A stretch of DNA of 64,000 nt from Trichoplax adhaerens (taxonomy: Eukaryota; Animalia; Placozoa), in NCBI RefSeq assembly GCF_000150275.1, contig NW_002060957.1, forward strand, positions 537,968 to 601,967. Direction: 5' to 3'. The stretch's first letter is position 1. Each line of letters begins with the position of its first letter. Of this stretch, positions 1-64,000 are shown one piece after another. The notes below the pieces were generated by a model. The model saw only the letters and a program-made list of their open reading frames with translations, did not search any database and was not told the DNA's origin. Both the position numbers and the translations under genes were made by a program.

Positions 1-3000
1 ATGGATAATAAGGTAAGATAGTTTCTGTTGCTGATTTATCAATTCCGTAAAGCCTGCAAAGCCGGCAGTGGCTATATTGTCATATTGGCCAAATTGAGGG
101 ATATGACTTAGCTCTACAAATTTGTTCAAGGTTAACGTGCCAACGCAATGACGGCGTAAAATTTGGCGTAACGGATGCTTTAAGGGCAAGTGTCGATTAC
201 CAACAACGCAGACTGGATCCATTAAGAATTGAGTTTTTAAGAGATGTTCAACAAGTTGACTGGAGACATATGTCGCTAATTGAGCTCGAGTTTTAGCAAT
301 AGACCAGTTATCGCCATCAGCAGGGGTAAAAACTGAGGACGTTGGTGTGCTATCCATCTGAATTGCAACTGGCAGTAATTGACCATTATTGACATCGGGA
401 TTAGATACGAATATAGCAATTGGCGATGAGGTATTTTGCATTGTTCTATTATCAGTGGGTACTTCGTTGATGTCAGGTCCTTGCGGAAGTGCTCGTAATT
501 CTGGAAATTGCATTACGAAGATACGACCATCTTCCAAAGCCTAATTTATTTTATGTTTACACAATTTACACAGTTATCATCGATGACAATAATTATCCAA
601 GGAAGCTCAATTATCACTACAATAACAGTAACATGATAAATTACTTTCTTACTTGATTTACAGTATTACCAAATGTTTGCGAATTCAATTTGGACTCAAT
701 AGCATTCTTCCAACCAAAATCAGGATTTAAGAAAGGTTTTAACTCAGAAACCTTAGTACCATCGAAAATAGCATCTAAGTAAGACCAAATGTTTATTTTT
801 TGAGCATTATTAAAAGGAAATATTAAGAGATATCCATGTATGAAAGATATAGTACGGTATATCTTACAAGTATTATTCGCTCCGTGTGGCTCTATCAAGT
901 ATATTGTACAGGGTATATCAAAATGGAATTATTTATTTCTGTCTTACCTCTCTGACAAACAACTTTCCAGACAGGCTTAAAGCAGCTAGTATAAAACAAG
1001 CGCAAGCCATATCGCGAAAAACGAGCTGATAAGCACTTTCGGAAGTAGCTTGGTGTGTTGTAAGTATTTTCAACGGTAGTGCCATCCAGCCACTTACCAT
1101 ATTTTGCTCCCACATAGACACGTGAGTACCATGCTTTGAAGTACTTATTAACAAGTTTAGCTTCCGTAGGATCCGACAATATTGGTAAACGGCCATGATT
1201 ACATTTGCACTTATATTGAGCAATATGCCAGTTTGTGTAATGATATGGACGAAAGGCTTTATAGCAATGTTTACCAATTAATTTCCAACCCTGTGGACAA
1301 GCTACATGTACATACAAGATTTAATATTTTGGTTGCTTAATTCAAGTTACCATTACCGGTAATTAAGATCTGATTAGCAGATCGGGTAATTTTGGAGAAC
1401 GTGTTATTATTAACAAATTACTCATAAATAATGTGATTAAAGCTACTTCAACTTACATGATTTGAAAACTCTGGATAGCTGCAAGGGATGTAATCCTGCC
1501 AAACGCTGCTCTGCAAAGACTTTATCATCCGAGAAATTATCAATGATTAGATCACTAGGCATCGTGAGTTGATTTCCTAGTGCCTAAAGTAATGAATTTA
1601 CAAAGCATGAATAGGTTTAGCTAAGTTTGCTATCAGTAAAAATTTCTTGATTGATAGTATGCTCTTAAAATAATTACATAGTATATGATTATACTAAAAT
1701 ATAGCATCCTATCAAAGTCGTTAAATCCAATTAGCTGACTTATCCATTTTTACCAATAAATTTCGTGGTGCAGCTAATTACGATCACTGCATAAACTTAT
1801 TTTAGCATGATAAATTATAACTCAGTATTATAGCAGTATACCATTGTATGTGATTATGACTAAGTCTAATAGTATCAGAACTAATACCTATGTTGTTTCT
1901 TTATCTTTGCTTGCATTCAATTCACATTATATGATGCTTATGTACTTTATATTTCTGCATTGCATTTGTACTATCCTTCACATAGGTTGCACTCTACTGT
2001 TGATTAGTACAACAGTAACTCACATTCCCAAATTACAGTTTGAGACTCAAAATTCTTTGAGTTTACCATTAATTCATTACAGCCTGTCATCAATTGATTT
2101 CAAGATTTCAATCTTAGCTGTATACTAACTTAGATGAATTTAATCAACAAAAAAATAAAATTAAAATTAAATTAATAGCCTGATCGACACTCGAGGGCTT
2201 AGCCACACCCGAGATCATAATTCGAGGACAATTTAGTATGCTGATTATTTTGACGCATGCGTCCATTAAGCGGAAGGTATATTTCTTTTCACGATATAGT
2301 TCCGCAAATTTTCCTTTCTAGATATTATTTGCCAGCCGGACTAGAGATTTCTCCGCCTTTACCACTCCCATCTATTATTTAAAACTAATATTGAATGCGA
2401 TCTGCTTTTCTTTTTTTTTTGTCACTTAATGAACAGTAAAAAGGATACGTCCGCGCATTGCAATCGATCGCTTAAAAATTGCAGAGCTATAATCACCTGG
2501 AATGATTTCAGCTAATTATGGCACAGTTGCCATGTATAAGGAATAAAGTGATAGTATGCAATGTAGAACTGTACGTCTTAATAAAGTAACTATTGATTAT
2601 AGCTCGTATGATGAAATGGCTCACCTACCCATATGAGCTATGTAAGGTCGTAGCTGATAGCCATACTAAGTATTATTGCTATTTGAGCAATCTACTTTTA
2701 AGATTAATGACTCCTATACATTATCTAGACGAGGTATAGAATTGACGGAAAGGAAAAATTGCTAAATAGTACTTAAATTAAATTCAGAAATTAAATTAAT
2801 CAAATCATTCTTAGCAAAGTGTGCCAATATTTTTTTATTACTATATCATCATTCAAATTTTCTTGGTTATTGTACAATTCAGCTAATGACGAACGTCACT
2901 GATCGTAACTAGTTGCTTAACCTATAATTTTTTTAGAAATATTTATTGAGTAGTGCTTATTTGCTGTTGCAAAGTATGGCGATGTCTTAAAAAGTCACGC

Positions 3001-6000
3001 AAAGAGTCAAAGGAGTAGGATGCAGCTGCCGTTAATATAGACAAAATTTCATTCCTCAAGGGATGTGTCCATTTCTGTGATGCTAAAGCTTATACCTATT
3101 CTAGATGTGCAAATTGGCAAAGACTGACTAAAAATACTATTAGTCATAGGTCGCTAATTGCTGTACAAATTTTTTGAGGGATCTTATTTTACATGGAGTG
3201 ACTTTGCCAGTATGAGAATGCATGGATGCTAATAGTTTTTACTCTGTTAATCTTTCATATCAACAAAAACTTCCAATTATACTTTGCTATTAGCAATGCT
3301 GATATTGATTTGTTGATACACGTAATTATTAACTAAGCATAATATGGCCTAGTGTTGGCTTAATATTTACTTTCATAAACATAAAATATCTCAAATGCTA
3401 TGATAAGGGTGGAGGAAGTAAAAGGCGGATTCGGATATTGTCGGTGAAATTCTCAATTAAATACTTTGCACCTACTTCCCGTAGTACTGAGGCTTACATT
3501 CTTTTAGAGTACCATGTACCAAATTGAGTCTATATATATAATGCATGGTAGGAAGTGCAGTACACTCAATGAAGAAACTGTTAATGTTATACTTCATATA
3601 GTCAAGATGTTTGTATCATTATAATATCTTTACAATAAATAGTAAAATATCCTTTCGCGTTAAGTTTAACATAACTTAGATAAAACATTTGCTGCAAGTG
3701 AGGACTTGCAGTTATTGAAAGAAGACAATCAATGATTTATATAATTATTAATCTCATCTGAAATTCTGAGTCAGATACGCGAGTAAGATTAAATTTTAGA
3801 ACGCTAACGTAATTATAAGCTAGTGCGTATATATATTTACGAAGAGAATTTTTATTAAGATCAAGGTTCAGTTCTATATCAAAAGCAATACAGTACATAA
3901 AGTGACTTACCAACTGCGCATCGTAAAAGAAGGAAAACAACGCCTTGTAGTCTTCAATAACGGTAAAGTCTCGAAGAGAATTATTGCCAGTGGTAAGGAA
4001 AGTGGCCGCTAAGTTAGCACTGTCCTGTAACGTGAATTGATACGAAAAAAACCATGGATTTTCCAATGGATCACTAAATGCAACACCGAATGCTGTGCCT
4101 GGATCGGCATCCCATAGTGGTGGAATTAACACAGTTGGATCCCGCAGAGGATTATTAAAATCTGGTGTTTGACGTAATGCATATATAGTTTGACTTTGGG
4201 CTAGTTCAGTTTGACGATCCGCTAAACATGCTGCACTAACGAATTGTGGTATATCGACTGGACAAGTATGGTTACTACGAGGCAATCCAACCAATTTATG
4301 ATCCTTTTTAGATTCGATAAGTAAATCAGCTGTTTATAATTGTAGAGATAAAGAGCTATTATTAGATAAAAACACAGCAAATTGGTCTTTGATACGATAT
4401 TAACCAATTCGGAGATTGTTAACATAATATATTGTTTAAGTACCGTGATGAGTATACAACGAATACGAATATCAATATATGATTAGCGCATCTCTATATA
4501 TTCAACAGGTCTAGATAGGATAGAGCCATTTCTTCACTTTTTAATAGCATGATTGATTGTATAATCAGGGTCATTGCATAGTTACTGTAGTCACTTAAAA
4601 TGAAACAATCAATTGGTTTTGCTATAGTCTGATACTATCTTAAATTTTATATTTATAAGGGTGAAACGTCAACATTGCATAGAGTTTACTTATCTTATTT
4701 TAAGCAAGCAAACGATATTTTAACGATACTGCCGAGTTAGCTCGACGATGGATAAAATGTAATAGACTTTGCAAATTTGATGTAATGATGTTTAGATAAT
4801 TATCATACGCGCAAAGGAGAAGCCTTCTATTTTACTTCAGTCAAATTAAACGCTTAAGAAATATAGCATAAAGCATATACATATGAATTTATATAAATGA
4901 ATTTATATATAATGGCCTGTAAAATCAATAATTATTAATATAAACACTGAAAAGGACAATAAAAATTAATTAAAGTAAACGCTGAAGTTTCTAACTGACC
5001 TATTGGTCTATATTCTTGATCAGAAGAAGTCACATCACTTTTATTTTACAAGGATAATTTAAGAAATGAATTAGGTAACTAGCTCCAAGATCTATACATA
5101 TAATAATTAATCTGATAATTTGATAAATGGATTATTTAGTTAGGGACCAATCGTAGCATTGAGAATGAAATCGATTGATGATAACAAATAATTTATAGTC
5201 CATAATTTATTATAAATCGTATGTAATCATTAAGAACTTCTGTATCGCGTATATCGTCTTTAATATTATTTTTACTGATTCTGTTTAGTGTTGCAATTGA
5301 GATAAATCAAGATTGTTACAAAATTATGGAGGAGTCATGATCAACGTGAATATTTTAAGTAATGCTATGATTAAACTACAAATTATAGACAATAATCACT
5401 GCAATTAATTATTCCATTGCCGAAGCCTTGTAAGGATATTTATAAATCAAGTACTATGATTGTATAGTTGGCCAATATGGCATTCTACTTACTATTATCT
5501 TGGCTTTTGAAGAATTGGCTGTTAAAGAAGCAATCTGAATAAATTCCAACGCATAAACATGTTTCTGGTAAGATGCAGAATTCACCTTTACCACAACTCT
5601 GACGGCAAACAGCTAAATAGATTGAAATTTTAGTTTTCTTAAATTTCTTGAATTAATACACATAAGGCGTTAAAATTTAGCGGTTTGGGAATTCTAAACT
5701 GCTAGCGATGACAAAGACTACTACATGCGTAGTGATAATGGAATGCTTTAAATTATTGACTTTTATAATCAAGATTAAATCAACTATGAGTTAATATTAT
5801 CCAAATTTTTATGAATTGTTATAAATGGCTTTTCTTTATACGATTAATCAGGTATAGAATGGACTGTAATGTACTGTACATTAAATGCTCTATCATAAAG
5901 CAATAAGGTCCGCACCAGCTGTGTTCATGGCATAATAATATAAAGGTTCAGTTTTCGATTAATTTAAATTTTCTACTAGATTAATTGCTAGTATGGTAAC

Positions 6001-7175
6001 TGTTACAGAGTAAGTTAACTTTTCAAATAAGTTCACGTTTAATCCATGCTTCATATTCTATATAAGTCAAATAAATTATAGACAGCGCCATACAACTCCT
6101 TCACTATAGTTTTCTTGCACCGTTATCGTAACGTCTCTTATATTACTTTTTAATTTTACAACAACATTTTGCAACGAATCCCATAAATATTACATTGCAA
6201 CTTAATACTACAATGTCTGGCAATGCATATATAATACACTAATTTACAGCAAATCGATCAACTACAACTATCCTGTATCATATAGTCGGTACCGGATAAA
6301 GTGCAATTATGAGCTTGTGGCAATTTAAAGATCATAACGGTCACTTACAGAGTAAGATCATTACATGAGGTTAGCTAATTTATGAATAGTATCATGTCTT
6401 TGAAAAATTAACATATCGCATGCATTGCTATTCAAAGTGCATGAAATATCACTGCCTTGACATAATGACAAATATATTCTGTTTCTAAAACTACTTACGT
6501 GTAAAACAAGGATCTTCGCCATAAATTATTCCATTAGGCCTTGACCAACCTTCACAACATTGAGGATCTTTTTGATTTTTTATGCTTAAGTTCTTAATGA
6601 TGCTATTTAGTCTTTGACCATCGCTGATTTAATTTTAAATGAGTAATTAAATAATCATAGGATACATAGGATCTGGCATAGTATCAAACTTAAAACACAG
6701 AAAAGATTTTTACCTCTCCACTTCGCAAACATTGTTATTGAGAAAGCCAGCGATGATACTTGCAATAAAAGGAACATAAATTATTACTTATTCCATATAT
6801 CTAATCAAACTGTCTATTTTTCTAAGGATATTTAAAAACTGATATAGAATTAGCAACAAGTTGTTCGTACTTCATAAAATGCCCACAATTAAATAAATCA
6901 GCTGATCACAATGATGTAACTAAATTTAACAACGGGATCTATGTAGAGATATAGATAGTGTGTTTCGTGTCTCTTTAGTTTTTAAGACGTGAAATGCAGT
7001 TTTTACTCGCTTTGGCTTAAATCTCCAATTATATCACAATAGAAATAGTATGAAACACTTTTTTTGCACCCTTCTTTTTGCTGTATAGCTTCCCCTACCT
7101 TGTTAAACGCTCGTATTGTGATGAGGGTAGTGGCAAGATGGCAAAGATGGCTATAAGAGCCAATACAGACTTCAT
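1..7175 (-). CDS. Secreted lipoxygenase-family protein, paralogue A (signal peptide-EMI-EGF-LOX with inserted C-type lectin domain); 3' end runs off the window
   Basis: Hand-spliced exons with GT-AG sites and consistent phases: 7175-7099 (MKSVLALIAIFAILPLPSSQYERLT, signal peptide), 6758-6714 (..NNNVCEVE), 6623-6499 (..QCCEGWSRPNG..DPCFT), 5612-5493 (PVCRQSCGKGEFCILPETCLCVGIYSDC, EGF-like), 4329-3911 (CPVDIPQ..RQTELAQSQTIY), 1583-1457 (FSDDKVFAEQRLAGLHP, LOX motif), 1301-948 (CTLD), 774-653, 540-<1 (ALEDGRIF..LLPVAIQM..DNWSIAK..QLVEHLLKTQFLMDP..RHLPLKHP). Confidence 0.9.
948..1301 (-). other. C-type lectin-like domain exon (354 nt, phase 1-1) inside LOX paralogue A
   Basis: CPQGWKLIGKHCYK..NWHIAQYKCKCNHGRLPILSDPTEAKLV..VYVGAKYGKWLDGT..KCL..TSC..VVCQ follows the long-form CTLD pattern; AG acceptor at 1302-1303 and GT donor at 946-947. 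Confidence 0.9.
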
Positions 7176-10100
7176 TTTGAGACAACGAAATGAATCTGAT
7201 CGTTCACTGTGCAACCTAATCAATTCAACGTGAGAATTATTAAGAAGTATCAAGTTGTTTATCAGTTTTTGACAGCAATGATTAATCAGCCTTAATTATT
7301 TGTTAATAGTGCAATAGATTATGATGACAATGTGATTGACTTAAAACAATTAATAAACAATTATTCATCATTGTGCTCGACATCGCTTCAATGAACACTA
7401 TGTTAATATTGATCTAACTTTTCTACAATGCCATGCATTTTTCGATCTTATTTGATTCGCTGAAATTATTTTGCTTGACTTTTTGTAACCAAAAGACCAC
7501 TTCGAAGAAGATTTAGATGGTAAATCTTATAAGCATTAATAATATCAGGTTTAAATAATACTTTCTTAATAAATACGTAGCCTACAGGCAATACAGATGG
7601 CTAGACTGCTAGAATTTAAGATAGATAATTGAATCCATAATTTTTATATGCCTTACTTCAAGATTTCGTTTAATTATCATCACAATAAAATTATATAATA
7701 ACATTTACTATTATCAAAGATACATTTTCGGCTAGAGAATAAATAATGGAAAAGACTAGATTTAAGAAATTATTATTTATCAAAGTATGATTTACAGCCA
7801 TTAAAAATTATAAGCGCTAAAACATAACTACGTAAGATATGGTAATGCACATGGAGCATAAAAATTATAAAGAATTTTTGCCCCTATTCATAAAAATGAA
7901 TATTTAAATTAAGGGATCATTAAAGGATCCTTATATTGATAATTCATTATAATTAATTGGATTATTAGTTTTGTTTCACTAATTAATGAATGCTTTGCTA
8001 AATCACAATTGTTACGGTAATAATGAAAAAACCGTTCGGGGGCAACTAAATGCGGCAGTTAATATTTAAAATAAGATGCATCGTCTATAAACATATTTTC
8101 GAAATTTGAAGGTTAGGATCCATTTATTTTCCTAAACTTAAAACAATAGAAACTACGACATTAAGTCACTAGGAATGATTCTCTTGGAGCAAGCCAATGT
8201 GCTATCGTTTCCAAAATACTTCTGATAGTAAAAATACCTTAGTACGACTTTTTACAAACGATTCTAGAGGTATAAATTGGGGTATACTTTGGAGTGGGTA
8301 TAGTCTGGGCTGTTACACAGGTTCTCATTTTTTAGCATCCTTTTATAATTGGTGATATTATAGTCATATCATGGTTTTATATTTTAGCTAAATATTTACA
8401 GCGGTTAATTGAAGCTATAAAAGTATAGCTAAAGTAAAATTGTTGCAAGAATACAGATAATTTTATTAATTTAATCTAGCTTTCATTTTATGATCTATTC
8501 TTAGTGTATGGTACTGTTTTGCATAAACGTTGTATAATGGAATAGTATCATAATAATTAGTATCACTACTACGTAGTTACTAATAAAGGAAACATTAGAG
8601 TCGTCTAATGTTTTAGAGGAGAGCGAAATCATTGTACAGTAGATTATAGTTGACTTCTATTACCCCAAAATACTACCATATTAGTTGCGCTGCCAACAAT
8701 TTCTAATAAATATTCAAACTTAACAAGATTTATTCATTTGCTAGATTTTTCGTTCTAATCAATAATTTTCAGAGCTCGATCAATTTAGCTAGCGCTAGAA
8801 CCAGTTATGTAGATAAATAAACGTGATTGGTGCTTTTAAGACTCTTGAGATAATATTTTGTAATAGATATCCTAAGATGATCTTATTCTATAATAGCCTA
8901 GTAGTGACTAAGTCATGGTGTTATGATATATGAGCAGTATTAACTAAATATCATTCTGATACCATTACCTACTATATTTGCTTTTAAATATTAGTGGGCT
9001 AATAATTATTTTATCAGGTAATTCATTCTGATAGAAAGACATTAAAGAGATTTCGTATAATGCTATTTATACAATGTAAAATTATAGATTATTGCATGTA
9101 ACGATAGAAATAGATCTTAAAACGCAAAGCTTAATGGCATGAAGTTGGTTGATAATTTATTCCCAAATCTAATAAACTTTCATTCAATCCGTCATACCTT
9201 TACTTTAATCACACTCTATTTTCTAGTTTTAATCACTCTGAATCATTTTTTAAAGCCTCCTTTATTTCTTTATGCTTATGCTGAAATATATCTGAAGATA
9301 TTGTTACTGCTGAAATACTTTTTCTGTCCACGTAAAACGAAAGGCAGTAATTTTAATTAAACAATATCACAGATATCAATCTAATCTACGAGACGCTATA
9401 AAAATATGAAGCTGTGAAGCTTACTCAAAATATGCTTTGACATCGAAGTAATATAACGCTAATTCTATATCTATCAATACATCTATCGATCATCACAAAA
9501 CTTGACTAAACTACATTGCTTTTCCTAAAAGTTCCAATAATAGCTTATTTTTGAGTTTGTAGCGCCAAAATTTTCATCATTTATTTCTAAGAGAAAAAAT
9601 TAAAAAGAAGTATCAATGCGTTGTATACAATAAAATATTTGCTTTTACCATGTTGTACTAGGACTTTCGTTAGCTAATTTAAAGGTTAAAGGTTAATATT
9701 TCATAATGCTTGTAGTATTTTCATAATGATTTCAGATACTGATATGGAAAGACTGGTAAATTTCTTTTTTACATACCTTTCCCTATAATACGTATGATTA
9801 GCTCATTTGGCGATGATAGTAAATAAAGCATAAAATAAAAGAATTATTGTATTTTATTCTTATATAGCTCTGATTCGATAAATGATATCATAGTGAATAC
9901 AGATAAATAATGAGCCTAGGATGGGTTTTGTAATTTTTAATTGAAGTATTGAGGCCAAAAAGTCAATATATCTAATGTTGACTAAGAGATATATGGCTAC
10001 TAATTGTTTCTACGAGACAATGAAAATATTTCTTAAGTGCAAAGCTACATAAAATTGTCTGCGTATTCTGCCTTTAGTATTATATATTCAATATGAATGT

Positions 10101-11040
10101 GCTATGGGAATTGACCTTGGCCTCTAAACGATAAGCTCAAGGACAATATTATAAAATTGTGAACGACAAACTGATATGCTATGTACGGTACCGAGATCTC
10201 GGAACAGTAGGAGTTAATTAGGTGCTTGCTTTGCTAGCCCCCATCAGGCAATGCTCGCTTGTTTTGTTCTTAATTCTATGACGGGATATTGACTAGATTG
10301 CTAGAAGAATTCTTTAATTTAATAGTCACTGAAAGTAGTTTGTTTACATAAAATTCAATAAATATTCTTGAGAGATTAAATGTTATACCAGGAGATCCTA
10401 CGTTAATGATTAATTAATTAATTAATTAATTATGAAAAAAATAAAGTTGTTGCTAAGTGTCACTAACCAGCTTCGTGACAAAGATAACGTAAAACAAATC
10501 TCTAAATTACTCTAGTCTCCAGGATTCAGTATCCCTAAACTACCTCACAAGAATTTAGACGCCTTTGCTTCTACGTTAAAACAACTATATAAGTCTTCTT
10601 TTATTCAACTATCTGCCGAGCTTAACCCTTCGGCAGCAGCTATCATGTAGGAGTCATAACGGTTCATGAAATTTAGCTCATATTGGATAGCTAAATTAAT
10701 ACAGAAATTATTCATAATTTTGGACATGTACCGAACGATTCTAGATAATTAGACTACAGTATGTCCACACGCAGAATTATTTATAGTATCACCTATAATT
10801 GAATATCTTCAGGATATTCATCATAAGCGTTACAAGACATAACGCTATAATCAATTACTATTGGTTACCTTATAAGAACTTTTACTACAATGCAGCATAA
10901 TTTACTGTAACAAATAATAACTACCGCAGTTCTTACTGTAAGTCATCATTAGTTATCTCCATGTATGAATGTTAAACACTAAATTTAGTCATATACTTTT
11001 CACAGTGGCTCGTACCGTAACACTAAGATATTACGTTTAA

Positions 11041-11340
11041 ACCATGTGTCACAATTTTACTTCTGCGACAAGGTAACGTACAGTAAAAGTCTATAAGTAG
11101 CTACTGACTTAAACGCCCTTCTACCTAACTTTAAACACACACAGCAAAATACTGTAAAGATAAAACTTTTATTAGCAAAGACACATCTACAACTTTTTAC
11201 TACCCCACTCAACTCAAATGTTCCCGTTTATATAGGAAAAGTCTAATTTGTAAACAACAGTATTATTATTATACCTTACTAGGAGAAACATCTCGAAATG
11301 AGATGTTCGTTACATAGCTTTTCTATCAGTAAACATTTTG
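11041..11340. repeat. Dispersed repeat (~290 bp), copy 1; inverted copy at ~57950-58238
   Basis: Shared blocks such as TAAAGATAAAACTTTTATTAGCA, CTCAACTCAAATGTTCCCGTTTATATAGGA, TATTATTATTATACCTTACTAGGAGA and TAGCTTTTCTATCAGTAAA are found as reverse complements in the Apaf-1-like intron. Confidence 0.85.
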
Positions 11341-14300
11341 TATTTCTTACTCTTACTTAATCTTAATCTAAGCACGTAGGTTGTCTAATTCAACTATCAT
11401 CAACTAGAACTTGAATCATCTTACTGCTATTTATCACACAATAACAATCAATATCAAATATGTAATGAACTATCACAAACAACATCCACGTTAAGGCATT
11501 ACTTATCTTACCTAGAACTACAAATATGGATATTCTCCGTACTAGCTACTACTGTACTTATTAAACTATCCCAATGACAAGGCAACACCGTAACACCATG
11601 TAAATATTAGTGTTAACAAGGCATCTCGAGTAGTTGTATCAATTTGCAAGATACTAATATCATTTCTAGATGAATGCCCAATATCTTTTTACATCTTAAT
11701 AGTTGATGGATATCATAAAATTGAACGAAAGCCTTTCACATTATTACCAGTGCCATAGATAAATTCCAATTCTCTATTAATTACTATAAATTCACTTCTA
11801 GACTTAATTATTTTCAAGCGCAGGCGACTTATGAGTTTCTGACATAAAATTCTAAACTTTTAAAAGATTAATAGTTTGAGAATATCGACAGTACGAAAAG
11901 TATTTCTTGATATTTCGGAAATAAGCTAATAGAACACCTGTTGCTAAGTAGTACAGTTATTCTTTTAAAATAATTGCTAATAAATTGCTTGATGTAATCT
12001 CTTATTTCAAACGTATATGTTACGGTCAGTGTATAAGCTATTATTGCCATGGAACGATTCATAACTCGACAAACTCCGATATAATTTGCTACTAGGTAGC
12101 AAATAAATGGGCTGCATGAATAACCCGTTCGTAATACGTACTTGTTACGGTTCATCATTACCGTAAATAAAAAAAGAAATATTTATTCATATTTTTTCTA
12201 AAGTAGAGTTGCGATATGTTAAGTCGTTAATGGATTTCCATTAATGAATGTGTGATAAAGATTGCCACACTTGATTAATGAGTTATTAAGTAACATGTCT
12301 AGTTGATTTGTTAACTGGAGTAAGAGTGGTAAACACTCAATATTAATTTACATATATCTATTCTATACTGACTGTCATAAATATATGTTATACAAAATCA
12401 AGTATATTGTAAATAGAATTATGCTGATAGAAAATGGCATAGGTATATAAGAGCGTGCCTTTAATCATAGAAGGAGTTCTCTTATTACATTGCCTAGTAA
12501 TATATGTTATCGTTCGAATAAAGAGGATTTATGAAGTTATCCGGATATACACACTGCTGAATAAGGTCTTATACTAAGCTGGTCGAGTTAGTGAAGCTTA
12601 TTAGCAACGGTATATTACGGTAGAGCGGTTACGTTAGGAATAAAATTAGTTACTTGTACCACAAACGACGTTACGACAGAACTATATATTGATAGTTTTT
12701 CTATTACTCGTAAGTAAACAATTGAGCAGCCTAAAATTTGTCATGTAACAACTGTAAATTGCTAATAATAAGACACAACCAAGATTGGGAGAGAAAAGAG
12801 TTCGAAATAGCCTGTTATTAATTCCGCGTCCGTTAGCTCAAGGAATTTAGCTTTTTTAATGAATAACTTAACATGGCAATGGAAGAGGCGAAAAGAATAT
12901 ATGCTTCTGTTTATTCATTTGCATATATAGCTATTTTTACCTATGTTCTTGTATTTATACAGCTCGTCAGGATTTCTATTTAGTATCTACTAGGATAAAT
13001 ACATAGAATTTGCTCTTTAACTTCTTAAGTTCACTTTACTATTCGTGGATTCGACTGCCACTTGATTGAAAGTTGTAAAGAATTTTGTTGATGTATTTAC
13101 TGGGGCCTGATTGTGGCACAAAATATACCATTGTTTCGATGCTTAATAAGCAGCAGTCCTATTATTTCACTGTAGATCAATGTCTATATTCGACCAGAGA
13201 ATTAATGATAATTTACTTATATAATTAATCAAAATGGGGCAAAAATTTTTTCATGCACCGACACTGATGTCATGCAATAGAGCCTACAAATATGATGTAC
13301 TGGTATGACAGTATTCATTTTAGGAACTAGTTAGAGGTGATTGCATCCGCAAACAACTTCAGGCACTGAAATTCCACGGCCCATATACAGTATTGAATAG
13401 TTACTGGCCCTTAAAGGATGATACAGTAAATGATAACTTATAATTACGGCTTAAAAGATATGCACCACTTGCAGGAGGTATTAACTGAAATATCAGCTTA
13501 CGCCCCTCTAGAATCATACAGGCACGTAATTTTCTCAGCATCTATCATTATCATTATTGATTTATTTATCTTGGCTAACTTTATGAATGGCTGAGTAAAG
13601 ATTTTAAGTTTCGTCCTTTTGGACAACATTACTTGAAACAGCATTTTGTAGGACTATTTCTGGTAGTCATAAAAGTACACAGAATCCTGAATATTATATG
13701 CTCTTTATATTTTATTTCATGCGAATTATCTTACTCAGTTAGGACAGGTATATATTTGTTTATGATATAGGTAAGGTTAGAGTCTGAATTTTTATTTAGG
13801 TACGTAGTATTCTCCATTATACTGCGGTATATAATGATTATTTTGCTAAATGAAATATCTAAAATTGACGGTAACATTCTCGTATAAGCGAGTAGCAAAC
13901 AAGTAAATTACAAGGATAAAGTTTTACTAAATATAATTTAATAAAACTAATGTCCTCAAGCTGCTATAAGAAAGAAATGGATACCTTTATTAGTATTAGA
14001 ATATATGGCATTAAAACTAGTCTATTTAATTGTCTCTCACTTTTAAACTAACGACAATTACCAGGTTTAGGACACTAAAGCAGATTTTGTCATTCCGATT
14101 GTGACTAGGAGGAGGTAAAACTAGTAAGATCCATGCTTTGACGTTTTAAGATAAAGATATCCATGACAAATCATATGTTATCGTATGAATTAAATTTTAC
14201 CTTAGGAAAATCTAACATCTTAGCATAATAAATTATTAAATTAGGGATAACGTCAATACGATATGGTGCTAAGTAACTGTCCATATAGGCAATTAAAATA

Positions 14301-15034
14301 TATGCTTGTATTGCGATACAAGGACCACAAGTTAATAAAATTACGAATTCGATGAGAGGAAGGAAAAAATTTTACGGCGGACTAATTATACTTGAAGAAA
14401 TGATGGCATTTACCAGTTAATACAGAAAGTGAAATTTTCTACGAAATAATTGGATGCGCACTATTCATACCCAACTAAATTTTGCAGTAATAGCGAATGA
14501 ATAAAGAAAGAAACTCAATAAATATGAGCGTATCTGTTATAATATTAAGTACGGTAATTTTGCGTAATATATTAGAATTAGATCGATATGATGTTAATAA
14601 TAAATCCGTGTCTGGAGCAAAAAGGATGCCATACGGCAATTTAATAATTATTCTGTAATATCATAGTGAACTGGTAGATTACATCGCAAACGTAGAGCTA
14701 TAATGCATAATACACTATCATTCTAAATTAGATAGTCTATTTTAACCTTATATGATTTGATAATTTATGCTTAACTTAGATAGTTCCTACATTTTAATGA
14801 AGTAAATTAGCGAAGGTAGATAGTTAGTCTTATTACAAGAGTGGAAGCTTGTAGTTTTTTCTGAAATATCGCGGTCTATATTCTGTTACTTATTCATAAA
14901 GTAATAAGATGTAGCTTTAACTGATATGTGAAAATAGCAACAATGCTACTGCTGATTTTAAATATGCCCGTACTATCGATGTTACAATGTAAAATTATGT
15001 TATATTGCTGTTAGAATCCATATCTGAAATGGTC

Positions 15035-18000
15035 TTAACTACTAATGCTATTTGGTACATTTTTTGGATGAAGGTACTTATAGCTCAAATGGCCATTGGC
15101 AACATTGGCGTTATTTCTAGCCACTAAATTAGCTTGAATGGTATCAATGCGAGCCTTGAATTCGAAGACCAACTCTTCAGCATCGCTATCTGCCATGCTA
15201 GCTGCATAATCGAACAAACTATCGAAATGTAATGAAGCCAAGTTGAAGCCAACTTCTACATGAGTCTAGGATAGAAGAAATAAATATTAGAGATAAATTT
15301 GTTATTGCGAAATATTAGTACTGGAAAGCTAATGAGGTAAAGTAAATGATGACCCTATAGTACTTTAGCTGTGGTTAATTATTATTATCTTGTTCAAGAA
15401 TGTAGAGTGTTACTAATTATAATTGTAATTATCCTGAAAAATTTAGTATCAAACCTTGTACTATTGTTTACAGTTAAACTCATAAAATTTGAAATTTTGC
15501 CGATATTGTTTGTCTACTAACGTCGCAGATTCTAATGATAAATGCTTATTGGATAATTATACTTACTAAAGATTGGGTCTTGGTTGGGAATTTTATTGGG
15601 TCAAATCCTGTTACACCGTCCACGTTATAAATTTTACCAGGCATATTAGGTAGAAAAGTGCCATATTCAATGACTGGAAAATTAACTGCTGCATGTTGGC
15701 AAGAAGAAGACCAAACGAATTTATGCAATACATCGATGACTTGAGCTTTTGTAGTGAAAGATTGAGGGAAGTCGCGTAACTACATATTTAAGCGAGACGA
15801 TACCAGTTTAAGTAAGTAAGTAATGATAACGAATTATAGTTTTTTTGTAGTCTCTGAATACTATTAACATCAGTTCATATATTGCAATAAAGTTTAGCTT
15901 TAAAATACATAGCTCTAGGTGACTCAAAATGACACTGGATACAGTTATTACTCACTTTGCCTTTGCCTGAGTCTGGAGTACCTGTAGCACCTAAAGCAAT
16001 TTCGTTTGCCCAACGTTGCATTTCATGATCGGCAACTACAGTTGCATCATCTACATAATATCTGAGAAAATTAATTTGTAAAATTAGAATCGAAGGTTAT
16101 TGTATTTGTTCCTCCAGGTCAGTTGTCTATTAAACTTACAGGTTAACGTAATCTCGTATAAAATCACCAATAGCTTTATATAATTCTAGCCCATCATCTC
16201 GGTAAGGAAAGAAAGGAAGTGCTTGCTTATCCAATAATCCAGATTTCTAACTCATGATAAATATAATATATAGCGACTTAAATTAGTATATACTACAAAA
16301 CGTTGTACTCAATTAATGGTAGACTGTTCAGTGATTCGATAATACAAATTTTTATATCATTATAAACTAGATATTGCTGCTTAAGTGCCCAGAAGGTGAT
16401 GCTTTTAACCAAAGCTAGCAGAATCGTTGTCTTACTAAGCAATTACTACAAGCAGCTTCAGTTATAATTCTATTGCTTAATATAACAGTTAGGTCAATTT
16501 TTTTCGGTAGTGAACGATAAGTACTTCAATATTTTGCGTTTAATATATTGTAGCACAAAATTTATTCAACTCGTTAAAAAATAGTTAAGCTCAAACCTTT
16601 AATCGATAATTAGGGTCGTGATTATTAAATGACCAGGTATTAAATCCATTATTTATAACGTCATTTTGTCCCTTGAATCCAACAGTCAGGATTCTGTCCA
16701 CTCTACCACCGAGTGGTATTAAGCTTAATTCGCCAACTTTATTCGTAGTCAATGTTCCTCTACAATGTTGGCGAATAAGTTGGCCCACAGGATGTGTTAT
16801 TGGTATATTTCGTTTACCTGATACACATAAGGGATCGTTGACTAGATGAGTATGCAATAAATGTTCTAATAATTCAGCGGTAGTAAAAGCGGACATTTGA
16901 ACTAAAATTTTAGCAATGGTCCAGTTATCGCCATCATCTGGTGTATATACTGGCGAATTTTGAGTACTATTGATCTGAATAGCAACAGGCAAAAATTCTC
17001 CATGGTTGACGTCCGGATTTGAAACAAAGATTGCAATTGGCGACATTAAAGTCATCATAGTTCTACCATCATTTGGTATTTCTTCAAAATCGGGGCTGGT
17101 TCTTATTCCTCTAAGCTCAGGAAATTCTGATACGTATACCCTACCATCTTGCACAGCCTTAAAAGTATAAAAAACAGCAAATTATAATTATGCGCAAGCA
17201 TACAATTGAGATTTAGATAGAACTGATAGGGAAATACAGTAATCTTTATTTACTTACATCAACAAAGGTATTACTATAATAAGGCGAATTAGAAGCCAGT
17301 TTGGATCGAATTGCTTTCTTCCACTTGAATGATGGGTTTAGAACGGATTTTAAGGTTGAGATCTTAACGCCATTTAAATTAGCAGCTACAGATGATACAT
17401 AAAAATATTAATAGAATCCAATCATGCTATCAAAAATCATTGAGAAATAGCATGATACCAAAATAGCCCTTATTTTTATATCAAGTAGTCACCTTTTTGA
17501 CATAATATTTTTCTCAAAGGCCAGAAACAGAAACTGTATCTTAATTTTAAGCCAGATTGAGTAAATCCAGCTGTTAAACATCGACGGAATGCACTAGGTT
17601 GATTGCTGGCACCCACAACTGGAGTGCCATCGGGCCATGTACCGTTACCGCCGTCAACATAAACGGGGACAGAAGCAAATTTATATCGCTTATTTACTTT
17701 AGCGGCTTCCTGTGAATCCGATAGATCTGCTAGATGGCTGATATGGCATTCGCAGACATGTTTTGCAGCATTAAAATTGCTGTAAGGGTATCCACGGAAC
17801 ATTCTATAGCAATTCTCTCCAATTAACGTCCATCCTCGTGGACAAGCTAAAGAAGAACAGACATTGCTTTAAAATTGATCGTGCTCAAGGCTAACTGAAA
17901 ATAATTGAAAGGCTAATATTATTGTAGTAAGGCCCAAACTATACTTTAAATGAAAATTCTACTAACTACCAATACTTTGGTTAATGTAAAGAATGTTTTT

Positions 18001-21000
18001 GGTTATATATCAGGCAGTATACCGAATCTATACAGTCACCTAAAGAAGATCAAGAAAGCATGATACTTACGCTTGCCGATAACGCGCTTCACGGGGAATG
18101 GATTTAATCCGGCAATTTGCTGCTCTGCAAATACACGATCATCTTGCCACATATCAATAATTAAATCATTGATATTAGTTGGGACATTTCCTTGGTCCTA
18201 CGTATGTGAGAAAAGCATTACAAGAATTGATTCTCAATCGATAGAAAACATTACAATCATTGTCTATTATCAAGTGAGAATGTCGTAAAGGTTCCCCATT
18301 TTAATACTGATATTAGAGATTACTTCTATACACTTACCACATGAAACATATAGAAGAAGAAAAATAATTCTCGCCAATCTGAAATACTAGAAAATTCCCG
18401 GACAGAATTATTTCCTAGACTTAAGTAAGTCTGGACTAATTGTCCGTTGGTTCCCAATATAAAAAAGTATTGATTTAACCAAGGTGCTTCAAAGGGGTCA
18501 CTGGCTCCAACACCAAAAGCCGTTGGTGGATCGATGTCCCATAATGGAGTAAGTAATACATCTAAATCACGACCAGAGTCATTAAAATTAGGCGTAGTAC
18601 GGATTTTATAAATAACACGATTAGTAGCTAATTCTGTTTGGCGCTGGATGGTACAGTTGGGGCTAGCATTTTGCGGCAATGCTACTGGACAGGTTTGGCT
18701 AGTCGATCTTTTGCTATGTTGTTCAGCATCGCGATCGAATAAATTATTGTCAAAATTTTCTTCACTTCCAACGTCGATATCCGCTGCCCAACGTGTGAAT
18801 TGATCAAAAGGCGATCCTAAAGTTTCAATAAATTCAAGGAAAATTTTGCAGAATGAAAAGTTGATGCAATCCGTCTTGAATTATGATACTCTCTATCTGA
18901 TCTAAAAATCATGATCTCTGCATCTATATCCGTTCGTTATAGTAAATGAAATATGACTGATATCGCCGCAATACTTAAATTAACAATTACTGACTTTTGT
19001 ACCTAACGTAGTCTAAATTTAGATAAGATGAATTATGGAAGCATCATACTAGAAAATAGTAGAGATGGAATATGAATTAAGAGTGCAAGTTACTTTTTTT
19101 TCCATTCGTCGCATTATAAGTTGTTGATTGACATCCTCTATAGCCCAAGACGCATAAGCACTTATCTGGCTTATAACAAGATTCCTTATTGCCACAGGGT
19201 ACCTTGCAAGTTGCTAATTATAGAATAAATGAATCAATAAATGACTAATGAATTGAGCACATTATTTTAGAATCATTAAGCAAGTAAATTTCAAGCTATT
19301 GAGATTTTTGATCGCAAAACTGAGACTAGAAATAGTCCTACGCAAACAAAAATGGTGGAAAGGATTGAATCATGAGTGTTAAAAGTTGAGGTAGATTATA
19401 TTACAGTTACGCTTAATTAGACGAAATTACACATAAATCATCTATTTTATCTTAAATACCATAGCTTACAGGAAAAAGGAGATCGCAATCAATACGATAC
19501 AGAAATTTAACGCTGCACAAGATTGTCTATTTTAAGGCTACGCTTTTGATTGGTAATTGAATTTTAGAAGTACAAAAATTTTGCACTATTGAGACTGAAA
19601 TTCACTGCAGAGTTTAGTCATCTATTTTCTTCCGGATTATTGTACAAAGTGTGAGCACCGCATACTATTGCACTTACGAATAAAGCAAGGTGCATTTCCT
19701 TCTCGATTACCGCCGGCCCTTGTCCAGCCATCGCAGCATCGAAATTTTGTAGCCCTAGCAATATAGTCTTCCTCATCAAAGAATCGGTCGCTGATGCTAT
19801 GGTAAGCTCGCCTAAAATAAATTTTCAAAGTATGACATTTATATTACTTTCTATTATTAATTCAATGCCAATCAATATCACGAATTTCGCGTATTATTTC
19901 CCACTCCACTAAAAGTAATTATAAATACTTGGCAAACTGTAAGCTTAAATAAATCTCGATATTAGGATTGAGCTCAGCCTATATGTACTATAGAATGGAA
20001 GTTTAAACTCTGAGATATTATCGAAGGTATTCAATACTAAATCATATCTGTGTCATGATAAAGGTAAGAATAAGTTGGCCAATTTTTCACAGGATCCTAT
20101 TACAACATACGATTTGACTTTTGCTAAGTGTAATATTATAATTAGCATGTTACTCACACTGTAACGCTGTAATATTTATTTCTTCTTAGTCTAAACTGTA
20201 ATTATTGTAGTGGTTATCTACCTAAAACTGAACTTACTGCTTGAGCACATTTCAGTAAATGATCACTTTTGTTTCACTAATGATCAATACTACCACAGTT
20301 ATTACCGCATTCATTGCTACCGCTTATCGATGTCTAATCTTAATTATACCGGAAGCTGTCCAGTTTACTACTGCCATTAAAACTAGATACATCTAACTTT
20401 GCAAAATCTGCGATCCAATTTACTGATTAACCTGCCAATAGAATGTATTTTAATCATGATTGATTAAATACTAGAACAAGATATTTTACAATATCATTAG
20501 TACTATACCACTGTGCAATCAACTCTTGCGACAATTTTAGCCCCTTTTCTATACAGATAAAAGTAAATAATTTGGAATGGTGGTTTACCAGTTTGACGCC
20601 CATGCTAATAAATTTAGTTTAGCCAGCATACAATGGAATTATTTACATGGATAGTGTAATACGTTAAATTTTAGGTAATGTATGCACATATTTAGTGAAT
20701 TTTATGGCATTTACCGGTATTAATGCATGTTGTAAACTAATTACGATCGATAATAATCGATACCAGCGCGGTATAATATCCGCATATGCTAGTTATAATT
20801 AGAATTATCCATTAAATTGTTTTCAAATTTTAATAATACTAAGATTAATAACAGTAAAATTATAATTATTAACTTTTATACGAAGAAAATCAAGAAGAAC
20901 ATTAAAGCTAACATCAAAATGGTTGATAGCTTCAGTTGAAAACTTACTTGGCAGTATAAGAGCAGACATTGACATTGACGGAACCACTACTGTTAAGACA

Positions 21001-23850
21001 ATGAATAAATAGATGCTATTATTTAACATTTCCATCATCTATAAATAATAACTTTGTCTTCTATTTGTAATAGACCAATTTTAATTGATAAACTATAAAT
21101 GAAAAATTATTCTTTGCGTCACCATTGAATTATTAAAATAGGCTATTTTATGATGAAGTTGAGAAAACAGTCGCTTATAAAAGCCTAACAAATCTGATAA
21201 CAGTCACCAATTTTACAAATATACAGTATTCACAAAAAGATCGTTAGTAATTAACATTCAATATCATTATTTATTGCTAATGTGGAGCATTAGTAATCAA
21301 ATAGATAAATTCTACAGTATTGCTGTTATTTTGAACGGTGGTAATTACTTATTCCGGAAAGCAGAAATTATTTGGCCGATGTAACTAGTTATTTGCAAGT
21401 ATAAGTGGCGTTTTAGCTATTATTACTGAATAAATCCAGAATTTTCTTCTATGATGTGTAAATTAATTGGGCCAATGTAACAAGTTATTTGAAAATATTT
21501 ACTGTGATTTCACTCTTATGATAATATACTCGTAGGATCACTATTTTTCTTCCATGACAGGTAAATTAATTGGCCAATTGAACTGGTTATTATCCGCAAT
21601 CCATATTACTTTTCAAATTATCGTGTTTTCCATTTTATTTTGCTGATACGTCCTTAATTAGCGGTTTTAAAATTTCAGCTGTATCATGACGCTGCAGCAA
21701 TTAAGTGAACAATAATACACGGATTTAAGCTATGCTTTAATAATTTTAACCACTTTCTACAGTTGGCTTTAGTAGTAGTTTTAGAGTTCATTCCACGTAC
21801 TTGACGACTGATCTTGATTTGATTCATTACAATTTAATGTGTTCTAGAATAATACTTATGTATCATTTACTACAAATTGATGATAGTTATTATTTCGAAG
21901 TATTGTTTGAAATAAATTATGAATAATGATCTTGTATCATTTAAAGTAATTGGATGATAACTGTTGTTCCAAATTGTTTTTTGAACGCGTTATACAATAA
22001 TAATTATGAATTATTGAAATCATAAATGCAATGACTGCTGTTTCCAAATGTTGTTTATGCACATTAGGGAAAAATGAAGATAACGGTATAGACAATCATA
22101 ACATTCTATGCATAATCTAAATTTAGTTATAATTATTCTCGCATCGCGGTAAATGATGGAGTAAGTTAAAAATAATCTTAATAGATTAATATGAATCGAC
22201 AATATATGGAAATATTATGTTATGAATAAATAATGTTAATTTGTTTCCATGATTTATAAAGGTGTTGTGATTTCAGCTAATTATAGTATTATTGTGTTTT
22301 GAAAATGTAATATCGATATGTAGTAATCACTATGTAGTAGAGAATAATCGTTTATGCTTAATAAAGCAACTGTGGATGATAGGGGTTAAAACCATTCATT
22401 AAAGAAATTAAAGGAATTCTAGATGACAGGGTTAAAACCTTTCATTACAGAAAATTTTATTGTTATAACTTATGCTCGATGTAATTTCAATTTAAAATAA
22501 TGTACTGGTAATTCGATGATGTCTAGAAATACCTTGATGCGATGTAATAAATCCAAATCAATAGCACTGATTCAAGCTAAGGATAGTAAAAATCTCTGAA
22601 CTAATAAATTAAGTAAACTTTTCGACTATGTCTAATTTGCACAAAATAATTTGCATTAAAAGTTTTAATTGCGATCGATAGATAAAACATTTATCTTTCG
22701 ATTTCTCTTCTCTGGTCGGAGTTATTACTTTGAGCTTTTGATCATTACATAAGATCAATTAGTTCACAATTAGAATGTGATATTTATTATCATTAATTAC
22801 TCATAAGAATTGGTTTTAATCACAAATGATCTCAATTAAAAAAAATTTACTGGTCTATATTAGTCCAGTTTGACATGATTGTCATTTGCAAAAAAGTTAT
22901 CTAGTAGTGATTTAAAATCTTATTTATTGCCTTCAGACTCAAGTTGGCTTTGATCAAGTACGATACCTATCTAATCAGACTTGATATAATCTGGCTTTTT
23001 AGACATTAAATGATATTAATTGGATGCATTTTACTATCATTTCCTTATCTGGTATGAAATATCCAATTACAACTTCTACTATATTTAGTGGGCAAATAAA
23101 AAAATGGTAGTTCCGTATGCTATCCATATCAATACCTAGCTATAACTTCTACCTTTTTAGCTATCAATAAAGCTATTTATATTCGATTTATTCACTGGCC
23201 TAATAAAAAATAGGATAATTCTGTATGCTATCCTTGACAGTAGCTAAATATAAATTAGATGATTATTATATAATCGAGAGGCCAATTATACGCTGCTTTG
23301 ATTTCATTTTGAAGACTACCTCATTTCTGTTTTATTGTCTGCTTTTACCAACAAAATTATCTTTTAGCCATAATATAGTCATCTTTCAATAAAAGTTACT
23401 GTTATTTGGAACTGTGTTAACTTTAAAATTACCTTTTGTGTAAAAATTGGTTAGTTAAGAAGGTATAAAAATAGGATAGCATCTTAAATGCTATCGCTAG
23501 TTGTTATCATCGTGATAATTTCTAATCAAACTTTCATCCAGATTCGAGTTCTTTTTATTTGCTGTTATTTTCCTACTAATTTCTGCTTTCGTTATAATAT
23601 TAAGGTGCAATTTTAAAATAAACTAGACCACAATTTTGCTTTGGTGTTAACCACAGCTACATGTATTAAGTGATTAGACTAAAGACGCTTCTAAAATGGG
23701 GCTATTAACCTGGCTACAACAAATAAGAACAATCATACTAATATAACCAGATCGATCTTTCTAAGTAGACAATTTGATACTGTATAGTAGACTTTACCTT
23801 TGGGAAGCAGTGGCTAAGGCTACTAAGAGTAGAAAGTATCCAAGATTCAT
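15035..23850 (-). CDS. Secreted lipoxygenase, paralogue B (signal peptide-EMI-EGF-LOX with inserted C-type lectin domain), complete
   Basis: Exons: 23850-23798 (MNLGYFLLLVALATASQ), 20989-20948 (SGSVNVNVCSYTA), small EMI exons at ~20431-20398 and 20195-20158 (less certain), 19811-19678 (FRCCDGW..APCF), 19213-19094 (EGF-like CKVPCGNKESCYKPDKCLCVLGYRGC), 18816-18338, 18197-18071 (WQDDRVFAEQQIAGLNP), 17846-17493 (CTLD), 17385-17258, 17157-16597 (ELLEHLLHTHLVNDP), 16246-16140 (FPYRDDG), 16061-15956 (YYVDD..V..DHEMQRW), 15779-15567 (SCQHAAVNF), 15265-15035 (..YLHPKNVPNSISS-stop). Confidence 0.92.
17493..17846 (-). other. C-type lectin-like domain exon (354 nt, phase 1-1) inside LOX paralogue B
   Basis: CPRGWTLIGENCYR..NFNAAKHVCECHISHLADLSDSQE..VYVDGGNGTWPDGT..RCL..FC..ILCQ; same length, phase and insertion point as in paralogue A. 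Confidence 0.9.
21365..21595. repeat. Three degenerate direct repeats (~100-bp spacing) in intron 1 of LOX B
   Basis: An AAATTAATTGGCCAATGTAAC.AGTTATT-like core occurs at ~21365, ~21460 and ~21563. Confidence 0.55.
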
Positions 23851-23955
23851 GTTATCCGTTATTTTCTCGCTGAGTGCTTGCTATGATGACCAATCACCCG
23901 GTCGTTGTGGAACAACGCAGAGGATGTTTATGAAAATGACAGTGGTTAGATCCTG

Positions 23956-23963
23956 TATTTATA
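23956..23963 (-). promoter_or_regulatory. Candidate TATA box of LOX paralogue B
   Basis: TATAAATA on the minus strand about 106 nt upstream of the ATG at 23850, in a locally GC-richer context. Confidence 0.45.
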
Positions 23964-26900
23964 GTGGTAGATGAAAATCAGCGTAATTTATTATCGCCTC
24001 TAAGGGCATTGATGTACGGAAGTTTACTTTACGCTATTTCTTCATTATCATCAATAATTCATAATATTGACATTTAATTGTTATTCCGATCTGTCAGCAA
24101 TGATTTGTATTCTTGATATCTTAATAATTCATTTTAAGATTCAATTTGATGAAAAATTATCTTGATCAATTTCTCAGAATTAATGACAAAGTTGGTCTTC
24201 CTATGCTGGCAAAATGTTTTACCTTCTTTTTTCGCATTTTAAGTTCATTGCTACATATTATATAACTTTGGAAGCTGTAATTAAGGTGCAGATAATTGGC
24301 AGTAGCCTATTTTGATTTCTTCCTGTGTTTCTGTATGATTTGAATGACTATTCTTTATCTAATGCATATTATTAGCTTATTATCGTTATGATTTCTTCAA
24401 TAGTCTGATCATGACGGCTTGCTTGCGTCCTCAGATGGATTCTGCTTTAATTATAAATTAGAATCTGGATGGATTAATTGTAGCTCAGTCAATATTGCAT
24501 TGGGGTTGTCAAGCGGATGCAAAAATGAAAATTTAAATAAAAAAATCCTCCTGGTCTTTCATTTAGCGTGTAAGAATAAGTAGAGTCTGACCTTTAAGCT
24601 TTGTGGCGATTTAATTGCTATGCTAAGCTAATCGTAAATATTTCTTGACGACATCATAGGTGTGATATTCATCTGACGAATATCGTAAAAGGAATCCAAT
24701 ATAGCAAATAAATAGAATAGAAATCTCTTCATATCGTGTTGTCCCTACAAAGAATATTAGGTATACAATTTTAATCGAATGAATAGTAAACAAAGCCTCG
24801 CTTGTGTGCTATACCGCTTAGGCTTTGATGGTAAGGAATTGCAACAGATTCATGCGACTTATTATATATCATTATGCATTATCTTGAACAATTAATGCCA
24901 AATATAAAAAGATTGCAAGTATATTAATACTTATTCTGATTTTGTAAAATCTCATATATAAAGTAATTAACTTCATGTGAGTAAAATTTAAAATCTGTTT
25001 AGGTGTTGGAGTGTGAGCTAAGATGTATAAGAATTTTAAACTAAAAGTTAGTTATCTCGCTTCAGTAGTTAAAATCGCTGATTATCTAGATTTAAAATAG
25101 TTGTTATTCCGGACAGTAGGCCATTCATTAATAATTTACCAGATAACATTGTTACTTAGCTACTAATAAAGGATTCAGGCAGTAGCTCACAGTTAATCTA
25201 CTCCTAGTAATAAATCACATTTCCAATAACTTCGATCAAGGATTGCTTTATTAATCGCATCTGCGATCGTTATTTATTTAAAATATTACTATGCAAACGT
25301 CGTGGCATCGGTGATTATTTCTTTAGGATCTTGGTAAATGAATAAACATGTTTATTTCTGTAGCAGAAATAAATGAAGTGGCAATAAGTGAAAAAATGAA
25401 TATTATAATAAAATTTAGTGTTAGTGAGCAGCTATAAGTTATTAAGTAGAGAAGTATATTTTTGCTTAAAATAGATTCATTGGTACTTGTCTAAGTACTC
25501 TGGTTCTACTCAATGAATTATTCGGAAAATCGAATTAGTTTAGAATAGATAAAATAGCATTTGAGTATTGAAGATTATTCCTGCAGGTATTTTATATTTT
25601 GATTGTGTAATAGATCAAACTATGTGAGTAAGCTACAATTTGTTACCATAGATATCACAATATAAGTGTAAATAATGAATAAATCTGTTAGAAATAGCTT
25701 AAAATGCTATTCCAATCTGATATTGGCCTAAACTTCTGGAGATGTAATCGGTGGATTACATTAAGATCTGTCATGAGCCTAAGGCCTCGATCGATGTTGA
25801 CAATTTTATCCAGATATACGTGCTATTACAACAATTACTTTAAGTAAAGAAAGAGAATATTGTCTCATAAAACGAAATTATAATTAAAATGTAGAAAGCA
25901 TGTGAAAATATTATCTCATACATCTAAATTATAATCGAAGTTCAATCAGAATATGAAATTCATAAGTATTTAGTATAAGTCAGGGTGCAATTTAATACCA
26001 GTTTGATTGATCAAAGTTTTTGCTGTAATTTGTCTTGCTAATACTGCTATAAGTCATAACTTAGAACAGCTCTTTCATACGCAGTCAACTTAAAGATATT
26101 TCGTCTACTTATAATTACACATAATATCTAATTTATGTGATGTCAAGATTATTCTAGTTGATAATAGAGAAAAATTGTATGATCTATAATTAATTACTGT
26201 CTAGCGATCCGATAACATAAATATCTAGTTTTTTTGGTTCCTATGCATAGAAGTTCGATTTTGCAGTCTGTTATCATGAATTGTATAGATCAAGATCCAC
26301 AATTTTTTATTAATTCGATAATCTCCCTTTCTTTTCGATGCATACGTGTTTGTGCATATTGCTTTTACGATAATATTGCTAAATTTTAACTACGGACTGA
26401 TTTGAGACTGCTAAATTGACGATAGTTGACTTTAGAAAACACAATTCTATTCAGAGGATCAATTTTCTCGTCTCTTTCCTCTCTTTTTCTATGTATTGTC
26501 ATAAATTAGATATAAGTTAATTTTTCGATATTGTACCAAGAAACAGGGAGATAAGAAAATAATTTATCCATTTTTGTTTCTATTTCTGTTACATTCGTAC
26601 TTACGTTGATCGGTTATACTAACGAATATCTTGCTTAATAGTGCCAAACTAACTCAATACCGTATGATACTGTCGCAATTAGAATCCAAGATAGAAATAT
26701 CTTAAGAAATTTTTATCTCTTTTTGGGCTAATTATTGTTTTCATTTACAGATAAATCTGCTTATTTCTTCGATAAGTGGCTTTTTGTAGCTTTTTTAATG
26801 TATCATCGTCTCTCGAGTTAATAGTAAGGGAGAAATTTTATTACGTACGCCTTAGACGATATTGCGAGCTGCAATTTATCGATTAACCAATTAATGAATG

Positions 26901-28482
26901 AACTAATCAATCAATTCGATTTACTTTTAAAAGCCATCTAATTGAAGCTAATTTAAAATTAAATGATGCAAATCTGAAATTGAAAACGTAAGTAGCTACA
27001 GCATTTTCATGAATATTAATATTAGGCGTAACAACTTCTTTTCGAATACTTTAATTGTTCAATCGCTTTGACCTGTAATTAACTGCCTTATTTTCAGTCT
27101 GTAAGCCCTTAAAATAAAATAATCTATAAATAGATTTATCGAATTGGTGAATAAACGATCTAGTTAAAAATTAGAAGCCTTGTTCATAATATTATGGTAC
27201 TGCAATTTAAAAAGGCTTGATTATTAATCTACTAAGGTCATCTAAATCAGGAACGTAGCTTATGTAGAATCTACCATCGTAATAGGATAAGTTAATTTGT
27301 GTATGAGATGACGTAAGATAGGATGGTTTTAAGACCTTGACAATTGCTAGCCAGCTTTGATCATACTGTATTTTGATATTTAGACCAAATAGCAATAATA
27401 AATAATGTAATCGATCTCTTCAGAAGAGTAATTTTGATTAGAGTTGAAAAGTAGCAATAGTAACAATGTTGTTAAGATCGGTCAATAGCCAAACTGCTCT
27501 GATTATCAATTATAATTTTATGTCAAGATAAAATCGCAATGATAAATTGATCGCATTATAAAATGCTATTTAGATCCATTAATTTTACTCCAATACCTTG
27601 CTATCTACAATCAAGGAAACTGAAATATGAACTTGATTACTTTATAGCTAATTGTGAGCTGTTTAAATCCTTTTTCTTGAATGATTTAAAGATATACTGG
27701 CTTATTCTTTAACGGTATGAATCTAATGCCATTGAGCCTATAATGAAATTTATATAAATATTTTAAACCAGCTTTCAGTCTATCATGAAGGCTCATTTGA
27801 TTTATGAAGCTAAGATAGAATAATATATATATATGGTTATATATTATTGATAACTTTGCTGGCATATCATTTTAAGATTGAACGATTGTCAAACCTGTTG
27901 TGCTCTACATTAATATTTTATTCGTGCTATCGATCATCCTTACCTTTCATCATTAATACTTATTAATCAGTTCCGGTATGGAAATTTACAGATTTAATTG
28001 GCAAAATAATGGCAGTATCTCTAATTTTCCTTCAAGTTAAAAAAGAATTAGATCCGGATGATAATTAGATAGGTCGAATGAGGATAATTAACGGCTTAGA
28101 TTAACAAAATCCTTTATCTTTACTTTATAACGGAAGGTGATCTGGAATAACCTACCGTATATTTCGTCCATTTATCAAATGATTTTACATAAAATAACGT
28201 TAAGAAGGAAATTATTGGTATTAATGTTTACCAATAATATTAATAAAACGATCTAAAATTACCATGTTGATATTATTTAACTTATTATTTCATGAACATC
28301 GTACAAATTTTAGACTGATTAAATTTGACTGATGGCGATAGCTGATATGTAAACCTGAATAGTACTAATTTTCATATTATGCGAATGTTATCTCACGAGT
28401 ATTGATTCCATCAACATGGTTTATTTGAGTAATTATTTAGAAGAAAATCTATATATTATGCTATAAAATTTGATAGATTGCG

Positions 28483-28828
28483 CTAATATGGATAAAACTG
28501 GTTGCAAGATTATTCTAATTGGGCTGGTAGGTGCCCCCAAATTTAAACGTTTAGATTTATAGTTTTTCTAGTCCTGCCCATCAATGCAGATTTGATGAGT
28601 CATCAAGATTCACGTAAGCAACTATTTTAAAGGTAATTTATATAAACAGCTAAAAAACTTCACAGTTTAGTGTAATTGGGATACTACTGCTTGCAGATTG
28701 TTCTAATTTTGCTAATAGATGTCCTCCAAAATATAAACATTTCGATTTATTATCTTTCTAGTCCTGCCTCACTGATGTTGATCCGATGTGTCATCAGGAT
28801 TCATTTAAGCATTTATTCGAAGGGTAAC
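28483..28828. repeat. Degenerate direct duplication (~150 bp x2)
   Basis: ..TTCTAATT..CCAAA.T.TAAAC.TTT.GATTTAT..TTTCTAGTCCTGCC..GATG.GTCATCA.GATTCA..TAAGCA occurs at ~28483-28638 and ~28672-28828. Confidence 0.7.
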
Positions 28829-31800
28829 CTACTTAGCGAGTCTCCTGTTACTTAAATAATACCAATTTCAATTATTTACTACTGTCTAAATCTCATATTA
28901 ATTTTTTATATTCATTAAAGCAGTCGCTGATTGTCGTAACTAAAAATTTTGCTTCATTATGTTCATCAATTTATTATATATCACTTTTTGCTCATTAAGA
29001 TCCGTTTCAGACTAACGCAAAATTATTCAATCAATTTTGAATATTAGTATTATTTAGTTTTATACATTTCATATGCTTTTAGTTCCCAAATGCAAGTATT
29101 AAGGCGGATAATCATCAAAACGATCTTAAATGTATTCTTTCTGTTAAACTTACTTGTAGCGGCGACTTTAATTAGATCATATTTCGGATTAATTTCTTCT
29201 ATAAGATTTAATAGAAGAACTTACATCTTGAAAATAAGCTGTTAAAGATACTTCCGATGCTAAATGATCTTTAATTTGAACCCGAGTGAATTTTATTTTA
29301 TTCTTATCTCTTTTTACAAAATTACATCATAGACGAAATGCAAGACTTTGCTACCGTATTTTTATTAATTTATAGTGATCAAGGTCTGAAAGTGAACAAT
29401 AATTTCTTCTTGTCTAGAATATTAATAAACGTTTTCAATAAAGAAAATTTCATGAAATAAGTCTGTTGATTTAGCGATAATGCTAACTTGTTTAGCTTAT
29501 ATTCGCTGCTTAATTATAGGTTTAATTATAATTTATCCCACAACAAGAATTAAATACTCTATTCGCTAAATGTAGGTCTATCTCATGATGATATTATAAT
29601 AAGTAACTGTTAAATTTGACGGAGAAAATGCAGTAGATCATGCATTGCTAGGGCTTGTTGATGCTTAGTTAAGCAGTCTCTTACTACCCTTGGCGTAAAA
29701 TACTATTTTGGTTTTGCAAAATTTTACTTTAATTAATTTAAGATCTATATCCACACTATTAAGGAGGTAATTGTGGTGACTTTTAGACTTAATTGATCAA
29801 GTTCTGCACTTATTATTTCATATTTTATCAAGTGATCTACATAACATATGACTTTTATGTAATGTTAGGAATGATACAGCAGAAAATGTAAAACTTTTAT
29901 CGATTGAAGGGATAACTGCCAAGTAAAAATGAACATGGTAGACTATTACTATCATGGTAATTTGTATGTAGTAATTGAAAGCTCTCTCAACTTACAAATA
30001 ATTTATAGTAATCTCATTATCAAGCTTAAAACTATAATTTCATCATAACTGAAATAATATTATCTAAGCCCGGTGAAATTGTTGAATTAAATCAGAATAA
30101 GTTTATTGTCGCTTAGTATAACTAATCTATTTTAGGGAAATTCTTCAGTTATAACAGTAGAAAACATCAGGCATTAGCTGACTCCCAAGGTCTCTGATAA
30201 ACTGCATGCCATTAAATTTTTAAAGTTGAAACATAAAGGCTAATTTAAATGATAACGCTGACAATAAGATATTTGTAAGCTTTACTGGTATCGACAATTC
30301 ATCATTGGATTCATTATATTGATGTTATTCTTAATAACTTACCTTTTGCTTAGTCAAGCGGAGTAATATCATTAACAGTTGACGGCAGATTGCAATATTC
30401 CAAAATATATGAAGATCAACCGGATAAGGCACACCTACAAATAAGAATAAATTCATTTTATGTAATATAATGGAGAATTAATAGCCAGACTGCAATTGAA
30501 TTCAATGTTTTTAAATTTAATCTTAACTGCTTAAAAATATGGCGGTTTAAATGACCACATAAATATATGATACAGCTTAGCTAATAAACGGCTTTTGTAT
30601 GCGTTACTTCAGCAATATCTATTTCGCAAGCTGATATTTACCACAATATAGGATAGTGTCTGAAAAAAAGCATATGTGCATATTGCAGTATTTGCATTGC
30701 TTAACGGTACTGGTAAGAACTGAGAAGAGCTGAGTAAAAGGCGAAATAAAGTGTGACTGCATATTTAATTTTTAAATAATAAATATACGCACAAGCGAGT
30801 CGAAAAATTTTCCTTTCATCGTTCATTTTATAGCATAAGAATCAGATACTCTGATCATGAGATGTGATATTCCCTATGCAGGTTGCTTAGTCAGAGAAAT
30901 GGAAACAGGGACAGTTTCTAAAAGATTACACTGCGTATTTTTTTAGGATAAATTCTTAAAATATTCAATACAGATTCTTTGTAACATTATAGGCGAATAA
31001 ACCGGGCGCTTGATTTGCTGGAATCATTCATTTAGCAGACTGAGTACAGTGGCAGCTAAATCGGAAGTAATAGATATACAATTATTCGTGTGGGCCAACA
31101 TTTCCTGTATCTAATAAAATCTATATTTTACTCAGATTAAATGATGGAAGCAATGATTAAAAATTCGGCATTGACCAAATTTCCGATAATTTCCGATTCT
31201 TAAATGATTGAAATAAGGAAAAAATTCTTTAGAACCATTTAGGTAAAACACAAAAATTGAATGAAATGATGAAAACATTTAATTTCTAGCCTGTGCAAGG
31301 ATATTATAATTATAATTTACTCAATTCTACGCTTGGAATATCATTTGTCGTTTTATATATATGGTAAACTTTTGATATTGGCGATTAAATGTGAGCTGCT
31401 AGTTCATACATAATTAAATACAGTATGGAACAGTATACGAATACTTTAACATACAGTATATCATAGCGTAGGTATTCCTTATAGCAGTATAAACTATCAT
31501 CAGTCAGGAGGAGTAAAAGTAGTGAGGTAATTTACGATGATTTCATATAAGTTAAATTTTTTATTGAAAGTAACTTATCGGTTTCAGAAGTGAGCCTGAT
31601 AATTTGACTTCTAAATGGAATGAGGCAATACCATCCAAAATCAAATGGTGACCATCAGGATTTGCTTTTACTATACAGTATATGGTCGTTCAGTAATGTT
31701 ACGTATAGTTTAAAAATTATTTAAAAATATGATTAATACACTCAGCAGTAAACTGAATAGCAATTTAAAACCAGTTTAACATGGAATATTTCAATATAGC

Positions 31801-33292
31801 AAGCAGCTAGATTAGCGCAAAATCGCAATGTTTTGGCAGTTACAGATATTAAAAATGAATAAATTGATAAGATAATAGACGGGAGTTCAGAATCGGCTCA
31901 TTATGGATTACTTAATTAAGCAAGCAGCTGGATTAATATGAAACTGTAAGATATCATGGACTGCAATGTTTTAAGTAATTCAAAAATTCAAAATTGAAGA
32001 CTGACTAGGTATTAATCATTCTCTTAAAATCATTTTAAGACAAATTACTTTAACTTAACCAATGACTAGATTTATGGGAAGCTACAAGGTTGTGTACAGT
32101 TCGAAAAGATATTTTAAAAAAATAATAAATTGATGACGTACTAAACCGCATTTCAGAATCAGCTTCAATAGATTTTCCAGCAATTATGTAGGACTTGAAT
32201 GTGACTTAGAATTAAATGACTGTTTAAAGACGTTCTATGGTAATTTGCACAGATAAATACAGCTTTATAGGCGAATCTGTGATGGTCAGTAGGATTGTAT
32301 CTTGATTTTTGTTCCACGATAAATCGACATATTTTCCCTAAGCATATTTGACACATAGCATAAGAATTTGATTTATTGTGAAGTTCCAGTCCCCACGCAT
32401 TGATGTGCAAATCAGATTAAACTTGTAACACGTGTAATTTTATAACAGCTACCATCAGTCGATTAATTATTACATGCCTAAATGCGCGTACGTCGATGAG
32501 ATAAATTTTAAAATAAAAAATTTAACGACAAATTGTTACGAATAAATGTTTATCATTAACAATGAAATTTAATCATACATATTAATGCTAACAATACCAA
32601 TACTATGACAGCACTAGAATAGCGTCTTCTATATGCTAAATTTACATCATACTAGTATTACAGTTAGATTTCATGAAATAAAAATTGATACCATAGTTAT
32701 TAATATCTCGGTACGCTATTTTACACATTGTCACAAATTTAAACTTTTTAACATTTAATGGGAAGATTAATTTAGAAGCATTTATGCTTTGCAGTACTTA
32801 CAGCATGGATTACAATTTTTCTGTTAACTGTACCCAAGTCATCATTTACTATCATTATAGTTATCTTTATGAATTCGATAGAATTGCCTTACAATTCTAT
32901 TGGCTATATCGTAATAATTTTATACTGTATCGCGTGTTCTACTTATAACTAAATCAAACAGTTTCATCTAAATCACTAAAATATCGTCTTAACCGATAAT
33001 ATTACAATATGGTCATACACAACTGTGTTACGACTACAAAATAGGAGATTATTTAGCATGATTGTTATAATTTCTATTACGTTAATTGCCATATCATTTT
33101 TAATAGTAATTGAAAAATTTGTATTCTCTTTTAGATTGCCCATAATTTAATACATTATATTATATTCTTAGCAAGTATATACTACAATAACTGTTTCTTT
33201 AGAACTAAAAATAGATTCAGTAAATCTTTTCAGCGATATAGTCCAAGATACATACAATAAATCCATACAGGTAATGCATGAGAGTTATCATA

Positions 33293-36200
33293 TTAACGCC
33301 AACTTAGATTTTGCTGTGCATTCAACTGTCCAGGAGTGTTCGCGTAGATGTTGCCTTGCTGTTGCACAGGAAAATTACCGTACTGTTGTGAAGTTTGTCC
33401 AGTCATGTTTCTTGCAGACGAATCACTTGGCGAAGATTGAGCTGAAAGTAAGAACAGTATCATTTCATTAAAGGGTTTCTAGTTTCATATAAAACATATA
33501 CCACACATTTTCATCATCAATATAGATTAGTATATTACGAGTGAATACTTCAAAACGTTGGATAGATACCTACCTTCCTGTACAAATTTACTGGCATAGG
33601 CAAATACTGCTTCATAGCACATGATGTATTGATCCTAGTAATAAAGTATATAATTTGGTTGATTACAACAAACTACAAATGGACATCTTTAATTCGTTCT
33701 TTTTTCTAGGCGAGATAATAACACATGTAACACGTTGACATCAACATACTCTGATCATATACCTTAGTTCGAACCATGTAATTTCGACGTTGGCGAAGGG
33801 ATTGAATCAGCTTTGAAATATTTACTATGCAGCAATAATTTAATAGGTCATTAAAACCTAGATTCAGATACTAAAAATGCTACATTAGCAATAACACATC
33901 GCATACTTAATCCATGTCCGCCTGCCATTTCTTTGATAGCAGTGTAAAGGATACAGAATGCTCCTGTTCTTCCAACTCCATCACTGTAAGAGGACACAAA
34001 ATTAATCTTCGACTAATCTATTATTATGAGAAGAAGCTGTATATGCCGCTCTTACCTGCAATGCACCACAACAGGCGCTTGCGATCCAGGGTCGATCTTT
34101 TGTAGGTGAGATGTGACGTCTTCTAAATAGGCCATGAGTGGCTTGTACGATGTTTGATTGCTACAATAGAATAAATATAAGAAGTGAATAAGCTTTTATT
34201 AAACTCCATGAAATAGCGTATTTTGTATTTTACTTACAACGGCTGAGGCCACGTAATCAGTTGTAACTGAGTTATTGACCTACTTTCGGTATTCTAGTAG
34301 TAAAGCAATAAGTGTAGGTTATTTTAACAATCAGCTAATTAAATAAAATATTATGGTATAGTATCTTGCTCTACTTCAAAATTATAAGAACCTTTTTAAT
34401 GGTTATTATCCTCTTGAATCCATAAGGTTGAGCTTCTTGGCTTGCTAAAGTTACAACAATAGCACCGTAGGTAACTGATGATCCTACATTTTCCGGCCAA
34501 TAGCGATCGCACACACGCTAGCGTAAGTGATTAAACGCACATATTAATACAGTATAGAAGGTAACTGAAGGTGTCATTTTTTGTAGAACTCTACCTTGCA
34601 GTTTTCAATTTCAGCTACTAACATAGCAATAAATAATGCATTTGTTTCCCAAATCATACGCCAGAAATCAGTAAAGGATGACGGCAAGGGAGGTTGTGTA
34701 GCAATATATCGTGATGATAACGTAGTTAAATCATCAATCAAGCTCGAGTTTATATATCCTTCATCGCCTTCATATTGCGGGCTCAATATTACTCGGGAAT
34801 AATCATCTAACGTCAATAATAAGCATAATTGCGTTTTAGTTATCAAATTAGTATCGTAGCTTCAGACAATGTTTAATATTCTTCTTACAAGGTAGAATAG
34901 TTTCATCGCGATTGCCAATTGGATGCCGGTGAGCTACGTTACAAGGGTATTTGCGAGAGTCCGTAACACGGCTCTCTTCTAGAGCCTGTATGTAAGAAAT
35001 ATTCATCGTAAGTCAGCCATGAAATGAAAACTACAAGAATATAATTTTATTTTTATTCAAAACGCAAATCTAAAACCTGAAACTCAGTAGTGAAACCGTC
35101 ACAGTTCTGTTGGGCACTGTAGCATAAAGACTGCATGTTTTGACCAAACTGCATTGTATCAGAGCGTAATTTATCTATGTACTCTCTGGAGAAACTTTGA
35201 AGAAGTGGCTTCTGCTGAGTTGGAGCAGCTGGTTTACTACCCGCTATCACAGGCGATAAAATAGTGCTCCCGGATGTTCCTTGCAAATTAAATTGATCTA
35301 CGCTTGAGGTAAGTAAATCAACGGGCTGATTATTGTTTTTCGCCTGATATAACCGTGGTGGAAATTGCTGATTCTGCACCGGTTGAAGAATTTGAGGCTT
35401 TTGTTGTTGTGCTGGGGGTGCTCCATTGTATTGTCCCTGCTGTAAAACAGATTCGTTTGAATTATTTCATAAATTGTATACATATTTGCTAACAAATTTA
35501 TTTTTCGGTTACCTCATGAAGTTGCCTAGAATTTGCCTGCGACATGTTTGCATTGTATGGCCTAACTGGTCCCTGTTGATTGACTTGCTGCAGTGGAGTA
35601 AACTGCTGTTGTTGTTGCTGCTTGGCAGTACTGATTCCACCTTGTACTTGGCTGTTGCCATACATATTTTGACCTTGCGAATTTGTTTGATTATACATAT
35701 TCATGCTTTGTCCACCTTGCTGAGTGTTAAGCATTTGCTGCATTACAGGATTAGAATGAACATAGACAGTGCTCTGCGCAGTTGATTTAGCCGATTGTGA
35801 AGGAAGATTATTTACCATAGAAGGATTATTATTTACCGTTACGTACGAAGTTTGCGTAGTAGGTCGAGGCCCCATTTGTTGCTGTAGTGGCTGAGCACTC
35901 ATAAAACCAGTCGGACCTTGATTTTGGCTCTGCTGTTGTAGACTAGGCTGCTGCTGATTACTGCATATCCAAGCGGTATTATCACCAGCTGGTTTAGAAG
36001 ACTGATTTACTATCCCTTCATTTCGCCTTATGTTGAAAGAGCTATTTGATGGGATATTTCCTTGAGAGAAAGTGCCGGGATGCTGATGTTGAGACACCGC
36101 TTGTCCTGCACTGCTTTGCGATTGAATAGTATGTGCTTGTTGATTTTGGGGCCTTGATAAGACCTGTGTCGGCTGCTGAGCTGACTGAGACGACGGAAGT

Positions 36201-39200
36201 TGTGGCTGGTAAGTCGGGTAGCCAGAAAACTTCTGATCTAATCCTTGATTCGAAAATTGATTTTGTAAGGCAGTAGTTGATTGAGGCAAATTTGATTGAA
36301 TATCTTGGCGTTGTACATTGGTGTGAGGACCCAAAACGTTACCCGAGGATGGCTGCTGAAAACTCACGTGTTGTGAATTTGGTTGGTTTAAATTTGGATT
36401 TGATATTTGTCTTTGTATCGCATTAGGCACTGCAGTACTATTTGACTGAGAAATTTGACGTTGCGGATTAGGTGCTGTATTACTACCGGATTGAGAATTT
36501 TGATATTGTAGGTTATCATTGAATGCTATTGTTGCATTACCACTCGTCAACTGTTGAGACTGATAGTTATTTTGGGGTAGCATACTTCCACTAGATACTT
36601 GCCGGGTAGCCGATAATTGATTTTGAGGATGCGATGGAATGTTGGCTTGGTATGGCAGTGAGACTGGAGTTGATACATTGCTTTGGGAATTCATTGCTGC
36701 AGAAATCTGGTTTACTGAAGATAAAGGAACTGGACTACGCTGCTGCGACAGTAACGGCTGTGGCGATTGTGGTTGCATCGGTAACGGCTTCTGTTGTTGT
36801 TGAGAGATACTTGCGGGAGTTGGATGTGGAGATTGTGGAGATACTGGAATAGTCGATTGGGAATACGTACTGGAGGGTAGCGATTGTTGATGCTGAAGTG
36901 AAGATGGAGCTGCATCCGTACGGCCTTGGAAAAATTGATTATCATCTCGATTCGGCAAAGGTAATGCAGTAGGACTAGCGGTATTAAAATTCATGCCTTT
37001 GTTTAAGTTTTGCTGATTTGTTGGCGAAGTAGGGGTTACTTGGCCATTTGCAATTAATCCCCAACGCTGAGTGTTTGCTATTGGCTGTAATAAAAACATA
37101 TAATTATTTCAGTATCTGAGATAAGAGCATAAAACTATTTATCAAATCTTAAAATGAAAAAAATGTACAGTATTATTGGCCATTAATTCAGCATTTTTCT
37201 TCGCTCTTCTTTCTGCAACAATTTCCCTAAGAATACAATATGTAGATGAGATGCTATTTATTCGAATATGATTTGGCTACATTAAGGCTCTACCTTGCTT
37301 TTTGCTCCCGTTCTTTCAATCTTTGCTGTATGACTGGTTCAATTTTCTGAGAGAATTTTTCGATATCATTTGCAAATTTCTTATAGAATTCAATTCCATG
37401 CCTAGAATAATAGAGGCGAAATAATACCGTCCAAGTCAGAGTCTGCATCTATTAGAACGTAGAATACTAACAATACGTAAATACTTACTCGGCTTTTGAA
37501 ATTAATTCATTCATTACGTTGTAAGATAGCATAAGGGATTTAATATAAGCATTTCGCCTATGATGGAAGCAAATTTAAAACATTAACCAAACGGTCATAG
37601 ACCTGTAGCTTCAATAAGATTAGCATTTCGTTTCTTACTTTGCGCTAGTTTTGCATGCTTGTTCACGTGCAGCTCCATATTTGGCATTTGCATCAGTTAA
37701 CACCCTAGTTAAAGCAGAAAAAGAGAGAAAGGACTATAGCAGACTATCAGGAAGTACCCCAGAGTTATATCTATATAACAGCCACAATGCAAGCGCCTTA
37801 CATTATAATTCTTTCTTGAGCCGCCAAATTTTGGCGAATTACGTTAACAAGACTATCATGTTTCTGTATCTGCTCGTGAAAGATATCAGTACTATCTTTA
37901 TTGGTTTGAGTGACAATCATGGATGTAATATCATCCTCATTTAAGGCTTCTCTCAAATTTCCCTCTAGATTACTTCTCTGTTTTTTCATTTCTTCTACTT
38001 TTGCCTGCAAGCCACGTTATGATATAAATAATCATGCATGAATCTAGGAAAATAATATAGTTAACACTATTGAATGAATTCATTTTACCAAAATTCTTCG
38101 AAGATTTGTTTCAGCAGCTTCATCAATAGGTATATCTAATAAGTTTAACTTTGGTAGAGAAGCCATTAAAGCATCCTTCGAACCATTTAGCAATTTTAGA
38201 TTTTCAATATTACTATCGTATGCATTGAAAACTTCATCATTGCACTTCATCGCTTTGTCGTTTGCTTCTTTTCTTCTTTCGAATTTAGATTTCAATTCTT
38301 CAAATACGGCTGCGTCATGTACTATACCAAATTTAGACTACAAAACACCGAATTAGATGGCATATCGCAAATCGAGTTCGAAACTTAGATAAAGTTTGAC
38401 AGGGAAGGCAACTGGAAATAGTACGTAGTTTTACGTAGATACCTCAAAGCGCTCTGCAGCTTGGTTTTCTTCATTCAATTTTTTGTCAGTAGCGTTAATT
38501 TTATCTTCGATATCTTGGTATAAACGCTTTAACTCTGAAATTAAATAAACAGACTAAATTAAGACACCTACATACCGATCTATAGGGCCTTGAACAAAAT
38601 ATTACCTTCGATTAACTCAATCAATTTTTCTAGAACATCAGGATTGCTATTTAACTGTTGATTAATTTCAGAAATTTCACCTACATCACATCATTTGTAT
38701 AATCAGATAGAGTAATTAGTAATGGCTTTCGGTATATATCTATTTTTGATACGTATATAAAAACCTTACTTGGCAATTCCATTTGTACTTGCATATCGCT
38801 TCGGTTTAAGTTTGGTAATTGGAGTGACGATATCACTTGGCTTAAGTAATTTTAGAAATTTGTTTCAAATATAATCAAATATAAGTCTTAGGTCTGACTA
38901 TGCTGCATATGCCAAAATATCATAATCATTAGGAAGAAATTGATCCATACCTTAGCTCTTCATTTTTTTGCTGAATAGAACTAGTAACTGATCGCAGGAG
39001 TTGAGCCTTTTCTTCACTATGGTACATAGAATATTAAACAAACAGTCTAGATTAATTTAATCTAGTAAGAGTATTAACAACGATGTCATGGTGCTGTGCT
39101 TACCTATACATTGATGACTGTTCATGTGCCTGCATTGGAACAAGTTTTGCAAAGATGTCATCGCCATAAAGATTTTTATCAGTTGGGCAAAAGGCACGAG

Positions 39201-42200
39201 GTTTAGAGAGAGAAAGTCCTAAAGAGATGTATCAACATGGCAGTCAGTGACGATTTATGATATTAAGTAATTTAAATCTTTTCCACAAGTACTAATCGAT
39301 TTAACATAGTATCATCTCATGCCTTCGATCACTGGCAGATTAGCGATTGCAGGTATAGATTCATGATACACAAAGTCATTATCTTTGATCGCTGCTTTTA
39401 ACCTGTTTGAATATACAAGTTTAGCATTGGCCAATAACGGCATAAAAATATACATATAATAGGTAAAATATTGACTTATAGAAAGGCTGATTTATCATCA
39501 GATGTATCAAGCTTACTGATAATTTATCACGTCGTAGGTGTAATTATAGACATCTTGGAATTTAGCATCAATTCCTTGCTGTGAATTTTCATAAAACGAA
39601 ATTGTTATTAATGACATTTTTCAATTAGAAGGTAATTTCGTCTTAAAATATTACCGCTACCTTTAAAAGTTTTGAACATTCTTCTAGTTTTGCAGAAGCA
39701 GCTTTTAAATAACCAACCTTAAAATGAAAATAAACGAAGTAGAGAGAGCTTAGTGATGCCGTTATCTAACTGTATTTATTATATAACAATATATATGTCA
39801 TTGTCAATCTATAGATTATATACAACGTTCCATAAAATTTTAGTCGCATAGTCATCCTAACTTACAATGATAAAAAGAAATACTTACTTTATCTCCAAAT
39901 CTCGAATTTTCATCGGAAGAGTTTGCCATATACAACTGTTTAAGTAGATTGTAATTGTTAAGAAATTAATAAATGCACTCGGTTGAGCAAATTAAATGGT
40001 CCAATACATTACAATTAACTATACGAATTACTCACATGCGCAACTGCGTCATAGTATACAATTTTAAAGGTTAGAAACTTTGACCATACCTAAAAGAACA
40101 AAGTAATGATTATTTTAACAACTATATAGTATTTACTTGCATTTCCTATAGTAAACAATTTCGTTCTTACTTTGCATCTTCTTGAACTAATGATTTGTAC
40201 AGCAGCTTCTAATATATTTTGGCCAAGTCTCAGATAGCTAATAATTTGCGCTGCTATTCGAGCAATTAAGGAGCCCTTTCTGTTGTCTTTGATCGATTTT
40301 TCCAATATGCATTCTTGCGCTTGACCCTATTTTCGCGACAGAATGTTAGGTAAAAAATAATAATAGATAGGCGAGATTTCGATCATCGGTATACATACCA
40401 GCATTAATTGTATGTAGAAGGAAATAATAGCATGGCTAACATCGGGAGTATAATCCCCCCCAACTTGATCCTATAAAGGATTAAGAAGATCTTAGTGGTT
40501 ATTAACGATCCGTGTTTCTACAGTATTGCAACATATACTAGCATTTATTTAACTACAAAATCTACAAATATTTAAGATCGATTACTGACACAGTTGATGT
40601 GACTAGAATGCTATTTGTATCTTAGCAATAGTATTTTATTTAATTAAGAAAGTTTAATTTAAAATGTACAGTTAAGTAGGTGAATATTCCAGCAGCATCT
40701 TGAAAATGAGTACAGGATGTTTTCAATGCCTACAGTGCATAATTTATGGCAGATCAGCTTATATTAATCTTTTCATACCTAGGCTACTTTACATATAGGT
40801 ATTATAGCATGTCTTACTTCGTCAGTCATTCTCTCATCTTTCGCACCTAATTCGGCATGTAAGGCTCCCAAATTGTGCAATATGCAGGCTTGCTCGAATT
40901 TAATATCATCATGACATACCTCCTTTCCATTATACATGTCAGTCCTATCAAAGTTGATAAAATAAGAGCTCCTTGAAGATAATAAAATTTTCAGTTATAA
41001 AATTACGTAAAGTATGTCATACCATGTATACAGTATAGCTGCTCGTTCACCAGATCGCATAGCGAATCGCGCTGTCATCATATTTAATTGGCAAAAATAG
41101 CGCGCAAGGAGTAGGCATCCATTTTCCCCGCATGGTGGAATAATAATAGACTGAAATGCAAGATTTTTGAACGTCAAGCAATTACTATTAAACACTGCTG
41201 ATAAGCCTGAAGCGAAAAAGCAAATTTCAGTACAAGCTTATAGGTACGATTATTTGTTCTCCATGCTACGTTAACAAATTAAGAATGCTGCAGATCTTGC
41301 TGCATCTGCGCTACTGAGATAATATATGAAAGATATGACGAGAATCTATTAGATCTAGGTTGTGCGAAAGTTAGAAGATTTGGTTTTGACAGCAAATTAC
41401 GTAAAAAAAAAACATCCAAAAGAGCATTCTTTGAACCAAGATAAAAATATCATTTTATCCTAAACCAAGTTGGTAAGTCTAAATTTTACAAGTGTAACCA
41501 TTGATAACCTATAGCCAACCCGTATTTTCTATTGACAACTGTTGTGGCTCTTAAACAAAAACTATAAAGCAGCGATGCTCTCTTCAGTTAGTTTTCGGTG
41601 CTGCGTAAATGTGTATCAAATTTAGGTAAAAAAGCAGTTTAAGCAGGATTGATTGTCTAGAGACTATTAATATTGTTATCGTATATTCATAACTATCATG
41701 CTTATTGACTTTTTGATTCGTGTAATTATATCAGCGCGAGTGTAATAAGATAGTGCCAATTCATAAATAGATTGACTAGTGATCAGAATAGAAAAGTAAA
41801 TATTAGAATTCAGGGATTCAGTGACATCTGATAGCATTCAATCTATGGTACGAATATTTCTAGAAAGTTACTGTTGAACTCTTCAATCAAGCGACGATAC
41901 TACTAGTAATCAACGTTGAAAAATACTATCATTTTAGCCCCAGCATAAGCAATCAAGAGTATTACTTAAATGACATACAGTATCAATATTTGCTCAAGTC
42001 GCAGGAAATTACTAATGAAAATTATAGGACATGAAGCGTAAAAGTTTATACAGTAGTTCTATGTTTCTATCGCACAATAACAAATTGTGGAGGTGAAATC
42101 CCCCAATTGTAAAGCGATTCGATTTTTTCAATAACGACAACGGCACATTATGGTAAAAATATTATCGATTAACTACAGCAATAAAGGGTGGAAATAATTG

Positions 42201-42468
42201 ATCACATTATTCTAACAGCAATTGATCGATTATAATAATTGGAGACTAGAATGTGTTATTCTAACCGAAATGATCAGCAACGATGAATACTGTATTAATT
42301 AAACAGCGTGGTCTATATACAGTATAAAAAGTAGGCTACTCACCCTATTAATATAAAATTCATAAATAATAATATCGAAAGATTTTCAGTTACCTTTCGT
42401 AAAGCTTCTAGTTGTTGTATCTCGCCATTGTAGTTGTCGCTGTTTTCTTGGTAATTCTCGCTAATATA
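33293..42468 (-). CDS. PTPN23: Tyrosine-protein phosphatase non-receptor type 23 (HD-PTP): Bro1, V/coiled-coil, Q/P/S-rich region, PTP domain; first coding exon not located
   Basis: Bro1 exons 42468-42394 (YISENYQENSDNYNGEIQQLEALRK), 41150-41023 (GCLLLARYFCQL..ILYTW), HDDIKFEQACILHNLGALHAELG, MLGQAQECILEKSIKDNRKGSLIARIAAQ, KDNDFVYHE, DIFAKLVPMQAHEQSSMYSEEKA; V domain EDDITSMI..IRQNLAAQERI..GIEFYKKF; large low-complexity exon ~35511-37084; PTP domain YDYSRVIL..YINSS..YIATQPPL..DFWRMIWE, VHCSDGVGRTG, LRQRR..DQY; stop at 33293-33295. Confidence 0.92.
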
Positions 42469-42717
42469 CTAATTATCAATGGTTATAAGATAAAACTTGT
42501 CATTAGGAATAAACAAATAGCATTACTAACTCAAATAATAACTAGTTAGTACTGTTCTACAAAACTGGATTACAATTAGAAGTAAGCTTCAGAAGTTGAA
42601 TGCTGTTTTAGGCCACGTTTCATCTGCTGTCTAACTGGGATCATTTATGACAACTTTCTAAAGTATGATTACACTAAGTCTTGATCAATGCGTGAGTGAC
42701 AGAAGTACAGAAAAGTT

Positions 42718-44200
42718 TAAAAGTGCAATTCGATTGAATTTCAACAAGGATCGACTTGTACACTTTGCAATATTACTCGTATAAAAAGTCAAGATTAGAA
42801 GTCAATCGCTACTTTTATCTATCGACATGATCGATCGAATTGAACATCAATACAACATGGCGAATAACGGGTAAGGTATTGGAACTGATGTATGATATTT
42901 TCACATTCATCGATCCTATGGCAATTTCAAGTTATGTAGAATTGAATATCCATCAAAGATGGCTACTATCGGGTTAAAAGTACAATTTCATTGAATTTCA
43001 ACAAGGATCGACTTGTACACTTTGCAATATTACTCGTATAAGAGTCAAGATTAGAAGTCAATCGCAGCTTTCATCTATCGACATGATGGATCGAATTGAA
43101 CATCAATACAACATGGCGAATAACGGGTAAGGTGTTAGAACTGATGTATGATATCTTCCCATTCATCAATTACATGGCAATTTCAAGTTATGCAGAACTG
43201 AATATCTATCAAAGATAGCTAATAACGGGTTAAAAGTGCAATTTGATTGAATTGCAACCAGGATTGACTTGTACACTTTGCATTATTACAGGTATAAGAG
43301 TCTCGATTAGAAGTCAATCGCTGCTTTCATCAATCGACATGATGGATCAAATTGAACATCAATACAACATGGCGAATAACGGGTAAGGTGCTGAAACTGA
43401 TGTATCGTATGGTAATTTTAAGTTACGTAGAATTGAATATCTATCAAAGATGGCTAATAACCCGTTATTAGCCATCTTGGTTAAGGTTGCAATTTGATTG
43501 AATTGCAACCAGGATTGACTTGTACACTTAGCAATATTACTCGTATAAGAGTCAAGATTAGAAGTCAATCGCTGCTTTCATCTATCGACATGATGGATCG
43601 AATGGAACATCAATACGACATGGTGAATAACGGGTAAGGTGCTGAAACTGATGTATCGTATGGTAATTTTAAGTTACGTAGAATTGAATATCTATCAAAG
43701 ATGGCTAATAACAGGTTATTAGCCATCTTGGTTAAAAGTGCAATTTGATTGAATTGCAACCAGGATTGACTTGTACACTTTGCATTATTACAGGTATAAG
43801 AGTCTCGATTAGAAGTCAATCGCTGCTTTCATCAATCGACATGATGGATCAAATTGAACATCAATACAACATGGCGAATAACGGGTAAGGTGCTGAAACT
43901 GATGTATCGTATGGTAATTTTAAGTTACGTAGAATTGAATATCTATCAAAGATGGCTAATAACGGGTTATTAGCCATCTTGGTTAAAAGTGCAATTTGAT
44001 TGAATTGCAACCAGGATTGACTTATACACTTAGCAATATTACTCGTATAAGAGTCAAGATTAGAAGTCAATCGCTGCTTTCATCTATCGACATGATGGAT
44101 CGAATTGAACATCAATACGACATGGCGAATAACGGGTAAGGTACTGAAACTGGTGTATGATATCTTTACATTCATCGATCCTATGGCCATTTCAAGTTGT
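42718..44200. repeat. Tandem array, ~6 copies of a ~251-257-bp unit
   Basis: Unit starts (AAAAGTGCAATTTGATTGAATT..) at about 42718, 42976, 43231, 43483, 43733 and 43984; three near-identical 69-aa antisense ORFs in the ORF track are spaced 251 bp apart. Confidence 0.95.
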
Positions 44201-44975
44201 GTTTCCTGTTAGTCACAATCAAGATGGAATTATCAACAATCTCTACAAGGATGTCAAGACTCAAGAAGGTAAAAATAACATCTTGACGTCATGATTCCAA
44301 TCCATGCAATATGGAGTAATCATCTGGAGAGTGCCGCCATGATTGCATAGTAACGAGTGTATTCGTCAGTCCTGATTGTGTCATCAAAGATCAAAGGCGA
44401 TCGTTGTACCAGTAAGAGTTTGGCACAATATTGGTCAATGAAGCCATAGTGAAGGCATCGCTAGACGAACGACAATACTAATGTATATATCGAAATGGAT
44501 TGAAAGAGTAGCATGACTGCGATCGTATCCAACATCAACAGTAGAAGACGAGAGCTATTTCTCTTCTCCATTTGTCCGTTGAACACAGCATCATTGATGA
44601 AGACTGGACAACTGATCTACGCCGATTTTCAGTCCTATTGGCAATGAAAATCGCCTTCAATCTAGCAATGAAATGATTGGCAATTTGGCTGCACTATCGC
44701 TTGATAATACATTGTCCCCTACAGTAGTATCGCTAGCACAACAAGCCATGTTATGTCATTGTCGATATTGTACTTTATGACGACTTACTGATTTCAAAGT
44801 AAGGCCAAATTCCACAGGTTTTGTCTCTTTTAAGCCAAAAGATAACATTGGACACCTTGGGCAAGCATCCATTGCGAAAAATCGATGAGGATACAACCAC
44901 AGAGAAGATTGGACAAGTTATCCAGGCAAAGGTAGACGAACTGAGTGAAGTTGAACAACGTAGTACAGAGAAGTG
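44200..44975 (+). pseudogene. Decayed coding-like, intronless sequence of unknown origin
   Basis: GC-richer than the flanks, with protein-like plus-strand stretches broken by stops and frameshifts (e.g. GQIPQVLSLLSQKITLDTLGKHPLRKIDEDTTTEKIGQVIQAKVDELSEVEQRSTEK-stop); no family recognised. Confidence 0.3.
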
Positions 44976-45175
44976 ACAACACCGTGGTATGACACTGGTA
45001 TACGCATCATTCGCTGCTGGACTACACTGGCCTGGTAGGGTCAACTGGACACTAGTGAGTGTACAGTACAGTGTCACCCTCCACTGCACCACTGTAGCAG
45101 TGTCACTGCTTTTGGCATTGACTGAGTCGATGCGTCATGATCGCATCCATGATGTCATCCAGGTAAAATGACCGT

Positions 45176-46160
45176 CCTTATGACTATGACATCATCAATG
45201 ATACTAAGTATAGTATGTAAAGATGCCATGCAGATAAAATGGCCCTCCTTATGACTATGAATGACATCATGAATGATACTAGTGGTAAAGGACAGTACTG
45301 TATGTAAAGTAGTGCTGTAGAGTGTAGACGTCGAGCGATTGGACGTCCAACGGACGTTCGATTTTGGACGTTCGATTTTGGACGTTCGGTATGTACGTTC
45401 GTTGTCAGATCGGACGTCGACGAACTGTACTGTACAGTGTACAGTACAGTGTATACAGTCAGTTTGTATAATCCCACCCCAATACTATACTGTACATACA
45501 GTACAGTACTGTACAGTAGTACAAACGTCTTTTACAAGACTTTGTACAGTATTTCAGAGTCATGACTACAGTATACTGTACGCTGTTACGTACAGTATAG
45601 TCTTACCGTACTGTACACTGTACAGTGTACACTATATACTGTAGTGTTAACACTGTACACTGTGTACGTTGGTACGTTCAATGAACGTCCGACGTTCAAA
45701 TTGGACGTTCGTACGTTCGTTCATTAAAACTGGCTAACGTCCACAGTACTAATGTAAAGTACAGTTATATACAGTACACACTACAGTACTTACCTCCTAT
45801 AGTACAGTACAGTACAGTACATACTGAAGATCTACAGTACGGTGTACAGTACTGTACTGTACTGTAGTTTAACTCTTTACAGTGTACAGTTTACAGTACA
45901 GCCTTTATGTACTGTACTGTACGTACGTACTGTACTGTATAAGTGTTATACGTACCTTCATCGCCTCGCCTCTGCGCAGAATCCCATAGTACATCAGTGA
46001 ACATCTACGGTGTACAGTGTACAGTACTGTACCTCTGAACATCTACGGTACAGTGTACTGTACTGTACTGTTGTTAACTCTTTACAGTGTACAGTGTACC
46101 GTACAGCCTACATGTACTGTACTTCACGTACTGTACTGTACTGTACTGTACTGTACTGCA
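45176..46160. repeat. Low-complexity TACAG/CTGTA pentanucleotide-rich region with GGACGTTCG clusters and short direct duplications
   Basis: Runs such as (AGTAC)n and (CTGTA)n; GGACGTTCG repeats at 45341-45420 and 45665-45745; duplicated blocks 45825-45940 vs 46035-46160. Confidence 0.85.
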
Positions 46161-46501
46161 GAGTGCACATTGGGCATTCACAAGTCACAACATGATGGAG
46201 AATTGGACGATCAGAGCGGCTTGCTGAATTGAAATCTTACATCTGCAATAACAAATTAATATTGGGCCAAAAATCTTCCGTAGTGGGAGGCGCTTGCAAT
46301 TGCCTAAGCCTTTCTTACAAGCCTGCTACCTTGAACGTGTCCCACTGGACCTGAACCCGCAACGATCATTCGTGCAACCGTTGCCACAGTAACATTCAGC
46401 GAATCTACTGTACAGATTGCAAATTCATTCATACTGAACATTGATTGTAATTAATTACTGGCCAAGTGGGCAGAGAGGATTTAGCAGAGGTGCTGTGACA
46501 A

Positions 46502-48751
46502 ATGTCTGGATTTCACCATGGCTATTCTATCTGGAGTTTATTTTCCATGTTTTATTGTGTTCTGCTCGCATCCTGTTTAGTGGTGGTATCAGCACAACCT
46601 GGCGATGCAAGGAGAACAAGCCAACATCCGTGGTCTTACAAATCCAAAATTAATTGCAGCCCTGGCCATTATCCACCAGATTATTGTACATTAACCAAGG
46701 CTTATTTTCATCATTCTGATCGCATTTTCTATCTCAATACCACTCATTCAATTCCTAATCCTGCATGGAGTACCCAATTGTGGACGACTAAAACGGTCAA
46801 TATCAAATCCGATATTCAATGCCATCACCTTTACCATAAAGCTTTTATATTTACATTTTTTTTCTATTATGGTCATTCCAACAATTTCCATCTTCATTAT
46901 GACACCTTAATACCCATTTACAGCCAGTTGAGATTTATTGAAAGTAGCAATCAACTGCCTTTAAGCAATCAATCAATTGTCTTAATGCCAACAGTGGAAA
47001 AAAAACGAATGGAAGTACGTCTTTAATTTAAATTTGTATTCTATGTGAACAGTATCGAATCGATAGCATGTGATTCCTATTATGATATCTAAGATAGACG
47101 GATATAGAATAGAATAAATTAATCGGTACAGTATTCCTTTAATGCATTAATCATGCACACATGAGAATAGGCTACATAAGCCATTCTTGATATCTTATAA
47201 AAACTCATTCAGTATAAAATGCAATGACCTTGCTTTGATACTTTGACTCAATTGAGTGGCACAGCTGCCATGCGCTTGCATTGTTATGTAGTCATTCTGG
47301 GACTGTGTTTTAAATCCATATCCATACAATTCTAACCCTAAAAATCCCTGATTCTATTGGTGTAGATTCTAGATTGGGACACCGATGCTTTCACAAGTAC
47401 TTATAAAGATAGCTATTTTATGGAAGCGCTGAAGGTTGGCTAATTCATAGTTGAAAGTGGATAAAATGATAGAAAATCAATTGATACTTTGACTGTTCTA
47501 CTCAATACTGTTGCAGTGATTAGTGATACACGTATATTGGTACGACATGCTAGGGATATGAATGATTAATTATTATTGTTTACTATGGTTAAAGCTAAAT
47601 TTGCTAATTAATCGTTATCAAGGATTAAAATGACTTGCTTCCAATACAAAGGTATTAACTGGTCCTCATGCCTTCTTACCCATGTCAAAAGCTTCATTTA
47701 ATCAGTACCCTAACGCTAAAACGTGCTTTGAAGAAGCAAAACTAGGAGTGAGTACAGTATAGTAATATAATGAACTTACAGGAAACTCTTGTTATTTGAT
47801 TCGTTTCAAAATTTCTTCACTGTGATAGGTATAGTTGAGGCTTACTTCACTGTCATTCTACAACTGACAATTTACAGTATATAATCTGTATGATATTGAT
47901 CTTACTCAGAAATGTTTGAGAATGATTAGTATTTAAACTCATATGTTGATACTCTCTTTAGACTCCTAGAGTTGAATTTACTGATAAAAAACTCATTCGA
48001 GGATATATAAGCTTTATTCTTAGGAGGTTACGTATAAAAAAAACTACACCTAAGGCTGCTCGAATAGCTTTAATTAAGCGGTAAGTCTTGAAGAGCTAAA
48101 ATGAAGGGCATGCTTGAGTTTCTAGTATTAATCAGTCTTCGAGTATTATATTTGTAATGTAATAAAATCTTAGTTTTAAAAACACACAATGCTATTCTTA
48201 GAACCAATCGCCGATTAATTCTAAATCAAGATGAACTCATCAATTCTGTTAAAAGCTTGGCTAATATCGAGCTAGTCGATTTTAATGGAATGACATTTAA
48301 GCAGCAGGTAATACAAATTAGTCAATCTCAGAGTACAGTTATTTATTATTCATTGCAATAAATTGTATCAGACTTTCATAGTTGACATTAAATTTGCATG
48401 TACTGAAATATCCAGGTAAAATTGATGCGGAAATATTCGGTGCTGATTGGTATGAACGGAGCTGGTCTAATGAATGGTTTATTTTTGCCAAAAGGTGCTG
48501 TAAACATTCAGCTTGTACCATACAAAGCTCAACTTAACTTCAAGGAATTTGGCTCATTGCTTAGCGTTCGAGGTCCTTACTTAGAGTGGCATAATCAACA
48601 CGAACATTTGAATCATGATGTTCCTGGTGATAATTATCACGGCCAAGCAGATACTATAGTTAAAGTGGATGAATTTGTAGAACTTATAAAAAAAGCGTTA
48701 AATACAGGTCTTAACGCTAAATTGCAAAAACGAGTAAAGACGGAACTATGA
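46502..48751 (+). CDS. Glycosyltransferase family 61 protein (EOGT/POMGNT2-like) with signal peptide and C-terminal KTEL
   Basis: Exons 46502-47014, 47366-47434, 47652-47747, 47962-48080, 48202-48307, 48416-48751 splice in frame; motifs NNFHLHYDTLIPIY, TCFEEAKLG, LIKRTNRRLILNQDEL, MTFKQQVKLMRKYSVLIGMNGAGLMNGLFLPKGAVNIQLVPY, Y.EWHN, ADT.V.VDEF. Confidence 0.88.
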
Positions 48752-50554
48752 TAATACAAGTAATTTCCTACAATTTGGTCGAGAGCTATAACATCTTCTC
48801 GTGTTATATGTATTTGTACGTCTTTAGACTGATAAACTAAAATACTGTGGATGTATATATAATACACATATACACGACATCTCATGAAGTGTACAAATAG
48901 ATAGTGTTAAAATGTTCAAGTAGAGCAGCCGTTAATCCTCTTTGTAATTCAGTTGTAATTTTAAGTTGTATAAATTGTGTGCTTTCATACTTAAAACTTG
49001 AATAAATCTCATTTATCTTAAAATTTACGCGAACGTAATAAATAATCTTATATAGCAATTACCTGCTTGTGCCAAAAATTTTATCGGCATTTTTCTATAT
49101 CGATCTGGATTATATTTACTACAAAATTATTATTCTTTTGATGGGAATTCGAGATACTGAACTTGATTTACGGGTTTATGAATGGATTGTTGTCAGTTAC
49201 TCTCTAAGTAAGTAATGCGGATAAATTTTTTCATACTATCAAATCCTCATTTATTCACGAAATGCACAACATCGACATTGCCATCTGCATAGTATAACAT
49301 ATTAAATCTATGAGGCCCTGCTTAATATAGGACAGTGATAGAACGATGCTATCGCAAATAAATTTTGCGTTACGAAAGACTTTTACTTTAAAGAGTCTCC
49401 ATCGGTACGGATTAAAAGTACAGTCTAATTTTATAAAATTTACCGTCTTAGTATTAAATTAATCAATTTCTAATCATAATTTAGCAAATATTAAGTTATG
49501 TAAGATATTTCATCGGAACATATAGATATAAATAAAGTGTTAAGTTTAATTCTACTATAAATGCAATAAAACCTGCTTATAAAAACGTCAAATCGAAACT
49601 TTAATCTAGAATATTAGTACACGTGAATTCTTAATTACTGAAATAAAAAAGTGTTATAGTTGCACTAGTTAGTGTAAGAATTCTTACTTAGCATTTGGAT
49701 AGATTGATTTAAATTTTCCTTTGAATAAGTATGTTTGAAAATTATTCTTAGGTTGTTCATAATTACGGCAGATGGCCTTGGCTATTGGTCCTTCAGCAAT
49801 ATTAGTATCATCAAAAACTGTTTGATATATAACTGCCACTTCACGCTACTAATCATATAGTAAATCTTGCAATCAGTAAAACATACTTTTAGTGTATTTA
49901 GTCGAACTTTATTTTCTAATACAAACATTATATAAAACGTAATTGAAAGAATGTCGCTCTGTAAGTCAAATTCGTATTTTAAGAAATAAAAAATAGAAAT
50001 GAATACTTTTAACGTTATTACACTTACTGCAGCTTGACATAGTTTAAACCATGCGTTTATTCCTAGTCATAAAGCCCTTAGACTTGAGAGCTAACAGTAA
50101 CTTGCGAAGCTAAATTGAATACGTTCGAGATTAATGCAGATAAAGCCGTATTTGTCTACCGTCAAAGTTTAGCAAATGCTGATTTTAGGGATAAATTTAT
50201 AATTTAAAATAGCTTAAAAGTATCCTAATGCTGTTATTAGAAGTGTAATCTTAAGTTTATAAATCTATATTCGCCGCGTCGATAAGTTGAAAAAATTTAA
50301 GCGAAAATAGATATCGTAAGACAGTTAACAAGACTTACAAGTTAGCGTAAAAATACTGATAGGATACAAAAATCAAAATGATTCATTTTTCGTTAGAAAT
50401 AATCGATTTAAAAAAAGTGCTATACATTGGAAGATACTTTACCGTTTAATTTGAATTTCTGTCCTTGCATTTCATGATGTTTGAGGACCACCGATATTGA
50501 GCTTTTTAGTGGTTGGCATATAGCAAAATGTCAGTGCATCTAGGTCGGATTTGA

Positions 50555-53500
50555 TTATTTACTACCGGGTTCAGTAATTAATTTGATGACAGTAAACATT
50601 TCCAATCCAACAGTAATAAATGCGGACTGGTCACTATTCCATTTTATAGCCTTAATATCATACGAAGGGAATGGTAACTCGTACAGAAATTGCAGAGATT
50701 TTGCATCATAGATGCAAATTTTTAGTTTTTTCTCTTCAAAGTTGTCATCAAATACTAAGAAAAATCGATCCGACCATAAATTTTGCACATTGAAATAATT
50801 ACATCTCTTAATCAAAATCACTTTGTCCTTGTAGCCTTTCTTAAAAACTTTCTTTTTTACATCGAAGCACTACAGATGAATAAATATTCATGATTACAGC
50901 AAAGTACCAGTGGAAAAAGGTTTTCTAATTTTTTTATGCATCGTCTTACGTACCGTGACATGGTCTCCCTTTTTGACTAGAAAATAGGCGTTATAACGAA
51001 GATCAAGACAATCCACCTGATATTATTAAATTACCAAACAAACCAATATTACAATGAATAATATTAGATTTATTCTTACTTAAAATAGTAATGGGGTTAG
51101 TAAACGAAGGAATTGATTCATATCAGTACGAGACTTGCCATAGTATTTCCATCATTCTCCCCCCACTTTTCAAATATTTCCTCATTTTTCTCGAAATTAG
51201 GATATAAAAATTCAACCTCGGGATCAGATGTTAATGGATCATCTGGTAGAATTATTCTACCACACAAACCAAGGTCTTCATCGTATTGAAATGCTTCTGT
51301 ATATTCTGTTTCCTTCGTTTCATCACCTATTTTATACCGCTGTATAATCAAAAATATTTTACTTGAGGGTACTTAATTGACATAAAATATTGAGCATTGC
51401 ATTGATCATACTTTAAATCAATGATAAAGAGCAATTAGCTGTATAAATATATCAGTATTTTGACTGCTTTCATGATAACATTATATGCATATATAGTCTT
51501 TTCAGGAATTACCGCTACTATCAAGTCCTCGGGTCGTTCTTCCATGCAAGTTACCAGATAGGAATCGTCGCAATAACTGACAGTAATATTATAGCAAATG
51601 TCTTCATCGACGAAGATATTCGTATGTCCATTATGGTAATTTATGGTTATTACCATAAGTTGTTTTTCGGTCTCAAAATCGAGAGAATCATCAGTAGAAG
51701 GTTCAAGCTAAGGTTAGTAAAAGGAGAACACAGATAATTATGCTTTAATATCATGTCTATAATTACTAAAATGAATTGATGATTAAGATCAACTTAAGTA
51801 GTCCTCTAAGTTTTTTTTAACAAATAATGCATTCGGACGTCATTAACATAGCCGTATCATGAGACATTACGTACCATAATATAGGGTTCATAATTACCTT
51901 TGCTATAACTACAAATATTAACGTTTCATCGCGCTTTCTATATCTTGCCTCCATAACGAACACAGATTTAATTTTGTCAGGTATTCTAAAACGGTACTGG
52001 ACCTTCTTCTGGTTGTTTGGAATGGTATGCTTGTTTAATATGTCGATCAACTAAATATATAAATATAATTATGAATGCAATAAGCACATTATTAAAACTG
52101 ATATACCAATATAGTTATGCGAATCTAATTTACAATTATCTACGCTTAGAGAAGGCTAAATTTATCTATGTATCCGAAGTTACAGAATCCTTTCTAGTGC
52201 AGGCTTATGTAATGAATACGATTTTAGCCCATAATGTTCACAATTCGCTATCGCCAAATTTGAGTTGTCAAAATATCATCTTATCAACCATAATCCATGA
52301 TTGCTTATAAAGAACAGTCAAATCTTCTACATCACTTAATACTTTATTTCATATTAATATCAAATTTTCAAAATAAGTAACTGCTGTAACTCGTTACAAT
52401 CACTATAGTTACTTAAAGTGCGAATATTTCTATTCCATTACACGTATATTATCACATTTTATAATTTAGTTTTTATTTAAATAACTTTAGGATCTACTGT
52501 ATATTTTTTTATCATCAATGCATATTGAAATTGGCCATTACCTCAGTAATTAAAAGATGATCATGGATCACTAAATCTTCTCCATAGCAATCGACATGAT
52601 TACATTCACATCTTCCAAATAGAAAAACTGATGGGAAATCATCGCATATTGCACATGCATAATATTCTTGATCCAAATCATGACATGATATTGTTGATAA
52701 TGTCTCTCCTTGATAAATCTAAAGTAAAGAATTGGATAAAAAAATTGATAGATTAGTAAAACGGTTAAAATAATATTATAAGCAGTCAACATTAATCTCT
52801 TACCTTTAGCTGATATTTGTTGAAATCCTCATTAATTTCGGTTTCGATTAAGTGCGTAGCAAAGGGAATATTGTTAGCAAATGCTATATTTGCCTGGCAA
52901 TATTTATGGTAAACTTTTCGTTCTAAATAGCTTCTGTAAGAATCGTTACATAAATTTTGGTGAGCTTCTCTGGTCCGCCATGGTTGATTTTCAGCTATGA
53001 TAAAATTTCAAATCATATATGCATAAAAGTCGTCAATATTGATAAAAAATAACTAATAACTGCTGCATGTTTGCTCAAAAATAATGATAAGCTTACTGTC
53101 TAGATTATATTCGTATAAGGATAAATAATTGGATAAGCAGATTGGAAGAGTTCCATAAGCAAGCACATGATGAGTTCCGGGTATAAACATTTTCTCATGC
53201 AAGACATTAGGTGTTGTGATCTTCAAATATGATTCGATTTCGCCATTTGTAACATTAATTATCCACATCTGCAAGGATAAAATATTTATGTCATTAAGTA
53301 CAGTATAGCAAATCAAAATGATCATATAACTGAGATCGTAAATTATATTATGAATTGTGTAGCAGCATGCTTACTGAGTCTTCGGTCATGCTAATTCCTA
53401 GGTAATGATGATCGCTTGAGCTAATGATTTTTCTTATATTTCTAGATGACATACGTTTACCTTCAAATAGAAGCTTACAATGCTTAACTAGCTCTTGACT

Positions 53501-56500
53501 TGAACTAGTATTCTCATTTGTTAATTTTACAAGCGCCAAATTTTCTTTATAGGCTAAGATTATCCATGTATCATCATCACCTCCAGGTAGTACGATTTGT
53601 AAAGATTGACCATGTTCAAATTTAGAAGATATTTGGAGAAAATTTTCTGAGAGATAAACCCAATCAGGTACCTGAAATAGCCATAGGCATTGCCATGTTT
53701 CTACATCCCAAATCTATTTCGTCGTCAATATAATATTATTTTTAAAGATTTGGCGGGATTTATTTTAACAACTCCTATTTCATATACTTTCTTAAATATT
53801 CAGGAAATTTATTTATTTCGGTACTAACTTCTATTTGGCATTCATTTCTCCATTCCATGGCTTTACGCTTATTGCTAGAATCATATTCATAATTTTTAAA
53901 CCATAATAAAAGTTTCAAGCCATTTCTAATAAATTGGCATGATTGTATCTCGTTTGTATAAGAATTTTGCTTATTCATCGCTTGAATTTGATTATCGCGA
54001 ATCTGCCAGATCTGTAATATAGCATAAATAATTCCTGGTATCGTCTATTTTATTTGATAAAATTAATAAGTAATTTTAGCCCTTGCTACTTATATTCAGG
54101 ATGTATCTCTGACCTTAACGGTTTTCTTATCCATGGATTGCGTCATAATAATACAATCATTGCCCGGGTGAAAGTCTAAATTTCGAAATGATAAGCTCGA
54201 TTCGGTAGCCTCATTATCGTCCATAAAGGAAAGTTGCTGTTTGGTATCAACGTTATAGATGATCCAGTTCCAATCGGATGTCTATCATTAAATATGAGCT
54301 CAACGTTATATACCAAAATATTGATATTTGGCCAGCAATATAGTAATAATAGTATGTTTAAAATTAGATTTATTAGCTTTTGCAGAGGATCAAGTAGATC
54401 AACTGTAGATGAAAGAATACTAACTAAAACACTCCGAGAGCATCAGAAATCTATTAGCACGATAAATGACGATAATGAAATTTAATATGGTCAATTCCAA
54501 CATGCTCATACTTAATTCGTCATATATTATTACGCAAATTAAAAGCTTAAAATAAATAATCGTGTACTGAGACTTCAAATTTATAACAATTAGTTTAACT
54601 TGATTTGCAAAGCTAGTTTATGCTTATTTTGAACAAAAACTAATGAAAGCAATGTTTAAAGAATAACGATATTCGCCAAAACTGAAAAATTTAATTTTAA
54701 TTAAATGTAAAAGAATGAATCTATCTACAGGGTAATTCAATTTGAGTAGCATATTGCATTCTTAACATTGGTTTACAAATCACCTGAACATCAGCGTAGG
54801 CATAAGCTATCAAAGATCCATTTGCAGAAATTTTTGTACTTTGAATTGCATGATTAGCGGGAGTTATTTCAAGAATAATTTTCGAAGAAAGATAGTGGCG
54901 GACCTGTATGAGCGCATGCTTTTATATACTTCGTCAAATTTAACATTTTATTCATGTACAAATAATACAGATAGGCAAACTAAAATCAGATAGAAATTGG
55001 CTTTTTAATTAGTTCATTTTTGGTTCTAAAACTGCCTACCGTAATGGAATATTGTTTTAAATCAATCGTGTTGGCATGGACAATCCTTAAATCACCATAT
55101 TTTGGACTAGAGCAGTTGATAATGTCCCGAGTATTGCTACTGTCAATAATAGATCTATGTCCAGTATGAATTATTTTTCGATCTATCCATTTACAGTCTG
55201 TCTGCTTGATTTCATTGTTATTACTAGAAGTGGGTTATGCAAAGATGGGATTAATTATTTATTAATTGACACTATTCCATATTCGAATTACTTTAATTTA
55301 CATGCAAATAGGATACAGCGTAATAAACATAGCTTACCCAGTAATTTTCCACCCTGTGGCTTTCCAATAATCATTATCTTGATTTTTCCCATTTAGTTCA
55401 GCTAACTTCATGGCTTGTTTGTTAATCCAGTTGTCTTTTCTGTTGCTTATTAGTAAAAATTGTACTATATCCATTGTCTTAATATGCAAGTAAGGTGCAT
55501 TTGTATTTAGTAACTGGTACAATTCTTGAATATTGAACCATTTCTAGACGAGCAGAAATTATCGACGAAATTAATTATTTGTAAAGCAGGCCTATCACTC
55601 TCATATAGTTCTGATGCAATCTATTTAAATTAACCAGAGAGGTTATTTAATAGATCTAACAGTAAAAACTGAAATTTGATTATATCAATTATAAGATTGA
55701 CTGTACGTAGCAAATTAAGCAAGTGGTTTATCGGTGTGATAGAGTGGAAGGGGAGCAACAACTCTAAGCTGTATTTCGAGTAGTGAGGTTGCTGACAGTA
55801 ACTATAAATGCGAAATTATCGAATTTATGCATTCTTGTTTTCTGGCAAAGAATGATTTAACTTTAAGAATTACATTTGAAGAACGATTAATAATTTTAGT
55901 ATTGATTGCATACTAGCTAATGCATTTTAGATATTAAAGAAACGTTTAGAATAAATTTAGAGTAAACAAAAAAGGTATGTCGGTAATGAATTTAATAGAA
56001 GTCATATCGTTATAGATAATCATAGAACAGTGATGTCCTTTAAATATCCTGTAATCGATCAATTTGCAACAGAAGATCCTGTAATATTACTGAAACTTCA
56101 GTGCAAAGTTGATGGTGTAAAGATTACGTTTATTTATAATCTCTACATTTTAGTCATGTAATTATACTCTAAAGTAGTTGATGTATTTACTATATTTAAA
56201 TGCCCAAAATATATAAACAAGTTAAGTGTAGTACCTCTATTTCTCCATTAAAATAAAAATAATCCAAGCATTTTTGAAGATCTGAATAAAGTTCCTTGGC
56301 CAATTTACACGACCTAAGTTTATTGGTTATCCAATCAAAATCACGAACAATTTCCTCTAAAGACACTACATCTTCTGCTTGCACAACATGAAATATAAGA
56401 TATTGATAGAAATAGCCGTCATCCGGATGCGTAAACCACTTCCTTTCACATCGATGAGCATAACCATGGATTAGTGCTTGATTGAGTATTTTATTATAAT

Positions 56501-59500
56501 CTGAAATTGATTGATCTGATTGTAATGGCTGTTGCAGAAAGTCTACCATAACTTCGGTAAGAATACAGCAGCTTGATGAATAACTGAGTGTACGCATAAA
56601 CAAACAACAATTAGTTATTAAGATTTGACTGAGATATGAAACGATAAGCAATATGATTAAATGAAGCAAAACTAAAACTTATGATTTAATATTTGGCGTC
56701 AGTTATGTTTTGTCGAAGTTGATACTTACCTATAATACATTTATATATTTGTGTAAAGTTTAATTTCTACCTGTTTTCTTCTCTATATCGTAGAAGAGAT
56801 TTCTGATGGAATTTCTTTAATAATGAGACTGTTTCGGATTGGCTGCACTTCCATAAAGATTGGATAGAATCAATCGGTATTGGAAGTTTTTTAAATGCTC
56901 CAAGTGAGCGAAATAAGTGGCGATCATTTTTATCCAACTGTTGGATACTTAAATCGAAAATTCGATGGAATTTGAAGTCGGTTGTGCTTGATTCATTATT
57001 TTGTGCTTGATTGTCGATTATAGAGGCAACTTGTTGCCAATCTTTAACGTTCCTTAAATGTAGACCACTAATGATATCGATTGCCGAAGGATGATTTTTG
57101 CAAACTTCGATAACCCTAGAAATTTCCCGGTTTTGACGTGACTTTGGTAGATTGCTGTCGTTTTGATGTTGGGCTAATACTTGTAATGCATTATCGAATG
57201 TAAATTGTTCCTGACAGAATTTAGTAATTGCATTAATGAGTAATAATTTAAAATTTCTACTTAATTTTACAAAAATTTATGATAATAAGCTTTGTGATAG
57301 CCTCACTGCTACTACATTACTTCACCGTTTCATCATCAGCTACGGCCCACTGACATCCTTATTTTATACAAACCATAACATGCCGCTTTAATTTATTTAA
57401 TGTAATTTTAATATATAGCCTCTTTTTCCATAGAATGTGGCTTTGATGAATTAGCTTCGCAGTCAAGCTTGATGTTTACATTGTTAATAATTTTTACGAT
57501 AATTTTTGTTTACTGTGTATTAAGCAGTTAAGTATTTAGATCCTTAAATTGATGTAGCCTCCTAGTAATTATATTATAGAGTGGAAGATGATTTTTATTT
57601 TGATCAGTATAGAGATCGATATTTTTTTGTCAAATATTTCTAACAATGTGACACATGTATGATCACATTAAGTTGATTTGATAGCACATTGTGTCTAATA
57701 AACTTTAGATTTTGATAATAATCTTTGTTAACAACTCAAAATAAGTGCTTGACGTTAGAATCATAAAATTTTCCCTGATTAGTTCGTGATATAGAATGAT
57801 AGTCATGTCCTACAGTATAGTTTATAGATCATTAGTGGTGCGGACTGCTTGTTGCTTTTGGATTATAGCAAATTACTTGAAAAGTTTCTACACACACTTC
57901 TAATTCTTAATATTTGAGATAATCTGTGTACAATACTGTAGTAGATCTAACAATATTTACTGATAGAAAAGCTACGTAAGAAACATCTCAGTTCGAGATG
58001 ACTCTCCTAGTAAGGTATAATAATAATACTATAGTTGTTTATAAATTAGATGGCTCCTATATAAACGGGAACATTTGAGTTGAGTTGTGTGATGAAAAGT
58101 TGTAGATGTATTTATGCTAATAAAAGTTTTATCTTTACGGTACTTTCTGTGTGTATATAGTAAGAAAGCGTTTAAGTCAGCAGTTATAGACTTTTACCGA
58201 ACGTTTCCTTGTGGCAGAGTTTAAATTATAACATATGGACTTCTCTCTACTTTGAGGTATTTGCAATCGCGATCAGAATACTGTATATCTCTCTTCCGCG
58301 ATTAAAGTTATTCTTACAATTAGAAATGCAAGCGATATCAAAAATATATATATGTTGTGATTTTCTTACTATTACCAACGGTATCAGCAAGTAATAAAAA
58401 TATTTATCTGCAGTATAAACACATAGTTAGCTAATTCCATAAGGTAACAAAAAATATTTCTACGATTGTGATAAATCACTTGCAAATTAGATGAAGTAGT
58501 TTCGAAAAAAATACTAACCGGCATTTTATAATATTCATATTTATCCATGTTTTGAGGTTTTGAGTATTGTGATGTGACGATCGATTTCTTAACAAAATCC
58601 AAGAATTCATAATGATGTTCTTTGCGGATATCATCAAATATGAATAACGTGTTGCAGTTTTCTATACCTGGAATTGAAGACATTTTGTCACAAAGTCATT
58701 ATTGTAGCCAGATTGAGTAAGAATTTTTCGCCATTCGTGACAATCAAGTACCAAAAATGAACGATCATAATGATTCTAGGAGTAATGTTGTTAGCGTTAC
58801 CTTTATGGAAATATTGCACTTTCTTCTTGAAGGTTTCCAGATCATCCGGTAAATTATCCTCGCCCCATTCCAAGTCCAATAGTAAATGGTTCAATTTGAG
58901 AAACAGCTGAAAGTCCGAAATGTTTCCTAAATACCATCAAAAATAAGAATTATTGTACGACTTAACAATGTAGCTATTTAGAAAAGTTTATTTACTATAC
59001 TAGGCACTAAAGGAGAATTATCGAACTAGACGGAAATATATTTGCTAATTATCGATATTACAGTAGCAGAGCTATTACTAAACGAACTATCTTTAGATAT
59101 AAATAGATTAAGTGTTCAAAGTAAGCTCAATGAGAAGAAATACTAGTCTACAATATTTTGAAGTGACAATGAAACTTGGTAAAATTTAGTATATAAATCT
59201 AATACACAAAGTAAAGTGGATGCTATCGCAGCTAAATCAATAGCAACAATCTATTGATGGAGAACCGTGGAGTTATATTCCTAAAAGTAATGGTGTTTTT
59301 AATTACTGTTAATTTAAGATCTATTATAGGTAATTATTATTAATTGCGTCGATATATTACAAATATGAGTTGATTATACGGTAGTTTGGATGTATGGCCA
59401 TTGTAAGAATTCACGGTAAAATATAGTTCTAAAGTCTCTTAATAACTTCGATTATGATAAGGATAAATGCTAAACGTAGTAACGAAAAATCTAGTTTGTT

Positions 59501-60688
59501 ATGTTACATTAATATATACTAGGTAGGAAATCTAATACTACCAACTCCATTTCAATTTTATTCAGTTAGAAATTAAAGTGCGACAGAAGGATTGAAATTA
59601 TTCGTGTCCTAAAGGATCTGGCATTAGTATGTTCTGAATATAAGTATAAGTCACAGTACCAATTCGAAGCCAATAGCAGCTATAAAATTTAAAGCAGCCT
59701 TCATTCTCAATAGCTCTTTGAATAGATTGACAGACAGCCGTAGTTTTACCACTTCCAACACCTCCATGTATTAAGATATGACCTCCATCTTGATCAATTC
59801 TCTTCAATTGTTTACCAATATTCTTAGTAAATTCTTTGTAGAGAACGTTGTGATGATTGGAGATTATGGGTATGTGTTGCAATAAGTATTCTATAGCAAT
59901 TAGATAAAACGCAAATCCTTCAATAGGTATAGTAATTTTTAATATCAAAACTTTCTGACAGAAAGTAGTATTGTAATTTTTTTAAATTTTAAGATGATTT
60001 GTTTGCAATATAGCAAATTGTACATGTTAAAATTGAGATGAAATAAACGCTAAATTTAAAAAAAACAGCTGATATAAATGGGTTAAGGTTTAATTATAAC
60101 TGTATTTCTAATACATCTTGATCGCACCTTGGTTACCAATGCGTTTTTGCTCTTTTTCCCTAAGGTCAACTTGGATTGAATAATAACAGATTAGGCTTGA
60201 GGTTTATCTACAACAGGTTTTGATATTTCAGTCCATAATAATTCTACGCAATTTGTAGATTAATGAGATTCTATCTTGTAGTAAATTAGTAAGTCAATTA
60301 CTTTTCAAACTATAAGGTGAACATAATACTTATGCTAATGTACATAATGGAATGACTGTAGACATTTAGAAGATCTAGCCTTTTTAAATAGCTTAAAGAA
60401 GAGATAACTTAATTGTTTGCATCTATGAAAATTTGATGTGAAACATCTTACGTAATTGTTCAGCAATATCCCGGCAGCCTATTTTGATCATAATTTCTAA
60501 TAGCTCTTTAAAAGTTTTGTTCACGACTTTGCCGTAATATAACATATAGGATGCTCTTGACTCAAAAGTGTAAAAGCTATCCATAACTTCATAGCAATAT
60601 GTTGCATGATCTTTGCATACTTCATTACCAAGAGCCAACCATTTTCTACCAATGTTTTTTACTATAATTTCGTAATATTTCTCACATT
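50555..60688 (-). CDS. Apaf-1-like STAND protein: Death domain, NB-ARC, helical domain, degenerate beta-propeller repeats; 5' end unresolved (possible extra exons to ~61800)
   Basis: Death-domain exon 60688-60452 (IVKNIGRKWLALGNEV..TFKELLEIMIKIGCRDIAEQL); Walker A IHGGVGSGKTT (exon 59890-59660); Walker B LFIFDDI; CKNHPSAI; LSIQQLDKNDRHLFRSLGAF..IPIDSIQSLW; DDGYFYQYLIFHVVQA..DFDWITNKL; many short beta-rich exons ending IKWNSDQSAFITVG..stop at 50555. Confidence 0.85.
57950..58238. repeat. Dispersed repeat (~290 bp), copy 2 (inverted relative to 11041-11340), intronic
   Basis: Contains TCCTATATAAACGGGAACATTTGAGTTGAG and TGCTAATAAAAGTTTTATCTTTA, reverse complements of blocks at 11157-11237. Confidence 0.85.
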
Positions 60689-62319
60689 CTATAAAATAGT
60701 TATCGTGTTAGTAGATAACATCAATTTAATACAATAATAGTGGCGTTACTGGCCATTTTATTTGCTGAAATCAATCTCAAAAATTCGGTTAATTAAAACA
60801 GCCATATATGTGTTGTCTCATGTTTATCTACCTTAGTAGTACAGTTAAATTTTGTTATGTAGTGAAGATCAATATGCAGTCTGCATTTAGTAGAATATTC
60901 TGATGAAATTTCATATTTTTTGTTGTCATTAAATGATATATTTTTATTAAAGGCTAAATAAGTACTTGAAATCTATTTTGGTCAAAAGGTGAAGAAATCT
61001 GTTTGCACTTCAGAAGCTATATTAAGCCAAAAAATTGTAGAAATTAAAGCGCTGTTAAGTGATTCTAGGATTTTAGAATGTATCTTACAGATACTACACA
61101 AGCACTATAAACATTTGCAGAAACCCTCATTTCAGCTGGAAAACCTTGATAATATACTGGCTTGAGACTCTAGAAACTGTAAATTATAAACAAAATTTAC
61201 TGCCTGTAAGTTTTTTAACTGCTCTTAAATTAACAATTAAATTGCAATTTTAGTGTAGCTAACATATTAGTAATTAAAGCCCTTACCTAATACATAAGGA
61301 TATTCATCTTCTACGATAGCCTGTTCCATATCAACTATATTCCAAGGTTGTGATAAAGCCGATGAATATTCTGTTGCAAATAGGATAAAATGTAGGTCCG
61401 ATAGTTTAATATCAGATGGTTTTCTGTAGCGGCGATTAATGGATTGAACATAGAACTAAATTTATTCTAAAATAACCTAGTGTAAGATACTCTGAGGGAA
61501 CGAGATTGAATATTTTGAGCGAAATTGATAAATTATAAAAGTGTTATATTGGTTTCAGGTTAGTGCTACGCAAAATTAGATGGATAGCAATGTTATATTT
61601 TTAAATAAACTCGACTAGTACGACATAAAGAATGAGGTTTTGCATTATTGCAACTGTAATAAATCTGTAGCTTAAATACGTAGGTTTATCTCTGTGGATC
61701 TTTAGCGATTTATAGCAGATTTTCAAGTTTTTAATTCGGTTATTCCCTTGGAAAGCTTTAATCGTAATTAAATGTTTCATAATACAATTACAAGGGAACA
61801 TTATTTCCTATAAAAAGTGCTGATAGAGCCGAATAAATTTTGAATATGTCATGAACTTTCGAAATTATGGTGGGTAAAAAACTTAGGTCTAGTCTCGGTG
61901 TTACAGTGTTAAATACTGTATTACAGTAGAAATAACTATGTTAGGATAATTCTGTTAGACTATCCTTATTTAGTTAACTTCTAATTTGGATATACTGTAT
62001 TTTAATATAGCACTGACTTTTTATGACAGTGACACTTATACACATACTGAAATTATAATAGTTATAATAGGGAATGCAAATCATCTGCTTACAGTTCGAA
62101 TCATTGTGATTGTAATTTACTTATGGTAGACTGTAAATTATCATGGAAATGTTCCGTGATAGGACATATCGTAATCTGACTATTCTGTATTAGTCATTAC
62201 ATGTCTATGTTCGTAAATACTGTTGTCTGCATTAAGGGAGCAGTAGCTAAAATTAATATCTAATTCAGTAAATGATTCTAATGTTAATTGTATTAACTAT
62301 GACTCATGAACTATGAGGA

Positions 62320-62369
62320 NNNNNNNNNNNNNNNNNNNNNNNNNNNNNNNNNNNNNNNNNNNNNNNNNN
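62320..62369. other. Assembly gap (50 N)
   Basis: Run of N characters. Confidence 1.
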
Positions 62370-64000
62370 TATAGAAGTAACTGTGATTAAAACCGAAGGT
62401 CGCGGAAAGCTTCCATTTTATCTATTACTTCATGATGATATTTCTATGGTCAGACATCATAAGTAGTAAGAGTAATTGGACTATAATAAATTTGAACGTG
62501 TAATGATGTGAAAATTTTCATTTACAAACGTTGAGGTAATCGCAATTTGTTCCACTGCAGAAATGCTGGTCATGTAGGTCAGTTTTCTAATCATACTTCG
62601 CTATCGAGTTAAAGAAAACAGAAATAATAGTTTTTATAATTTAATGAAAGTTAATTTTTATAATTCTCCTTCAAGTGCTTGTATTGTACTTATTCTAGCA
62701 TTAAAAATATGATTATTTGGTTGATTACAACAGAAGATTTTAGTTAGTATCTTGGTATATTGTAAATCCGACTGCTTTATTCGGGCAAGAATTTAAGATA
62801 ATCGATAGCATGATTTTTTTAACAGTAAGATATCGTGAGATTATAATTCAAACGTTGTAATAGAGTATATATGTGGCTAATTTTGATCATCGATTACAGT
62901 AAAAGTTAATGTCATTTTATGATTTCATGCTGTATGAAACCGAGTGTTCGATCTGTACTCTAATTAAGATTGTTGTTCTATCTTATCGTATACTGTAAAA
63001 ATCTATAATTTTTAAGTTAAACTACGATTATATTAATATATAATTAATGTGTGTGCTTGATTGCTAGTTTAATTTGGAGTAATGTAGAATGATAGTTGGA
63101 TAGTTTAATGTCACCAACTGCACTGCGTAGCACATAAAAGGTGGCGTAGTTCGATGGTTTAGTGAAGTTGAAGATAGAGAAGAGAAGAACAGTTTGGGAT
63201 AATCATGAGTTATCTCATTAATTGGTAGTTTGATTGATTTGTGATTTATGTAGAGTGTACTTTTAAATACGGTATAGTCTATTTTTAGTAGAGTAAAAGT
63301 TAATATTCACTACACTGTAGTATAACTCAAAATATGCTATGTATTATCTGTAGCTAACAATTTACACTGTGGAAATCTCGTTATACTCTGTTGGGTTGGA
63401 TTATATTGCAGAGCTACGCTAACTAGAAGTAAGATACACGTATTCTTATTACTCAGCCGCATTTGTAAAGAATTTCCTCCTGCTGTGTTTCCTACATCAT
63501 AAAAGCTATTTCAAGCATCTATTTCGTTAAGTTAGTTCTACTAGTTACAAGGTAAGCTTGCGCGCGTTATCTATGCTACTTTACTATGGTTATTCGACTA
63601 GTTCTCGCTAATATATCACGCTGTAAACGTACATGGTTATCCATCTCATACTAGCTACAATAAAGACTACTATCCACTAATTTATTTCTCTCAGAATTTT
63701 TTGTAATCATGATAAACACATAATCTTCCGAAGCATCACAGTCAATGAGAATCTTTTAAAGTTACTTAGCAATTCAAGACAGATTGTCTGCTTAAGTTTT
63801 GTAATTTAACTAGTATATTTTTTTTCACAACTTGAAAACATCAAAACAAAATCCTGTCTCACAGTGTATGTTACTAATTTTACTAAATTAATTTATTAAT
63901 CATACCAGAATTGGAAAATAGCTTTGCAGTTTTAGCAGTCCGGAAGACTACCAGTTTGAAATTTCTAGAGAGAATGAATAAATAATGGAGCCCGTGGTAA

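Follow-up and report, generated by a model that had tools for sequence, protein, structure and literature searches.

A C-type lectin-like domain within the catalytic domain of predicted secreted lipoxygenases of Trichoplax adhaerens

Two lipoxygenase genes and their exons

The window, the whole stretch of 64,000 nucleotides of Trichoplax adhaerens DNA that was analyzed, carries two paralogous lipoxygenase (LOX) genes in tandem on the reverse strand. Gene 2 comprises 13 exons encoding 884 aa, with a signal peptide, an EMI-like Cys-rich head, a linker, and a LOX catalytic domain. Its 5' untranslated region reaches further upstream of the exon 1 coding part, and its 3' untranslated region runs on below position 15035. 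The exons, with the evidence for each, are listed below.

23798..23850 (-): exon 1, coding part, ATG and signal peptide MNLGYFLLLVALATASQ (loose ends of RNA contigs; GT donor after 23798)
20948..20989 (-): exon 2, start of the EMI-like module, NVCSY (joint 19810->20947 in four runs; AG/GT bounds)
19678..19811 (-): exon 3, EMI-like module, CCDGW motif (RNA joints; gene model)
19094..19213 (-): exon 4, Cys-rich EGF-like end of the EMI module (RNA joints; weak EGF-type Pfam matches, E 0.04)
18338..18816 (-): exon 5, linker and N-terminal LOX part, CPVALPQ... (RNA joints)
18071..18197 (-): exon 6, DDRVFAEQQIAGLNPFPVKRVIGK, ending in phase 1 (RNA joints; splice sites; gene model)
17493..17846 (-): exon 7, inserted C-type lectin-like domain (CTLD, residues 319-436), phase 1-1 (translation; Pfam; RNA joints; PDB profile)
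17258..17385 (-): exon 8, where LOX sequence resumes, NGVKISTLKSVLNPSFKW (RNA joints; alignment)
16597..17157 (-): exon 9, LOX core; motifs DGRVY and SPIAIF, iron-ligand helix EHLLHTH with H578 and H583 (Pfam Lipoxygenase, 51 bits)
16140..16246 (-): exon 10, LPFFPYRDDG (RNA joints; gene model)
15956..16061 (-): exon 11 (RNA joints; gene model)
15567..15779 (-): exon 12, QHAAVNF, iron ligands H766 and N770 (Pfam; RNA joints; gene model)
15035..15265 (-): exon 13, C terminus ...PNSISS and stop (RNA contigs; gene model)

RNA joints were present at every predicted intron of gene 2 in contigs from four runs of four studies, and two contigs, 2764 and 2813 nt in length, each spanned the whole mRNA. 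The joints on either side of the CTLD exon, 17385->17493 and 17846->18071, were found exactly as the initial annotation had predicted them, and its condition that transcripts might never include this exon was contradicted for gene 2. The 354-nt CTLD exon is included in the gene 2 mRNA in all assemblies examined. No exon-skipping joint (17385->18071) was seen in these assembled contigs, which drop rare variants. Loose ends of the contigs at 20991 matched window positions 23800-23829 exactly, which recovered the signal-peptide exon. A start at 21038 was rejected, as the contigs splice 20989/20990 to the exon at 23798-23850, which encodes a different signal peptide.

The N-terminal exons of gene 2 gave no Pfam or PDB match to the PLAT domain (PF01477). 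The features of an EMI domain (PF07546) were recognized by pattern only (NVCSY, CCDGW, and a Cys-rich tail); no EMI match was returned by Pfam when the exons were scanned singly, and the Nematostella homologue P0151 scored 18.2 bits for EMI, below the cut-off of 25. Exon 5 aligns with the cnidarian PCEVSLPQ region. The Pfam Lipoxygenase model (PF00305), also used for a whole-genome scan, matched exon 9 with 51 bits and exon 12 with 21.5 bits (cut-off 23.6). Two other LOX loci in the genome match the PLAT region of ALOX15B.

The metal ligands of LOXs are provided by an H-x4-H helix, an H-x3-N motif, and the C-terminal carboxylate, usually of Ile. All four side-chain ligands are kept in gene 2, and its chain ends free at S884; most of the clade to which it belongs likewise ends in Thr or Ser. 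By established LOX chemistry the main-chain carboxylate serves as the fifth ligand, and therefore the last side chain may vary. To our knowledge, no member of this clade has been assayed.

Gene 1 extends beyond the start of the window, with its final exons extending as far as 1347 bases ahead of position 1. The following parts were located.

near 6499-6570 (-): further CCEGW exon (tblastn with the gene 2 model)
5493..5612 (-): Cys-rich EMI/EGF-like exon (tblastn with the gene 2 model; splice sites)
3911..4329 (-): N-terminal LOX exon, CPVDIPQ... (sequence comparison)
1457..1583 (-): exon with DDKVFAEQRLAGLHP, ending in phase 1 (translation; splice sites)
948..1301 (-): inserted CTLD exon, phase 1-1 (translation; Pfam; splice sites)
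653..774 (-): exon where LOX resumes, LNPDFGW (translation; splice sites)
1..540, extending 63 bases past the window start (-): LOX core exon, DGRIF and EHLLKTQ (sequence)

The gene 1 junctions 1457->1301 and 948->774 are predictions made from the genomic sequence alone. In EHLLKTQ the second iron His is replaced by Gln. The core exon is fused to the next exon, with the loss of ~21 codons and an intron and a frame shift near positions 30-45, and the C-terminal half is out of frame as assembled; no canonical intron was found that restores the frame without removing more of the core. Gene 1 is probably catalytically dead or a pseudogene, and it appears to be a copy that was retained for long and evolves fast, its catalysis now impaired by the His-to-Gln change and its frame broken as assembled.

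The inserted domain

In both genes the CTLD exon is 354 nt long, stop-free in the frame of its neighbors (CPxGWxLIGxxCY...), and bounded by AG/GT in phase 1-1. In-frame splicing on both sides, as initially annotated, was borne out by RNA for gene 2 and is predicted from the sequence for gene 1. Its placement likewise agreed with that annotation: the exon 5' of the insert carries DDxVFAEQxxAGLxP, and the exons 3' of it carry DGR(I/V) and then the His helix. In gene 2 the insertion point falls in the loop that links AGLNP..RVIGK to NGVK..LNPSFKW. The two inserts are 47% identical at the protein level and equal in length, which upheld the claim that length was kept despite divergence.

Pfam Lectin_C (PF00059) matched the gene 1 exon with 22.9 bits and the gene 2 exon with 17.4 bits (cut-off 22.6). 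A profile of the three known CTLD copies, those of genes 1 and 2 and of a metagenomic contig (L009), matched 79 PDB chains at E <= 0.1 (best 5.8e-10); among the matches listed, 60/60 chains were C-type lectin-like. Of 30 Atlas feature matches of the CTLD, 28 were Lectin_C clusters. An AlphaFold2 model of the CTLD exon, built from an alignment of three sequences, had a pLDDT of 41, too low for use. The cysteine pattern is compatible with C0-C0', C1-C4, and C2-C3 pairs, with both the C2 and C3 positions gone in L009. The dN/dS ratios (0.15-0.36 for the insert, 0.16-0.18 for the LOX core) indicate that the insert is under purifying selection.

The calcium- and sugar-binding positions were placed by the usual layout of CTLD alignments. 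At the EPN/QPD position, gene 2 has QPS, gene 1 has TPS, and L009 has QPD; WND before the C3 cysteine was absent from all three copies. The initial annotation had spoken of a lectin fold. On these comparisons the inserted domain is C-type lectin-like, and the family assignment holds; because the classical calcium/sugar motifs are absent from the domain, the name "lectin" is unsupported functionally, sugar-lectin activity is only putative, and the ligand need not be a sugar.

Relatives and modules at the same loop

The best matches to the gene 2 LOX core were cnidarian LOXs, at 36-42% identity. Sequence features place genes 1 and 2 in a cnidarian-placozoan family of PLAT-less LOXs with predicted secretion. 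The cnidarian members (Nematostella XP_048584002.1, which is P0151; Acropora P0007), automatically named "5-lipoxygenase-like," share with gene 2 a signal peptide, the lack of PLAT, the ..C.V.LPQ.. N-terminal motif, and a C-terminal Ser/Thr, and P0151 also shares the EMI-like head. They differ in having no CTLD, with 70-99 aa between AGxNP and SPIA compared with 208 aa in gene 2.

No full-length placozoan LOX was recovered with a representative-library exon query, two full-length cnidarian queries, or a profile of Nematostella and window exons. L009 is a divergent relative with a CTLD exon at the same place. The placozoan sequences form one clade, in which gene 2 groups with L009. The CTLD insertion predates both the gene 1/gene 2 duplication and the split from the L009 organism. 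A search of the same genome for a source of the exon matched nothing beyond the two LOX copies and a fragment of 26 residues.

In P0151 a phase-1 intron separates H269 from E270, at the site homologous to the placozoan insertion. As the CTLD is a symmetric 1-1 exon in a phase-1 intron, it came in by exon shuffling.

Stony-coral LOXs (Montipora XP_068716666.1, which is P0013; Porites, Oculina, Desmophyllum) carry an extracellular binding module in exactly this loop, after ..NP...R.VT, but the module is fibronectin type II (FN2), in one to several copies, and not a CTLD. In the one Desmophyllum gene checked, each FN2 lies on its own phase 1-1 exon. Among 96 LOX proteins with both flanking motifs, 82 had the basal AGxNP-SPIA spacing of 70-99 aa; longer spacings were found in 13 coral proteins with FN2 insertions and in gene 2 with its CTLD. 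AlphaFold2 on the single sequence of P0013 gave a pLDDT of 32. The coral FN2 captures are separate from, and independent of, the placozoan CTLD capture. With coral FN2 at the same site and the Nematostella phase-1 intron there, the site is a recurrent hot spot of exon shuffling. A coral skeletal-matrix proteome reportedly contains eight lipoxygenases (bioRxiv 10.64898/2026.03.24.713908), which fits an extracellular location of coral LOXs.

The initial annotation knew of no LOX with an internal lectin. In the placozoan and cnidarian lipoxygenase literature no description of a LOX with an internal CTLD was found. The insertion of an internal module as such is not unique, given the coral FN2. No paper describing coral FN2-LOXs was found in the literature on lipoxygenases, and internal insertions in LOX are already present, uncharacterised, in public databases.

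Function, alternatives, and known systems

Overall, the locus is probably best explained as encoding secreted, PLAT-less placozoan LOXs with an exon-shuffled CTLD in a loop of the core, gene 2 as a probable extracellular docked dioxygenase and gene 1 as an impaired copy. The gene 2 protein would be exported and would act as an extracellular polyunsaturated-fatty-acid dioxygenase. The CTLD, and probably also the EMI head, would replace PLAT as docking device, holding the enzyme on an extracellular ligand such as matrix, mucus, or a prey or microbe surface. The extracellular targeted function of gene 2 is a prediction. The annotated statement that both paralogues are lipid-oxidising enzymes fails as assembled because gene 1 has Gln for an iron His and a frame break, and the idea that went with it, of an enzyme directed to the surfaces of microbes, algae, or dying cells in immunity or digestion, is speculation.

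Several other readings were weighed. Internal domain insertions are rare, and on that prior alone the lectin-like exon could belong to a nested or neighboring gene, or be a dead exon outside the LOX protein. This is now extremely improbable, and refuted for gene 2, as single RNA contigs in four runs link the CTLD in frame to LOX exons on both sides; the domain also occupies the same place in the paralogue and in a divergent relative, and its dN/dS lies well under 1. Alternatively, the exon might be a cassette that switches between lectin-bearing and plain LOX isoforms, so that the switch, and not a fixed architecture, would be what matters biologically. Dropping the symmetric 1-1 exon would preserve the frame, and annotated Montipora isoforms that have or lack the FN2 exons share 99.8% identity over the rest of the sequence. 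The four RNA assemblies hold only the inclusion form of gene 2, although contigs would miss a rare variant, and we regard such a switch as unlikely.

It is similarly unlikely that the proteins are pseudoenzymes, in which the LOX fold serves as an extracellular lipid-binding or scaffold protein and the CTLD and EMI modules carry the function. The lesions of gene 1 (Gln for the second iron His, ~21 residues lost, a broken frame), the Ser or Thr ending of the clade in place of Ile, and altered ligand motifs in some relatives, such as QHSAVGI in P0012, would suit this reading. Against it, the side-chain ligands are kept in gene 2, in most cnidarian relatives, and in the L009/L010 relative as far as its contigs reach (they keep the His-helix ligands and end before the remaining ones); the C-terminal side chain is free to vary where the ligand is the main-chain carboxylate; and purifying selection acts on the LOX core (dN/dS about 0.17). 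The insert might instead mainly regulate catalysis, acting as a lid or an allosteric element close to where the substrate enters, and not as a targeting device. It does lie within the catalytic domain and not at its end, and two unrelated modules, CTLD and FN2, are tolerated at the same loop; both, however, are classic extracellular binding modules. Across the LOX proteins compared, the loop after AGxNP takes 0 to about 330 extra residues, which makes a precise steric role of the insert less likely, and we consider a mainly regulatory role very doubtful. Returning to the docked extracellular dioxygenase, a broader proposal, offered tentatively, is that the AGxNP loop is an ancient, intron-marked docking port of cnidarian-placozoan extracellular LOXs, filled by lineage-specific modules (placozoan CTLD, coral FN2 arrays) that are spliced in or out, with which animals lacking conventional immune or digestive organs may aim lipid peroxidation at prey membranes, microbes, or matrix.

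Lipoxygenases are usually regarded as intracellular, PLAT-anchored enzymes, and the LOX fusions known to us are end to end. Gene 2, which is transcribed and conserved, encodes a secreted-type LOX in which an extracellular head is combined with a binding module that buds from within the catalytic domain. It does not define a new class of enzyme, and the function given here is a prediction. Since the same intron-marked loop took a different module in corals, these genes are a clear natural case of exon shuffling into the core of an enzyme. The placozoan and coral inserts point to uncharacterised extracellular LOX biology in early-branching animals, and insert-plus and insert-minus gene 2 constructs could probe how lipid oxidation gets aimed outside cells.

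Compared with PF00059 proteins such as the PLA2 receptor, NKG2D, snake-venom snaclecs, and type II antifreeze proteins, the insert has the same CPxGW..CY start, WIGL-like strand, W.DG, and paired cysteines, but it is compact (117 aa) and embedded within an enzyme domain. It differs from Ca2+-dependent carbohydrate-binding C-type lectins in that the CTLDs of the window genes are without the EPN/QPD and WND calcium/sugar site. Whereas conventional animal LOXs consist of PLAT and LOX domains, gene 2 has a signal peptide and Cys-rich head instead of PLAT. The closest solved structures are coral 11R-LOX (3VF1, the best PDB match to the gene 2 core, E 1.5e-22) and 8R-LOX/AOS-LOX (2FNQ, 3FG1, and 3DY5; E 1.9e-17). 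These enzymes share the iron-ligand motifs with gene 2 but are intracellular, with an N-terminal PLAT, an end-to-end fusion in AOS-LOX, and no internal module. The Cyanothece mini-LOX (5MED) is PLAT-less like gene 2 and, among PDB entries, matches the exon preceding the insert best: exon 6 aligns to its residues 96-127, with the insertion point just past residue 127. It is bacterial, however, and has neither the signal peptide and EMI head nor the insert.

The inserted exons and their genomic setting

A C-type lectin-like domain (CTLD) exon had been placed by the initial annotation inside each of two lipoxygenase (LOX) genes, at 948 to 1301 (gene 1) and 17493 to 17846 (gene 2), and both exons were borne out. 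Each is free of stops in the frame dictated by its neighbouring exons, encodes 117 to 118 residues with CPxGWxLIGxxCY at the N terminus, and has AG/GT borders and phase 1-1. In both genes the CTLD exon comes after the one for DDxVFAEQxxAGLxP and ahead of those encoding LNPxF.W, DGR(I/V), and the His helix. At 47% protein identity the two copies are identical in length, so that the exact length conservation claimed despite divergence also held.

Scores with Pfam Lectin_C were marginal (gene 1 exon, 22.9 bits against a cut-off of 22.6; gene 2 exon, 17.4 bits), and a profile was therefore built from the copies of gene 1, gene 2, and L009, a metagenome contig bearing a related gene. Against the PDB, this profile found 79 chains at E <= 0.1, of which the best 60 were all C-type lectin-like; matches included the PLA2 receptor (5.8e-10), NKG2D, aggrecan, snaclecs, and type II antifreeze proteins. 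Language-model features were concordant, and the insert is best classed as a CTLD. With motifs placed by the general pattern of CTLD alignments, the EPN/QPD position reads QPS in gene 2, TPS in gene 1, and QPD in L009, and WND ahead of the C3 cysteine occurs in none of these three copies. Calcium-dependent sugar binding by the insert is not supported by these sequences. The ligands of many CTLDs are proteins, lipids, or minerals.

The window is AT-rich (∼30% GC) and belongs to an assembly of 105.6 Mb in 1,414 contigs, in which a genome scan found four LOX loci. The size and composition of the genome, its short introns, and genes of cnidarian affinity fit a placozoan such as Trichoplax. Of the four LOX loci, two lie in the window, both on the minus strand with 16 kb between them, and two lie on another contig (loci L016-L019):

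G000:C1412:1231449-1236711, LOX locus, match to ALOX15B PLAT region
G000:C1412:7604265-7609034, LOX locus, match to ALOX15B PLAT region

Both of the latter matched the PLAT region (the N-terminal domain of conventional animal LOXs) of mammalian ALOX15B, and neither has a lectin-like exon; each resembles an ordinary, insert-free PLAT-LOX gene. Separately, a 533-codon open frame on the minus strand at 35498 to 37099, where the GC content of the window is highest, encodes a Gln/Pro/Ser-rich low-complexity product.

Transcripts and predicted product of gene 2

RNA evidence was obtained from contigs of four runs, from four different studies, aligned to 15020 to 21010; one run is recorded as RNA and three are guessed to be RNA, with spliced forms in all four. 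Contig joints were present at each gene 2 intron, all GT..AG on the minus strand, and those flanking the lectin exon (17385/17493 and 17846/18071) fell exactly where predicted. Contigs of 2,764 and 2,813 nt each span the entire message, lectin exon included, and no joint skipping this exon was reported in the contigs of the four runs, so that the check for transcripts lacking the CTLD favoured its inclusion in gene 2. A minor isoform without the lectin exon may exist, since contigs cannot reveal rare forms.

At ∼20990 the RNA contigs depart from the genome, and their loose ends match 23800 to 23829; the first coding exon was therefore placed at 23798 to 23850, 2.8 kb upstream of exon 2. The ATG at 21038 was rejected as the gene 2 start, as the contigs splice exon 2 to the distal exon instead. 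Within 20823 to 21038, an in-frame ATG close upstream of exon 2 has a signal-like peptide, different from that encoded by the RNA-supported first exon, and may be an alternative start. The 13 RNA-defined exons joined into an open frame of 884 codons ending in ...PNSISS.

Features of gene 2 and its predicted product
23798-23850, minus strand, first coding exon (MNLGYFLLLVALATASQ; RNA contig loose ends)
Residues 1-17, signal peptide
Residues ∼25-104, Cys-rich module NVCSY...CCDGW with EGF-like tail
Between the Cys-rich module and the LOX domain, acidic linker
From residue ∼158, LOX domain, N-terminal CPVALPQ
Residues 319-436, CTLD, inside the LOX domain
H578, H583, H766, N770, iron ligands

Database searches and family scans were run per exon; phases and motif positions were read from the joined model, which was also compared locally with fetched loci. 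These exon-by-exon searches gave no PLAT match in any gene 2 exon. The Cys-rich head is tentatively assigned as an EMI-like module; in the Nematostella homologue XP_048584002.1, Pfam EMI scored 18.2 bits versus a cut-off of 25. We infer that the gene 2 product would be secreted and catalytically competent, with targeting directed by the CTLD.

Gene 1 and the age of the insertion

The layout of gene 1 is that of gene 2, with EMI-like exons, an N-terminal LOX exon, the AGLHP exon, the CTLD, and subsequent exons. Its EHLLKTQ motif places Gln at the second iron His, and its core exon is fused to the following exon, with the intron and ∼21 codons gone. A frame shift lies near 30 to 45, beside a short A run, and as assembled a stop falls in the next exon. 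The affected region is as follows:

1-540 plus the 1,347 bases preceding the window start (L007), minus strand, gene 1 lesion region

Read in the shifted frame, the three exons past the break have no stops and are conserved, QHAAVNY and a C-terminal Val among the features kept, which argues for either a recent lesion or an assembly error. Gene 1 would thus be either a recent pseudogene or misassembled.

The LOX core found its best match in a 159-aa fragment encoded on metagenome contigs. These two ENA contigs, L009 (1,977 bases) and L010 (1,698 bases), with 33% GC and from two assemblies of different samples, carry the same eukaryotic, AT-rich LOX-CTLD gene, presumably from an unsampled placozoan-like animal. 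This gene is orthologue-like, with a LOX core 64% identical to that of gene 2 and a CTLD exon in the same place that is 48 to 50% identical to the window copies and two codons longer. In L009, both Cys at the putative C2-C3 disulfide positions are missing, a joint loss that fits a real fold. The dN/dS values, which are rough because synonymous sites are saturated, were 0.15 to 0.36 for the insert versus 0.16 to 0.18 for the LOX core. A small tree united the three placozoan-type sequences (100/100) and paired gene 2 with L009 (83/78); the insertion is therefore older than both the gene 1/gene 2 duplication and the gene 2/L009 split. Overall, the LOX-CTLD architecture is real, transcribed, and conserved.

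The insertion site and other LOX genes

The first matches of the LOX core exon were cnidarian (Nematostella, Exaiptasia, Acropora, Montipora, Actinia, and Sanderia). All relatives inspected have a signal-peptide-like N terminus and none has PLAT; the C-terminal residue of most is Ser or Thr, not Ile (Glu in P0286, a fetched relative). Other extra domains occur in this secreted clade according to precomputed Pfam annotation, namely EGF in P0293 and PF26431 in P0284 (1,140 aa). By alignment, the insert lies between ..NP...(K/R).V(T/I)G and ..G(V/L).W.EL...LNP.F.W. The exon preceding it aligns with the Cyanothece mini-LOX structure (5MED) to residue 127 and with human 15-LOX-2 and 5-LOX around residues 265 to 273, a region that we take to lie at the periphery of the catalytic domain and to vary in length. 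The Nematostella LOX gene has a phase-1 intron between H269 and E270, exactly at the placozoan insertion point. The CTLD is thus a symmetric 1-1 exon within an ancestral phase-1 intron, an arrangement classically left by exon shuffling, and shuffling of a CTLD exon into this old intron explains the architecture.

Where the placozoan LOX has its CTLD, a Montipora LOX (XP_068716666.1, P0013) has a fibronectin type II (FN2) domain. Of 96 fetched LOX proteins bearing both flanking motifs, 82 had the basal spacing of 70 to 99 aa and 13, all coral, had one to several FN2 units (up to ∼330 extra residues). At the one Desmophyllum pertusum locus (L015), every FN2 occupies a separate exon.

FN2 insertions in stony-coral LOX genes
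L015:3539-3697, Desmophyllum pertusum FN2 exon, phase 1-1
L015:7472-7624, Desmophyllum pertusum FN2 exon, phase 1-1
P0013, P0207-P0210, P0218-P0229, stony-coral secreted LOX set with FN2 inside the catalytic domain; annotated isoforms lack FN2

Apart from the insert, Montipora isoforms annotated as having FN2 and those annotated as lacking it share 99.8% identity. The view that LOX fusions are end-to-end only thus fails for LOX sequences in the databases. With both CTLD and FN2 captured at this one loop, the loop is a recurrent module port. Eight lipoxygenases have been reported in a coral skeletal-matrix proteome (preprint, bioRxiv 10.64898/2026.03.24.713908), which fits extracellular coral LOXs. 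A literature search found no paper describing CTLD or FN2 insertions in LOX. The LOX-CTLD gene represents a new domain arrangement in the LOX family and belongs to a wider, undescribed pattern that extends to corals.

Follow-up and report, generated by a model that had tools for sequence, protein, structure and literature searches.

Predicted secretory-pathway lipoxygenases with EMI-like and EGF-like N-terminal modules in Trichoplax adhaerens

In lipoxygenases (LOXs), the PLAT domain targets the enzyme at the cytosolic face of membranes. Secreted LOXs that are PLAT-less have precedents in fungal MnLOX (PMC7436259) and P. aeruginosa LoxA (PMC6702342), which are exported and act on lipids outside the producing cell. 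Both consist of a single domain and carry no EMI, EGF or lectin module, and the fungal ones use Mn. A cysteine-rich head of a different kind is described in the Nimrod family, where a CCxGY motif is followed by the NIM repeat CxPxCxxxCxNGxCxxPxxCxCxxGY (PMC4073527). Here we analyse a window of 64,000 nucleotides from Trichoplax adhaerens (positions 537,968 to 601,967 of contig NW_002060957.1), which contains two genes, A and B, that combine features of these systems. Like Mn-LOX and LoxA, the placozoan genes lack PLAT, whereas they are intron-rich animal genes carrying animal extracellular modules. We consider it likely that A and B encode secretory-pathway LOXs of a PLAT-less clade, to which a truncated EMI plus EGF head and a lectin insert have been accreted.

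Gene B extends from 23850 to 15035 on the reverse strand and is composed of 13 exons. All 12 introns are of the GT-AG type and the joined exons keep an open frame of 884 codons; together with the retention of the head in the two paralogues and in two further species, this is more than chance would give. Exon 1 (23798..23850) contains the ATG and a signal-peptide-like segment and ends in phase 2 (AG/gtaaag). Exon 2 (20948..20989) is a 42-base mini-exon, phase 2 to 2, in which the EMI-like module begins with NVCSY, and exon 3 (19678..19811, phase 2 to 1) provides the remainder of this module (CCDGW ... APC). The mini-exon had not been placed in the original prediction, and its NVCSY start matches the EMI start of Nematostella. 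Exon 4 (19094..19213) holds a six-Cys EGF/NIM-like module in symmetric phase 1-1. Exon 5 (18338..18816) comprises an acidic linker, a dibasic site (KR/S), the CPVALPQ....C pair and the N-terminal LOX body. It is followed by LOX exon 6 (18071..18197), which bears the AEQQIAGLNP motif and ends in phase 1, by the C-type-lectin-like domain of exon 7 (17493..17846, phase 1-1), whose intron position is conserved in Nematostella, and by LOX exon 8 (17258..17385). Exon 9 (16597..17157) encodes the LOX core, in which HLLHTH supplies both iron-binding His, and LOX exons 10 (16140..16246) and 11 (15956..16061) lead to exon 12 (15567..15779), which harbors the His and Asn iron ligands (QHAAVN), and to exon 13 (15035..15265), which encodes the LOX C-terminus (...PNSISS) and the stop codon.

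Gene A lies on the same strand. Its signal-peptide-like exon 1 (7099..7175) ends in phase 2 and has an orthologous exon in L009, one of two other placozoan-like contigs containing related genes. Exon 2 (6714..6758, phase 2 to 2) encodes NNNVCEVE, exon 3 (6499..6623, phase 2 to 1) runs from CCEGW to DPC, and exon 4 (5493..5612, phase 1-1) forms the six-Cys EGF/NIM-like module. Besides the linker, exon 5 (3911..4329) encodes the CPVDIPQ.....C pair together with the N-terminal LOX segment, and is followed by LOX exon 6 (1457..1583), the C-type-lectin-like exon 7 (948..1301), LOX exon 8 (653..774) and exon 9 (1..540), the LOX core, whose 3' end is fused to exon 10. The gene is frame-broken in this assembly, with the break at ~1-30, and runs on beyond the window. 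The head intron phases of A and B are identical (2, 2, 1, 1), and the two genes are paralogues in tandem that represent a single multi-exon gene type.

The signal exons of both genes were found where they had been predicted, in phase with the next exon. Each has an ATG start, a hydrophobic core of 12-14 residues followed by small residues, and a phase-2 end at a GT donor, and each is the top-ranked signal-like, phase-compatible first exon upstream of its gene (for B, within 24600-20990). The signal peptides were judged heuristically, by hydrophobicity (Kyte-Doolittle maximum over nine residues, 2.79 for B and 3.26 for A) and by the small residues preceding the probable cleavage point. Intron 1 of gene B is 2.8 kb long. 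No orthologue contig confirms the B signal exon. All cnidarian relatives likewise begin with hydrophobic signal-like segments, and the 884-residue B model contains no second hydrophobic or transmembrane segment. The predicted signal peptides thus support entry of the LOX products into the secretory pathway. N-x-S/T sequons, also listed in the original prediction, are indeed present but carry no weight, as their number in B (8) equals that expected from composition (8.0 +/- 2.6).

The module after the signal exon is about 48 residues long with four Cys in both genes. Sequence features expected of EMI are an N-terminal N[VW]C, CCxG[WYF] and a closing Cys, and all three are present: NVC in exon 2 (A, 6758-6714; B, 20989-20948) and CCxGW...C in exon 3 (A, 6623-6499; B, 19811-19678), in agreement with the original prediction. 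The two central Cys of anthozoan EMI heads are missing, and an EMI domain would be expected to have ~70-75 residues and 6-7 Cys. The search with the EMI HMM (PF07546; gathering score 25 bits) that had been proposed as a check was negative. With the head exons searched singly against Pfam, no EMI match at E<=1 was obtained on 19640-19843 or 6494-6628, B exon 3 alone has no Pfam match, and a six-frame genome scan with the EMI HMM gave nothing at either locus. An HMM of anthozoan heads scored 3.5-7.3 bits on the placozoan heads, no better than on shuffles, and hhalign aligned only 9 columns, at 26% probability. In terms of gene structure, the module follows the signal exon with intron phases 2, 2 and 1, as do the Nematostella EMI exons. 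The EMI-like label therefore stands on motifs, position and exon structure, but not on HMM support, length or Cys number, and from its position and exon phases the module is best read as a truncated EMI.

The six-Cys EGF/NIM-like exon was likewise confirmed in both genes (A, 5612-5493; B, 19213-19094). Its pattern, C-x3-C-x5-C-x5-C-x-C-x6-C, is invariant in four sequences, and the EGF criterion places an aromatic residue after the fifth Cys. Pfam EGF_PEAR1L matches B exon 4 weakly (14.4 bits, cut-off 37.5), and a PDB profile search returned only EGF domains (HHIP, fibrillin-1), at marginal E values of 0.085-0.39. An AF2 model of the 39-residue module has a pLDDT of 77.7, and Foldseek gave no usable match at that length. 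Similar to Nimrod, Draper and MEGF10 heads, the placozoan signal exon is followed by CCxGW and then by one Cys repeat near the NIM consensus (PMC4073527), in which the Cys are correctly ordered and xxPxxCxC and, in B, also GY are present. Unlike those heads, it has a single repeat, two loops are one residue longer, the NG is lacking, and the head is fused to an enzyme; the likeness is at the motif level, without statistical homology. Moreover, none of the Draper/MEGF10/CED-1 features looked for in the 884-residue B model (many EGF repeats, a transmembrane segment, a signalling tail) was found. The proposed Draper/Nimrod-like head is supported as a layout, CCxGW followed by a NIM-like EGF, but not as a receptor-type repeat array with a transmembrane segment and Draper-type tail. 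With a single EGF-like repeat and neither of the latter two features, the multimerisation and the phosphatidylserine or corpse binding first proposed find no specific support.

In the catalytic body, Pfam PF00305 (cut-off 23.6 bits) matches 16594-17181 (50.9 bits), 15549-15779 (29.6 bits) and 1-540 (42.4 bits). The best solved-structure match, with one exon as query, is coral 11R-LOX 3VF1 (E 1.5e-22). The placozoan PF00305 domain shares with canonical LOXs an iron-ligand set of three His, one Asn and the C-terminal carboxylate; the ligands were scored as His-x4-His, His-x3-Asn and a free C-terminal carboxylate. In B, the ligands of solved LOXs are matched in alignment by HLLHTH and QHAAVN, and the C-terminus is intact, its last residue being Ser, compared with Ile in canonical LOXs. 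B, with all iron ligands kept, is probably an active iron dioxygenase acting outside the cytosol. A differs from B here, its second iron His being replaced by Gln (HLLKTQ), as in its orthologue L009. The LOX body starts with the predicted CPVxxPQxxxxxC pair not only in A and B but also in the two placozoan orthologue contigs and in the relatives from Cnidaria. In contrast to coral 11R-LOX, human 5-LOX and 15-LOX-2, the placozoan genes lack PLAT and encode a secretory signal, N-terminal modules rich in disulfides and a lectin insert.

In the two placozoan-like contigs the head exons are retained under purifying selection. L009, an A-type orthologue, contains the signal, NVC, CCxGW, EGF and LOX exons in the order and phases of A, and L006 (B-type) covers the last part of exon 3 as well as EGF, linker, LOX and lectin exons. 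The closest relatives are LOXs of cnidarians that bear a signal peptide. Those with signal peptide and EMI are predicted proteins called "arachidonate 5-lipoxygenase-like" (Nematostella P0002; Actinia, Pocillopora, Acropora, Dendronephthya), which belong to the same LOX clade and also lack PLAT. Across the cnidarian relatives the modules vary: EMI in Nematostella and corals, EGF in Exaiptasia and FN2 at the lectin site in Montipora. The signal plus EMI LOXs share the NVC...CCxGW...C head and the C-x-V-x-L-P-Q...C pair with the placozoan genes. The Nematostella gene has the same signal-exon phase 2 (AG/T, Ser), a phase-2 intron inside EMI and a phase-1 intron after it, as well as five body introns that coincide in both column and phase. 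The cnidarian EMI is full length (~75 residues, 6 Cys) and adjoins the LOX directly, whereas the placozoan proteins have the shorter module followed by an EGF exon and linker, and a C-type lectin in the catalytic domain. Even the anthozoan EMI scores 17.9-19.3 bits across the whole Pfam model, under the 25-bit cut-off.

PLAT (PF01477) gave no match in any exon of A or B, and none of 39 matches in a genome-wide scan falls at C1400:537968-562000. The same scan detected PLAT ~3 kb upstream of canonical LOX exons at two loci of contig C1412, which serve as a positive control. The predicted absence of PLAT was confirmed. Its replacement by the new head, as originally proposed, is doubtful, since quick trees place the clade outside all PLAT-LOXs, with PLAT-less sponge and bacterial LOXs. 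In two quick, unrooted IQ-TREE runs, sampled from the best matches to one exon, the signal-LOX clade received an SH-aLRT value of 97, its union with Sycon 97 and the group that adds three bacterial LOXs 99, with all PLAT-LOXs opposite (96). On these sequence comparisons, the A/B gene type is placed in a clade of placozoan and cnidarian LOXs that have a signal peptide and no PLAT, the sponge LOXs being its sister group, and the head more plausibly represents an addition to a scaffold that already lacked PLAT than a substitute for that domain.

That the signal, NVC/CCxGW and EGF-like exons head both LOX genes, as first predicted, was borne out at or beside the expected positions, and their membership of the LOX genes is supported by several lines of gene-model evidence. 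LOX exon 5 opens in phase 1 without an in-frame ATG ahead of the conserved Cys pair in A, B and the orthologues, and the four head junctions are phase-compatible in both paralogues and L009. In addition, head and body were duplicated together, the same head phases occur in Nematostella, and a coral mRNA contig (L011) carries signal, EMI and LOX in one uninterrupted ORF. These observations make it highly improbable that a small secreted EMI/EGF protein lies upstream of a separate head-less LOX and that the join is a model-building artefact, although retention of intron 4 would stop the frame a few codons past exon 4, so that a head-only product is conceivable.

The head could instead be a pro-region: the signal, the EMI-like module, the EGF and the acidic linker would assist folding or sorting until a proprotein convertase cuts just upstream of the CPV Cys pair and releases a head-less secreted LOX. 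In B, SKR/S lies seven residues ahead of the initial LOX-body Cys, the orthologue in L006 has KRSKR/S at the same place, and the acidic linker evolves near neutrality (dN/dS 0.82, compared with 0.24 for the head and 0.17 for LOX exon 5), as is common in spacers and pro-peptide junctions. A and its orthologue, however, have a single Arg there (..PRS..), and the anthozoan relatives lack a linker or basic site between EMI and LOX. The purifying selection on the head fits a function of its own, although it is compatible with a pro-region too, and we regard such processing as unlikely. Retention in the endomembrane lumen (ER, Golgi, or a lysosome-like or digestive vacuole), with the head as a sorting or quality-control module, appears quite unlikely. 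A signal peptide shows ER entry only, and placozoans digest food by granule-borne enzymes. Against retention, there is no transmembrane segment, and modules of the EMI, EGF, FN2 and C-type lectin kinds typically occur in extracellular proteins. Moreover, the C-terminal carboxylate of a LOX is an iron ligand and must be free, so a KDEL-type retention signal is impossible.

In the secreted, accreted form that we favour, the 884-residue B protein would start with a cleavable signal peptide, followed by the truncated EMI-type module (NVC ... CCxGW ... C, four Cys) from two exons, one six-Cys EGF/NIM-like module and an acidic, poorly conserved linker. The PLAT-less catalytic domain would come last, with the Cys pair at its start and the C-type lectin on a phase 1-1 exon. 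The protein may work extracellularly or in secretory-granule or digestive compartments, where the disulfide-rich head and the lectin insert would take over the targeting job of PLAT by anchoring the enzyme to glycoconjugates of the matrix, the cell surface or prey. EMI, EGF, FN2 and C-type lectin modules would have been added to the PLAT-less scaffold at conserved phase-1 introns.

Our analysis points to a so far undescribed group of exported LOXs common to a placozoan, corals, sea anemones and probably sponges. More tentatively, it is possible, though we hold it as the less probable case, that these genes represent an ancient extracellular LOX lineage of non-bilaterians (placozoans, cnidarians and probably sponges), apart from the cytosolic PLAT-LOXs. 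Since the nearest relatives of such a lineage are bacterial PLAT-less LOXs, it may stem from an early bacterial transfer. If so, EMI, EGF, FN2 and C-type lectin modules would have been captured repeatedly at conserved phase-1 introns, and the placozoan enzyme, guided by its lectin and EGF modules, would act outside the body, peroxidising the lipids of prey, of microbes or of shed cells in a role of external digestion or defence.

Genes A and B are neighbouring lipoxygenase (LOX) genes of the minus strand, in head-to-tail order. In both, the LOX body appears to be joined to a head composed of a signal exon and EMI-like and EGF/NIM-like exons. The window (C1400:537968-601967, ~30% G+C) comes from an assembly of 105.6 Mb in 1414 contigs, and its genes contain introns. 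The models were built by mapping stop-free stretches, by single-exon Pfam matches and by inspecting junctions by eye, and gene A was followed by anchored search. Pfam, protein-library, fold and language-model searches were run with single exons; exons were joined only in local scripts, for the reading frame, dN/dS, one local HMM test, the alignment to relatives and two trees.

Gene B lies whole within the window (23850-15035) and contains 13 exons, separated by 12 introns that are all GT-AG. The model spliced by local script has a coding sequence of 2655 bases without internal stop, encoding 884 residues. Exon 1 (23850-23798) provides the ATG and a hydrophobic core and ends in phase 2. Exon 2 (20989-20948) is a 42-base mini-exon with NVCSY; the original prediction had mentioned NVC without placing its exon. 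Exon 3 (19811-19678) extends from CCDGW to APC and ends in phase 1, and exon 4 (19213-19094) is a symmetric phase 1-1 exon with six cysteines. Exon 5 (18816-18338) leads from an acidic linker through CPVALPQ.....C to the start of the LOX body. From its start at 7175, gene A extends past the left end of the window, and its remainder lies in the adjoining stretch L004. Its five head exons (7175-7099, 6758-6714, 6623-6499, 5612-5493 and 4329-3911, all on the minus strand) have the phases of B. Intron 1 of B (20990-23797) is 2.8 kb long, whereas the matching intron of A has about 340 bases. Elsewhere, the window contains a 533-codon open frame very rich in Gln, Ser, Pro and Asn (35498-37099, minus strand), located where its G+C content is highest, and an assembly gap of 50 N (62320-62369).

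Five lines of sequence evidence agree that head and LOX body probably form one gene in both A and B. Exon 5 begins in phase 1, and no ATG precedes the conserved cysteine pair in A, B or the orthologues, so that the LOX body would be untranslatable without the upstream exons. The four consecutive head junctions are phase-compatible in both paralogues, which indicates that duplication copied head and body together. The same arrangement is found in other placozoan-like species. The A-type contig L009 (Logan SRR30664517, 8.8 kb) contains signal, NVC, CCxGW, EGF and LOX exons with the order and phases of A, while the B-type contig L006 (ENA ERZ27263980) opens in the last part of exon 3 (..EGNAPC..), after which come the EGF exon, the linker and then LOX, lectin and LOX exons. 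A and L009 are separated by a dS of ~1.3, and all head cysteines are retained; by a local script on joined exons, the EMI-like and EGF part has a dN/dS of 0.24, the LOX portion of exon 5 one of 0.17 and the linker one of 0.82. Moreover, the coral transcript contig L011 (2591 bases) encodes a 721-residue signal + EMI + LOX protein in a single uninterrupted ORF, placing the three parts on one coral mRNA. In the protein-library searches, exon 5 matched one orthologue from another species, and the open stretch of exon 3 had no match.

The signal exons rank top by hydrophobicity in both genes among upstream ATG exons with a phase-2 end at GT, in agreement with the original prediction, and their 9-residue Kyte-Doolittle maxima are 2.79 (B) and 3.26 (A). 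An ATG at 21038 was considered as the start of B and rejected, because it is out of frame with NVC/CCDGW, and the frame of NVC itself contains no ATG at that place. The N-x-S/T sequons noted originally are indeed present (8 in B), but composition shuffles of B give 8.0 +/- 2.6; their frequency is that of chance, and they were discarded as a sign of secretion.

The EMI assignment stands in part. Motifs, position and exon phases favour it, whereas Pfam, a local HMM and hhalign all fail to recover it. The placozoan module has ~48 residues and four cysteines, compared with ~75 residues and six cysteines in anthozoan heads; exon 2 encodes 14 residues against 54 in the Nematostella exon, which includes the two central cysteines. 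Searched exon by exon, the placozoan head exons gave no Pfam EMI match. An HMM of nine anthozoan EMI heads scored three placozoan heads at 3.5-7.3 bits, within the shuffle range, and hhalign of anthozoan against placozoan heads aligned CCxGW alone, so EMI homology is not supported by sequence. Exon 3 of B had no usable match to known families by language-model features, and the exon-3 profile matched none of the PDB sequences. The language-model features of the Nematostella head lean towards a cluster of EMI and EGF_PEAR1L (0.80), which we take as a lead only. When the coral EMI head (L011:252-515) was modelled with AF2 from a 9-row alignment, the top model reached a pLDDT of 78.8 and the other four stayed below 55; the only Foldseek matches in PDB, all at E>0.4, were long beta-hairpin pore stems and carry no meaning. 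We therefore call the placozoan module a truncated EMI-type module by its motifs, position and exon phases, rather than a tested member of the EMI family. A search of the genome for a donor of the head exons turned up none: exons 3 and 4 matched only themselves.

The exon 4 module is better defined as EGF-like. Its pattern C-x3-C-x5-C-x5-C-x-C-x5/6-C is invariant in four sequences, and the exon alone gives a weak EGF_PEAR1L match in Pfam. Against PDB sequences its profile matched only EGF domains (HHIP and fibrillin-1, E 0.085-0.39); the predicted fold of its 39 residues has a pLDDT of 77.7 and no usable Foldseek match. Nimrod proteins have a signal peptide along with a CCxGY motif followed by NIM repeats (PMC4073527). 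Counted from the closing cysteine of the previous exon, exon 4 shows this NIM-repeat layout, and a CCxGY-type motif and a signal peptide precede it. Compared with the NIM repeat (PMC4073527), however, two of its loops are one residue longer and NG is missing.

Animal lipoxygenases are usually regarded as cytosolic, with a PLAT domain bringing the enzyme to membranes. In A and B, PF01477 matches none of the exons, confirming the predicted absence of PLAT. A six-frame scan found 39 PLAT matches genome-wide and none at the A and B loci. The PF00305 genome scan revealed another two LOX loci, both in contig C1412, at ~1.233 and 7.606 Mb (G000:C1412:1232949-1236710 and C1412:7605765-7609027), each with a strong same-strand PLAT match ~3 kb upstream. 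The method can thus detect PLAT next to LOX, and the T. adhaerens genome holds both canonical PLAT-LOX and head-type LOX genes. A fifth LOX-like locus, on contig C1409 (4849877-4851015; L003:614-1746), is a stop-riddled relic of a head-type LOX, in which remnants of LOX and lectin exons are still recognisable.

In a full phmmer scan, the nearest relatives of the head-type genes are cnidarian LOXs that start with signal peptides. Nematostella P0002, like its orthologues in corals and anemones, is composed of signal + EMI + LOX; Pfam EMI aligns with these heads over its full length (1-69 of 69), at 17.9-19.3 bits, short of the cut-off of 25 bits. Exaiptasia P0014 is built as signal + EGF + LOX. 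The Nematostella gene L015 has a signal exon ending in phase 2 at a serine codon (AG/T, the slash marking the intron), as do A and B, and L009 has AG/C. In L015 the EMI is split by a phase-2 intron, and a phase-1 intron lies between EMI and LOX; the placozoan head phases correspond to this Nematostella series of 2, 2 and 1, plus an added 1-1 EGF exon. In addition, when the B model is aligned with relatives, five of its body introns coincide with those of the Nematostella gene in phase and column (one within a single column). One of the five is the phase-1 intron that hosts a C-type-lectin exon of symmetric phase 1-1 in the placozoan genes (17493-17846 in B, 948-1301 in A), located in the same alignment column in Nematostella. 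Montipora P0012 carries an FN2 domain at the exact site of this lectin exon, which points to the site as a hot spot for module insertion.

Two quick, unrooted IQ-TREE runs were made with the B model and the best hits to one exon. In them the signal-LOXs of placozoans fall into a single clade with those of cnidarians (SH-aLRT 97), and the sister group of this clade is the PLAT-less LOXs of Sycon (93 and 97). Next out are three bacterial LOXs from Nitrospira, Pseudohongiellaceae and a metagenome (98 and 99). All PLAT-bearing LOXs, namely vertebrate ALOX and the cnidarian AOS-PLAT-LOX (PLAT confirmed by Pfam), lie across a branch of 96. The original prediction that the head had replaced PLAT holds for the absence of PLAT, but in these trees a swap is not the simplest reading: the PLAT-less state is common to the sister groups, and the modules look added onto a PLAT-less LOX.

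B retains an intact iron site: its HLLHTH and QHAAVN motifs and its free C-terminus align with the corresponding ligands in coral 11R-LOX 3VF1. The C-terminal iron ligand usual in LOXs is Ile; C-termini of the entire signal-LOX clade (window 15035-15050; P0006, P0009, P0012 and P0014) end in Ser, Thr or Val (..NSISS, ..NSVHT, ..NGIQT). In A, exon 9 reads HLLKTQ (within window 103-246) against HLLHTH in B, which changes the second iron-binding His to Gln. The orthologue L009 has the same change (5406-6020), which argues that the substitution is old and maintained. Compared with the intact L009, A in this assembly has lost exon 9's 3' end, all of the next intron and, from exon 10, 19 bases, as seen at window 1-30 and in the 100 bases past its left end (L004). 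This fuses the two exons and breaks the frame at window 1-30. Downstream of the break, exons 11-13 are still open and conserved. The fusion is either recent decay or an assembly error; A itself may be in decay or catalytically inactive, unless the assembly is wrong at the exon 9/10 junction.

The gene models show a complete secretory-type architecture, and the head has 10 cysteines, an even number, in addition to the conserved pair with which the catalytic domain opens. A head-type LOX would be exported or delivered to granules. Its disulfide-stabilised modules and the lectin domain could position it on glycoconjugates of matrix, cell surface or prey. Head and lectin would then do outside the cell what PLAT does at cytosolic membranes. 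Fungi (PMC7436259) and Pseudomonas aeruginosa (PMC6702342) are known to secrete PLAT-less LOXs, which makes an extracellular LOX plausible. Alternatively, the head may be a pro-region. B carries a dibasic ..SKR/S.. (18700-18720) and L006 a KRSKR/S (~1330-1360), seven residues ahead of the first catalytic-domain cysteine and at the end of the acidic, fast-evolving linker; this may be a convertase cleavage site. The dibasic site is, however, missing from A-type genes and from cnidarians.

Public databases list relatives of these genes as predictions named '5-lipoxygenase-like' or 'AOS-LOX-like', PF00305 being the sole domain recorded, and we found no description of the signal + EMI/EGF + LOX architecture in the LOX, placozoan, Nematostella and coral literature searched. 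Our analysis points to an animal genome with export-type LOXs, bearing cysteine-rich and lectin modules, beside canonical PLAT-LOX genes, and to corals, sea anemones and sponges in which the same LOX scaffold is combined with other modules. The head-type family would offer a clean natural example of an enzyme gaining domains by phase-1 exon shuffling. If the proteins are secreted and active, the oxylipin chemistry of early-branching animals would also be extracellular, with digestion, defence, symbiosis or matrix biology as example settings.
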